Positions 1 through 64,000 are shown, counted from the first letter of the stretch. The stretch: 64,000 bases of DNA from Phoronis australis (GCA_002633005.1 NMRA01000797.1:33255-97254); one strand, 5' to 3'. The notes: generated by a model from the sequence alone, not told the origin. Numbers and translations: made by a program.

Positions 1-346
1 TTCTTGGTGAAGCCTAGCACAAAGAGCGGAACTATTTTAAATGCAAGACTTACATACGGTAGACAGAAAAAGAGCCAAAGGCAGGAAAACAAGTGGATTT
101 AAATTTTTTCTGCACATGGTGGAGCAAATTATCATGCACAGAACTTCGGGGTGACACTTGCTTTAACCATATTACCAACAGCTGATTTATGATCAAATGT
201 AATTGTCTATTGTCTGGTGTCCTGGACAGAAAGAATGAAATGGGTACTGGTCGTGGGTAACTCTAACACAAAATGCGAAGAGTTGTTTACAACCTGTCTG
301 TGGCAGGTGGAGTAGGATTCCTTCTTTGCATGTACTGGTAGTTTTG

Positions 347-420
347 AAGGTAAGAACTCATCAACTAGCGGTAAAACCGACCACTTGGGGTGCCATCCAC
401 ATTCATGGAGTTCTTTCCTT
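347..420 (-). promoter_or_regulatory. Candidate (atypical) SECIS element
   Basis: Outer helix AAGG..AAGAACUC/GAGUUCUU..CCUU encloses AUGAA...UGAU core; helix II irregular and apical AA not clean; the true SECIS may lie beyond the window start. Confidence 0.35.
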
Positions 421-630
421 AAATACTACTCTGAATGCTAAATTAAAGAAATTGATTCTAGGTAAAAGGGCGGAATTCTAACTCAATGGTGAATTTGTCT
501 GCCGTGAAAAAATTATATTAAAGATTCCATTGCCATGTGATTCACCAGACTGGTTAGCTGACGAATTGACCAACTTGTGTGTATAGCATCCACAATCAGA
601 CATTGCTTAACAAATGCTGTGATCCTGTGA

Positions 631-743
631 GTGCGCATCTGCCCCAGTGCACTGACTGACTCGAGTCCACAGTGGTACCAGTTAATCACTTAACCAGTGA
701 GCCACCTGAACGAGTCATCAAGTAACACACTTAGCATGCGCAC
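631..743 (-). promoter_or_regulatory. Long stem-loop at the start of the SELENOS 3'UTR
   Basis: Nested helices GTGCGCAT/ATGCGCAC, AGTGT/GCACT, TGACTCG/CGAGTCA, TTCAGGTGG/CCACTGTGGA, ACTGGTTAA/TTAACTGGT closing a GUGA tetraloop; starts 5 nt after TAA. Confidence 0.7.
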
Positions 744-748
744 GAGCA

Positions 749-837
749 TTAACCTCATCCACCTCCAGCGCCCCCTCGTGGTCGACTGGGCCGCCAACTA
801 CAACTTCCTCCGTTGTCGCCCATCAATGGATTATAGT
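749..837 (-). CDS. SELENOS: Selenoprotein S last exon with selenocysteine (DYNPLMGDNGGSCSWRPSRPRGGAGGG-U-G*)
   Basis: ctttctctttcAG acceptor; YNPL.G....C.WRP...GG signature; GGA-TGA(757-755)-GGT-TAA gives the penultimate Sec typical of SelS. Confidence 0.96.
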
Positions 838-2909
838 CTGAAAGAGAAAGGAATTAGCACAAAGTTAATAACTAGTAGGTTAACACATGTTGACATCTCC
901 CATTCCACAAATCGTCGACTTGAGAATACATTTTATTAATCAATTGATACAATCTGTTCTACTCTGCCCATAGGGAGACCCTGTCGTGCTGCAGTATTAT
1001 CCATCAACTCTGCTAGAACAAGACACGGATGAACATCATATGTACAAATAATTGATTTAATGAGTCTGGTTATTATCGTCAACAACAACGACAACTGGAA
1101 TTTCTTAAAGTAACTTCTTGGGCCTACATCTATGTGTATATTAGGTGCGTTTTCAAAAGAATGGTGACGAATGAATGGAAATTATCTCAGGAAGAATAGC
1201 ATTTCGCATTTAAATAAGTCAGACATACATGCTCAAATGTCTGCTTCCAGGCTCAAATCCAAGAAAATGACGAAGAGTCCGGAATTAATGGACTAACATT
1301 GGAAGTGCTTCAGACTATGGTGAACAGTCTTCAACTCAGGACAATGAAATGCTAAAACCAACAACTTTAACTTTTCAAAAGTTCATTTGGGGCTTGGAGG
1401 GGTATCTAGTCGCCACAGTGGCTTAAAGTTTCGTATATCATGGGTGTCATTCGCACACAATGGGTCTTTTGAAACTGACATGCAAGGTCAGTGAAAGCAG
1501 TTCTCAGTGAACCCAGTGTTCTTAGCCATTCAGCTGTCCCAGGTGGATTGTGTAACTAAACACAGCTTAGAGAATGCCACCAAAACATTACTATTTTGAA
1601 TCAATTTAGATCGAGTAGTTCCACTCGACACCAGACAGCAGACGGAGGGGTTGAAATTAAACAATGACGTCACAGGTTCTAAAACACTCTGCTCAGCAGT
1701 TCGAAAAACACTTACTGGTGCCAGCTTATCGCTTCAATTTATCGTTTTACACTATTAAATCATCAAAATTCAATGTAAAAACCTTACAAATAGATTGAAT
1801 TTTTAAACACAAGTCGTTTTATTTCGCTGTAACAGATTTATAGAAATTTTAGAATGTGCCGTAAGCTAACTTACTGAGGTGGGTCACGGGAAGTTTGGAA
1901 TCCTGTTAATTGATAAAACAGAATGATTCTTTCAAGAAATATAGACAGGAGAGCAGGGCCGTGTGTCGCAATTTTAAACTCGCTCATTAGCAGTGGCTTA
2001 AACTCGATCAGGCCCACGGCAGCCAGACTGGAAACAATTTATGAACATAAACCAGCCGGGTTAGTTGAAAACTAAACTTCCTGTAATGAAAAGACTGGAC
2101 TTTGAGTGAACCAAACAAACAATGTGAACGTAAAAATTTTGGTGAACTGGCCATAAAATTGCAAATCGACTTACTCGTCGGGGCTGCAAAGTCAAGTTCA
2201 CTCCACAGAACCATACAGGGAAAGGTGTACAATAACAATGATTTGAATAATGTATATATGAATAAAGATTCCTCTACCATCTGACCATAGCATATAAAAT
2301 CAAGTTTATTAGTTTCGCAACAGCTTTCTGTCAGCAAACATTGATACAGAATTAGCATGCGCTCATACCGCATTCAACTATAGTTTTATTGCATCTGAAG
2401 CTGGTAACGCACTATGATTTATTGGTTGTAGATTTTCTCAAAACACTTGCACTCAGGAACACTCCTAAGGCATTACAAATTGTATCTACTGACAGAGACA
2501 GACTTTGACACTTTGTTTCTGCTTTATAAAAACACTGGTAAGGGTAAAAAATAATTCATTTTGAAACCGAACAATGCCCGTCACAGACACAGAAAGATTT
2601 CAGGGCCTCACACTTAGTATTACTGGCGAACTTTTTGTTACTGCTGGGAACAACTTCCACAGGATTTTGGATTCTCGAGGAAATCGAAAAAACCATATAC
2701 CCAATTTCCTTGCAGCTTCATCAGGTTCGCACAAGTGGGAACGATATGCCACACAATAGCAGCACACACTCAGCTGAAGAACTACTGAGGTCACTGCATC
2801 GTGTACTCATCTTCATCACAGGTTAACGCGACATCTTTCTGCATGGTGAGATCGACTGAATATGAAGTGATGTGGATGTAGACTGATTAAGACGGTAAAA
2901 AAGTAGTTA

Positions 2910-4348
2910 CCGTATTCACCCTAATAAGCACCCTGGGCGCTTAAAAAAATTCACTTCAGGAGGGCCTATTATAGCCTAAGGTGGTTGAAACCTGGTTTCC
3001 GAAACGGTGAAATCGTAAGCTAGGATTCATCAAATTTACACTCTGTGATGTATCTGTAACCCATGACAGACTTTCTACAAAACAGTAGTGCACTGCTATC
3101 AAATTTCGTTGTTAAATTACGATCATTTTTTAAAAAATTGTGCTGAAATCCCAGGGTGAAAACTTGCCAACTGATGCATCGCTGCCTCGCGATTGCCGAT
3201 AGGTCAACCTGAATTCCTGAATAAAAATAGTTTCGACTCAACAAAATACTTGAAGTCCTCCTTAAGTTTTCAAAATAGCGTCCCTAAGATTTATAAGTTC
3301 CTGTGGAGTCGGGATCAACTGCATAATAAGTCCAAATCTGCGCTAGATAGTACCCCACAACACGAGAAAAATCTCTGGACTAACACACGTTGTTGTCACA
3401 TGATGTTTGTTTTGAAGTTCGTGCCTGTATGTGAGTGAGCGAGCGCGTGCATGTCACCAGAGTTCATTTGCCAGAGTAAACACGATGTAATGATCTAGGT
3501 GTGCATACTTAGGCAGTAAAGCAGAACGTGTTTTACTTATCACTTGTTGATCTCATCTGCTAAACATGTTCGAGAATTGTCTCGGTAAGGCCGATATTAA
3601 ATGTCATTGAGTCGCTGGGTGACTGAATGCGTGACAGTCTAACAGTTACTTTCAGGGACATTCAGGGGGGGGTGTAAGGGTGCGGAAGTGTTTACTATCA
3701 GTGGGTAATTTTGACTATAAAAACATCGGTTACGATAAATTAAATAATTCCTCCAAAAAATGCAAATGTTTTTACGGTATTAGAAACTTTCGGAAAATAG
3801 TGCCAATATTTTTTCTTGCCGTTTCATGAATAGATAGTTCCCGAAGATTAATGTCTTCGATGACAGGCACATGTATATGGCGCAAGCTTCCGGGTCACGC
3901 TCTTTTAACATCGGTCAAGTTTTCATGCGTCTTTGATTCACAGTTTTCACGTGTACAAAGAAATTTGGATTACTGTTGAGGGAGATCTGTACGGGAAAGA
4001 TACAACACAATCCCTTTGATCAGTACTGAAAGGCCAGACCATAATGGGACACATTCCACGCAAGATTAGTAAAACTTTTGCAGTCTTTGTGAAGCACGGC
4101 AGAATAGTTTGAAGTGTATAGTCACGGCTAGCGGAGAGGCTCGTGGTCTACAAATTCCATGCACAATGATTTTTTTCAGGACTGTCGGATTTTACTGATA
4201 AATTGAAGATGCTACTGAAGAATTTTAGATATGTAGGTAAGGCATTTTTCGCATGTACATGTTTGTGGGATGGGCGCTTATTTTAGCAAAGTCTGAAAAT
4301 GCGTGGGGGCGCTTATAGGGGCATGGGCGGTTATTGCGGCAAATACAG
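2910..4348. mobile_element. Non-autonomous Tc1/mariner(pogo)-like DNA transposon carrying a HIRAN-like relic
   Basis: TA flanks; imperfect TIRs CCGTATTCACCCTAATAAGC / GTTATTGCGGCAAATACAG; subterminal GGGCGCTTA repeats. Confidence 0.6.
3877..4240 (+). pseudogene. Frameshifted HIRAN-like domain gene
   Basis: Spread over frames: SFHVYKEIW...NPFD...VLKGQTIMGHIPRKIS..F..F..HG...KCIVT...RGLQIPC..IFSG....DKLK, the pattern of invertebrate stand-alone HIRAN-like proteins. Confidence 0.65.
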
Positions 4349-5224
4349 TAAATCGGGTGGCATTCTCCTCCAACAAAATGTTCATGGTTCTGGCTCAGAA
4401 GATAAATGTTTTATCATACCACATGGATTCTTGAGTAGCTGAGCCTTAGGAAGGATATCCTTCAAATGCTCATAATTTCACCGAAACAATCATACAATGG
4501 GACAGATGTACACTACACGTTAAAAGTATTCAGACAAAATGACCTTGAATTCCATCATTACGACTTCGTGGAATTTGACTTCATTATCAGAGAAGTCTTC
4601 CCTCATGACCAAGAATAGTGGGGAATTAACAGTAAAATTATTAAAGCCACTATAAGCCATTCTGTAGCAAGAATTGTGACACCCCTATAATTATCACTGG
4701 TTATTGTTGCACTTATATAACACCAAGATAAGTAGTCATGATGGAAGAAAAGGTATTTTGTCTGATTACTGTTCTCTTGTACTGAACAATACAAACCATT
4801 CTGATAAATTGTTATTTTTGTCGGACATTAGAGCACAAAATTCTATATGTAATCCCTATATTGTGTCCCAAACACATTTTTTCCAAAGAAACTCGTTTAT
4901 GTGAATTCTTTACTATAAAATGAATGTATTAGCCCAAAGGAAGGACAGAAAACCGCCATTAGGTTTTTTAGAAGACTGATGAGCTTGCACTTGAAATGAC
5001 AATTAGGTTTGTCAGTTGATATCTCAACCCAAAATGAACAGCGCAAGGTTAAAATTTAAACTTTGAGATTGAAAGAATGTTTTTTGGTTCATTCTCTCGG
5101 TTCACTTCAATTTACGATAAACCAAATAGCTTTACAGCTTGCCTGTTATGGCTTTCAAGTGACATTTACACAATTTTTGCTTTCAAAAAAGGTTTACAAC
5201 CCACGTGGAAATAATAAAAAACGA

Positions 5225-5680
5225 AAGCACTTGGAGGAGCGACACTTGGAAAATTAACTGAAAAGACCTCAATGGAGATGATGATGATGATTTAAGTGGC
5301 GATATTGAATATTACAACAAATGTCAGTAATGAGTAAGTAAGCTGTACGGTAAATCAACAGAAGTGTAGCAAAATCAGTCAACAAAGGAACAGCGTTTTT
5401 CTGAAAATCTCAAATAATTCAATAAGTTGATCTCTTAGTGAAAAATGAAAACTATTCTCAGTGAAAGCTCATTAAAAACTCAGATAATTTTCACAAAATT
5501 CGGTTAAATTTTTGGAAATTTTCAAATTTTGCATCTTTTTGAAATTGAATGTCAAATAACTTGAAAACCGTTAAGTCTGAGAAAAAAAAATGTTACTAGT
5601 CATTCAAAAAAGGTATCCACAGAGAATCCACATGCAAAATTTCATTGAATCATTTCCTTTTCCCGTTCAAAAATAGCACC
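5225..5680 (+). repeat. Interspersed repeat, direct copy at ~7957-8375
   Basis: Shared blocks aaattaactgaaaagacctcaa, gaaaatctcaaataattc, cttttcccgttcaaaa in both places. Confidence 0.7.
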
Positions 5681-5710
5681 CCGGCACGATTGAAAATGGA
5701 TGAAAACGCT

Positions 5711-6100
5711 TCATATCCGCCATCTTGAAAGCAACTTATAGCTAAGCAAGATATTTCCCCCATCTTTGACCGGAAGTAAACAATTTTCGGCATATCTGTA
5801 GAACACATCTGGTACAATAATCGTGATGATATTCAGCCATGAAGGTAAAAAATAGCGGCCTCTGTGAGCATTTGAATCTGAATTTGAAAACAAAATGGTC
5901 ATCACATCCGCCATTTTGAATACGTGACGCAAAACAATAAGCCATCTTTAACCAGAAGTAATTGTTTTCCGGCATATCTGTAAAACATGTCTGATACAAA
6001 GATTTTCAGCCAGTTGTACGTCAAAAACTTACGACCTCTATGAGCATTTGAATCTGAAATTGAAAACAAAAGGGTCACCACGTCTGCCATCTTTGATCTG
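5711..6100. repeat. Tandem ~190-bp duplication rich in GCCATCTT (YY1-like) motifs
   Basis: tgagcatttgaatctgaa.ttgaaaacaaaa.ggtca occurs at ~5864 and ~6041. Confidence 0.65.
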
Positions 6101-6714
6101 ATCATGACCAAAAACAATGGACTTCCAGCAATTCTGGAACTACAGGTTGTGTGTAAATTTCTTGCGGATCGGATCAAAAGTGCGACCTGTATCGTGCGAA
6201 AAAACGCTGCCATTATTTTTAAAAAATATAGTGCACACTCATTTTCTGAAACCTAACACCTTGGATCAAATATTAGTGACACTGATAAGACCAAAGTAGA
6301 GCTAATTTCTGAATGAATGCCCTGAGGTGTCACAAACAGAAATTCCATGTGGCGTGTATCTCATTAGCTGCCCACTGGAGTGCACATGCCCTATAAGCTA
6401 CGTTGCGTAATCACGACCAGGTAATATCCACATTCTTTCAGGCCCAGCTTCTATTGTGAAGCAGAATACTAACACCATGCTAGGAACTCCTTTCCAATGA
6501 GTAGCTCAGGGTTTCAGGTTTTGTTGCTATTAGTTCACCACTTTCGGAAATTCAAAAACAAATTAATATACACATTAATTTGTGCTCCTCTATTCAGATT
6601 TTACGATTTCAACAAATTTTTGTCCCAAAAAGAAAATCGAAAATTACAGCCAGGACGCTCTTAAGCATTCTATCCACGGATTATCTGATAAGAAACAGTA
6701 ATTACCCTCACTAA

Positions 6715-7667
6715 AGGCCCCGATTCATACTAACATCGATGTGTCATGTTTTAGGGAGTTGCGGTTAACTTCAAATTTAGCAGTGCCAGTTAACTTTGCA
6801 GTGTCAGGTGGACTTAACAGCGGAGCGTTGACGCCACTGGTGCAGTATGAATAGTTAACTTCTGTCCCATCGAAGTTATCACCAAACAGGGCCACTGTTG
6901 TCGTCAACTATTAAACAGCACTGTCGTCGCTAATAGATGCTTATATCTTGCTCAAATAGATAAAGGTTGAGTCTTAAATACCAGGAATAAAAACTTACAA
7001 AAAGTTAGCAATGTTGCGTCCGCATCTCACGGACTTCAGCTTGGCTTGTGACGTTATCGTTATTCTGGCCAATTGGTGGCGTTTTGACCAGACGGTGCAC
7101 ATTGACGTCAGAACACCATTGTGAGACAAATTGAATCTTAAACCCCCTCAGTCTTTTATTTAAAGAGGGACTCTCAATGCACTCATGATTTGATTTGTCA
7201 CACGTATGGGATGGTGGTCTGACGTCAATGCCGCGCCATCTCGTCAAAACGCCACCAATCGGCCAGAGTAACGATAACATCACAAGCCAAGATGATGTCC
7301 GTGATATGCGGACGTAACGTCACTAATTTTTGTAAGTTTTTATTCCAGTATTAGACTCAAACTTTATCTGTTTTCTCAACTGGATGTCTCAAAAATTTTC
7401 ATGCTTTTGCTTGAATAATCACCAATCGAAACACAAAAAAGTTCTATGGCAACTGGCACATGTAAATGCATGTTCCTAAATTGTCATACAGTAAAAAATC
7501 TCATCATGCATTAGTGATATTTTGCGATTACTTGACGATGACAGCATCACCTACTGTTTACTTTGATGTCCGTTAACTACCGAAGTCGGTACAAACGGTT
7601 CAGGTAAATTCCCAGTTTACATTCAACACTCTACTCAGACTGGAATTAAGTCAGTGTGAAAGGGTCT
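6715..7667. mobile_element. PIF/Harbinger-like MITE interrupted by a Penelope insertion; relatives at 31768-31897, ~32690-33145, ~35215-35550
   Basis: TIRs AGGCCC..TTCATACT / AGTGTGAAAGGGTCT with TWA-like flanks; internal blocks (caggtggatttaac, aatcaccaatcgaa, tcacctactgtttac) shared with the other copies. Confidence 0.65.
6957..7408. mobile_element. Fold-back Penelope-like element (inverted pseudo-LTRs)
   Basis: ~180-bp inverted arms; ESPSLNK relic of GIY-YIG C-terminus; target duplication ttgctcaaata/ttgcttgaata. Confidence 0.75.
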
Positions 7668-8388
7668 TAGTGAATAGAGTCACTCTATTGAGGACTAGCC
7701 CACTAGCGAAATTGGAATGTGGATAAACTGTTCCTGCTGAACACAGGCATTGGAAAAATTCAAAACTTTTCTCCAAATCGATCCTTATCTTGATCCTTAC
7801 CTATTTCAGGGGGAAACCATGTTCACAGCATGCAGACAAACTCCTTGGAACAACACTGATATTAAGAAGTAGAACTTCATTACCAAGGGTAACACAACCT
7901 TTAATTGTTGTTTCAACTCATTCACTCGGGAAAGTGTGACTATGAAAAGGGAATTAAGCACTCGAAGGAACGACACTAGGCGAAATTAACTGAAAAGACC
8001 TCAAAGAAGATGATGATGGTGATGATGATAATGGTGGTGATGAACAGCATGATGAACAAAGACATTAGAAATCAGTAGGAGTCAACAAGAGAATAGCGTT
8101 ATCAGAAAATCTCAAATAATTCGAAAAGTAGGCTTCCCAGCGAAAAATGAAAAACACCCTTTGAAAGTCCACTCAAAACTCTATGTAACGCAGTAGTTTC
8201 ACAAAATTTCGTAAAATTTTTGAAAATTTTGCATTTTTTGAAATTTGAAGTGTCATAGAACTGAAAAGCGGTAAGTTTGAGAAAAATTATCACAGTTCAT
8301 TTGAAATAGTATACCTTAAAGAAATGTACATGCAAAAAATTCACATCATTAGCTTTTCCCGTTCAAAATTAGCATCACAAAGCGAGTG

Positions 8389-9405
8389 ACAAGAGCAACG
8401 CAGAGCATTGAAATGCGCCCACAAATGCACTGCAAATGGCGTGCTTCTAGGGTTGTTTATTTGTTTCATAAAAATAGCCACTAGATGGCGCAAAAAATCC
8501 ACTCCACCTGAAAACGGGAAAAATCCAGCTTCTTTAATAGAAAGCTATTTACCAAATTTCATAAAAGTCAGTCAAGGAACTTCAGAGAAACAAAGGAAAA
8601 CAGAAAAAAATGAAATTGTCACTATGAGGCACAGCATTCATTGGATCGGCCTGAAAGACGTCGTCTGTTGTTAGCTTCATATAAATATATTACTAAATTT
8701 AATGAAGATCATGTAGTGTGTTAAGGAGATGCAGCTATGGGCGCAAAACAAAACTATCACTAGGAGGCACCACAGTAGTCGAATTCGTTATAGTCAACTG
8801 CCCTCTTCACACTTGAGAACATACACGCCAATTTTCAAAATCATCCTTAGAATGGTTTGGATGATCGAGGGGTGGATGCCAAAAAACACACTCGAAAACA
8901 GGAAAAGTGGCAACTAGGTGGTGCAAAGTACCTAAATTCCACCCGAAAACGGGAGGATAGCATCATCTTACCAATAGAAGGCCATCTTCCAAATTTCCTC
9001 AAAATCTGTTGAGGACCTTTGAAGATACAGAGCTAAACCTAAAAAACAGAAATTGCCTCTAGGGCCAGCACACTAGTAGTCAGATCTGTCCGAAAATTGT
9101 TGTAATCTGTTATGAACATAATACACTTGCTCTATTTAGCAAAGATCCTGCAAACGGTTTAGGAGATACAGTCATGGGCTCAAAAAAAACAAAACTGCCA
9201 CTAGGAGGCGCCACAGCAGTCAAAGTTGTCGAAAAATCATCGTCACCTTTGTAGTAAGAACCCTTAGAGCCGTTTGGTTGATAGAGGGGTGGACCCACAA
9301 AAACAGACTAAAAACTGTAAAAAAAAGGCCACCAGGTGGCACAAACTACGTCAAATCCATCCGAAAATGGAATAATAGCGTCATCTCGCTAATACAGCAC
9401 ACATC
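8389..9405 (+). mobile_element. Helentron/DINE-like non-autonomous element, truncated copy with CTCF-like motif array
   Basis: Starts ACAAGAGCAACGCAGAGC.TTGAAATGCGCC as copies at 22702 and 56416; internal ~430-bp repeats. Confidence 0.65.
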
Positions 9406-11345
9406 ATGAATTTTTTTCCCACCGGTCGGAAATTGGTCGACGACAGGCCGTCGACCGGTCAACAAATTAGCCGACCGGAAGCCAGCCGCAGTGCCGACTC
9501 ATGAGGCGACTCCCCAACCGACCCTTTAGCCGACAGGCCATCAGCTGACCAGCTATAATTTTTAGGCTAGAGTAGCAGTTGCGAAAGTTTGTCAGGCTGA
9601 TACCACTTTGCATGTCGATGCACACTCGTCTTAGCACAGGGTCAAATAAATTAACCTAGTTTTACTGTCTTTGTTACATGAGTTCACTTCGGTTGTGTAT
9701 CACCACTAATTCGAAGGTTGAAGGCAAGCGGTAATAGTAAATATTGGATTATGAACAATGCAAGTTTTGGATAAAAAACATGAGTTTTCTTTACATTTGA
9801 TCTATAATTTGACTCTACATCGTCTGCTTCCTGGTCAATGCAACGCCGTAGTCATTTTGTAAACACAGCTATTTTTGACAGTCTTCGCCCACAATTGATT
9901 TTTGTTTGTGTAACGCCAAACTGCATTTTTTGCATTTTTTAAGTTATTCATGGGTCTCCTATCACGCGCCCATGATGATGAGATAGTGAGTGAGTTGTTA
10001 CACCGCGAAGAGCTCTCACTCCGGGGAATTTATTTTCATAGTATTAACCCTTGCAGTACAGACGCGAAATTCACGGCCCAGTATATAGTTACGATTTCCA
10101 CAAACTTAGACGGTGACATCAAACATGGAATGACCACTGTTGAGGCTACAGCCAATTCTAGGTTTGCGCATTCCGTTTTCATGTATCGGTGACGTTAAAA
10201 CCTGGGCTAGTTACATATACACGTAGGCCCCTATCAGTTGGTCGTTCACGGTGTTCCAAAAATAAATATTTTTGACAATCGTGTAAAATAAAACAATTGG
10301 GAATGGGAAGATGTGAATATGTGGTGAACAGGTTTTGTCTCTTAACGTGGCATATGTGCGTGAATCTCTGGTAAAGCGATTGCGATGTCGAACACAAAAT
10401 GATAGAAAATACATCAAGGTCGGCAATTACCATTTTATGACTTAGCGGGTGAACTTTGGCCAAACAAACATTTAACTGTTCGCTGTTCGTTCACCAGTGG
10501 CAACACCGGTCTTGACTTCCGTTTATCAACTTTTGTTCAACTCTTGAAAGGAGGTAAAATAGAATCAACCTACAAATACGAAGTGCGTGACATTACACCA
10601 ACGTAAACTTTATGTTGAATTACTAACGGCATGGTAAAATCAAACGTTAAGTGATATCGCGGAAGCATAATTTCTGTCTCTTAGTATGAGACTTTTATAA
10701 AGTACATTATGCATAAAAACAAGCGAGAAATTTTGAAATTTCACAGTAAAATTGCACAAAAATCAGAACACATTGCTCACACAGAAGACCAAAAAACAAA
10801 TCAAGACCAAAATTCACCACGTCAAGACTGAAATTTATCACATTAGCACCTATAATTTATCACGTGAGGACCAAAAATTCTTCACTTCAGGATCAAAATT
10901 AAACACGACTGAACTGAAAAATTCAATAAGTCAGGTCCAAAAACTTGCCATATCAGTAACTTTTCACGCCAGGACACCAAGTCACCATCCCCATGCATTG
11001 ATCCTTCAAAGTGATAATGTCCGTACCACACGTATAAAGAAAGGCTAAGTGTTCAACCTCATAATATCTTGGAAATGCGGTTGAATTTCTTTCATCTAAT
11101 CCACGTTTTACAACAGATGCCAATGTATAGGTACACACTGGATAGTCATTCTTGCATAATGGGTGATCAAGTAGTCCCGGCATGAAAACAATTCTCTCCT
11201 GGTGTGATAAGTTTTCTGATGCAAAAAATCCTGGCTGCCAATTGTTTTTGACTGTACAGAGATTTCAATTCCTGAATAGAAAATGTGTGTTCTGGATTTT
11301 TCCGCTTCAGCTTTCCATTCAGCTAACTAGTGTACAACAGTGGTT

Positions 11346-11526
11346 TTAATATCCTGTGGCAGCTCCACTGCAACGAATCACTTCTGGTACAACCTTCCGT
11401 AAATGCTGTACGTATTTTGCACATTTCTTCGGAGTAACAGTTTTCCAAGAGCTACATATTCATTGCACAAGTTTCTGTTTGGTATTCGACTTTATTTCCT
11501 TTCTCAGGTAGTCCTTGAGCTCATGC
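11346..11526 (-). pseudogene. Tc1/IS630-family transposase C-terminal relic
   Basis: HELKDYLRKEIK..TKQKLV.*I...WKTVT..KC.KYV.HLRKVVPEVI.C.GAATGY*. Confidence 0.75.
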
Positions 11527-12988
11527 TCCGAAAGTTTTGAAAACGCAGCTCTTTCTTTACGCAGATACGTTTTCTGCCCACGCGTACATGTATGACGTAC
11601 GCCCGTGGGCATCGACTCGCTGAAAATGCCCTCAAAAGTGGACTTTTTTAAAAGACCGTGTTGACCGTATTCGTCAGTGTAGAAAAGCGAAATGAACAAA
11701 TTTGTACACATTGCTCAAAAAACTTTGTGGACATACGGAAACGCCAACGTCTCTGTCTTACAACGCTGCGTGTGCTTGGCATTTCAGACAAAGCGCTCAT
11801 ACGTCTGAAATTTTTTTAAGATTGAACACCGAGACACATATTGAAACCGTAATTGCCGCCATTTCCAAGTCGCGATCGTTTGCGGGGACATTGCGCGCAA
11901 ACAGCGGGACCAAACAGTGTCGCAGTACGATATTGTAGGTGATATTGTAATAGGATTGATATCATAATCTGGAAATCTTGCATGTAAAATAAAAATGTTT
12001 TCCACCACAAAATTTGGTAAGTTGGTCGTTTACCAAATGAATAGAAACATTGCTGTTTTCTGACGTTTTATTACATATGTATGCCATGGATCAGATCGCA
12101 TGTTACGACTATGTACAAGATGACCAAAATCTTGGCTCGCATTTTCAAAATTTAGGTCGCCAATGCGACCTGCAGCTCATTATGTCTAGCGCCGAGTCCC
12201 GTTTGCAACAACACCGACTCAGTAAGGACGCTTTGCTCGTTACAACTCGCCACTAATTTCATCGCATAACATTTTTTAACCATTGGTGCCGTTTACCCGA
12301 ATAATGTGGACTTCGTCTTCGAATTAATTTTACAGACACAGGTAGGCTAGGTGTATGAACTACGTCTTTCCCAGACTCTACTGTACGGGTTCATTAGACT
12401 CATCCCATTCACAGTGTTAGTATTTTTTAAAATTAAAATCTTAAGTACTTATTTTTGAGTAATGCCTTTGTGGTAACTTTTGATTGACAACTGGCTTATG
12501 TCTGCGTACCTGTGCCGGGTGGTCAAAATAAAACAGCCGCAGAACCTCATTACGTTGAAAATGTCATTGAATCAGGGAGTCTTGAACATAAACATCCCAA
12601 ACACAAAAACACCTGAATTAGTTTTCCAAACCTTAATTACAAACAATTTAAAACTGCTCTCTAACACGTGATTCTGCTGTGACCTATGCAGCACGTGAAG
12701 GTTGCACGCGCGCACTTTGCACTGTCAAGTCAGTGAGGATAGTTGCAATCCAAGGGGAACGCTGCTTAGTCACTGGTCGTCTGCGCTCTACAGGTACAGC
12801 TCTAAGAAGACCGCAGGACAGCACAGGCTATTAGTCAGCAATTTTGTAAATTTAACTGAAATGATTAATCTGAGGGCAACAGAACTTTTTCTGGGATCAT
12901 CCGCTATTATAACATTTTTACCGTCATTTGGCGATGTGGCAATAAAGCTCGGAAAAGTGCTGCTAAATTTCGGAACAGTTCTTCTAGC

Positions 12989-13830
12989 ATAGATAAAATT
13001 TGAGTCTCATACTGGAATTTGAAATAAAACTGATTAGAGTTAGCGAAGTTACATACATCTCTCATGGATTTCAGCTTAGCTAGTGATAACTAATAGGTAG
13101 CCTTTTAACCAGATGGCACGGCATTGAGGTCAGTACTCTAACCCATAAGTGTGACGGATGGAACCTTAATCCACCTCGTTTATTAAGAGAGGGACTCTCG
13201 ATTCGTCCATGGAATGCTTCCTTGACATCCCTTCTGAACCAGTCTTCCGCACGGTCTATGATAGTGACATCATCCCAATTGAAATCATGTCCAGTGGCGC
13301 ATAATGTGGCTAAAATAGCCGAGTCATAAGTGTCCCCTTAACTAGAGCGACGATGTTGTGACATGCATTTTAATGCACCTAATAGCTGTCTGAGCACTGG
13401 GGATTCTTGCACTGAAAACCATAGACAAGACATGATTTATTACCCTTGGGGGTCTTGTCCTTGACATTAACGAGTTGGCTGCAGAGAGAATTAAACCGTT
13501 TGTGGATGATAGAAATGTCAAACTGTTTAAATATCCTATTGAAGTGGTCAGAAAGTCCCTGAACGAAGGGAATCAACACACGAGTAGGGGGATTCATAGT
13601 GGTGGTTGTCTGAGTGTTGACTTTTCTCTTCTCTGAACTTCCCCCTATGGTGAACGACCAAAGTGGATAACCGCATTTGCCACCTTTTATCCAGAATAAT
13701 AATGATATTACTAGCCAAGGTGAAATCTGTGACAGACGGACGCAATGTCACTAATTCTAGTAAGTTTTATTTCAAATTCCAGTATTAGATCCATATTTCA
13801 TTTGTTTTCTCAACTGGACTCTTCAAAATC
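12989..13830 (-). mobile_element. Penelope-like retroelement 3' fragment (decayed GIY-YIG endonuclease) with inverted pLTR
   Basis: IPFVQGLSD...VKDKTP...LVY.FQC....C.DSY, WDDVTIIDR..DWFRR.VKEA....IESPSLNKRGG; same pLTR family at both ends in opposite orientation. Confidence 0.85.
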
Positions 13831-16800
13831 TTTGTTTTTAGTTCTTCTAACTGACTTTCGCAGAGAGAGAGGCGGGTGTCATATCAAAATATATCAAATC
13901 TGCCTAACATTGAGAAAGCAACATTGTCATCTCAATACCAACATTCATGAAATTTCATAAATTTCTATGACGGAACTTGGTAGACACAAAGAAAAACGTA
14001 AAGGGGCAATTCCATTTGTGATGGACATAGGAAAATAACTAATACATCACTTGATAGGTCTCACTGACAGCTTTCAAAGCATTATCAACTTTTCCCCTGT
14101 TTTAATCTTACTATGAAAATCGCCTTTAAAGGGGTGTGACGGATGTACGCAGAGAATTTGAATTTTTTGAAAAAAAATTTTTAACGTTAATTTTCTGTGA
14201 GTTGCATTAAGTTACATTTTTGTTTTGTATAATGATATAGTGGAATGTTTGCAAAGTACAACACACTAATTTTTTTGATGATATCTTTCAAGAAATTTTT
14301 GTCAGACAGCTCAATAAAAGCTTAGTTATTGTGACGGACGTACGTGATAGACGTACGGTCTGAATTTCTAGTATTAAATTGTTTGTTGTTACTAAGATAT
14401 CAACTTAGAATGATTCAACCTTTTGCAGCACTTAAAGTCCTTCTCTCAAACTGCCCATGTGGTTCCAGTATCCGAAAATACTTACTACATAAAATCTTAT
14501 TTTCGACACCCTATATTCTTTTCGCCTTTCTTGCCAAAAGTGATTTTTTTAACTGTTACAGTATATGACCCTTCTCTGTTAGCGTATAAGTACCGGCTGT
14601 CATCAGTTATTTCCGTACCCACATTTCGGGCTCATCAGTTCAGGAACTTGTCCTGAACGTCGTCATTTTTTCCTTGTAACTGAATGTGCTATGGCTTGCT
14701 CGAAAAGTCTTCATTATTTTGTTTTATTAGTAATATCTCGTGATTCGTTTGCATATGTAGTGTATTTATAGTTCGTAGTTAGTGGTTCTTGATTTTTTTT
14801 GGAATGTTACGCGTACTTAGTATGTTAAAATAGCATTGGTGTTTAGTTCCTTACGTAGGCCGGTCGAACCTAGGAACCAAATATGAGTCGAACCAATTTT
14901 TTCGGTTTTATTTTGTTTCTCGTTTTGAAAAAGTACTTTGCTATCATCGGAAAGGTAGTGCATTCTACTCAGTAAAAATCGAAAAAGTATCAAAATCCGG
15001 GCAAGCAGTGTAAAGTTATTGCAAGTTTTGTGGCGGAATTTGGGTCACTTTGTTTGGATCGCGTCGGCCATATTGGAGGACAGCGGGATACGTTACGAGT
15101 TTAAAACTTTGTGTAAATTGTTTTCGCCAATACGGTGAAATTTAGTTAGACATATCTTTACTTACTATTCTGCACGATTTAACAGTGTTCACCAAATTTC
15201 AGCCTCACAGTTGTTACTCATTAAGTGATAAATTTTCTCACAATTCCCGTTGGGACTTCGTCTCATTTCTGGCGGCACCAACAACATGGCGACTTTTGCT
15301 GAACTGAAAGGCATGTTCAATCGGCTACTTTGTAATTTGTGAAGATTTAACGTTGATATATTTTGACAAACGTTGCTAAAAAAGAAACTTTGTTCAATTT
15401 TCGTGTTTTTTGTGCAAAAATATAACATGTATTCGAATTATTTTACTGTAAATTTCCCATTCAGGTGATCTTACACTAAGCTAAAAAAATAGTTGAAATA
15501 ATTTTGAAATGGTTTTTTGTTTGACTGTCAACTGCTGTTCAAGACTTGATTCGGTGTCACAAAATGATTCATATTTTTCTAAATTTTAAGCCTCAATTGC
15601 TTTCAAGTCATGTTTTGTAACTTACTGCTTCTTAATTCAGGTTATCAACTCAACAATATGAATAATCTCAATTTGAGAAATAAGCTATGTTGGATTGTGA
15701 AGCTTCAAGCCTCTAATTCTTGTTCCTTGCAACTTCATATTTTTTTAAATGATGCTTGTCAAATTCTGGAGTAAGAAAACACTATTCCGTCATCATGGTA
15801 ATACAGTGCTGATCGAATCCAATGTCCTATCGAACGAACTTCAGCCTCAGTCAGGCCTCGGGTGACCTTCAACCGGAGTGAGGTCAGGCTTCGCCCGGAC
15901 GCGTTCTGAACTCGGTTGGGATGTGACTCACCCTAAGACTGGCCTAGGTTGGACTCGGTTGGACTGCGGTTATTGAGTCATTAAATGTCCGGGGGGTTAC
16001 CCCTGCATATGCTNTAGGCCTACTAACAAGCTGTATAGGCCTACTAACAAGCTGTATTTTGACGATAGTCTTCACTGGTAGCTGGTGACTGAGGCTAACT
16101 AAGGTCTGCCGCGGCAGTGTGACACAGGACTAACCCGGCAGCCTGTAATTTCATGCAAGTGTCTGAAACTACCCTTGAATATATGCAGCACTTATGATTT
16201 GACCATTTTACTTCGACAAAACAGCCAGTGTCTGGTCTCGATCTGCACCGGGTCCGATAGGCTGCGGTCCCGAGTCTGGCAAAATAATTTCTGTCAAAAA
16301 ATTTTCGCCACATTTCTTCAGCAAATTCGATAAAATTGTCCGTAATTCAATGTTTTTTAATTAAAATGTACCGACTGACCTTTCATACAAAATCATCACA
16401 CGTAGGCCTATGCTAGGAGTATACTCTAGGATATTAACTCTTCAACACATTTAATTAAAGATATAAAACAACCACCTAAAATCTTCACTTCCCTTTCAAG
16501 ATGGTAAGCCGTATAGGTGGTAATGAGAATGATAATCACTTTGTACTTGACAGTTACTAGTTATCATGAAAACCTGTTTTATGGGTTAAATAAAATACTC
16601 ATTCAAAACCAATAAGTAAATGTGACTGTCAAAATATAAAATCTGAAGTAAAATTTTAAAATGTTACTAACCACTGTCATAAAAACAGAATTTAATTGTT
16701 TTTCAAATTAGAACTCGCCCTAAGCTTGCATAAAATTATTCTCTGGACCATGTCGTTGATGGTTCTGATGAATGCCATGTAAGTAATAATCATGGGTTTT

Positions 16801-18378
16801 TTTAAAAAGTATTAGTAACAGGACTTCAGTATCTTCTTAAAACAAAGTGTGAAGAATGGTTTAGTAGACAACATCGACTTTTGGCAAACATACTTTGATA
16901 AACATCACCTGTGCTTTCTGTGAAAACAAGACATTTTTTAATAAATTGAATTTAGAATTATGACTTAGGAATATGTAGAATTGACTTTAGTTATCAGATG
17001 TTGGTTTCTATTTAGTGATTAGCATGTATTGATTAGGTTTTAATCCAGCTCTTTAACTCATGCATTCTTTTCAAATTTAAGGAGAGGCTGCTTAAAATAA
17101 TGTCACATGAAAGTACGCACAAGTACAATAAATTATGAATTTCTAGATCCACGATGGCATTTTTTTTTGAGTTTCAAAGAACATTCGGGAAGATATTTGT
17201 TCTTCTCCCAGTTGCTTCTGTTCTGTTGGTGGTCTCCATCAATTTCCTCTTATCGTTTCTAACCACTGATTTAATATCCTAGAAGCTCCGCAGAAAAAAT
17301 TAGTCCAATTTTTAAAAAGATTGAGGGATCAAAAATACGTAAGATGAGACAATGTAATCATTTGCTTTAAAACATTTCATACAAGCCACCCAATGACCCA
17401 ATACACTGAAAAACACAAAAGGGGCAAATACAATCAGTGAGGCTGTGACAAAAATGCTCAATAAAGTAGGTGAAAGGTTCCCACTGCTTAAAAATGCCCA
17501 GTAGAAGCTTTTTCAACACCCAACACAGTATAGCAGGTCAGAGCAGAAATAACATGTGGACTCCAGTGCACGCAATAGCAACTTGACATGTATTCGTTTA
17601 GGTCTCTTGTTATTTATACTCTAGAGTACCTTAGGAATTCTTTTGTATGAAGATTTAGCACCTTGAATTTCCCAATAGCTAACTAAAGCATTTCTTTATA
17701 AACACGGGGTAAGAACAGATAAACAATAAGTTCATTAAATTAGCATTTTGTTTTATTTACATTTTACAATGTGGGCCAACTGTCTGATTTTAATAAGTTG
17801 AATTCTACTAAGATTAACTAGATGACATTGTAAACTATAACTTTTCAGCAAATATTTTTGAAATTGAAAAAATCCCTTGCATTTTGTTTAAATCTGTAGC
17901 AACTTATTCACATAATTTTAAAACTGCCTTTGTAATATTTTATTGTTTTAAATTTGTTAGGTGTTTGATACATTTTCTATTGAGGTAACGCTCAGCATGA
18001 TAGAAGCATTGGTTCACTTGAGCTCCAACTGTTTTGATTTCTGGTCTCTCCCTTTCACAATGCATTTTGATGTGTACCTGTACAGTCTCTTCTCTACCTG
18101 TGTCGCTTGTTTTGTGTTTGTAACTGTTTCCTTGAGAATGGTTTAATGAAATAAACCGAAACTTGGATTGGATAGATATGTCGTTATTTACTTAGGCGCT
18201 AATTTTAAAGTTCGTGCTTTTGTTCTGGCCTAAATCAAATGTGATCATTCTTGAAAGGGTTTCGGAGATACAGCTGCAGTAGATGGCAGAAACACCCAAA
18301 TGCCTAAACCGAGATGAGATCAACATGCACCCACACTGTGTATGTGGGTGCCTTTGCATAGGAAGCATCAATACGTAC

Positions 18379-18460
18379 CAGGCCTGGACAGTGGCTTTTT
18401 ACCTTTCGGTTTTGGCAAATTACTATTGCTGCTGCTGCTGGTTTGACTATCATCTTCAGG
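18379..18460 (-). CDS. SELENOS: Selenoprotein S exon 5, disordered linker (PEDDSQTSSSSNSNLPKPKGKKPLSRP)
   Basis: tttgtttcAG acceptor, G|GTACGT donor, 82 nt phase 0-1; Ser-rich linker and KKPL as in SelS. Confidence 0.9.
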
Positions 18461-19627
18461 CTGAAACAAACGCCAGAAATCAAGGTCAACAATCACAACA
18501 AAATAAAATCTGGATGTAGCACTTGTTACTCAGAACCACAGACTGAAAGAGAGAATTTTTAATTTACAATGGTGTATATTCTGGTTAATGCAGTCTCCAA
18601 TTTGTATGGTCCAGATGTTAACTCCAGTTTTACCTTGCGACCTACATTGTGAATAAAGGAATTGACATTTTTCATTATGACACACAGCACATACCTAACG
18701 GAGGCCAATGAAAAAATTGAACAGAGCATTTTGGGATAAAATTAATAAAATATGGGATGCACTTCACTGTTTGCATCACATAATAGATTTTCACAGCAAG
18801 TATAACCTATTGTCTTGGGTGTAGTAGAAGAAAACTTCTGAAAATAGAATAAATATAGCTCTCATTTACTAAGCAATGGGATAAATAAATAAAAATGTCT
18901 TACTGGTAAGTTAAAAGACTTAAAAAAAACATTTATTTCAACAATGTGATAATAAAGATGTCTGGTTGAGATGTCCACAATATTAACATAACACTAGTAA
19001 AGACATCGGACTTCTTCAGAAGAATAACTGATGAACAGAAAGCTGTCGAGACGATAAAACAACTAACAAAATTTAATGACATTAATGAAAAACTGAAATG
19101 TTGTCTTTTTAAACTTACCAAGATCAACACATTAGCATGGATATGCTGTCATGGTGAATTAAAATGATAAATTTTATGACTTTATTGTCCTCAGAGGTGC
19201 TTTCGAGCACTTACGTAAGTTTCTGCAATACTCATTCGAGTTAACACATAGGACACTACAACGAGAAACTCAAAAATCAAGGGGTGGGCCCGCTTTAAAG
19301 TCAAATGTCTGAGATGGGTGTCAAAGACCCCACTATTCGGGCAAACACCCAGAAAACTACATTTTATATCAGACTCACATGCACTAGTCGACTAAAACTA
19401 GGATAATTATAAGCATTCCATGTCCAAAAAGCTATGGTGGCACTGACACAGACTGTCAGCCAGATTTGCTATCTTTGGGCAAAAAATTGAACGAGACAGA
19501 TGTTCATGAAGAAGGAAGTCTTGATGGTACAGATTCAAGTAATAATGAACTGAAATTTTTCCAAGCCCAGAAGTACTTCTCGTCTGTCAGATAGGACTAA
19601 GTTGAGATCTTTTTTATAGTGGTCAAG

Positions 19628-20099
19628 CAGGCCTTTATCCAGGATTTCGAAAACAGGGTGTCCAAAATGGGGTTCCCAATATTCCAGGGCGTCCATGATT
19701 CTGACGCGTAACCCCCTACCCCCAGCAGTCCCCCCAGACACACACATTTTTAGACCAAGGTTTTTACATTTAAGTTTACAAAACATCCTTCTGTAGTGAG
19801 CATTTTTACTAAAAAACTGTAGACCAAGACTTTTACAATGCTATCAACCAAGTGTGAGCATAGCAACATTGTATATACTTTGTACATACATTGTATATTT
19901 CTTCTTGCTTTGAAAAACAGCCCCCACTGTGAGCCTTCAGAGGCTTCCTAGTATTCAATACAATGTGTGAGTCCAAACTTGAAAGGTTCCTATTGACAGT
20001 GGGCATCCAAATGATACATTGGGCATATTTGCCAGGGCATCCAGATTAGTCCTAGGGCGGCCATTTGGACGCCCATGACATACGCTGCATAAAGGCCTG
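19628..20099 (-). mobile_element. hAT-type MITE copy 1
   Basis: TIR CAGGCCTTTA; perfect 8-bp TSD TGGTCAAG. Confidence 0.9.
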
Positions 20100-22002
20100 T
20101 GGTCAAGTTGTCTAAAAAAAGGTTAGTTTTTGCAGAACGCATTAGTTTGCAGAAACTTTAAGAGTGCAAAAGTGTACCAAAGTTTATCAAATTTTGATTG
20201 GTAGAACTGTACAGTACGCAGATGTGTCCCAACCGATAACTTTTGCTGATAAATTTGAAAAATATAGCTTTGCAGTGAACTTGATCGCAGTACTATTAAC
20301 AATGATGCAGTGTCACCCACTCTAGAGGTGGCTGCTCAATTGATGAGAAGTAATTTCAAATATTAATAAGCCGAAATGTTCAGGCTTCAATGGAAAGTGC
20401 GACATCCTCTTACCATTTTTCTACGGTAAGGAGGCCCTGCACCGGCCCTCTCGCTAGGGTAGAAAAATGCGTAGCAAACATTATGTGCAGTACTTTTCAA
20501 AATGTCAGGCACTCCAATTTGATTAAAGCAACTATCTGCCTTCCATCACAAAAATCATTTTTAATTAGGCCACTTACTATTAAGAAAATGGTATCAAATT
20601 ATGTTGCTTAAAAACAACTGACAGCTGAACATCTTTTGCGAAAAGGCTATACAAATTGACTAGTCACAATTTGATTTTATTTGGCGAGGAAGGACTCTAG
20701 CAATACAACGAAGTGTCAGTAGTTGGCAGGACCAAAAAATCACTTCTCATCTGAGCAAAGAAACAAATCGACATCTGTTTTATAGTGGCAAATAGTCTAA
20801 ATCAAAAATGTATGTTTTAGTTGTGTAAACAATGGTAGGACAACATACTGCACATCCAGCACTCATATTAGAACTTTTTATCAATTTCTTGATGACATTA
20901 TTACAGAGAGACAAGTGCTCGACAAGTGTTGCGCATTGGCTTCGTTAGGAGAGTGGTGCTATATACAGTACTCTTACACTGAATTAAAACCTGGAACTGG
21001 AAAATCACAAGTTGATTAGCTGTCAATGATAAAATCTTATACAAAGAAGCCGCCCTTTGGGGTTTAAAACATTACCATGCTGACATTGGATCTATCAGTA
21101 GCCGAAAGAACCAGCAACTCAGTCACAGGTAGTGCATACACCGCCATTTTCAAAGTCGTAATTTGAAGGGTCACCAACCCCAATAAAACTCTTAAGAATT
21201 TTCTTCTTGAGTTGTTGATGGCTTCAATGTTCTTGTTGACAAAGGAAATGGAATCCTATCACAGTAATCACTATTGTGGGTCTGATTTCATGAAAGTAAC
21301 AGGCCTGATTCCATATTCCATTCCAGCCAACTAAATGGGGCGAAATGAAATTTCACAACACCATGTTAGTAAACATGGGGTTAACATGCATGTGAATCTG
21401 CATGGTAGTTCACAACCACTGTGGCATTAAAACTTACAATTCAAAATGAAGTTTGAATTTTGCCTGTTTGGACAAATGTATTTTAATGAAAAGGCCACCA
21501 CCATATTGTTTGTCTTCACAGTTGCTAGTGGTGTGATATGACCTCTTTCTGTCCTTATTAGCTAACAATTAGTCACAATCTCTTAAAGTAAAACAAATCC
21601 ACTTTGGGAAACCAAAATTCAAACCAAAATTAAATTTTTTTCACTCCAAAAAATGAGAAATTGGTGATTTTGGCATTAACCATATTTCACAAACGTCAGA
21701 CAGTCCGTTCTATATTAATTACATAGTCTGAAAACAGTCCTGGAAGATCATAAGATTGTCAAAGACAGCAGCTAACGCGGCATTTTTATGCATCCCCATA
21801 GAGTGAAACATTGAGGTGAATCGATATCATTGTACCCCTCACACCTTCTTTTTCAAATGAAACCACAGACTGCTACTGAAAAATAGGCATATTCATCTCA
21901 ATGTGAACCTTCAGCTGTGCTACATGGGGTTACTGCACACACTCGTTTCGTGCCGGTTTCCAGTTCTGAGATTAGAAATGCCAGCACTGCGGCTTCAAAG
22001 CA

Positions 22003-22119
22003 TTAAACCACGGCTGTTTTTACACTACTGCTCAACACCTGATTACGAATTGATGCCAGTTGATGCAGTTTTTGCCATCTTTCTAGTAATTCTTGAATTT
22101 CGGATGACCTGAGCATTGC
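22003..22119 (-). CDS. Putative nested gene last exon (AMLRSSEIQELLERWQKLHQLASIRNQVLSSSVKTAVV*)
   Basis: tttttgagatAG acceptor, amphipathic helix resembling ELIE...RAEKLNQL of the 39-kb precursor. Confidence 0.45.
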   Translation of the reverse strand, partial: AMLRSSEIQELLERWQKLHQLASIRNQVLSSSVKTAVV

Positions 22120-22381
22120 CTATCTCAAAAATTTGGTACAAGCTCCAACTTAATCAAATCAATGAGCTATACCAAATAATAGATTGTTCATAGACCAAAC
22201 TGGAGAATGTTTATTGTAGGTAAACAGCCAAAACAAAAATGGACAGTTGCAACAGTAAAGTCACACTTTAACTAGCGTCACCATGCAAAATTTTCAAACA
22301 CTTGATAGACCTAAGTGCTGCCTTTCCTGGACTAATGAAATAAGACTAATGGAAAGAAATTGTGCAATATTTTTTGCACAC

Positions 22382-22401
22382 CTGCGGCAACCTCTCGTTG
22401 T
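22382..22401 (-). CDS. Putative 20-nt micro-exon (D-NERLPQ) of the nested gene
   Basis: Polypyrimidine tract then gAG acceptor (rare type), CAG|GTGTGC donor; converts phase 1 to phase 0 as required; DNERL parallels DSERL of the 39-kb precursor. Confidence 0.35.
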
Positions 22402-22701
22402 CTCATAAAACAAAAAAGACATTAAGATACAATCATGGTGGACTTTAACACCGGCTTCCAAGAAATGTCCCCTACACCAGAACAGCCAGGCCAAATGTTG
22501 AAAATACGGTAAATCAAGAAATCGTGCATTACGTGCTGATAGTAGGCAACTCACGGCGCACTATCAACACTGTGAAAAGGAGTCACTGTTGAAAGCATGT
22601 GTATGGTTAAGGGACAGTGTTTTAAAATTGAGAAGTTAAAGAATACTTAAGGGGTGTAAAGAATATCAAGCGGCAAATTTTGATTGAGGATGCTTACCAT
22701 T

Positions 22702-22900
22702 ACAAGAGCAACGCGGAGCGTTGAAATGCGCCCACAATTGCACCGCATACGGTATCCTTCTAGGGTTGTTTATTGGTACCATAAAGTGGCCAGTAGAGGG
22801 CATACTTTGCAAAATGGAAAGGCATGGTCATTGTCTCCTCAATAGGCTAGGGGCAAAATGTGAGTAATCTTCATAATACAAGCACATCCTATACACCAGT
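22702..22900 (+). mobile_element. Short 5' fragment of the same element
   Basis: ACAAGAGCAACGCGGAGCGTTGAAATGCGCCCAC... then TGGCCAGTAGAGGGCA. Confidence 0.65.
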
Positions 22901-22997
22901 TGCTTAAAGCACCACAGAAACATAGAATTAAAAACAAATTTACCAACATACGAGATTAGCACAGCATTAGAATGCCAGAAACAAATTTCTACTNCAC

Positions 22998-23139
22998 CAG
23001 GAACAGTTGTCAGAGTGCGAGTTGGCACGTCAGGACTTGCATTGGATCGCAAGCTGTCATTTACATGAAGGCTGTCTGTGCAGCATAGACAATAGCAAAG
23101 GCCCACATAAACAATCAAAGTAGCAAATGTCCAAACCAT
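22998..23139 (-). CDS. Putative nested secreted-peptide gene, coding exon 1 (signal peptide MVWTFATLIVYVGLCYCLCCTDS...)
   Basis: ATG at 23139, hydrophobic N-terminus, ends CCTG|GTGnAGT (donor contains an N base), phase 1. Confidence 0.45.
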
Positions 23140-24749
23140 GAGGATTGTTCTGGAATCAAGTGTATGCTTATTTTGTCCCTGTTTATGTTTAGACAATGGT
23201 ATGTATTTGAAACTAGAGCAACACCTCTACTATAACTTGGTCTACCTCTGAAACCAGTGTCAAAAACGACAGCCACACCAACAGCTCTGTGTCAGTCATG
23301 TCTACACACACACACTTGCATCAGATCAGCTGTTCCACGTTTGTTACTCTGTGACATTACTGTCTCCTGTGTAAATGCGCCTAAAGGCAGATGTAGTATT
23401 ATTACAAGAAAGTGACTGTGCACTTTGCTACCTGAAATTAGTTTTCCAAAAAAGTTGAAACCATGTTTCCAAGAAATTTTGTCAATAAATGAGCATTTAC
23501 AAAAACATTAAAGGCACCTCAAAGTACACCACTAAGAGTATCAACAGGATAAACTGGGTGGGCCGCATAACCAAACACATTAGTGCTTAATTATTAAAAG
23601 TGGGACAATTCCAAGTCCAATACAACCGTTCACCCTTAAGTGTGAAACAGACATGTTTACATGAAGATCTGCTCAGGGTGAATAAATAGAGTACAGCAAT
23701 TTTTAACTTATTTTGCACAAAAATAATTGCCAACATTGTCACGATTTTTCATTTCTTCAGAGGCCGATAACTTTGCTAGAAACAAATGTAAATTTTACAA
23801 AATGTTGTCTTATGAAATCTACACTGCACAGACCATGTTAGTAATGGATTAAATATTTTAAATCTCAATTTTTGTGGGGAAATGTGACGGAATAGAAATT
23901 TCATGTGTCGGCCATATTGTGTGCTAAATAAGTGAATAATCACAGCATTCAGTTTCATACATTTGAGATAGAACCACTTGTCGGAGAAGATGAAGTATCG
24001 CAGTGGAATAGGGGGCATTAATTAAACAGCATAGTAAGTATGTATGCACAGAGTATCGTTTAAAATGCACAGCTTCACATCTCGTGCCCACGTGGCTGAC
24101 TGACACTTGCTTGCAATTAGCTTCCTATCTACAAGTGAGTGGTGTGATTTCTGAATGAAAAGGCATTGCAATATAATGAATATTTGCTCTAATGACTGAT
24201 CCAAGTGACATTTGATGCCATTAGATAAAATAAATATTTCATAACTTCTACACCACTAGTGTTGGCATGTTAACTAATCCTAACACTAATAGAAATTATT
24301 TGAGAAAACTATGATTACATACAGCTAAAAGTACAAGTAAAGTCAACAAAGAGCATTTTATTTAATTTCATAATCATATACTTTAAAATTCTTGTCACCA
24401 CTTCGTGAAATTAATTGCTAACATGTACTTCTGCACGGAACTGGCAAAGACCACTAAAAGCCAGAAAATGTTCTTATATTAATCCATTATTTTCAGCATG
24501 ACATGTGGTTTACTAAACCCGAAAAAATAGTACATGCAATGATTTGAAATCCACAGATTAAGATTCTCTCAAGTATTCCAAACCAGTAAATACAACCTAC
24601 ACATTTTCACTTTCCCGCAATCTAGTACGTAAGTTAGATTATCGCTATTCTAAGACCACCGGTGATCAACTTCCTGAGAACCATCTTAGTCCTATAGGCA
24701 TACAGCAACCTGCAGCAAATCACAGGCCCAGAGTGACACATTCATATTC

Positions 24750-25008
24750 AGTTTTGACCAATCATCATGCAGTCCTGCATTGACCAATCACATCCCAGCA
24801 GCCCACTTGCTCAATCAGATGAACAACACAGGCAAGTCGTATGTGGGATGTACCCAGTACATAAGACACTCATTATGACAACTAGGGTAGAATGCTGGTA
24901 ACTCAAGCTTCACACAAGATGGCAGTCCTCTGCGTCATGTAGTAGAAATAGAATATTGAGCAGTAATCAAGAAAATACTCTCAGTGATGACAACACTCAC
25001 AGGTAAGT
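24750..25008 (+). promoter_or_regulatory. Candidate intronic promoter and non-coding first exon
   Basis: Two TGACCAATCA CCAAT boxes (~24756, ~24782), CRE-like TGCGTCA (~24931), consensus donor CAG|GTAAGT at 25003. Confidence 0.35.
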
Positions 25009-28000
25009 CACCTTTTGATTGAAAGGTTCATTGACTAAATGATGAAATTAGTTAAAAACTGTTAAAAATTCTTCAGCTTAGGGCACAAAAGGATGAGAGA
25101 TAATTTTTCCATTTTACGAATGTTTTTTACAAAAATGACATTTCGGGTAATTCTACTTGCCTGGTTTGTATGTTACAGTTGTAAACAAATGCAGTTGGTA
25201 AAATTTCAGGTACTACGAATATTCTCACATTTAGCACCCACATTTGATTTAGTGCAATTAACAACTGATATCAACTTATTCTCGACTAACGTGATGAACC
25301 ATTTCTGGGCCATAGAAGAACAGACACTTCCAATTTAGTGCGGCCTGATCCTCTGCTCGGCAAATAAAATCATGCAACATGAAAAGATAACCCAATCACA
25401 AGCAACAAGCTCTCTGTTTTTCCCGAACTCAGGAATAATATTTGTTTTTGAAAGTTAATTACATCTGCTTTTAAGTTACAGTTCAGTTAATTTCGTACGC
25501 CACTAATATTCTTATACATTCCACGACTGTTCCAGCAATATCAGGAAATCACTGCAAAAAGAGAGCGTTACATAAATTGTAAATGCACATTACTTTAAAT
25601 TACTATTCTTTTTTATGTTTCTCCCGTGTAAGTAGTAATTATTACACATCTTTTTAGTCTTTGATCTATTCTCTCTAACTGGTTGGAAGAGCAATTATAA
25701 AATTCTTGGTCATGCAAAGCACAGCTAGTTTAAAGTTATGCAGGACTATAACGGAAAGTCTGCACACTAAGCAAAGGATCTAGATAACCAGGTGACATAT
25801 TTAAAAAAACATTGTTACAGTATTCCAAAATATTGTTACGTTTTACCCAACTTAAGAGATTTTTTTATGAAAATCATAAGTCTCACTTTTGATAGCCAGT
25901 CATGCAAAAGTGGAACATTTTAAAAACAATTCCAAACAGCTTTTTTCAGAACAGTGCATAAAGCATAATACTTCCGAAAAGTTTCATATAAATCCGATAG
26001 CCATTTCTGAGATATGATGTTCCGAAGTTAGCCAAATTCGGAATTTTTACAAGATCCTGTCGTGACCCTTGGTTCCGCGTAAATTAAGATAATAAGCGGG
26101 ATATTCCACTAAGCCGGATATTTCATTTAGCATTTCGACTTGGGACTTGGCAGTAATCGTAACAACTAGCTCAAAGGGAAACAGGAAACATTCAGTTTCA
26201 CCTCCGGCACAAAGATCTAGTAATTAAGAGCAATTGAATTTAAGATAAATGTGGATTCTATTATAGTGGAAACAATTCATTTGTAACACAACAAATACAG
26301 AAACCAAAGTTCTTGTCACTCTTTTAATTCAAGAAGAATTAAACATTTAAAGACATCCAAATGTGAAATGAAACTGTTCAATGAAACAGATTTTTATATG
26401 GCAATCCAGTTAAATCATATATTACCCTATCATACTTGATTCCGTTACACACCCACACAGTGGGATGGGTGTCCAGATTTCACTGAACTAGTTGGGATAC
26501 AGAAGTTTCCTTATCAGTTTGACAGTGATAGCAAGGGGAGACAGTTGGCAAACCAGTGTTTACATATTCCAGCTCTCTGGTTGTTTGCATTTATCTGATG
26601 AGCTCAAGTAGGTACCATAATCCAGCAATTATGTGGTAAACAGAGAGCCTGATGCTAACCAATATTTAAAAATACTATTTCCAAACCACGTTGAATGAAT
26701 TTGTGACAGAGACGTGCTTTGTATGGAATACTATCGCCAAAAAACTTTGAATGTAGAAAAATGGTCGAGTTTCAGAGAAATTAGACTTAACTTTCACCTG
26801 CTGATTCTTTTTTGGGACCTGAGGTAGAAATTAGTAAGCTCTGACCCACTTAACTACCACAGCATTGTGTACCAACAAAATAGGCTTGTTCCTCAAGTTT
26901 AATGGAATGTGACACTAGATCAAACCCTGATGTTGGAAATGTCTTGGTCTTAACAGTCCAGGGGAATGGTATGTAATGCATTATTTTGCATATAGCTATT
27001 ACAATTATGGTTTGTACATCAAATATGGAGAAAAAGAAACATCTATGATTTCAACCCAAAAGAACTGTATAAAACAAAAAGTGTCAATAAGCTTTACTCC
27101 GTGACTTGATCTTTTGAGACCAACGCAAAATTATATTAATAAAACCACTAGCCAGTTGCCATAGAGTGAAACACGATGGCGCAAGACAATGGTCATATTA
27201 CATAAACAATGATAAAAAAATCAACTTCAATGTCAAATAACAACAATTTAAATCTCTCTGGAAGTCAAGGGATACCCTCAAAACTGATGTAAGCCTGGTT
27301 TTGGTAAAAAAAGTTTTGATTCAGGCAACAAAGTTACTTTTTAATGCTTACTATGACATTGTCAGTACAATAAACATACAGACCCAGTAACTGTCAAGAG
27401 GCTTGTATCTGGGCTAACAGCTTAAAATAACAAATAACAAAACAGGTCTTGGCTCTTGTTCCTTACTCCTGTTTTATGTGATTTATGGATGTAAACAGAA
27501 CAGACAGGTTTTATTTGCTCCAAACTGAGGCTCAACAAGTTGGCTTAACCATTTCATATGAAGTAGAATCTCCAGTCATTAATGCAGAACTGGCATCCCT
27601 TAGAAAACACTTTCCACTTGAGTGAACAATAGAATAGTTTTATAGCAGCAAGAGATCTAAATCAAAAAATGTTTGAGCCATATATGACATTAATGAGGGA
27701 TAGAGAACAACATTTTCACATTGGTACAAGCTCACTTTTCAACTTACTATTTGATGATGTTGAGAGCGAAACTACTAGCAGCAATCTTCAACCCCCTACG
27801 TCCCCTAAGTGAATATCTGTACTCCGCGAAAATGGCTATAATCGTGAACTAAAGTACTTACATTTTCATAAATAATGATTGCTTACCTTATACCAAATGC
27901 AAGTAACTCATTAAAACTGCGTTGTGAGACAATTGCATTCGGAGATTCAATCAACTGGGTAAAATGACAAGTTTCATTAGACAGTTCTGCATAATACATC

Positions 28001-30605
28001 CAAAAATTAAGTATTTGCAGCTCAGCAGAAGTGATAAGTCTGATAATTAAAGCAATAACAGAATACAATAGGGACACAATAAGGCTCATGAAATTTGCCA
28101 TCATGTTATTGGGTTGATAATCAATCTCATGTATTGCTTCTAGCTTGTGATGTAACAACTGTCCAAATCATTTCTAAAGAGTCTGCTATCATAAATTACA
28201 CACCTTCCCATTATGACTCAGTATACATAACTTTAAACTAATTGTGACTCTTTGTGCTGACAATATGGTATCATTCTATTGTGTTTGCATTGCTTTATAA
28301 AACATTTCGAAAGCTGAGACAATAATCCATAGGTATAGTTCTGCTACCTGTTAGGAACAAGTGACATATTGTCAGACTTTGATGCTGGCTGTGGTGACTA
28401 TGGGATTATTCCCAGGTTGCCAAACACAATCTGAAGTCACCTTGGCAAGCTGCAGGTTACCAAACTGAGCTGTGATGTCCATCCAAGTAACCAGCTTTCA
28501 TTGTAGTAAGAAGTCTTACTTAAACAACACCAGCAGCAATTAGCAATGCTTGATTGAGTTTCCAATAATAAAGTGAAATGTTTGGGCCAGGAGTGAACAA
28601 GTAAAGTAATGGAAATGATCCTATCTCATATGTAAGGCAAATCATCTGAAAGTACAGCAGTTGAGAATTATTCATTTTCATTAATTAAGCCACAACAGAG
28701 CTGAATTTGGCTGAAAATATTAGATTTCATATTCAAGGCAATTCAAAATAAATTTCCTAGGAAGCCCGGAAGTAGTTTTCAAAGACAACTTTGACATAGA
28801 AGTGTTGATGATCCACCTCGTGACAAAAGAGCCATTTTGTTTCTAATAGAACTAATTTCAATTCTTGCTAAATCGTAATAATTTACTTAGGATGTCCATT
28901 CTAGAATAAACAATTAGTGGCTCGACACAATAACCACACATTAAACTCTTGATTAAATGCTTGGCTATTTCATTGCGACAAAGGTTCGGTTCAACTGAAC
29001 TCGTCTGCCAAATATTTCTGGCAAGAATTCCTCCATATTTGACACAGTTGAGTCGATGTCGGTCTAGGTTATTTTGAAAAATACAATGTGCATCTCCTTC
29101 AATCATCAACATTGAAACATACCTTCATTGCAATAATTTGGGATAGTCAATTATTGTGAAGAATGCGTGGAAAAGAAGAGATGATGATAATTTTATAACT
29201 CAGGTATGTTCCACAACAGTTGTGACCGAAGAATATTTCAACAAATTTCTCAAAAAACTTGCTGGACAAAACTTCAAGTAAAACCAGCACAGGTGGGTAT
29301 TACTTTCATTTCCGACTGGGTTAATTATGTATCTTATACCCACCTTAAAATGCTCATGTGACATACCTTAAGAGAAAGAATTCAGTTGGTTAAAAATAAG
29401 GGGCTTTCAAACTGAAAAAAAAACCCGCAAATCTAAGCTCATATATGTACAAGACAAAAGCACCACCGTTTCCTCATTACAACAGCTAATTTTGTTAACA
29501 TCAAAAATGACTGGTAAGAACCATCAAAGTGGCAAAATTCTAATAACGAAAGGCTTCGACACCTTAATAATTTTCCTGGTTCCCCCTTTAATCTCGGTCA
29601 TGACCGAAGGTTACTCTTACAGTGAATTCTACATCCACCGAGCCGTCACGATGTGAAATTCCTGTGAGGTCATTTTGTTTCAACCCTTTTGGATATACCG
29701 TACATCGTTTCATAAAACGCTTGCAAAATTAATAACAAAATGTTCTGTTTCAAGTTTTAAGAGTGAAACTAACTCATTTATTACCAGAATTGTTTTAGTT
29801 TGAGTGAAAGTGAGCAGACATCAAAAGCCTCACCTGTATGATGGAGGAATAATACATTTGAAAACTTAACATCAATTGAATAGAAATGTAAGAATTGCAT
29901 GAAATATCCCATTACCAGTGCACACAAACGTGTTGAATGCGTGATTGGAACAAAAACACATTTAATAGCCCATTACCAATGTTTCACACAGTGAATTTAG
30001 GTCAGAAGTTAAAGTTTGAAGAAAATAATAGTCAGCTCAAATTAAAACCATTAAAGCATTAAACAAACGGCAAAACATTCCAAAAGTCAACAATTGTAAA
30101 ATTCACACAGCAATACAACAAGCATGGACTACTGTGAGCATCTTTAGTTATCAGTCACGTGCGCTGGAGGCAGGATTGGGGGGACTATTACTTTCTATAT
30201 TATTCATTCACAAACGTACGCACCACCTGACGTGTGACGTTTTGCAACAAAATTTGTGTGCCATTCAGTTATTCACTTTTCACATACCCAGAGAAACTGG
30301 GATGTCTTCATTCTACCCATATTATAATAGCCTTCTAATGTCCATGCAGCAACCTTATGATTGTATACTCTTGACATCTAGGACACTAGAACAGTATTTC
30401 AAATTTCGCTAATTTTGGAAGAAATTCTACATGTAGGATACAGCTGATGGAATTCAAGAGAAACTCACTGTCAAAAATGCAGTAGGAATATGAAAACAAA
30501 ATGGTGAGAAATTCTAAACCCCATAAAACTCAGTTCCGGAAAAGGGCATGACTAATTAATTAAATTACGGGAAACTGTAGTCAGTAACCGAAAAATATGT
30601 CTGGG

Positions 30606-31074
30606 CAGGCTTTCATGCAGAGTATGTCCTGGCACTAATATGGACGCCCTGGCAAGGATGCCCAATGTATCATTTGAATGCCCACTATCAATAGGAACCT
30701 TTCAAGTTTGGACACACACATTGTAATGATTACTAGGAAGCCTAGTATGAAGACTCACAGTGGTGGCTCTTTTTTCAAAGCAGGAAAAAATATATGGCAA
30801 TGTATATACAAAGTATATACAATGTTGCTACACTTGGTTGGTTGATTGTAAAGTCTTGGTCTACACAGTTTTTTCAGCAATAATGCTCACTACAGAAGGA
30901 TGTTTTTTAAACTTAGATGTAAAAACCGTGGTCTATGCATTTTCTTGTAAAAAATCTGTGTGTTTGGGGGAGGGTTGCAGGGGATGGGGGTTACACATCG
31001 GAATCACGGACGCCCTGGAATATTGGGAACCCCATTTTGGACACCCTATTTTCGAAATCCTGGATAAAGGCCTG
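30606..31074 (+). mobile_element. hAT-type MITE copy 2
   Basis: TIR CAGGC.TT/AAAGGCCTG; perfect 8-bp TSD TGTCTGGG. Confidence 0.9.
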
Positions 31075-33411
31075 TGTCTGGGATAATCAACCAACCATAT
31101 TTTTACTAAAAATGACATGAAAAAGGTTGCTTTCTGATTTAACATTATGCTCATTTCAGCATTGATTCAAACTTTTTTAAATTTCATGGAAAAACTCATA
31201 AGTTGCACAAAACAAGAACCAAAGGGTTGTTCAGAAAAGATGACCATATCAGAATTTTCAATATTTCTTCTTGAACATCTAAATGAAACAATCATTTTTT
31301 GCAAAATTTTAGTAAAAAGACATGGTAACGTCATTGATAAATGACGGATTGATATCAAGTCAAAAATCAAATTCTATAGAGTTTCTACTTACAGAAATTA
31401 GGCTTCTCCGACAACTTAATTCTAGTTTAATTGTAGATATTTTCCTAAATGCACAAATTTGTCGAAAAATCCCATATAGCTTTACTCATAAACTGTTTTT
31501 CGTTTAGTAAAAAGGAAAGATCATTCCACGTAATGACAAACATTCAACGTAAGTTGCAAGTAAAACAAACACTTTTATCTATCAAACATTCACTTGAAAG
31601 ATTCTGACAATAATTTATCTCCACATGCCTAAAATGACTTTGCAAAAAAACAAAGCACCTAAAGAAACTAATAGCAGAATGATACTGCCTTAAAGATTTT
31701 GTAATCGTTCAAGTACCTTTACTAATACAACTGAAGAATGCAAAAGATCTATAAAATATGCAACTTAAGGGCCTTTCATACTAACGTCAATGCGTCGATG
31801 GTTTGGGGAGTTGCGGTCAGTATGAACGGTCCAGCTAACTGCGCTGTTTACATCGACGCTCCCCTCAGACCTGAGTTTAGTCAATATGAAAGGGCCTTTA
31901 AAGCATAACCAATTACTATGAGAAATCTTCTGAAGTGGGCCTCTTTGAAGAACTGAAGGGCGTTATGTAAGATTGGAAATCAAGCTTAAGTGACTAATCA
32001 AAGTCATGACCTATGGGAAAATTCAAGGCAAAATAACTCATTAAGCTAATTAGTTGTTGTGTAGACATTGGCAAAATTTTTAGCCACTTAGGCTATGCAA
32101 AGAGGGAATGGAACATACTTTGTAAAAACGAGTTTTGATAATTTAAAAAGAATTTTATTTGCTTCCCACTCACAGCCTCAACGTAACCATGTAATTGACT
32201 CCGGCAATCTGGCAATTCTTTACACTGTGAATACTTAGCAAACATAAATAATGGGTTCTAACAACATTTACTTTGAAAATTAGAAAAAAGAAGCCAGACA
32301 TGAAAACAATGACGTGCAATTTGAGCTATACTTGGATTTTTACCCAGGGACTCTAATGCTTGCTTTTCAATGCATTGTAATAATAAACACAAGTGTCCAC
32401 CTCCACAATCACCATTAAATCCCAGTTCACATTGTTTCCTATAAATTCATAGTACTTAAAAATTAGCAATTTATCATTTCTTTTTCCTATTTCATTAAAA
32501 CCAGGGCCATGGCCCCAAGAGTGTAATTGGTAACAAGTTGACTCAATAACGACTGATTCAGTAAAAGATTTTCGATGCGTAATTTCTAATCTCTAGCTAA
32601 TTGGTTACAGTCATAGTTTTTGGGAGCTGATCTGACTCTGGAGTTGACAGCATTTTTCATTCTTGTGTTCTCATGAGGAACTAGGGTCAGGCGGAAATTC
32701 ATCATTCTAGATCGAAGTTAACAGCTCCAGTTCACTTCGCAGGTAAACAGGTGGATTTAACAACGCAGCGTTGTTGTTGCAGTGCATTATGAACGGTCAA
32801 TTCCGGTTTCAACGAAGTTACTGCCCGAGGCCACTGTTATCCTCAAGAATTAAAGGACAAAGTTGTCGCTAATGGTTTCTTAGGTTTTACTAAAATAATC
32901 ACCAATCGAATTAGAAATAACTTTGATATCAAATAGCACACTTGTTCTAAAATTGTCACATCAAAAAAAAATTGTGCATGGGTCATCAACACATAACTTT
33001 ATGGGATTACTGGGATGATGACTAGGTCACCTACTGTTTACTTCAATGCCCTTAACTACAGAAGCTGGTACCAACAATTCAATTAACTTTGTAGTTTACA
33101 TTGATGCTAAGCTCATCCTAGAGTTAAGTTAGTGTGAAGGGACCTGCAGAACAAAAGGAACTGGTTTCCTTGAGGGAACACAATAGTTCAGTGGTGCAGC
33201 ATCACCAGCATGCCTCATGTAATTATTGTCCAATTATGTCCTAAACTATGTGGTTGTCCACTGCCAAGAAAAAACCTCACTATATAAAACAGTCCTCTAC
33301 ATAGCCTGCCCTAGAACACCTTAATGCACGAATGCAACTTAACCCACTTTTAAAAGGAGCGTCCACACAAACACCTATCTGATACCTAGGGTAAGACAGA
33401 AGTTGCCGCTC

Positions 33412-33525
33412 CGTGCATGAAAATGAACACCTAATGCGAATAATTGGGCCGCAAAAGAAGACCAGTGTGCATGACAATGAACACCTGATGCGAATAATTG
33501 GGCCGCAAAAGAAGACCAGTGTGTA
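33412..33525. repeat. Tandem duplication of ~54 bp
   Basis: gtgcatga.aatgaacacct.atgcgaataattgggccgcaaaagaagaccagt x2. Confidence 0.85.
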
Positions 33526-36500
33526 TGTAACCGGAGCTGATAATTACTTCCACCTTGCACCAAGTTAGCGGCCACACACGAATAAGAAGTAACGTAACAA
33601 GTTACCCTACCTCAACAAGGTGGAGTAAGCTGTCACAAGTGGGAAATGTTGCATTAGTTTAAATAGCGTCCATACAGCCATTAAACCTAGCGACAACTCG
33701 TGGCAGGAGTAACTTGTTCTAGAGTAAGTCTGTGTGTGGATGGCACTTGGGAAATGTTGTACTTTATGCAACTAAATCACTTGAGAAAATTAAGTATTCT
33801 TATGGATTTCAAAGGTTATGGCGCTGTTACTCAAACCGAATTCCCATTAGGCATACAGCAGCTCTGAATGTTCCCTCAGTCCTTTCATTGACCGAGCCGC
33901 CATAATATTGCAATGACGACATGTACATATGATAGAAAGATGCCGGGAGAACAAAAACAGAGCATAACTTTGATCCTGAGAGAGTTATGTGTCTGCATGA
34001 ATATGACTTTTTAGAATGAATGCTATGAGTTGCCTAATGCAACTGTGTTCACAAACACAGCAAGTTGTGAAAAGAGAAAAAGTGGAAAACATCAAGTCTT
34101 CAAAATCTGGCGGGTTGTAGCTTAATTATTTGGTGAAAACTTGTTTTTGGGATTGTCTAAGCCATGTTCATCATTTCAACATTCACTCCCAATGTCATTA
34201 CCCAATTCGTTGTGCATATTCGACTACTTAATTTAATTATCACTACAATATTTAAATTGTGTAATTAATTTGATGTGCCTCGAGTCAAATTAGGAGACTG
34301 TCAGCAGAAGTGAGTACCGTGTTCATTGTTATACATGCCACGCCAAGGGAAAATTCGAGTGACAGCAGTGTAACCTTTGAACTTTGATAAGTATACAAAT
34401 TTCCACATTGCGAAGGTGGGTTGGGAAGTTGTTTATTTCCTACCATAAACAGGTAAGATGTTGATTTTAAAGCAAACTAAAAATGAAGATAAAATATTCA
34501 TCCACACACGCCAGTCAGGTGTTGCAAAAACTTACAAATTTAGAACTGGTTCCTCCATGCCCTTAACAGTGCTGCAACATTAACTGGCAGTCTGACTGTA
34601 CAGGGGGAATTGAAACTTTCACTTCTGTTACACATTCAACTGGGTGTTGGTACAAAATTGCCCCAGAGTGTTCATAGCACTATTGTCTCATACCTGTATA
34701 GCATAGAGCCCGTAACTCATGAAACATCAACTGCTAGTGCAAACTACTCGCAACACAACCGATATTGTTGAAATTTGAAAAGCATGTGTGCAGATATTTG
34801 ATTTATTTCCTACACAGGTCAGTGCTTAGCGGAAAGAATGCTCCCGGCTGAGAATTGAAAAAATTTGTTTTTGTAAAGATCCTTTGCAGCAGAAACCAAT
34901 TAATCCAAATTTTTTCTTGTGCTCTGGGGAGACATGGGGCTTTCACTGAATTTTGTTTGTTTTGGGGTGTTGATAGTGGTACACACTTTTCAAAGCCTAT
35001 GCTGCCTTATTGTCAGATTTCCATAATGTATCTTCAATTAAAACTTGCGTTGAGCTGCTCCTTTTTAATCTAGAAAAAGGATTCAACATTAAAAAATATG
35101 CAGTAAAAAACACCAAATTCAATAGTCAGTAGCAAGGGTGGTTACAGAATTTTGGTCTGGCTATCAAGTAAAAATCATGTATTACTCCCACTTTGATTGC
35201 TCTATAGCTCATAGCACCAAAGTTAACATTGACAGTTAACTTTGCAGTAAACACTCAGGTGGATTTAACAGCAGAGCATCGATGCTGCCATGCGGTATGA
35301 ACCGTCAACTTCGGTCCCATCGAAGTTATCCCCATCGACCAGTGTTACCATCATCAACTAAAGGGCAGTGTCGTCGCAAGTTGTTGCTTATATTTGAACA
35401 ATCACCAATCGAATTAGAAATAAGTTTTTTGTCAATTAGCACACGTGTATGTTCTCAAATTGTCGCATTAAAAAATCTTAGCGTGCATGTGATGCAACAG
35501 CGCTATCTTGCGATAACTTCGATGACAACATCATCACCTACTGTTTACATATAGTGCAGTTGTCCAACCTTACCCACTAGAGGTCACTGCAAATTCAAAG
35601 TAATCTTAATTTTACACAATTTCATAATCAAAGGGGTTACTTTTGATGTTCAGAAGTGAAGGAGACAACGCCAAAAATTGACGACGTAAGTTTTTTTTAC
35701 TTCATCTTGGCACCCAAATATCAATTGTCCTTTATGATTCATTTTTAACTTGAACAATAGTCTAATATGACTGAATATTCGCCTTTCTTAGAATGTTTAT
35801 AATGTGTTATATAGTATGATTTTGTGGGCTGCCATTTTTAAATCAATCAATCAATCAATGAAAGAGTTTGTTACTTAAGAGCGTTTCATTAGGTTTTCTT
35901 AGCGGAACATATCTAACATGTGGTGACAAAAACATTACTGAATACAGCGTTTACCGCTGAGCCTGCAGCTAAAATAAAGGCAACTTAGTTGCGCTGTGCA
36001 GTGCTATTTTGGATAATCATAGATAGGTAATTTTTGTGTTACTTTAAATACGAGAAATCCGATGTATTCTTTTGTGCAACTTCTAAGTTCAGGGCTTGGA
36101 ATGACCCATGACAAAAAAGAGGAAATTTTTACGGTCCTAAATACACATTTCAATCTAAACCATACCTCAACAGATCGAAAGTAAACATTATTATCACAAG
36201 ACGCCCTGTAACTGTGTTGTGTTGGCAAAACGCACTCATCGTAAGCAGTACCTGACATCTATTTCAGCAACAACAATGAAGGCAATTAGATGCAACAAAA
36301 GATATTTTATAAATTTAAATTAAAATAATAAAGATAATGATGCAAAATTTGCAGTGTGAGTGGCAGCAGCTTATTCTTGATTTGCTGCAGGGAGACCTAA
36401 AAAATTATTTTCAATTCTTATAATTACGATACAAAATTATAAAAAAAAATTGAAAATCGATCCATGGATTATCTAGAAAGCCTGAAATACATTACACATT

Positions 36501-38211
36501 TAATTCCAACAAAAGAATTTAATTGCAATGCAAATGGAAAAAAGTCAAGACGAAAACCTGTGGCTCATACCCCCAACTGTTAGCATGGAAAAATGAAAGT
36601 CAAAATTTTAACTATATAGAATGCATCAATCACAATCCTAAGTTGGCCAAACTTTTCAGTTTCAAACAGTAGTTACAGGAGTTAATTGTTCATAAGACAC
36701 GCTGGTGTAGAAGAAACTATGTGACAAAAAATAACTACAAGGACACAGAAAATAGGCGGGCAGAATTTGTAAACAATGGCTTAGACCAATCAGATCATTC
36801 AGAATCTGTCGCGTGATCACTTCCCTCGAACTGCAAAACCCGAGTCACAAAATAGAACACCAAAAACGTGAAAATAAATTGAATTACATAAAAGGCAATT
36901 TAGAACACATTTGCAGTAACGAAAATAGCACTCTGTATCCCGTTTCGGCGGCACGTAAAAAGTCGCACTCAGACAGTCAGGCCTAGCACTAGCCTCCAAG
37001 GGCAACGGGCGTGCATGTGGGATCAAACAAAAGAATTTCATACATCACTCACATCCTATGATTCCAATCCAACGAATAGCCCGTTATGGTTGAATTTCCT
37101 TTCAGGAAGCTTTGTTATTTCTAGTGTTCCATCATTTTCAGTCAGTTATTCGACTCCACTTAGTCCAAGACGGCTCGACCACGCACTCCGTAATTGTTCA
37201 GCTCTCGAAGTTTACAGAGCACAAACCTTGGTTTGTGAAGACATTGACCATTTCTTTTATCCACTTTTTCAACGACATATTCGGTCTACTCCACGCTCCA
37301 CACATTTTCACAGCAGAAATGCACTATTTGTCACTGCGATTTTATACCAAATGCAGACGCCATTGATGAACCACGCTATGCCAGGTACAGGCACTTGAAT
37401 TTATCTGTTCCTTGATTACCACTGACGTCACTCTCTACTAAGAGAACATGTTTCTTATATATGGTTACGAGTCATCGGGAAATTCGAGCGCCTGTGATCC
37501 GCAATTACAATTTTCAGTCGGCAACGCTGCGGTGAGAAACCAATTTGCCGCAATAACTTTATGGCAAATTTAATTTTTTCCGCAAAAAGATAACGAAAAT
37601 ACGCGGAGGGAATAAAAGAAAAAACCGGAAATCCGCATTTCCGTAGAAAATTCCAAGCCTTGTAAGTTGACCCCAACAGTATATTTAACTGGATGCACCA
37701 GAAATAAAATCTGAAACATTAAACCAAACCCATCAGAGCGTCCAATCAAAACAAGCCATGGAGAACAATGAGTGATAGCCTAATTTTATAATCAAATGTT
37801 GTTTTCGAATCCTATAGTCCGATGTAAAAATGCTCTTGTTGACCATATAGCCGCTGTGCAATTCGCGAGTGTCTCTGTGTGCGGGACACGAAATCGCAGA
37901 GGAGTATAACTACAAACCTCTTAGACGAACAACAGGTTGCACTGCTTTAGGTCACATTGAAAAGAACATGTCAAGAAAATGTGTCGGCGGATATTTTCGA
38001 TGATTTTATGACCAATCAAATCATTTTTAGACTCTGTTTGTACAAAACTCATCATCCAAGATTTGTGTAAGATGGTCAATGCCAAAAGCACCTACAATCT
38101 TCAGTCATGAAAATTCAATTTCTGTTTGAATGTCACTGACTCATATTTTAGAGACAGTCCCAAACTGGAGAATGTTAACTGTTAAAAGAATGTCAACGGA
38201 ATGTTAATGAT

Positions 38212-38990
38212 AAAAGCATGAAATAATTGAGACATCCAGTTGAGAAAACAGATAAAGTTTGAATCTAATACTAGAACACAAACTTACAAAAATTAACGAC
38301 GTTGCGTCACGTTCTTCAGCTTGGCTTGTGACGTAATCGTTATTCTGGCCAATTGGGTGGCATTCTGACCAGATGGCACGGCATTGATGTCAGAACTTCT
38401 CCCACACGTGTGACAAATCGAATCTTAAACCGCCTCTTTTATTTAAAAAGGGACTCTCAATGCACTCATGGAGAACTTCTGAACCAGTCTTCCTCACAGT
38501 CTAGGATAGTGACATCACCAGAATTGAAATCATGTCCAGTGGTGCACAGGGGGCTAAAAATAGCCGAATCATAAGTGTCCCCGTAACTAGAACGACGATG
38601 TTGTGTCATACGTATTTTTATGGACTGACAGTTACATACAAATTAGGTGAAACGAAACAGTCCATAAAAATGCGTGTCACAACATTGCTGGGGACACTTG
38701 ATGATGTCACTATCCTAGACTTTGAGGAAGACTGGTTCAGAAGGGGTGTAAAGGAAGCTCTCCATGAGCGCATTGAGAGTCCCTCTTTAAATAAAAGAGG
38801 CGGTTTAAGATACGATTTGTGACACATATGGGATAGAGTTCTGACATCAATGCAGTGCCGTCGGGTCAAAACACCACCAATTGGCCAGAATAACGATAAC
38901 GTCACAAGCCAAGCTGAAGTCCCTGAGATGCAGACGCAACATCGCTAATTTTTGTAAGTTGTTATTCCAATATTAGACTCAAACTTTATC
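38212..38990. mobile_element. Fold-back Penelope-like element
   Basis: ~280-bp inverted arms; LGETKQ...DDVTILDFEEDWFRRGVKEALHERIESPSLNKRGG; 14-bp TSD ggaatgttaatgat/ggaatgataatgat. Confidence 0.85.
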
Positions 38991-39100
38991 GGAATGATAA
39001 TGATTTCGATGTGCTTAGACAGCCAACCTTCAATTGTCAAAGAGAACTCAAAATACAAGAAATTGATATGTCTTTTGTATTTTCAGGACGGATACTATCG

Positions 39101-39481
39101 ATGGGGATTCAAGGCGTAATTTTCTGCCTAGCTGTGGCTTCTGTTACATCCCTGCCGCTGCAACAATCAATCGAAGAACTCTCAGATTATATACACGCCA
39201 CTGAAGGCCAAGACAGTGAACGTTTACAGTACAGCATCGATTCAGACATTCTCCGAGAGTTGATCGAATTCAGGACAAGAGCTGAAAAACTGAACCAACT
39301 AAACGCAGCTTTATATCGGGCACGTGAACTTTTAAAAGAAATCAACAAGTATACTGAGCGTGACAGGCCATCAAATTTTCTTATAAAATACGAACGCAGG
39401 TCGTTACCAAACGGTTTTAAGACTTTGTCAAGTAACGGTGGCACACGCTCGTACGGTGCAAAAGTGCATCGATACGGGTGA
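39101..39481 (+). CDS. Nested secreted neuropeptide-precursor-like protein (126 aa; CRH/DH44-like helix plus C-terminal RY-amide peptide)
   Basis: Acceptor tcttttgtattttcAG at 39086; signal peptide MGIQGVIFCLAVASVTS^LP; acidic spacer; SIDSDILRELIEFRTRAEKLNQL...RELLKEI; ERR dibasic site; ends HRYG*; AATAAA at 39657. Confidence 0.8.
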   Translation: MGIQGVIFCLAVASVTSLPLQQSIEELSDYIHATEGQDSERLQYSIDSDILRELIEFRTRAEKLNQLNAALYRARELLKEINKYTERDRPSNFLIKYERRSLPNGFKTLSSNGGTRSYGAKVHRYG

Positions 39482-42029
39482 CGATCAGTTTTTTGTGTGA
39501 GTGCAAGAAAAATCAATGGAAACCGGCCGGCTGACAGGAAAAGCTGGCAGAGATCAAGCAACTGAACATTCACTAGTCCCTTCATGCTTTGGATAGCTTC
39601 ATGTGTTATTTGGAAGGCAAATATTTTACGAAATGTCATAAAGGGTTTAAACACAAAATAAAAGCCAAACATTTTCATTGAGAAATGTTAATTCCATATT
39701 GATTTTTGTGGCATGGCACATTGCAAAATGCTATTTATACATTGAGCAATGACACCTACAGCACTATATTCATTTATTTAATATCGTTCCTTATTTACAC
39801 AACCGACAATTTATCCCAGAACATGCCAGGCATTGATATCTGGGCGTCCAAATTGTTTAAAAAAGGCATTTAATTACAAAATCTTGAAATGTACCTCGTC
39901 ACACATCCAGGAAATTTTTCTGATTACAATTACAAAATCCATAATTATTCAAACAATAGAAAAAGAATTACACAGTATAAGATTGCCAATATTAACAACA
40001 ATACTATTAGTACAGTTGATAATTGAAAGAACAAGGAATACAATGATTATGAAATCTCATATAATTAATGACTTTCAGATCCAAAAAAGATGTAATTATG
40101 ATTCAGACAGAGTGGAGGTCACTAACACATTTTTGGGGTCTGAAAAGCAACATCTTGATTGTGCTAGTAAGTAACAATTGTTTTATAAGATTATATTTGC
40201 TAAGTATGTAACTCCTGGAAGGAAGATATGTTTCGGCTTTTGAATGTGTATCAGTCATTTGTGTGGACAGTCAGCTACAATTTTTATCCAAAATGCAATG
40301 GACAAACCAACAACCAATCATATTTTGGGAAAGATATCATGTTTTGCTCTCTTACAATAGTCATTCTTATTACAGAACAATTGACATACGTTATTTGGGT
40401 CAAATATCAAATGTGATAAGGTCAGTCACGTGACAGAACAATGACTAATTCCCATGTTGAGACTACATTGCAGATCAGATTATGGTTTTGACTCTTCGAA
40501 TTTGAAATATCCTTCATGTTATACAGGGCATTGAATTAAGCTAAATATCGACTGAAAGTAGACAGGTTGTAGAGTTTGACTTAGTACCGAACCACAATAG
40601 ATTGGGTTACATGACCATGTATTTTTAGTAAATTTAAAAAGGTAAAGTACTCTGATAGCTAAACCAATGGTATCAATAACACTTTAATTTGTTTACTAAC
40701 AATCTTCAAAAGGGAATCCAAAAAACTCCAAAACTTTTCTAAATTTTTATTTCATTTTTGTTTTAATTTTGATTTTTTCATGAAAATCAAAAAAAAATCA
40801 GCAGTGATAATGGGAAAGTCAATTCAGCAATAATTCTGGACATGTAAACCACCAGATAAGTGCACTGTGTTATTCATTCAATACAATTATGCACAAACTG
40901 GAGAAATGGGTCTAGAACCTGCCAATACTATCTGTCACAATGGGTCACTTAAGTGAACTCAAGAGTCTGCTTGAGTGTTACCTAATGACAGGACATGCTG
41001 TGCACACAGTAAAACTTACCTCAAATCAGATAAGCAATGTTCATTAACCATAAAACACAATCGTGATACATTGGTGGGAAAACAATGCTCTCAATAAGAA
41101 GTCCACATTTCATTTGATACAAATGATGAAATCTCAAAAATGCTATAATTACAGTTTTTTAAAATTATCGTTTTGTTTTTATCTTATACAACTTCTGAGT
41201 TTTTTATGAAAACCACCAGTTCTATTGATTTTAATTTTGGTTGTTACACGATATCTACCATAAGAAAAAACTTAAGGTGTACTCTAACATTTAGTTCCGG
41301 ATTCTAAGAATGAATGAGGGTAAACAATACAGCATCATACCTGAGTAAACTAATCACTAAGTACTCTTGGGAATTTCCAGTCACATCTAGTTAAACACAA
41401 GAAATATTGCCCTATAAGGCAAAACAACAATTAATGTGAGCATTTCAGTCAAATCCGGTTATTAACTAAAAAAAAACAACTGGAAAAGTTGTTCGCCCTG
41501 TTTAAAGCAAAATGTCAATTACTGTGAGCATTGTCAAGAGATTGCACATCAACCTCGAAACAATCTCATAAAAACTTATATGATCATTTCTAAAAAAGAA
41601 TACATTTATAAACGAGTCAAACACAGTGACTATTTATAAGAAATTAAAGCTACTATGAACTTGAATTTTGTCGAAACAATTTTTGAAGTTCCTGGCATGT
41701 AACTCTACTCTTGAGAGATTACTGTAGGTTATTAAACTGGAATCAAAATTGCGTACAGAAAAGATTCCTGTACTTTGGAAGACTTGACATTTCCCTAATA
41801 CTCAAAATCAAGCTCAATGGCTTGGTTTGACCAAAAACCAATCAAAGTCGAAACCTGCTTTATAACAGTATGCGGACTAAAAACACCAATGAAACATTTA
41901 TTTCTTTTTGACTACAGTCGCCTTGTGTAGGTCACCAAGTAAAAAGTCTTGCAAGAGTTTGTTAGGGTCTGACAGAATTCAGTTGAAATCTTTCAGCACA
42001 AACCCAGAAATTGCTTTCGCATTATATAC

Positions 42030-42196
42030 AGGCTCTCTGATTCACTCCCTGGCATCCATTCATTACTTGAAGACCAAGACCAAAGGAGGAGACACCTTTG
42101 TGCAATGCTCAATTGTCTGCCAGTAAAGCCAGGATTTGAGCCCAGGTGTCTCACATGGGAGTCCCGAGCTCAAGCCACTGAACCACACTGTCTCCA
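42030..42196 (-). mobile_element. tRNA-derived SINE head / tRNA pseudogene
   Basis: Minus strand GGAGACAGTG-TGGTTCAGTGG (A box)...GGCTCAAATCC (B-box-like); acceptor and anticodon stems poorly paired. Confidence 0.55.
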
Positions 42197-42770
42197 CAAT
42201 GGAAGTCTTACTGGACTTTCTTTTGAAAACTACAGTTAGGCTCCTATCAGAGGAAGACCAATGAACCAGATGACCACAACAAAGTTCATTGCCATGGGTC
42301 TTGTCCATAAAAACTAGGTTCAATGCCCCAGAAAAATAAACAAGTCAAATGAATTTCATGATTAGCGCAATGGATTCTCTGGAATTATCCAATTCCCAGT
42401 ACCATCAGTTAGACTTCAGATACAGATGGAGCAGGTTATATTTCTTCAACAATTCCCATTGGAGTTTTACATCAGGACGACAGCAAAATAACAAGATCAA
42501 TGCAGTAGCATAACATGGCATTGCATGTTTGAAGATATGTTCTTCAAAGAGATTAGCATTCATTAAATCCAAATTTGAATAAAAAATTTAATTAAAGAGA
42601 TTCACTTCCGCGGCTAAACACAGTATTTAATTAACTTCAACCGTGAACGTTCAAAGACGAAGAAGACAAAATTACCCGGCAAATTGCTATTCAAATGATG
42701 AAAAATAACAGTATTAAATACATTGCTTCGCAGCTGGGTTTGACAATGGCATGAGGACTGCAGTCTGTAG

Positions 42771-42809
42771 CACACCCTTGAGAAAGAGCGCGTCGCTCGA
42801 TACGTGTGG
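42771..42809 (+). ncRNA. Penelope-type minimal hammerhead ribozyme variant (probably degenerate)
   Basis: CACACCC-TTGAGAAA-GAGCG(cgt)CGCTC-GATA-CGTGTGG: stem I, UGANAA core, stem II, GAAA>GATA. Confidence 0.5.
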
Positions 42810-43928
42810 ATATTTTAGTATATTTTAGTACGGATGCTAGTCATTTAGTTTTACTAGTTTTACTATTTTATATGTTTATTCGTCGGTAACTGCAACATCT
42901 ATTTGATATCAATATAAATCTTTTAATATTGAAAACAAGCAAGAGAAGTTCTTACTGCTTTATGGTAAAATATCACTACTTTTGGACAAAAATAGTTGTC
43001 AAAATGCCGATGTCGGAGCTGGGATGAGATTTTTGTGAATAACAAGTTAATACATCATCCCTGCGTAACAACAAATAAACTTTCACGTATCACTGTCTAG
43101 TCTTTTCTTGTGATATTGTGGGTTATAACCTGAACCTACTATACAGAACATGCAGGCATCCTGGAACGTCTTGTTATTAGTGTTGGTCAAATTACAAAAT
43201 ACTCCCAGGAATATGAAGCGTAATCTTTTTTTAAATTCACGATGTTCACGCATTTTAGGACCCACTTCATCACTGTCTTGTAAGTTGAAGCCAGTCGCTG
43301 TGCAGCAGTGCACTCATCCACACGCCATGTTGAAATCAGATGAGTTTCTATTATCGTGCAACCACAATACACAAGCTCCACCCATAATGTCACATGATCA
43401 GAATCAGTTGTGAACAAACTCCACGCGCGTGTATTTGACTAAGCGTTGTGTTTTGCTGAATAATCTCTGTGAAAATACCATTTAGTTTTAAATATTCCAA
43501 CGAAGGCAGGCGGTGACATTAAAATGTTCCATTGATGCACGATGGCTATCAAAACTGAACGTCTATGATTTTCAAGAAAAAAAAATCAACATTGCATGTA
43601 CTAAACAGGAAATTACAAGTATAATTCAGAAAATTGCAAGAGTCTTTGAGATTTCAGCGAGTAAAATCTATAGTTTTGTAGAAATTTGGCAAAAAACACG
43701 GACTTGCCGATAAGATCCAACATGACCTTAAGCAATGAACCAATTTTTTGGGGTTCAACAAGTGTTAATGATACAGTGTAAGGTTGACACTCCTTCAAGT
43801 GGGTGCAGGTGGTCTCCTGCAGAACACCACCAGTGTTTCTGTTCATAATATTAATGATAATAAATTTTGTTTATGGAGGATAAGATACAATAGATTTAAA
43901 AAAACATGCTTCAGCCAAAGGCTAGCAT

Positions 43929-45377
43929 AGACCCAATTCACGTGGCAGACATTAAAATCCAAAGCGAGGCTCACTGCGATAAACAAAGCCGAAGTTGACA
44001 TTGCGTGAGTTAAATGGCCGGTTTTTTGAGGCCAACCTGGATATTAAATCTTAAAAATGTGTCAATACTTAACCACAGAGACGTAAAGAAATACATTAGA
44101 GAACAAGTCAATGCACCAAAGAATTGTCTGGCAAAAGGGTATAAGCTTTTTTCGGAAAACTAGGTTCAAAACATGAAAAGTAAATATGACCAAATTGCGG
44201 CGATCGACGTGTTACGACTAGGTATTATGCTGAATGCAGGGTTACGTTTCTTCTAGACTTGTAAATTGTTGATAAAAATGCTAATTTCTACACGAACCAG
44301 TTCGTCTGCTCTAATTGTTGACGAGTTCATGAAATATTCGACAGCATTTTGCTGTCATGTGCATCTGGTTTAATTTGTTAATCAAGAATATTAACATCAA
44401 GCATCAGATAGCCTAGCTAGGTGAGGTAGGGACTACCGGAACTAACAAACGATTTGTCATTGATCTGAAAGAATAATTGATGTTATTAAACATATTTCTA
44501 TTAAAATAAAAACCTGGCTCGTAATTGAAAAAAAAATTCTTTGACCATCAATTCTGCTTTCTTGGCTTTAATAATTCTTACGTCTATTGCATGTGTTATG
44601 ATTCAAATATCAATCTATACCAAGTTGAATTTTAAAATTAAAACACGTACCTAATTCGTTCGTCTAAAGCATAACCTCGTTTTAGAGCTCAATTTCAGTT
44701 AACTGGACAGAGCAAGCATAGTTATCATGTTTCTTCAGGGGCATCGTTCGTTCATCACGGTGAGGGGAAAGATGCCTGTGCCTTCAAGAGGGGGATTTTT
44801 TTGCCGAGTGACGGGAAAAATCTAGCTCCCGATCACCATTAATAAGACCCCCGCCCTGTTGCAAGCTCTCATAAGCTATGTCTCAAATAGCATTTTGTGC
44901 TCTTTCCGTCAAATTGTCACCTGTGTGATTCACTCCACACGATTTGAACTTCGAAGAGAAATTTCCAATCACTTTTTTAGGCCTCGTGGGGGAATTTCGC
45001 ATGATTTTTAAATATTTTAAGAGGGGAATAGAGCCGATATTCGGCCCCAAAATCGAGGGATTGAGGGCCCTGTCCTTTTGGAAAGAAAAATGTATCATGA
45101 AAACACACTGAGCCTGGCTGGCAGAAAATACTCCAGTCGTCATTTATTCGGCAACGAGAAGTTATTAAATATGATCTAACTTTTCAAAAACATTTATAAA
45201 CTTTACACGGACATATTTTCTTTCGTCGCTTCCACGTCTCAGCGTCCTTAGTCGGAGATTGTAAAGCAGACAGTTGAATGTCCGCATTTTTTCTATAGCC
45301 GTTCGAGCAACGCAGAATACAGCTATCGTAGCGAGCCTCGTTTTGGAACTCGCCTCCAGTCGGCGTGAATAGGGTCT
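43929..45377. mobile_element. ISL2EU/Harbinger-related non-autonomous DNA transposon
   Basis: AT flanks; TIRs AGACCCAATTCACG / CGTGAATAGGGTCT; convergent ORF relics (KGYKLFSEN.V at left, THAP-like SC...CSN...PTKD at right). Confidence 0.55.
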
Positions 45378-47441
45378 ATACAGCACGGTCCTGTTTACCC
45401 GTAAATACTGACACTTTATCAGCATTTTTTTCAGTCACATCGGTTTATCTATCCACTGGGCCCTAATATTGGGAGGGGGCAACGTAGTTGATACTTGAGC
45501 ATTTCAACAAAGTATACCGATTGGAAACAGGCTAACTACAGGGCCTGCCAAAGTTACAGTTTGAACCAGACATTAGTATTAATTTTATTTCTCTTAAAAT
45601 AATCTATTCAATGGTCGACATGAGGACAACTGAAAATTTCTAGCTCAATTTTGCAATTTAATGTTAAAAATGTACAACACGAGCACTTTTTACTGACAGG
45701 GAACTGCAAACTTCTTGCAGTAATGAAATCAACCAGATCTCAGTTATTCACAAATGAGTGTCCACTGTTTTGGCCTTGCATTACAAAATTTCGGGTTAAA
45801 AGAAGTTACAGTTGTTCACAATTTACATCAAGCGTTGCATGGTCTCTCCACGACTTCTGTGAAATAACACAAGCAAAAATGCAATAAGCCACCACTCTAC
45901 GCTGTATTTACTAGAGTTCATGAAATTTCAGGAAAAACCCAGGAGAATTTGTCAATTGAACAGGACGGAATTTTCGAGGGTGACATCAGTGCTACCCTTC
46001 TTTTAACTTCTACAACTAAAAGTAAGATGTTAAAATAAAATCGTTTGATTTCCCCTTTTACTACTACCAATCTTATTTGTCTGAATGTTTATTTCCCTTA
46101 GTATGTTGTGTTGTGTTACACTGTATATTATTTTGGTGAGCGTCACTATAATATAATCAATCAATCAAAAAGCAGACCCATTGCACACAACACTAAAGAG
46201 AACCCTCCTATTGCTCATCAGGGGCCGATTTAACAAATGTCACATGCACTGTTGTAGTCAAGACAGTTGTAGGATATTACAATGCTGACATTTTTATACA
46301 TTGAAACTGACACAAACATGACTATAGTTGATATCGATTTCACACTGAACACCCACATTCACAAATCACTTTATCGCACAACTTGTCAGTAAAAAACCCA
46401 TGAGACACGTGACTAACACACGGCCTTCAATAAAACAGGGCCCAAGTCTTTTACAGTCGAATTTTCCAATTTGGTCACTAGTAGTTTCATTCTGGAATTA
46501 AATGACGAGGACCATACAGTTCTGTGAAGTTTTGACTAAGGTTTTCCAGTCTCTCATAGCGAATAAAGTAAAAGCACAAACTGCAGCTGTGATAGTTATT
46601 CAGGAACTAAAACAGTAAAAATCTCACCAATTTTAGAAAAAAAAATTCTTCCTTGACAAAGTCTTCCGAAATTGTCACGGTTCTTGTCCACACTTTCTCA
46701 CAAAATGACCGAGTATTTATTTAGAGCAATATATTTTTATCAAAAAATACAAAGATGAAATTTCACTTGCATGAACAAAAAAGGAAATAAATATATGCTA
46801 TATAAATTAAATGACATGATCACACAGATTGTCCCATTAGTTTCATACATCAAGTTTTTTGCAAGACGAACAAAATTAAGATCTTGTAAAAGCATGTGAT
46901 TCAAAAGAGAGTGTTTCACGGCAATGCTCCAAAGACTGTCTGGCAAAACGGCACCCACTGAAGTGATTGGTCAGCGAAGACAGTGTGTTGAATCGTAGCA
47001 TTGAATTCTTTATTTCTGTTCCGTTAATGACGATTTTTCCCCTCAAGAGTAAGCTATTATGTTATGGCCAACAACTTAGCTCAGGGCTGAATTAGATATC
47101 AGTGATGAAATCATTTTCGAAGATCAAACTCGCACTTAAGTACCCCTGAGTTAAGTGTGTAGGAATATCTTATTTTAATTACCTTATGTTCAAACAGGAT
47201 GCAAATGGGGTCACTAGAAATAGATGTTCTAAGAAAGAAAATGCGAGAATTTCAGCATCCTTCGCAAGTGTTGATGTCTTGCTGGAGGTTACACACTGTC
47301 AGTTGGGTTTGGATGAGCTAATTTCACAGGCAACAACTGTTCTCCATGACCACATTGAACAACTGTTCTCCGAACTTATTAGCTGAATCGCAAAACTGGT
47401 TACAACACAAGGGCTATAACAATCTAAGTTCACGGACTTAC

Positions 47442-47525
47442 AGCTTTGACTTTCGACCTATAACCTCCGCCCTTCTGATGCCGTTCCCAATCTTCAAGCT
47501 TCTGCTGACGCTTTTCTTCTTCTTT
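47442..47525 (-). CDS. SELENOS: Selenoprotein S exon 4, coiled coil (KEEEKRQQKLEDWERHQKGGGYRSKVKA)
   Basis: tttatAG acceptor, GTAAGT donor, 84 nt phase 0-0; matches SelS EEEKRRQKIEMW..Q.G..Y; not in the ORF track. Confidence 0.95.
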
Positions 47526-50500
47526 CTATAAATTTCAAAGGTAATGATAACAACAAAAGTGATCACAAGAAAGAAAAAGCATAACACTTGTCAGAAACAT
47601 ACTGTTCGAGCAGTTCAGGTCCTTCCCCATCCTGTTTGAACACGAAATCACGAAGTTTAAAAAAAAACAGTGCAGGTGGTCTGATGTCATTTGCAGTGCA
47701 TCAGACGTGCGCAGGCCTCATGGTTGGGCCCATGAAGCTTACTAATTACATCAATTCTTCACTATTTCACAAGAAAACATAGTAAAACTGGTATTTCAAA
47801 ACGCTGGCAGCTGTAAGTTCTTAAAATAAACCAGAGAGACTATGACAGATCTCATTCTCTAACTAACTATGACAAACTTTTTGACAGAATTTTTCGCAGT
47901 TTAATACCATTTTTGTTACGGTAAAATTAGACTTTGTTAAAGTTTGTCAGAGCCTAATGTGAATTGTGTGTAGCCCGATAGTTGTTAATGTACTTGCACA
48001 GTAGCTCTCATAAATTCCACAAAGCATGTTCAGCAGTACCAGTCGAGATATTGTTCAGATTCAGAATCTAGCCAAAAGGAAACATAATTTAGCTGAGGTT
48101 TTGCACGTGAAAACTGTCTTGAATTTCAACATACCGTAGTATAGTTTATTTTCAAAACGTGCCTTCTTAAATAAAATGGAATCTCTGAAATTTTGTTTTA
48201 TGATATCCTGCACAGGTACAGTAATATTTTTTTACTCAAAATTGCTCTTTATGTTCTTTGAAGACCCACCACGCTACCGTATAATGGAGTAGATGGATTG
48301 CCTACTCTATGTATCCTCAATGCATGAGATATTTGATTAGCACTGTCCTTATTCATTAGCAACATATTCCCGATGATAGTTGATTTTACTTTGGATATAG
48401 TACCTCAGCCTGCTGATTTATTGTTATTTGTATGGTCAGTTGTGCTTGAATTTTGCAGTAGCACTTGTTGAAAAAGTGCAGTCAAAAATACCCACGACAC
48501 AAAAATTCTACTAAAGGAATATATGTTTTCTTACACAGTTAGGTAGGAAAATACACGGCAATACCAGAACTTCCCATCAAATCACAATTAAAACACGAGA
48601 CTGAGAAATGCACAACAGTTAAATAAGAAATTATTGGACTTGCGTACCTCACCTCATGATCCATAAAGCTATGACATTTTTGAGGCCAATTTTCAAAGAA
48701 GTAAGTGGCCAAGAGATGTTTTTTATTTTGCAGGCAACTTCATTATTACATTGGCAAGAATTTTTTAAGAAAGCCAAATAAATTTTGACAGGTTGCAATC
48801 ATTAAAAGTGTTCTTAAATTGTTATTTGTTGGTGGACTACAAGACTAGCTGAGTGCGATGCAATACATTCAAAAATCATGGCATCGTATGTTAAGGCAGG
48901 TGTTCCCCAGGTAGAGTTTGAAGATTTCAGGTGATAAAACACGATTAATGGTCAATGAAATTTTTTGGATTGAAATGTATACCCCAACAGCTCCTGTACA
49001 TTATCCAAATCTCACATCTGACATTACAAACTCAAATCCTGAATCAAAATCATTTTGAATTAGAACTGAATGATGGCCAGCTTAAAAGATAATGCATCAA
49101 CCGCAATTTGCGACCAATGTGCGATCAACCAAAATTTATTTAAAAACGCACATAAAAAATTATAAAAAATCGCCATTCATTTAGGATTTGGAACAGTTTA
49201 TCTTTCTCTCGCCTGCCAATGTTATTAAACTGTAGTTATCTCCCATTAAATTGGGTGCAGAGTAGAAAAGTACCTATCAGCATGTTTAGCAATGTCACTG
49301 GGTCAACCCCTAAAAGGGGAGCATGGAAATGAAAGAATTAATAGAAAGAATTAAAATTCAACATCAAATTATTGCACTGATTTAAGGCCATGGTCATGTA
49401 ACCGTTTTTAGTAAAGTTTAGAAAAAAGAAACTAAGGTACATGCCAGAAAATCAATGGCATCAATAACACCATTAAACTATATTTGATATAAAATGTACA
49501 ACAATTAGGTGAGATTTCCAAAATGCTGGTATAGTTTTCAAAAATATTTGTTGTTTTATGCAACTTAAGTGTTGTATATAAAAAATTCACAAGTCCTATT
49601 TTTCCATAGTCCCTCAAGCAAAAGGCAAACATTTTAAACGCAATTCCTAACGGAATTTTAGAGACTAGTGTATAGAGCACACTCATATCTGAAATTTTGA
49701 TATCAATCAAATCAGCAGTTTTGAGATATGATGTTCCAAGGTTGGTCAAATGTGGACATTTTTCTAGGGTCCTGCATTTTACTTCCAGCAAAAAACAAGT
49801 TCTTTTTCAAGGGCAACGAAGAAACATTAATATGTACCCACATTCAATTTGGTGTATAGCAGATGATATGCTGTCTGGGATACTAATTACTTTGACAAGC
49901 TGAAAGTGTTTCCCGAAAACTGAAATTTGCACATAAAGCCAGCAAAAACTGCCACTACCAAATTTTCAATGTACATTTGAATAGTGATAAAATGATGACC
50001 ATACATTAAAAATAGCAATGAAAGATACAAAATACCATAAGACTATGACCACTTCAAGCACTAAAAATTAGATCATCTTGTAAATGAAAATAAGACATTA
50101 TTATTACAGACGGATCTTAATACATTTACTATGAAATCTAACTTTTGTCTCTGAGTCCTTGACAAAAATCGTGTAAAATGGTTCTTGCAATACCCGAAAG
50201 GGATCAAACGGCGCCCAAATTAATTGGTCTTTTTTCCACTTTTCCGAGTGAACCAAATACTCAAACTTGATGATGAACGACCACATCAAATTCATCAAAT
50301 ACTCGAACGCTATTCATGGGAAAGAAAAAAACCTTCTGATGATAGGTTACTAAGAAACAAATCCCTTGGAGAGATATTTTTCAGTGTTAATCACAATGTC
50401 TTTGAACCTCTTTAAGAAGCAGCATCCGGAAACAGAACAGTAAAAGGCAATTCTCTGTCTGCATTCAATCTCAGTGAATAAACACAATGAACAATTTGTT

Positions 50501-53500
50501 ATATACCAAATATAAACACTTGCTAAATGGATTACTCATAATCTTAAATCATGAATGGAAATTCCACTGTTTCTTTAAACTGATCAAAGATGATAACTGA
50601 ACAGTTTGCATTTGGTATTTTGCATCAGTTAAAATTTCCTACAAATTGCGATTGTGTTTGTTGTACAGTCCTATACCAACAAGGAAAAGAATTTCTAATG
50701 TAGAATGACAGTCAACGAGTATGAATGATTTTGCTAATTTAATCAATCCATGCTGTTGCAGGGCGATTACTATTTTGAATGTAAAATAAATGCCGCAGCT
50801 GAAAAGCACCCAGCTGGCTGTTGACAATGAGGCTTCATTTTATATGGGTGATCAGTCAAACTCAATTAAGAACAGTCAACTCATAATGAGGCTGTGAGAC
50901 TAACTGATACAAAACTGCCAGTGTTAATTTAATCTGTGAAGACGCCAAGACGCAAGAAAAAATGCCAATCAAGTGCAAAGAAAGTTAGTCTATGGCCTGT
51001 CTTGCCAACATTGATTCAGATAGCCATGCGGGCATCATCGATTGTCCATAAGTTTGCAGCACTAAACTTCAAAGCAAAATTAACATTTGTCATACTACCT
51101 GGCATGCTGTTTTAGCCTGCAATCAACAGATGGCGCAACTAAACAATATGTTAACATTATAACTAACTGCCACTGAGTAGGTATTCCAGAGGCAGGTTTT
51201 CATCGGTCTGGTGCCAATCTTTCTTTCGTTAGTTGGCAGGCTCAGTCTTTTGTCCGATGTCAGGAGGCAAACATCAATTATCTACCATTTTGAATGAATA
51301 CATCCATTCACTCAAAACTGTTGTCAACAAAAAAACATTGCAGCATTTTGGCCAATATCTATTGCCTTCTTATGCAAAAGAAAGATCCTATAAAGGACTA
51401 ACTTTTCATGACACAATAGGAGCTTGGATCAACTTTCATGATATCAAAAGCACACAACAACACAGGTTTTCCAAGTTGATGTAGAGAAGAATTGTCCAAC
51501 TACAAGATACTACTGACTGTAAAAGAGTATCCAAGTTGCACTTCTTCGAAAACTTTGGCAGAAAAGAATTGTTGCTCTTGAAAAAAAAAACCTATCATAA
51601 AAGCATGTTTCGTTAAAATAGGTGAAGTGTGACTTGTAAAGCATGAGGTCTCTTTTAAAATGTTTTAATTTAAAAGGAAATAACAACTTAGTTGTGTCAA
51701 CTTATTGGGAATATTCAAATGCGGCACCAGATGGAGACACGTAACAGGTGAGCCAATCTTTCAAGAACTTCACACTGTTCATTGTCCCATATGTGGACTC
51801 GGTGTGTCATCAATAGCAGTACAGGGTGGTGACACTGATTGAAATACTGGTGAACAATGACTGACCAACAAAAGATTATTACCGTTCAATCATTTTAGGG
51901 TCCTTACTCACCAAAGAGGAGAAGTGCTTGCTGAGAGGGGAAAATCTCTCCACCCAAGTGGCCACCACACACTGCTTAGAACAGACCACGTAGGGAGGAC
52001 CGGGCATATGTTTTGTTTTAATTTGACTATCCTAAATCATAGTAGGTAATGTCACACTGCAGACCTAAGGCTCCCACAAATGACTTTTTTACTCAATGCC
52101 ACTTGTATGTCATACCCCGTGCACTTGAGGTAATCCAATACACATTCTGTTTTGCATATGAAGGCAGTGAATAATGGAAAAGCATGACTTTGAAATGAGG
52201 ATTTAAGCAGTAATATACGGTAACCTTAGGAACCAAGAATCTATGCCAGTTAACGGTGATTCTTACCTTGACGGGAATTTCTTAGTCATAGGAGGGGAAT
52301 TTTTGGGGGTGATTAGCACGCAATTATTAAATATTTTTAAGCGGAACAAGGCCAATATTCTGATCCAACATGTTGTAAACAATTTCTTTCTATGAGATAA
52401 GGACTACATCTGGAAGGTCATGAAAAACATTCGGGTGTGAGATAGTCAGCCTAGTAACAGCTTGTATCCACACCCGGTTCCCATTTGTCAGCTGATCATC
52501 GAAGGAGTGACTATATATTCACTGGGACATGAAGTGCTGGGAAAAGCTGGATTTGCCAAACAGATTTTTACATGCAAGTGAAACATTGAATAATAAAGGT
52601 TAAAAGCCCACACCCCTTCATGAGACTCATATGAGAACACCAAGCAAAACTGATCATTGCATAAGTGCAGGAAAGCCTTAATCAAAACCTGCCAATAGAT
52701 GGCGCCAGACTACTAGTACCTGGAATCCACAGAACTACATGTAGAACATGAGCAACGTTAAGGGTTAATTGGCGGTCACCATGCATAGCAGATACAACAA
52801 ATAATCCTTATTTGAAGCATTTCTAGGACTGAGCTTTACTAGTTCACTAAGCTCTTAAGGCTGCAAAGCAAATCGTCCAAAAATTGGAACAAAACCTTTC
52901 ATTTAAACCTTTTCACTGCCATGATTGCCATTCAGCAATTCACTGCCAAACATGCCAACAGTTAATCGTCAACTGAGTGGGAGATAACATAGTTTAATCA
53001 AGTACCAACAGGTGACAGGAACATAGTTATACAAAATCCCAAACGGAAAAGTTAGGTTTTTAAAATTTTCGTCTTTCTTGTAAAAAATTTGGATGGCCAC
53101 TTATCGTTTGAATTGCGACTGACGCAATAGTCTCTAAACTGTCCAAAATCAAAGGTTAAATTTACTCGAACAATTCGGACTCGCTATCTGAGTTTGAAAT
53201 GCCAGACATGGGAGAGATGTGTACTAGGTCCAGGGTCAGGTATGAATTCCCATCAACAGCTTTCGTTGATCACTCTCAGTTGTCTTAGCACAGACCTACT
53301 CTACAAGGTAATGTGCATCTCAATCTGAAAGTTTCATAACAATCAACCATAAAATAATAGACACGTTTTCAGTGATTGCTCCTTATGTCATATGTGTCCC
53401 AAAAATTCATTTGACACTGGGGAAAGCAGGCAGGGGTGAATTTGAAAAAAATTCTCAGATGAATTTCACAAACATGGACCAAGAAGTTAAATGTCATAAA

Positions 53501-53932
53501 TTAATACAGTTACACCAAAAACATGGTAGATAGTGAGGCACGCACACAGAAAACTGAAATTGTCACTAGGAGGGGGGGGGTGCACACCAATGGGATTCAC
53601 CAAACAATCAACAGCATTTACTTCTCCTCATATGGAATGTTCCCGTTACCTTTCACAAAGATTATTCAAGAAGTCAGGCAAATAGCGAGATGGACATCAA
53701 ATACAACTTTTGCTGGTCTAATGAACACGGGAAATGTACTGTTTAATTTCCTGCTTTCCCAAATACCGCTTTTCCGCGTTCTGAAAACGCGTACAGACTT
53801 GAGGACCCCTTCCCTATTTTACAACTTATAATGAATTGCAACCTCCGCTCACGAGGGGAGATCGGACATTTTTCCGTTTAGATAGAAAGCGAATAACGGT
53901 AAAATAACCATTCGCTGCCAGTCTATACCGAC

Positions 53933-54039
53933 CTTGTTCTGTTCTTCTTTAGCCAAAGTGACATATACATCATTCTCTTGTTGTAGCTTCAGCCTAGCTG
54001 CTTGCATAGCTTCTTGGCGTCTTTGCACAGTGTCCGCAT
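53933..54039 (-). CDS. SELENOS: Selenoprotein S exon 3, VCP/p97-interacting motif (DADTVQRRQEAMQAARLKLQQENDVYVTLAKEEQNK)
   Basis: ataacAG acceptor, AAG|GTCGGT donor, 107 nt phase 1-0; RQEAMQAARLKLQ matches vertebrate SelS RQEALAAARLKMQ. Confidence 0.95.
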
Positions 54040-54240
54040 CTGTTATTATATCAGATGAACAGCAATTAGACAAAATGCTTCACAACCCTACTAGTAAACA
54101 AATTAAAGCAATTACAGGGATTCCCTTCATGTAAACTTCTGGGCGGCCCGCCAAGCTCCTTTTTGGCCCCACCAATCGTAAAGCATACTCATATTGACCG
54201 CCACACACCTAATCGTGATGGGTAAACTTCATCGCCATGC

Positions 54241-54386
54241 AAAAATCGCTAGTAAAAATGATCGCTAGTAAAAATGAGCACTAGTAAAACGATCTCTATT
54301 AAAATGATCGCTAGTAAAAAGAATCGCAAGTAAAAATGATCACTAGTAAAAATGATCGCTAGTAAAAATGATCACTAGTAATAATG
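54241..54386. repeat. Minisatellite, ~17-bp unit AAAAATGATCGCTAGTA x ~8
   Basis: Directly visible tandem copies without spacers. Confidence 0.9.
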
Positions 54387-56031
54387 AACAAGCACAAGCC
54401 ACACGGCACCTTTCGCCGTTTGTGGATCGAATGGGAAAAATAATAATTTCACAATGGGCTCTTGAATTGTGCACCTTGTTAAACACAATCATTCAATCCC
54501 CTTCATACCTCGTCTCTGCCTGGTTATACGACAATGCACAATCATAAACTTAATACAGCAGGGGACCAGGCAACGACCTTGATATGAATAAAATGGTAAA
54601 GAACCAGGGTTCGCTAATGAAGTACGAAACAGTAAGCTTTCTGCTTCATTCACTTTCTGAGTTTACAAAAGATATTGTACAGCAATGTGAATTATACTGC
54701 AGGACGTGACATCCAATTGTTTAATTAACCATAGCCCTGCGCCAAAATGATGATATTGAATGGAAACCAGTCTCAGTTTCGTCTGCATGGACTGGGTTGT
54801 AAATCGTCTGCTATGCCAACCAACGGCAATCCACTATAACCGATTTATGTTTAGCAAGACCACATCAACCGAAGTTTTTTATACGAAATAGTTTATCACG
54901 TCTAAAAAGTTCAAATATTTTTGTTCTATGTTCGTCACGTCGTGGATAATTGAATTTTAAAACTTTTTTTTTTGTACTCAAGTGCGTCTACAACTGTCTC
55001 ATAACATAAGACTATTTTGTGTCTTCATATTTTGTAATATGTAGCTGGTTTGACATCACTTGAGTTGTAACATGCCTATGCCATGCATTGCTAATTTGTT
55101 TAAGTTTACTTATTCTATCACCTCAATGATATTTACTAAGTTTTACTAGTTGAAATTAGGGATTTTATATTTTCTAAAGTTGCATGAAACAGGCAAAGAA
55201 ACGTGTATGAAACATTGCAATCTACTCTTCTTCATTCCTAGCAAAATATTCCTGAAGATGCGACATAATTTCTGTAGAGTACTTTGAATCCCTCTCCTGC
55301 CATAGTCTGTTCCTAATACAAGTTTTTTTTTAGTTTATATAAATGTTGAGTGATACAAAACTATTCATACAGAGACCACACTATGCCGGACACTTTCCAA
55401 TTTCTCTTGCGGAGTATCCTTTACCCAGACACTACCACTACATGATTCCCGGGTTAAGGTCTTGTCTATGATGAGTAAACTTGCGTAATGCACCAAACTG
55501 CACCCAATTACATCTAGTTTTTCAAATTTTGCCTGGGGAGGGTCTCCCCCCGCGGTGGGAGGATCTCACTTCATCCTATGCTCGCATGTGGCGCAGTTTC
55601 CACATACGCGTCGAGCATTCACCACCACGCTCCTTTTGAAACCCAGGCAACGGGAGGGGGGGTCCCATTCCTCATATTCGCATGCGGCAAAGGGCTTTGC
55701 ACACCGTTTTGTCCATTCACCACCACGCTCCTTTCAAAACTCAGGGGAGACCTTAATTTAGCACTTAAAATATTTCCAAAATTTTATGAGATGGAATAAG
55801 CAGTGTGCTCTGACAAGAGTTGCACCCATTGTATGCACCTGGGAGTTGATGATTACGATTCACCAAGTCTAAAGTCATGTAATAATTTTTAAAGTGCTTA
55901 GTAATTTAGATAAATACGTAAACCTGGCCTAAGTATTATGATTGTTTTTGACTTGAGGATTTTAATTTTAATCTGTGTCCAAAACATCAAAATGATGTCA
56001 TAAAAACAAGCAAACTGATTTCAAGACCCAC

Positions 56032-56169
56032 CATATTTCTTATGATATTCTCTTTCTGCCTGCTTTTTCTGTGACCACTGCAGGTATGGTTGAAGCTTGT
56101 TCTTCACAAATATCGCCATGATGACACCAAGCACTAGGAACCAGCCATAAGACTGGAGGAATTGTACAG
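56032..56169 (-). CDS. SELENOS: Selenoprotein S exon 2, transmembrane helix (AVQFLQSYGWFLVLGVIMAIFVKNKLQPYLQWSQKKQAEREYHKKY)
   Basis: ttttatAG acceptor, GTGGGT donor, 138 nt phase 1-1; YGW plus hydrophobic TM stretch matches SelS YGWYIV. Confidence 0.93.
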
Positions 56170-56415
56170 CTATAAAAAATAAATGGTTACTTTTCATTTG
56201 CATTCCGTTGAACATAACAGCTGGGAAACAGGCATAAAAGTAAATATACGGTAATTATTCACGTAACAAATAAAACACAACACATAGCCGATAAATGAAA
56301 TTTGATATGTCAAATTTCTCCACAAAAATATAAATTACCGGTAAGTAAACTTTAGACTCTGACTAATGATAGCATGATTTGTTGAGTTTAAAGCATTACT
56401 CATCACTACTGTAAT

Positions 56416-58179
56416 ACAAGAGCAACGCAGAGCGTTGAAATGCGCCGACGAATGCATCGCAAATGGTGTGCTTTAGGATTGTTTATTTGTGTCATAAAAA
56501 TGGCCACTAGATGGCGCAAAAACGTACAATCCATCTGAAAATGGGAACATGTCATAGCTTCTTTATTAAAAAGCTATTCATTAAATTTCATAGAAATCTG
56601 TCACAGAACTTCAGAGAAACATTAAGGAAAACAGAAGATAAAAAGAAATTGCCAATAGGAAGCACAGTGTTCATTGGATCCCCCTGAAAGTCGTCATTGT
56701 CTGTTGTTAGCTTCAATACACTTACAAAATATAATAAAGATCCAGCAGTGGGTTTAGGAGATACAGCTATGGGGGCAAAACAAAACAAAACTACCACAGT
56801 AGTAAAGTCGTCATCGTCAACCATCCTCTTCACACAGAGAAATAAACGCCAATTTTCAAAATCATCCTAAGAATGATTTGGTTGACAGAGGGGTATACAC
56901 CAAAGAGAGACTCAAAAACAGCAAAAATGGCCACTAGGTGGCGCAAAATACCTTGATTCCATATAAAAATGGGAGGATAGTGTCATCTCATCAGTAGATG
57001 CCTGTATTCAAAATTGTATGAAAATCCGTTGAGGACCTTTGAAGATACAGAGGTAAACGTAAAGTCTTAAATTGCAACCAGGGGGCACGCCAGTAGCCAC
57101 ATATGACCGAAAGTTGTCGTTGTTCTTTGTCACCATCATATAAATACACTTGTTAATTTAGTAAAGATCCTGCAAACGGTTTAAGAGATATAGCCATGGG
57201 CGCAAAAAACCCAAACTGCCACTAGGAGGTGCCACAGTAGCTGAAGTCATCAGAAAATATTGTCAGCCATCCACTTCATAGTAAAAACATGCATGCCAAT
57301 TTTCACAATTATCCTGAAAGCGATTTGGTTGATAGAGGGGAGAACGCCAAAAAACAGACTCGAAAACGGTAAAAATGGCCACTAGGTAGTCGAATCCATC
57401 TGAAAACAGAAAAATAGCGTCACCACACTAACAGAAGCCTGTAGGCCAAATTTTTTAAAAATACGCTGAGGACCGTTGAAGAGGTTAACGTAAAAAAAAA
57501 TAAATTGCCACCAGGGGGCACACCAGTTGTCAAATCATTCCTAAAGTCATCGTCATCCTTTGTCAACATCATACAAATGCACTTACTAAATTTAGTAAAG
57601 ATCCTGCAGACGGTTTAAGAGAAACAGCCATAGGTGCAAAAAACAAAGCTGCCACTAGGAGACGCCACTAGGAGGTGCCACAGTCGTTGAAATCGTCGGA
57701 AAATCATCGCCAGCCATCCTCTTCGTAGTAAGAACATACATGCCAACTTCCACAATCATCCTTAGAGCGGTTTGGTTGATAGAAGGGTAGACGTTTAAAA
57801 ACAGACTCGAAAACAGTAAAACTGGCCACTAGGTGAAGCAAATTACATTGAATCTATTCAAAAATGGGAGGATAGCGTCATCTCACTAATAGATGTCTAC
57901 ATGCCAAATTTTATGAAAATACGCTGAAGACCTTTGGCGATATAGAGATAAGCGTAAAAAACTAAAATTCCCACTAGGGGGCACACCTGTAGTCGGATCC
58001 GTCCGAAAGTTCGCTCATGCTGTCCCATCCATGAAAGGATGTGCAAAATTTCATGAATGTATGTCAAACGGTTATGGAGTTAGAGCAGCGGACGCCGCAC
58101 ACCGGACAAACAGAGGCCGGACAGACACCGACCGAGATAACGGCATAATGCCTCCACACATAAATATGTGGGCCCATAA
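56416..58179 (+). mobile_element. Helentron/DINE-like non-autonomous element, apparently full length, with internal tandem array
   Basis: 5' ACAAGAG plus hairpin CAACGC-aga-GCGTTG; ~3.5 units of ~430-450 bp; ACRG-like tract (ggacaaacag..ggacagac); 3' hairpin CACATA-aa-TATGTG then ATAA. Confidence 0.7.
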
Positions 58180-59184
58180 CAATGCATTTTGATTATTCTT
58201 TGTTACATAAGGACTCAATCTTACCTCATACTGGCTCACTATGTGGGCCATGTCATTAATGTTTCTGATGATGTCCATGTTCATAGTAATGGTGACTTCA
58301 GTAGCTTACAGCAAAGTATCAAGCAAACAATGGTTTACTTGACACCATATACTTATGGCATTCAGCTTTTTAACTCATGCTTCCATTTCAAATTTCAAAG
58401 ACGGACATGAAATAAACTCGCATCATGGTTCAGGCACAATTATCAATTACTTGATTCATGATCATGGCAGTTTTCGAGTTTAAGAGAATCCCCACAGATA
58501 TTTGATCTTCTATGAGCTGGGATACGACATCATATCCCCTGGTGGTGCAATGTAAAACTGGCCAGTTGCCGGTTTGGGCGACTGGACAAAGGACTGTTTG
58601 AAAAAAGTTTGATAATTTGCCTTAAAAGCTTCTGGTGGAGATGTTGGTCACTGTCTACGTGTCACGCACAGCCAAAGAATTGCTACTAAACCCTTGTAGT
58701 ATACTGGGACCAGTTGAGATGGTGATGTACTGTTAGACACTGTCTGAAAATTTGTATGCAACCCCACCAGTTGTTAGCAATACGATATATATATTTTAGA
58801 AGTTTCATGACAAGGTGATAAACGAAAATATCCAGCCAGTGCAAAACTTCGAGGTCTCTTTGAAGTATACACCCAGACGCCGCTATTTCCTAGTTGTAGT
58901 TGTATTTTGACATTCTGATTTCTATTTCCAATAGTACTGGTCTGAGCACAGGCACCTTTTATCAGCCACTCATGTGATACTATAATAAATATATATATTA
59001 TAGTACATAATACCAGCTGAGGCGAGTGCCTGTGCCTAGTGTGGCTAGACAGTGAGCACAGTCTCTAGCTCAGGCCAGTAGCGAAGGTGAAGCTTCTATG
59101 GGAAACTTTTCGGTGAATTATGCTTCACATTGATTAAAACATCAAAGTCACAAGAATCAAGAATCAACTATCTTGAGTTATTTG

Positions 59185-59673
59185 CAGGCCTTTGTGCAGC
59201 GTATGTCCCGGGGGTCCAAATGGATGCCCTGGCACTAATATGGACGCCCTGGCAAGGACGCCCAATGTGTCATTTGGACGCCCACTATCAATTGGAACCT
59301 TTCAAGTTTGGACACACACATTGTAATGCTTACTAGGAAGCCTATGAAGACTCACAGTGGTGGCTCTTTTTCAAAGCAGGAAGAAATATACAAGGTATAT
59401 ACAAAGTATATGTTGCTATGCTCACACTTGGTTGATAGCATTGTAAAAGTCTTGGTCTACACAGTTTTTTTTAGTAAAAATGCTCACTACAGAAGGCTGT
59501 TTTGTAAACTTAGATGTAAAAACCTTGGTTTATGCATTTTTGTAAAAAAATCTGTTTGTTTGAGGGGATTGCTGGGTGGGGGGTTACTAGTACGCGTCGG
59601 AATCGTGGACGCCCTGGAATATTGGGAACCCCATTTTGGACACCCTATTTTCGAAATCCTGGATAAAGGCCTG
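59185..59673 (+). mobile_element. hAT-type MITE copy 3
   Basis: TIR CAGGCCTTT/AAAGGCCTG; perfect 8-bp TSD GTTATTTG. Confidence 0.9.
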
Positions 59674-59959
59674 GTTATTTGACGTCGTTTGGCCAGTTGG
59701 ATGACGTTTACGACATTAAATTTAACAGAAACATGGAGAAAAAAGGAACTTAAGCTAAACATGAAGAATAACACCGAGATATCGATGTAAATAAAAGTTA
59801 AGTGATGTCATAATCACTACAGTCTAGACCCACAAAAATAATGCACAAACAATAATAGATACATGTGAAAATACTACAATCTAGAGAAATCACAAGTGTA
59901 CAAAAATGCTGTAATACACTATTTACAACATAACCTGGAGTGTTTACTAACAGAACAGC

Positions 59960-60500
59960 TGCATTTGGGTTTGTCCAGGTCTGTATCAGTCTACGGAAAA
60001 CAGTGAAAGACTTTGTTGTGCGTAACTCGGGTAGATTGTTCTAGACCCAATCAGCCTCGAAGTGAGAAGATTCTTTACCGTACTTGACAGATTTAACTTG
60101 AGGTATATTTAAAAGGTCGTCCTGGCGAAAGGCGATTGTTTTCTTGTGAATGAAGTGTCTTGGGAGATTTGCCATGAAGAATTTTAAATTCTTCAATTAC
60201 TTAATAAGTCGAAGCCTTCAAAGGTGAAGGGGTGGTTTGTTAGCTAGTGAGAGTAGTAAGTTGTTCATGCATGCTATACGTTGTAGACAAAACAGAGGGC
60301 TCTGAGTTGTATTTTTTCTAGTTTAAGTGTAATTTCTTTGAACAAAAATGCCATGAGAGGGGACAGCAGTGGAAATTTAAAGAATGAAGGAGTGAAAAAT
60401 GGCAAGTCTGCTGTTAATCGTATAGTGCTGTCCATTTCTTTTTTTAGTTTTCAGGCCATTTATTTGTCGAGAGGGGACTGCTCAGAGTAAAAGTTTGATA
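59960..60500 (-). mobile_element. CR1/L2-like LINE ORF2 3' relic
   Basis: Frameshifted CPLSWHFCSK, LEKIQLRALCFVYN, KYGKES...NLPELR motifs typical of CR1-group RT C-termini. Confidence 0.7.
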
Positions 60501-60767
60501 ACAGAAGAAAGTTATGGTCTGCTAAGCCTTGGGTGTCCCCCTTGGCCTTAGTGCAAAAGGTTCTTATGGCAACGTGACCTTGATCAGTCTGGGGCGTTAT
60601 TCGCCGAAAAGCTTCCGACATATGAAGCACCTATAGGAGCTTGACCGTCTGTAGTTCAACTAGAGTATAGAGACGGTTGTCATTGACTGTCTAGTGTATG
60701 GACTCTAGTCTGGAGTCTAGGCTGGCCATACAATCCATTCACAAATTCGCATCTTTAAATTTCTCAC

Positions 60768-60828
60768 CCATCTGTAGCCATTCTTTAACGGCCTGTGGAG
60801 TCTCGTTTACTAGATTTCCCACAGACAT
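60768..60828 (-). CDS. SELENOS: Selenoprotein S coding exon 1 (MSVGNLVNETPQAVKEWLQM)
   Basis: ATG at 60828; 61 nt ending in G|GTGAGA donor (phase 1), joins exon 2 in frame; N-E-x-P segment resembles the SelS luminal N-terminus. Confidence 0.8.
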
Positions 60829-60885
60829 TGCATTTTTAGTTCTCGGACGCCAAACAACAATTCCTAACACAGGATGCAAAATATG

Positions 60886-61200
60886 CCTACAAAAAGAAAA
60901 ACACAACCTGAAGAACACGTATTTGTCTCGTTATCAGTTTCACTTCCGCAACAACAATTTCGAGAGCGCCACCTACGACTGCTATTTGTCACAAAGCAGT
61001 GTCACCTGTGCTAGTTGTCAACGGGGCATTTGCGGCTACGGCCGGCGACGGCGGTTCCAGACTGATTACGGACATGGTTACAACAGAGGAAACCATGCAA
61101 CTACTTCACATTTATCACCTTACCTCTCAGAACCTTGCAATCATTCAATTAGGTATATGGTAAGGAACGTAGTAGACTTACACTAACTTGACTGAATCCA
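60886..61200. promoter_or_regulatory. SELENOS 5' region / probable bidirectional promoter with 5'UTR intron
   Basis: CpG-richer segment; ETS-type CACTTCCG (60941); CTCF-like AGAGCGCCACCTAC (~60963); minus-strand donor GAG|GTAAGG (61123) and acceptor tttttctttttgtAG (60887); plus-strand donor ATG|GTAAGG (61160). Confidence 0.5.
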
Positions 61201-62229
61201 AGTCTATGGCCGGGCGTGAATTCCAATGGACCGCATGGAGTGCCAACGGTCAAAGGGTACAGCGGGAGCGATCGTACATCCCCGGCCACAAAAAGTAGGC
61301 TGTTTCATGGCCCTGAATGCCAAAGGTATACAGGGGTAATAGTACATTCCCATGAAAAATTACTCACTTCAAAATGTATTAGCACTCAGAAATATCAAGG
61401 AATGCGGCGGCACTCATCCCACTATGACTCTGGATGACAACTTTGTTAATGAACATAACTTGAACATATCCATAAAAATCTGTCGCGGTTAGCTCGAATT
61501 CTTTACCTGGTGCCAATTTGAGGAAGTTGCGTGAAATCACATCTGTTGACGAACAAACTACGTCCAAGGGACACACTGAAATCTTACAAATCCACCCGAT
61601 CTGTAGGCCTATTCTCATAGGCGGCTTGGCCAAAAAATAAAACTCTGAGCAAGAGCTGCGTACGTAGGGAAATGTTGAGTTTATTAATTAACCCCAGGAA
61701 TTAAAATTATACGGCCGAAACACGATTTAAATGTGTGCAGCGATATCCCAGGCGACCGGCAGTGGCGCTGCTCACTACGACTCCGTTTCCGACGTCTGCT
61801 TCACTGCGCAATGATGAAAATCCTCAGTTCATTTTTTTGGAAGAAAGTGGAAACTGAGAGACGATGAAAAAACAGAAGCTGCTTGTAGGATGTGAATTTT
61901 AATCGAAGCCTGAGAGCATCACTCAGAAACTCATAATTTTCTCTTTGTCAAACCTTAGTTAAGACGGTTTCCAAAGCAATCGCGTCATTAATGCTAACAA
62001 AAAAAAAAACGGTTTGGCCTTTTAGGCAAACACTACAAATTTGTTACGAACTGATTGCACAAAATATAAAAAGTGTAATAAGCATTACAAAAAGAAGTAG
62101 GTTTCACGCAAAAAAGTTGTGGACCATAAACAAGTAGGTCTCTTATTTTAAAGTTATGAGTGAAATCGTGGTGGTGCAGTCGGTGGAAAAGCAGGCGCCC
62201 TTTTAGACCGGCAGCCCAGAGCACTTAGC

Positions 62230-63060
62230 ATAGATGAACGAGGTACCAACATCTGACCACGGGCGCATTTTAAGTCCACTTCAGTATGTACAGAAATGGA
62301 CGTCTGCCCGCGTTGTCTGCACTCTGGGGGTGACCCCTGGGGCCTTACAAAGAGCCCAAAATGAGCTAGACTAGATATTCGAGGTACCAACCAAAACTGA
62401 TTTAAAACGAACAATAGTACCGCACTGAACACCGAATGACCCTTGACAGACAAATTGCACTCTGGAATAGGTCCGGCAGAAACCAAAAAGGACCCCCCAA
62501 AAATGAGCTAGCACATACATTCGAGGTACCACACAAAACCAATTTCATGTGATTCAATACATGGCACAGATCACTAAAACCCATATGACAGACAAAATAC
62601 ACTCTGGGTTGTGCCCGGCAGAAACNAGAAACCAAAAAATTACCCCCCCCCCAAAAAAATGAGCTAGCACATACATTTGAGGTACCACACAAAACCAATT
62701 CCATGAGGTTCAATACATGTCACAGGTCACTAAATGTCCTATGACAGACAAAATATACTCTGGATTGTGCCTGGAAGAAACCCTCAAAAATCTCAACCAC
62801 AATATTATGCTATCAAAACTTTGAGGTACATTAGATACCCGAGGTACCGGCTAAAACTGACTTAAAACCAGTAATCCACCAGATGACCATGACAGACAAC
62901 AAATAGTGCTCTGGAAGGCGTTCGCCAGAACACTCAGTTACATGTACACAGTAAAAGAAGCTAGGTTATCATTCAGGGTACCACAAATTCCATGCGATTC
63001 AAATAGATGTTACTGGTTACCAAATACACTATGACAGTTAAAAACCTAGTGTGGGTTGTG
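62230..63060. repeat. Degenerate tandem array, ~140-160-bp units (subterminal repeats of the adjacent transposon?)
   Basis: Recurrent GAGGTACC, ATGACAGACAAA, CACTCTGG, AAATGAGCTAG. Confidence 0.75.
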
Positions 63061-63598
63061 CTCGCCAGCCCCAGAAATCTGAACTGCCGGTCAGTAATTT
63101 TGAATATACATGACATATTAGATAATGAGCTTATGCTTTTGCGTCTACTGAGCTCTCACACTCGATGTCAAATGGATGATGGCGGAGAGTAAGCATTTTG
63201 GAAAGTACCTGATAACAGTAAAACTTTGGGATACCAGGAACTGTCTAAAACCAACTCACTTAGTGAAGTTTAAGAACGCAGATTGTGTAAAATATAAAAC
63301 GCTATCAAAACTGCCAGCAGAAAGGACACGTCAGCGACAACACATGGCCCTTAAATTTGCGCTAGATCGAGGAACCACGAAAATTATTTCCAAAGAGCCC
63401 TTTCATCTCGTTGACTACTAAACAATACGTTGAAAGAAAAGTACATGTAACAGACGTGTTTTTAAAAACCTTCTTTAATCAAAATAAACTACATGAAATA
63501 GAGCAACACTTTCAAACAGCATAGTAACAGATAGCCAAAATCACTGTATCAAGCTACATACTATATGTTTAATGTCAACAGTAGTTTCCTGTTAGTTT

Positions 63599-64000
63599 TT
63601 AATACGTTTCAATATCAGATTCGTCACTGTTACTCCAGCTTGATTCGGGCTCGCTTGTTTCGTCATAGCCCATTTCCTTTACCTCTTGATCGGCCTGGTT
63701 TTCTTGTAAAAGACCAGCACCTTCAAAAAGGACATCAGGAACGGCAGATCCACAAAACCATTCGGGAGTATAGTATCCATCTTGTACCTCCCAACCGTAG
63801 GTAAGAGGATCCAAACTGTTTCCCCGGATCGGCCGAATCCACTTGGTCTCAGAGCAAGGCAACATAATGGGCTCGTTTGAGCTTGTTCAATAGTGTCTAT
63901 CGGCAAGGAGGAAGCAACGCGCAGTCAATCTTCTTGATGTTGGAAATCGGAGAAAATTTTATTGACGAGGGACCAATTGTCTAAACGCTGACGAACAAAA
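63599..64000 (-). pseudogene. 3' end of a decayed large DNA-transposon ORF (Academ-like assignment tentative)
   Basis: IKKIDCALLPPCR*TLLNKLKRAHYVALL*...LDPLTYGWEVQDGYYTPEWFCGSAVPDVL plus acidic tail; LPP..RA.Y..W..P...GW..P.WF.G pattern with stops and a frameshift. Confidence 0.6.

Follow-up and report, generated by a model that had tools for sequence, protein, structure and literature searches.

Organization of the Locus

The window (the whole stretch of 64,000 nucleotides of Phoronis australis DNA that was analysed) carries on its minus strand the gene of selenoprotein S, SELENOS, and on its plus strand a gene for a short protein with a signal-like start (Table 1). The latter lies wholly within a SELENOS intron of about 29 kb; the first-pass annotation had described an antisense-nested gene. 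The existence of this gene, its splicing, its strand, its nested position and its reading frame are established.

Table 1. Features of the nested gene, of its predicted product and of the host gene (window coordinates).
Feature	Position	Strand	Basis and remarks
SELENOS host gene	749..60828	-	PF06936 matches and open frame across six exons
SELENOS coding exons	60828-60768 (candidate first), 56169-56032, 54039-53933, 47525-47442, 18460-18379, 837-749	-	Sec TGA at codon 185
SELENOS intron holding the whole nested gene	18461..47441 (28,981 nt)	-	GT..AG; exon assembly
Nested gene, exon 1	24925..25002 (5' end approximate)	+	Loose read ends of X1, X3 and X4; in-frame ATG 24987
Nested gene, intron	25003..39086 (14,084 nt)	+	GT..AG; phase 1 for a start at the exon-1 ATG
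Nested gene, exon 2	39087..39664 (3' end about)	+	X1 contig 39084-39664 and 70 reads of X2-X4; bulk of CDS and 3' UTR
Signal peptide hydrophobic core and predicted cleavage after Ser17	39101..39151	+	Kyte-Doolittle; cleavage judged by eye
Predicted continuous helix, residues 48-87, including CRH/DH44-like D49-I81	39242..39361	+	AlphaFold2 single-sequence model
Arg-Arg RR99-100, sole dibasic site of the precursor	39395..39400	+	Sequence
Predicted 25-residue RY-amide peptide, Gly amide donor and stop	39401..39481	+	Sequence; non-helical and low-confidence in the model
AATAAA polyadenylation signal	39657..39662	+	Sequence; X1 contig ends at 39664

The host exons were first recognised as Selenoprotein_S in translations of the minus strand. 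Four of the five exons scanned against Pfam matched the Selenoprotein_S profile PF06936 in collinear order (E-values from 1.4e-07 to 1.2e-04; profile segments 31-70, 74-108, 111-136 and 168-192 in the order of the exons), and exon 18460-18379 gave no match to this profile in the scan. The candidate first exon was picked by frame and phase, the Pfam scan covering the other five. Joined, the six exons form 187 codons in which the only stops are the TGA of codon 185 (Sec) and the TAA of codon 187. The product is identified as selenoprotein S by the PF06936 matches, the collinear exons and the penultimate Sec. A hairpin in the SELENOS 3' UTR, opening with ATGA and closing with TGAT (about 418-345, minus strand; about -22.5 kcal/mol), is a SECIS candidate whose loop does not have the usual AA spacing and which gave no match to SECIS in Rfam.

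The same SELENOS intron contains on the minus strand an ATG-opened stretch (23140-22990) that is signal-peptide-like and Ser/Thr/Pro-rich, with an AG acceptor-like sequence upstream and a GT donor-like sequence beside N 22994. This stretch and the first exon of the nested gene face each other head to head, about 1.8 kb apart; it may represent an exon from a second nested gene, or have arisen by chance. Degraded repeat copies, several of them with inverted ends, are found at 38212-38990, 6954-7408 and 13005-13828, one of which stops some 100 bases short of the exon-2 acceptor; we presume that they encode Penelope-like GIY-YIG fragments, Pfam giving no match. Two more repeat families are represented at 19628-20099, 30624-31074 and 59185-59673 and at 8389-9394 and 56416-58011 (copies 72-88% identical). 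A 95-codon open stretch on the minus strand (63599-63886) resembles the C-terminus of a transposon-related protein and has no Pfam match. Searches with Rfam and ARAGORN found no RNA genes. The CpG observed/expected ratio is 0.40-0.61 at 16001-34000 and 46001-54000, within the SELENOS gene body, and 0.8-1.07 at 10001-16000, 36001-40000 and 44001-46000, a pattern that would fit methylation of the gene body with exon 2 and nearby repeats spared.

Transcription, Splicing and Translation Start of the Nested Gene

A plus-strand transcript with two exons is found in RNA from two studies (runs X1 to X4; reads and contig placed on positions 39030-39720). This evidence consists of placed raw reads, no run being on record as RNA in the run listing; X1 is RNA by guess only, yet its contig is spliced. 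Runs X2, X3 and X4 yielded 10, 18 and 42 reads, each from 11-13 million records, and the first mate lies on the minus strand for all 70. The X1 contig (contig 7) spans 39084-39664 with 20 differing letters. In the intron bins at 39030-39077 no run has any depth, and neither the placed reads nor the contig have a joint inside exon 2, where the CDS is unbroken.

The acceptor (TTTTCAG) has its last base at 39086. The loose 5' end common to X1, X3 (five reads) and X4 (13 reads) has a single match in the window, at 24970-24996 with no mismatches, and adjoins a GTAAGT donor at 25003; it is this match beside a donor that defines the two exons and the intron of 14,084 nt. The 5' end of exon 1 is inferred from 75 loose letters of the X1 contig. 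The first-pass annotation had made the gene depend on finding a spliced plus-strand transcript, which is now at hand, with the long intron removed and reads on one strand only. The acceptor, the ATG, the segment of residues 42-81 (39224-39343), the Arg-Arg pair, the Gly-stop end and the polyadenylation signal that it had read from the sequence all lie where it placed them.

Residue numbers are counted here from ATG 39101, which opens an ORF of 126 codons with an RYG-TGA end at 39481; ten have to be added for the longer form that begins in exon 1. The spliced frame is open from the exon-1 ATG 24987, which yields 136 amino acids, the ten additional residues including an Arg before the hydrophobic core. 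There is a purine at -3 of ATG 24987 and none at that of ATG 39101. On these sequence features, translation probably starts at the exon-1 ATG and gives a protein of 136 rather than 126 amino acids. The signal peptide of 17 residues described previously is thus present as a signal-like start, with the amendment that its length is probably 27 residues, the exon-1 ATG being in frame.

Two other frames were discarded. The intronic ATG 39068 was rejected as a start because it is located upstream of the acceptor in use, and the long minus-strand ORF 39187-39678 was taken as a shadow frame because Pfam gave no above-threshold match for it and its strand carries no reads. A promoter-like set noted by eye precedes exon 1 on the plus strand (24758-24937): CCAAT at 24758 and 24784, a TATA-like TACATAAG near 24858, the CRE half-site TGCGTCA at 24931 and, at 24919 and 24937, ATGs that open short upstream frames.

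The Probable Precursor and Its Sequence Variation

Judged by its sequence, the product is likely a secreted neuropeptide precursor. The best Kyte-Doolittle 9-mer (2.8) covers residues 5-13, the sole hydrophobic stretch at the start. The AlphaFold2 single-sequence model predicts two helices, residues 20-33 and residues 48-87, followed by a low-confidence tail (mean pLDDT 64.8; block pLDDT 80-93 across residues 48-77). R-x-R occurs at residues 58, 73 and 87. The precursor has a single Cys, inside the signal peptide, and no Trp. ORFs that combine a signal-like start, a dibasic site and a terminal Gly were encountered twice in 60 Markov-resampled windows and once in the real window.

Fifteen of the 20 differences between the X1 contig and the window are listed, and the counts that follow refer to these. 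At least ten are in the CDS, four silent and six replacements, with no indel or stop in the CDS among the differences listed. This 4:6 ratio is not different from neutral (P 0.18) and therefore does not show constraint on the peptide. Three silent and two replacement changes are located in the helix: A74T, at the Ala that occupies the conserved CRH/DH44 Asn position, and R75H at the next residue. The spacer has S91T, while the N-terminal half of the 25-residue peptide has G105R, T108I and N112K and no silent change. None of the listed differences falls in the last 14 residues, an outcome close to chance expectation. Runs X2-X4 contribute one further replacement, A11V, and one further silent change. 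A distant population or a sister species may be the source of X1.

Searches for Relatives

The peptide had not been recognised in the first-pass annotation, and no described precursor matched it in the Pfam, PDB, protein, atlas and literature searches that were run; the gene matches no described precursor family in them. The Pfam CRF profile (PF00473), which that annotation had proposed as a check, gave no match for the whole protein, for a 42-aa segment or for a 66-aa segment, the HMMER filters hiding weak matches; nor did Pigment_DH or RFamide_26RFa (PF11109). The PDB sequence search returned chance matches only, with no CRH or urocortin chain at E<=10. A word-index protein search gave 12 candidates, none of them at E<=10, and HMMER against 1.84 billion representatives gave two matches, both long repetitive proteins that align to residues 7-47 only and were dismissed as chance. 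The exact precursor sequence is absent from the protein collection and Foldseek with the AlphaFold2 model found nothing. These blank protein searches say little on novelty because, in a control, two SELENOS exons searched in the same collection also gave no relatives.

In the atlas, all listed neighbours of the whole protein are peptide-hormone precursors (0.88-0.90), including DH31, NPFF, QRFP, CCK and NMU; they agree on no single family and count as weak evidence by the tool's own calibration. Residues 36-84 alone gave nothing above 0.82 and no CRH cluster was listed. Six exact motifs found no match in the searchable literature. Motifs of the precursor are likewise absent from the available text supplements of PMC9793003, PMC5627052, PMC8557429 and PMC6586643.

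Comparison of the Helix with CRH and DH44

The segment D49-I81 counts 33 residues from the Asp to its end, as in four insect DH44 peptides, and matches them without gaps at both ends. It was compared with 11 peptides: human CRH, human urocortin, the four insect DH44, four ophiuroid CRH and Saccoglossus CRH (the last by eye). A 22-column motif in the DH44 register scored 13, two of the 13 matches resting on letters borrowed from non-insect peptides. One in 20,000 full shuffles scored as high, as did none of 20,000 in each of the hydrophobic-pattern, helix-only and heptad shuffles and 276 of 20,000 in shuffles that preserved the aliphatic, basic and acidic positions together. The score is the top one among the open six-frame 35-mers of the window, the next being 11. 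A strict DH44 motif matched at 11 of 23 columns, equalled in 30 (full shuffles) and 16 of 20,000 shuffles, and a vertebrate-register motif at 9 of 17 columns (94, full shuffles, and 107 of 20,000). The motifs were hand-made, with columns chosen after the match had been seen, and there are many candidate families; the likeness to CRH/DH44 is therefore only suggestive.

Three family hallmarks that concern processing or receptor binding are absent from the segment. The eighth-last residue is Asn in all 11 CRH/DH44 peptides and Ala here (Thr in X1). Each of the 11 is followed by Gly and a basic residue, whereas Ile81 is followed by N-K-Y, unaltered by any read or contig difference among those listed; the earlier statement that the CRH-like segment has no G-K/R site of its own is correct. 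The amide and the Asn both matter for CRH receptor binding. A dibasic site stands in front of 10 of the 11 peptides and is missing here, and the helix also misses the central E-x-A-R-R block of CRH/DH44. The product resembles the CRH/DH44/ELH group at large in its long predicted helix with an S-I...D-[IV]-L-R opening and a basic-x-L-L-x-E-I closing, a likeness that is only suggestive, and in a precursor encoded almost wholly by exon 2, but its CRH-like segment is not the last peptide of the precursor. The C-terminal position and the Gly-Lys signal are general in vertebrate CRH1/2 (PMC9353778). Chordate CRH genes have two exons with the whole precursor on exon 2 (PMC7406891); the nested gene also has two exons, its first carrying an in-frame ATG, and matches this layout nearly but not exactly.

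By sequence criteria the helix does not qualify as a member of the CRH family, because it has no CRF or PDB match, no dibasic site, no Asn and no Gly-Lys signal. The line-up of residues 42-81 with CRH drawn in the first-pass annotation holds in part: it rises above the shuffle level in the motif tests, and is not borne out by the Pfam CRF, PDB and atlas searches or by the hallmarks. Helices like its ILRELIE, of the form L-x-[RE]-[DE]-L-[IM]-[DE], are present in pro-regions of nemertean NKY and DH31 precursors. The PDF precursors of echinoderms had at one time been wrongly classed with CRH (PMC4772807 and PMC6586643), a warning against family assignment on helix likeness.

Comparison of the Predicted RY-Amide Peptide with Known Families

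The precursor carries a single C-terminal peptide with a K-x-x-R-Y-G end, as do NKY precursors. It further shares with NKY-1/NKY-2, as presented in the PMC8557429 supplement, the succession of signal peptide, pro-helix, dibasic site and one Gly/Ser-rich C-terminal peptide, at a similar length. In contrast to these, it has neither the Trp core nor the leading Lys, and its peptide counts 25 residues compared with up to 43 in NKY. Trp is needed in the consensus cores of both NKY-1 and NKY-2 (PMC6425005).

An RY-amide end is also found in NPY/NPF and PrRP, and 25 residues are within the PrRP range of 20-31 given in PMC7314547, which also places a phase-1 intron in the peptide region of PrRP genes. 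Echinoderm NPY/PrRP-like peptides directly follow the signal peptide (PMC5627052). An NPY/PrRP identity is unlikely because here no intron is found within or near the peptide-coding region and the peptide is C-terminal, apart from the signal peptide. The residues listed as conserved in echinoderm PrRP are all absent. In luqin/RYamide precursors the peptide is followed by a C-terminal domain that contains two Cys (PMC4772807). That layout does not fit a precursor that ends at its peptide and whose only Cys is in the signal peptide. QRFP/26RFa precursors are, we assume, of similar length, with one coding exon and a C-terminal peptide of about 26 residues showing ungapped likeness at about eight positions; the aromatic F-x-F core that we take to characterise them is absent from the peptide described here. 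A QRFP cluster is found in the atlas at 0.88, but there is no PF11109 or PDB match. QRFP-type receptors are present in lophotrochozoans.

Interpretation

The first-pass annotation had left the choice between a chimeric CRH-type precursor and an RY-amide precursor whose helical pro-region mimics CRH. The second fits better, and we give somewhat better than even chances to an RY-amide neuropeptide precursor with a CRH-like pro-region, the RY-amide being the likely ligand. The helix itself likely belongs to the pro-region and does not leave the precursor as a hormone of CRH type. Translation would start at the exon-1 ATG 24987 and the signal peptide would be removed after Ser17. A prohormone convertase would cut at RR99-100 and PAM would convert the final Gly to an amide, yielding the 25-residue peptide, possibly trimmed further at Arg116. 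The receptor of this peptide would be a rhodopsin-type one for RF/RY-amides (sNPF/PrRP/NPY/luqin/QRFP group). As to the helix, either decay of a former CRH/DH44 domain or convergence may account for it, amphipathic pro-helices of this kind being found in NKY and DH31 precursors. This reading is favoured by the sole dibasic site followed by a terminal G-stop peptide, by the atlas neighbours, all hormone precursors (weak evidence), by the same layout in the NKY precursors of the PMC8557429 supplement, and by X1, in which, among the differences listed, replacements hit the Ala and the next residue and the last 14 residues are unchanged. Against it stand the ungapped DH44-register match of the helix (13/22 and strict 11/23), a CDS confined almost entirely to exon 2, like that of CRH genes, and the distribution of the listed X1 differences, all three in the N-terminal half of the 25-residue peptide being replacements, as against two replacements and three silent changes in the helix.

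The chimeric CRH/DH44-type precursor is, in our view, unlikely. Monobasic cuts at Arg41 and at Arg87/Arg89 would still release its CRH-derived helix, which, extended and non-amidated, would be the ligand for a secretin-type receptor, and the RY-amide would be a second peptide. The ungapped register, with its D-x-L-R start and R-x-L-L-K-E-I-x-K end, agrees with it, as do the D-I-L-R found also in two of the four ophiuroid CRHs, the continuous predicted helix of 40 residues, the two exons with every mature region on exon 2 and the three silent helix changes among the listed X1 differences. It is opposed by the lack of a Pfam CRF match, of a CRH/urocortin PDB chain at E<=10 and of a CRH atlas cluster, and by the missing Asn, Gly amide donor, N-terminal dibasic site and E-x-A-R-R block. 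Moreover, P-values near 0.001-0.005 are weak when columns were chosen post hoc and dozens of families are comparable, and the class-keeping shuffle reached the observed score repeatedly. A divergent lophotrochozoan NKY paralogue that lost the N-terminal Trp motif, with the 25-residue peptide or a 36-residue one cut after Arg89 as ligand, appears improbable. Similar length and layout, a K-V-x-R-Y-G end as in a phoronid NKY, several mollusc NKY precursors that likewise end at RYG and an L-P...L-S-S-x-G stretch resembling NKY-1 speak for such a paralogue, but both NKY cores need the Trp that this precursor lacks and the peptide does not start with Lys.

Two further explanations seem to us very improbable. 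One is a small secreted protein without neuropeptide processing, in which the RR site and the terminal Gly are incidental. The protein-collection searches, which returned no homologue, and a variation indistinguishable from neutral would agree with it; the co-occurrence of signal-like start, single dibasic site and RY-G-stop and the hormone precursors among the atlas neighbours would not. The other, to which we give the smallest chance, is a PDF-type two-peptide precursor of an ambulacrarian, with a first helical peptide non-amidated and a second amidated. Echinoderm PDF precursors (ArPDFP, AjPDFP1a) hold two peptides, are two-part proteins of about 130 aa with helical peptides once taken for CRH, and in AjPDFP1a (133 aa) an amide donor is stated for the second peptide only (PMC6586643). 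The first ophiuroid PDF ends in an x-L-K-E-x-x-K stretch similar to the one found here. Nevertheless, the second peptide of the nested gene, predicted non-helical and with an RY-amide end, is unlike PDF2, no dibasic sites surround the helix and none precedes it, and Pfam Pigment_DH gave no match.

In many invertebrate phyla, a number of bilaterian neuropeptide receptors still lack a known ligand (PMC5818035), and a transcribed, unassigned RY-amide precursor provides a defined 25-residue candidate for receptor matching. CRH-type precursors have been described without an RY-amide partner peptide (PMC4772807). Should the helix be a relic of CRH/DH44 or a ligand released alongside the RY-amide, the gene would illustrate how peptides for different receptor classes are gained and lost by precursors. 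More speculatively, and with a chance that we put well below even, a CRH/DH44-type gene would have lost its amidation signal and gained an RY-amide, so that one precursor addresses secretin- and rhodopsin-type receptors, or an orphan receptor of invertebrates, for example the QRFP-type, would have its missing ligand in the RY-amide.
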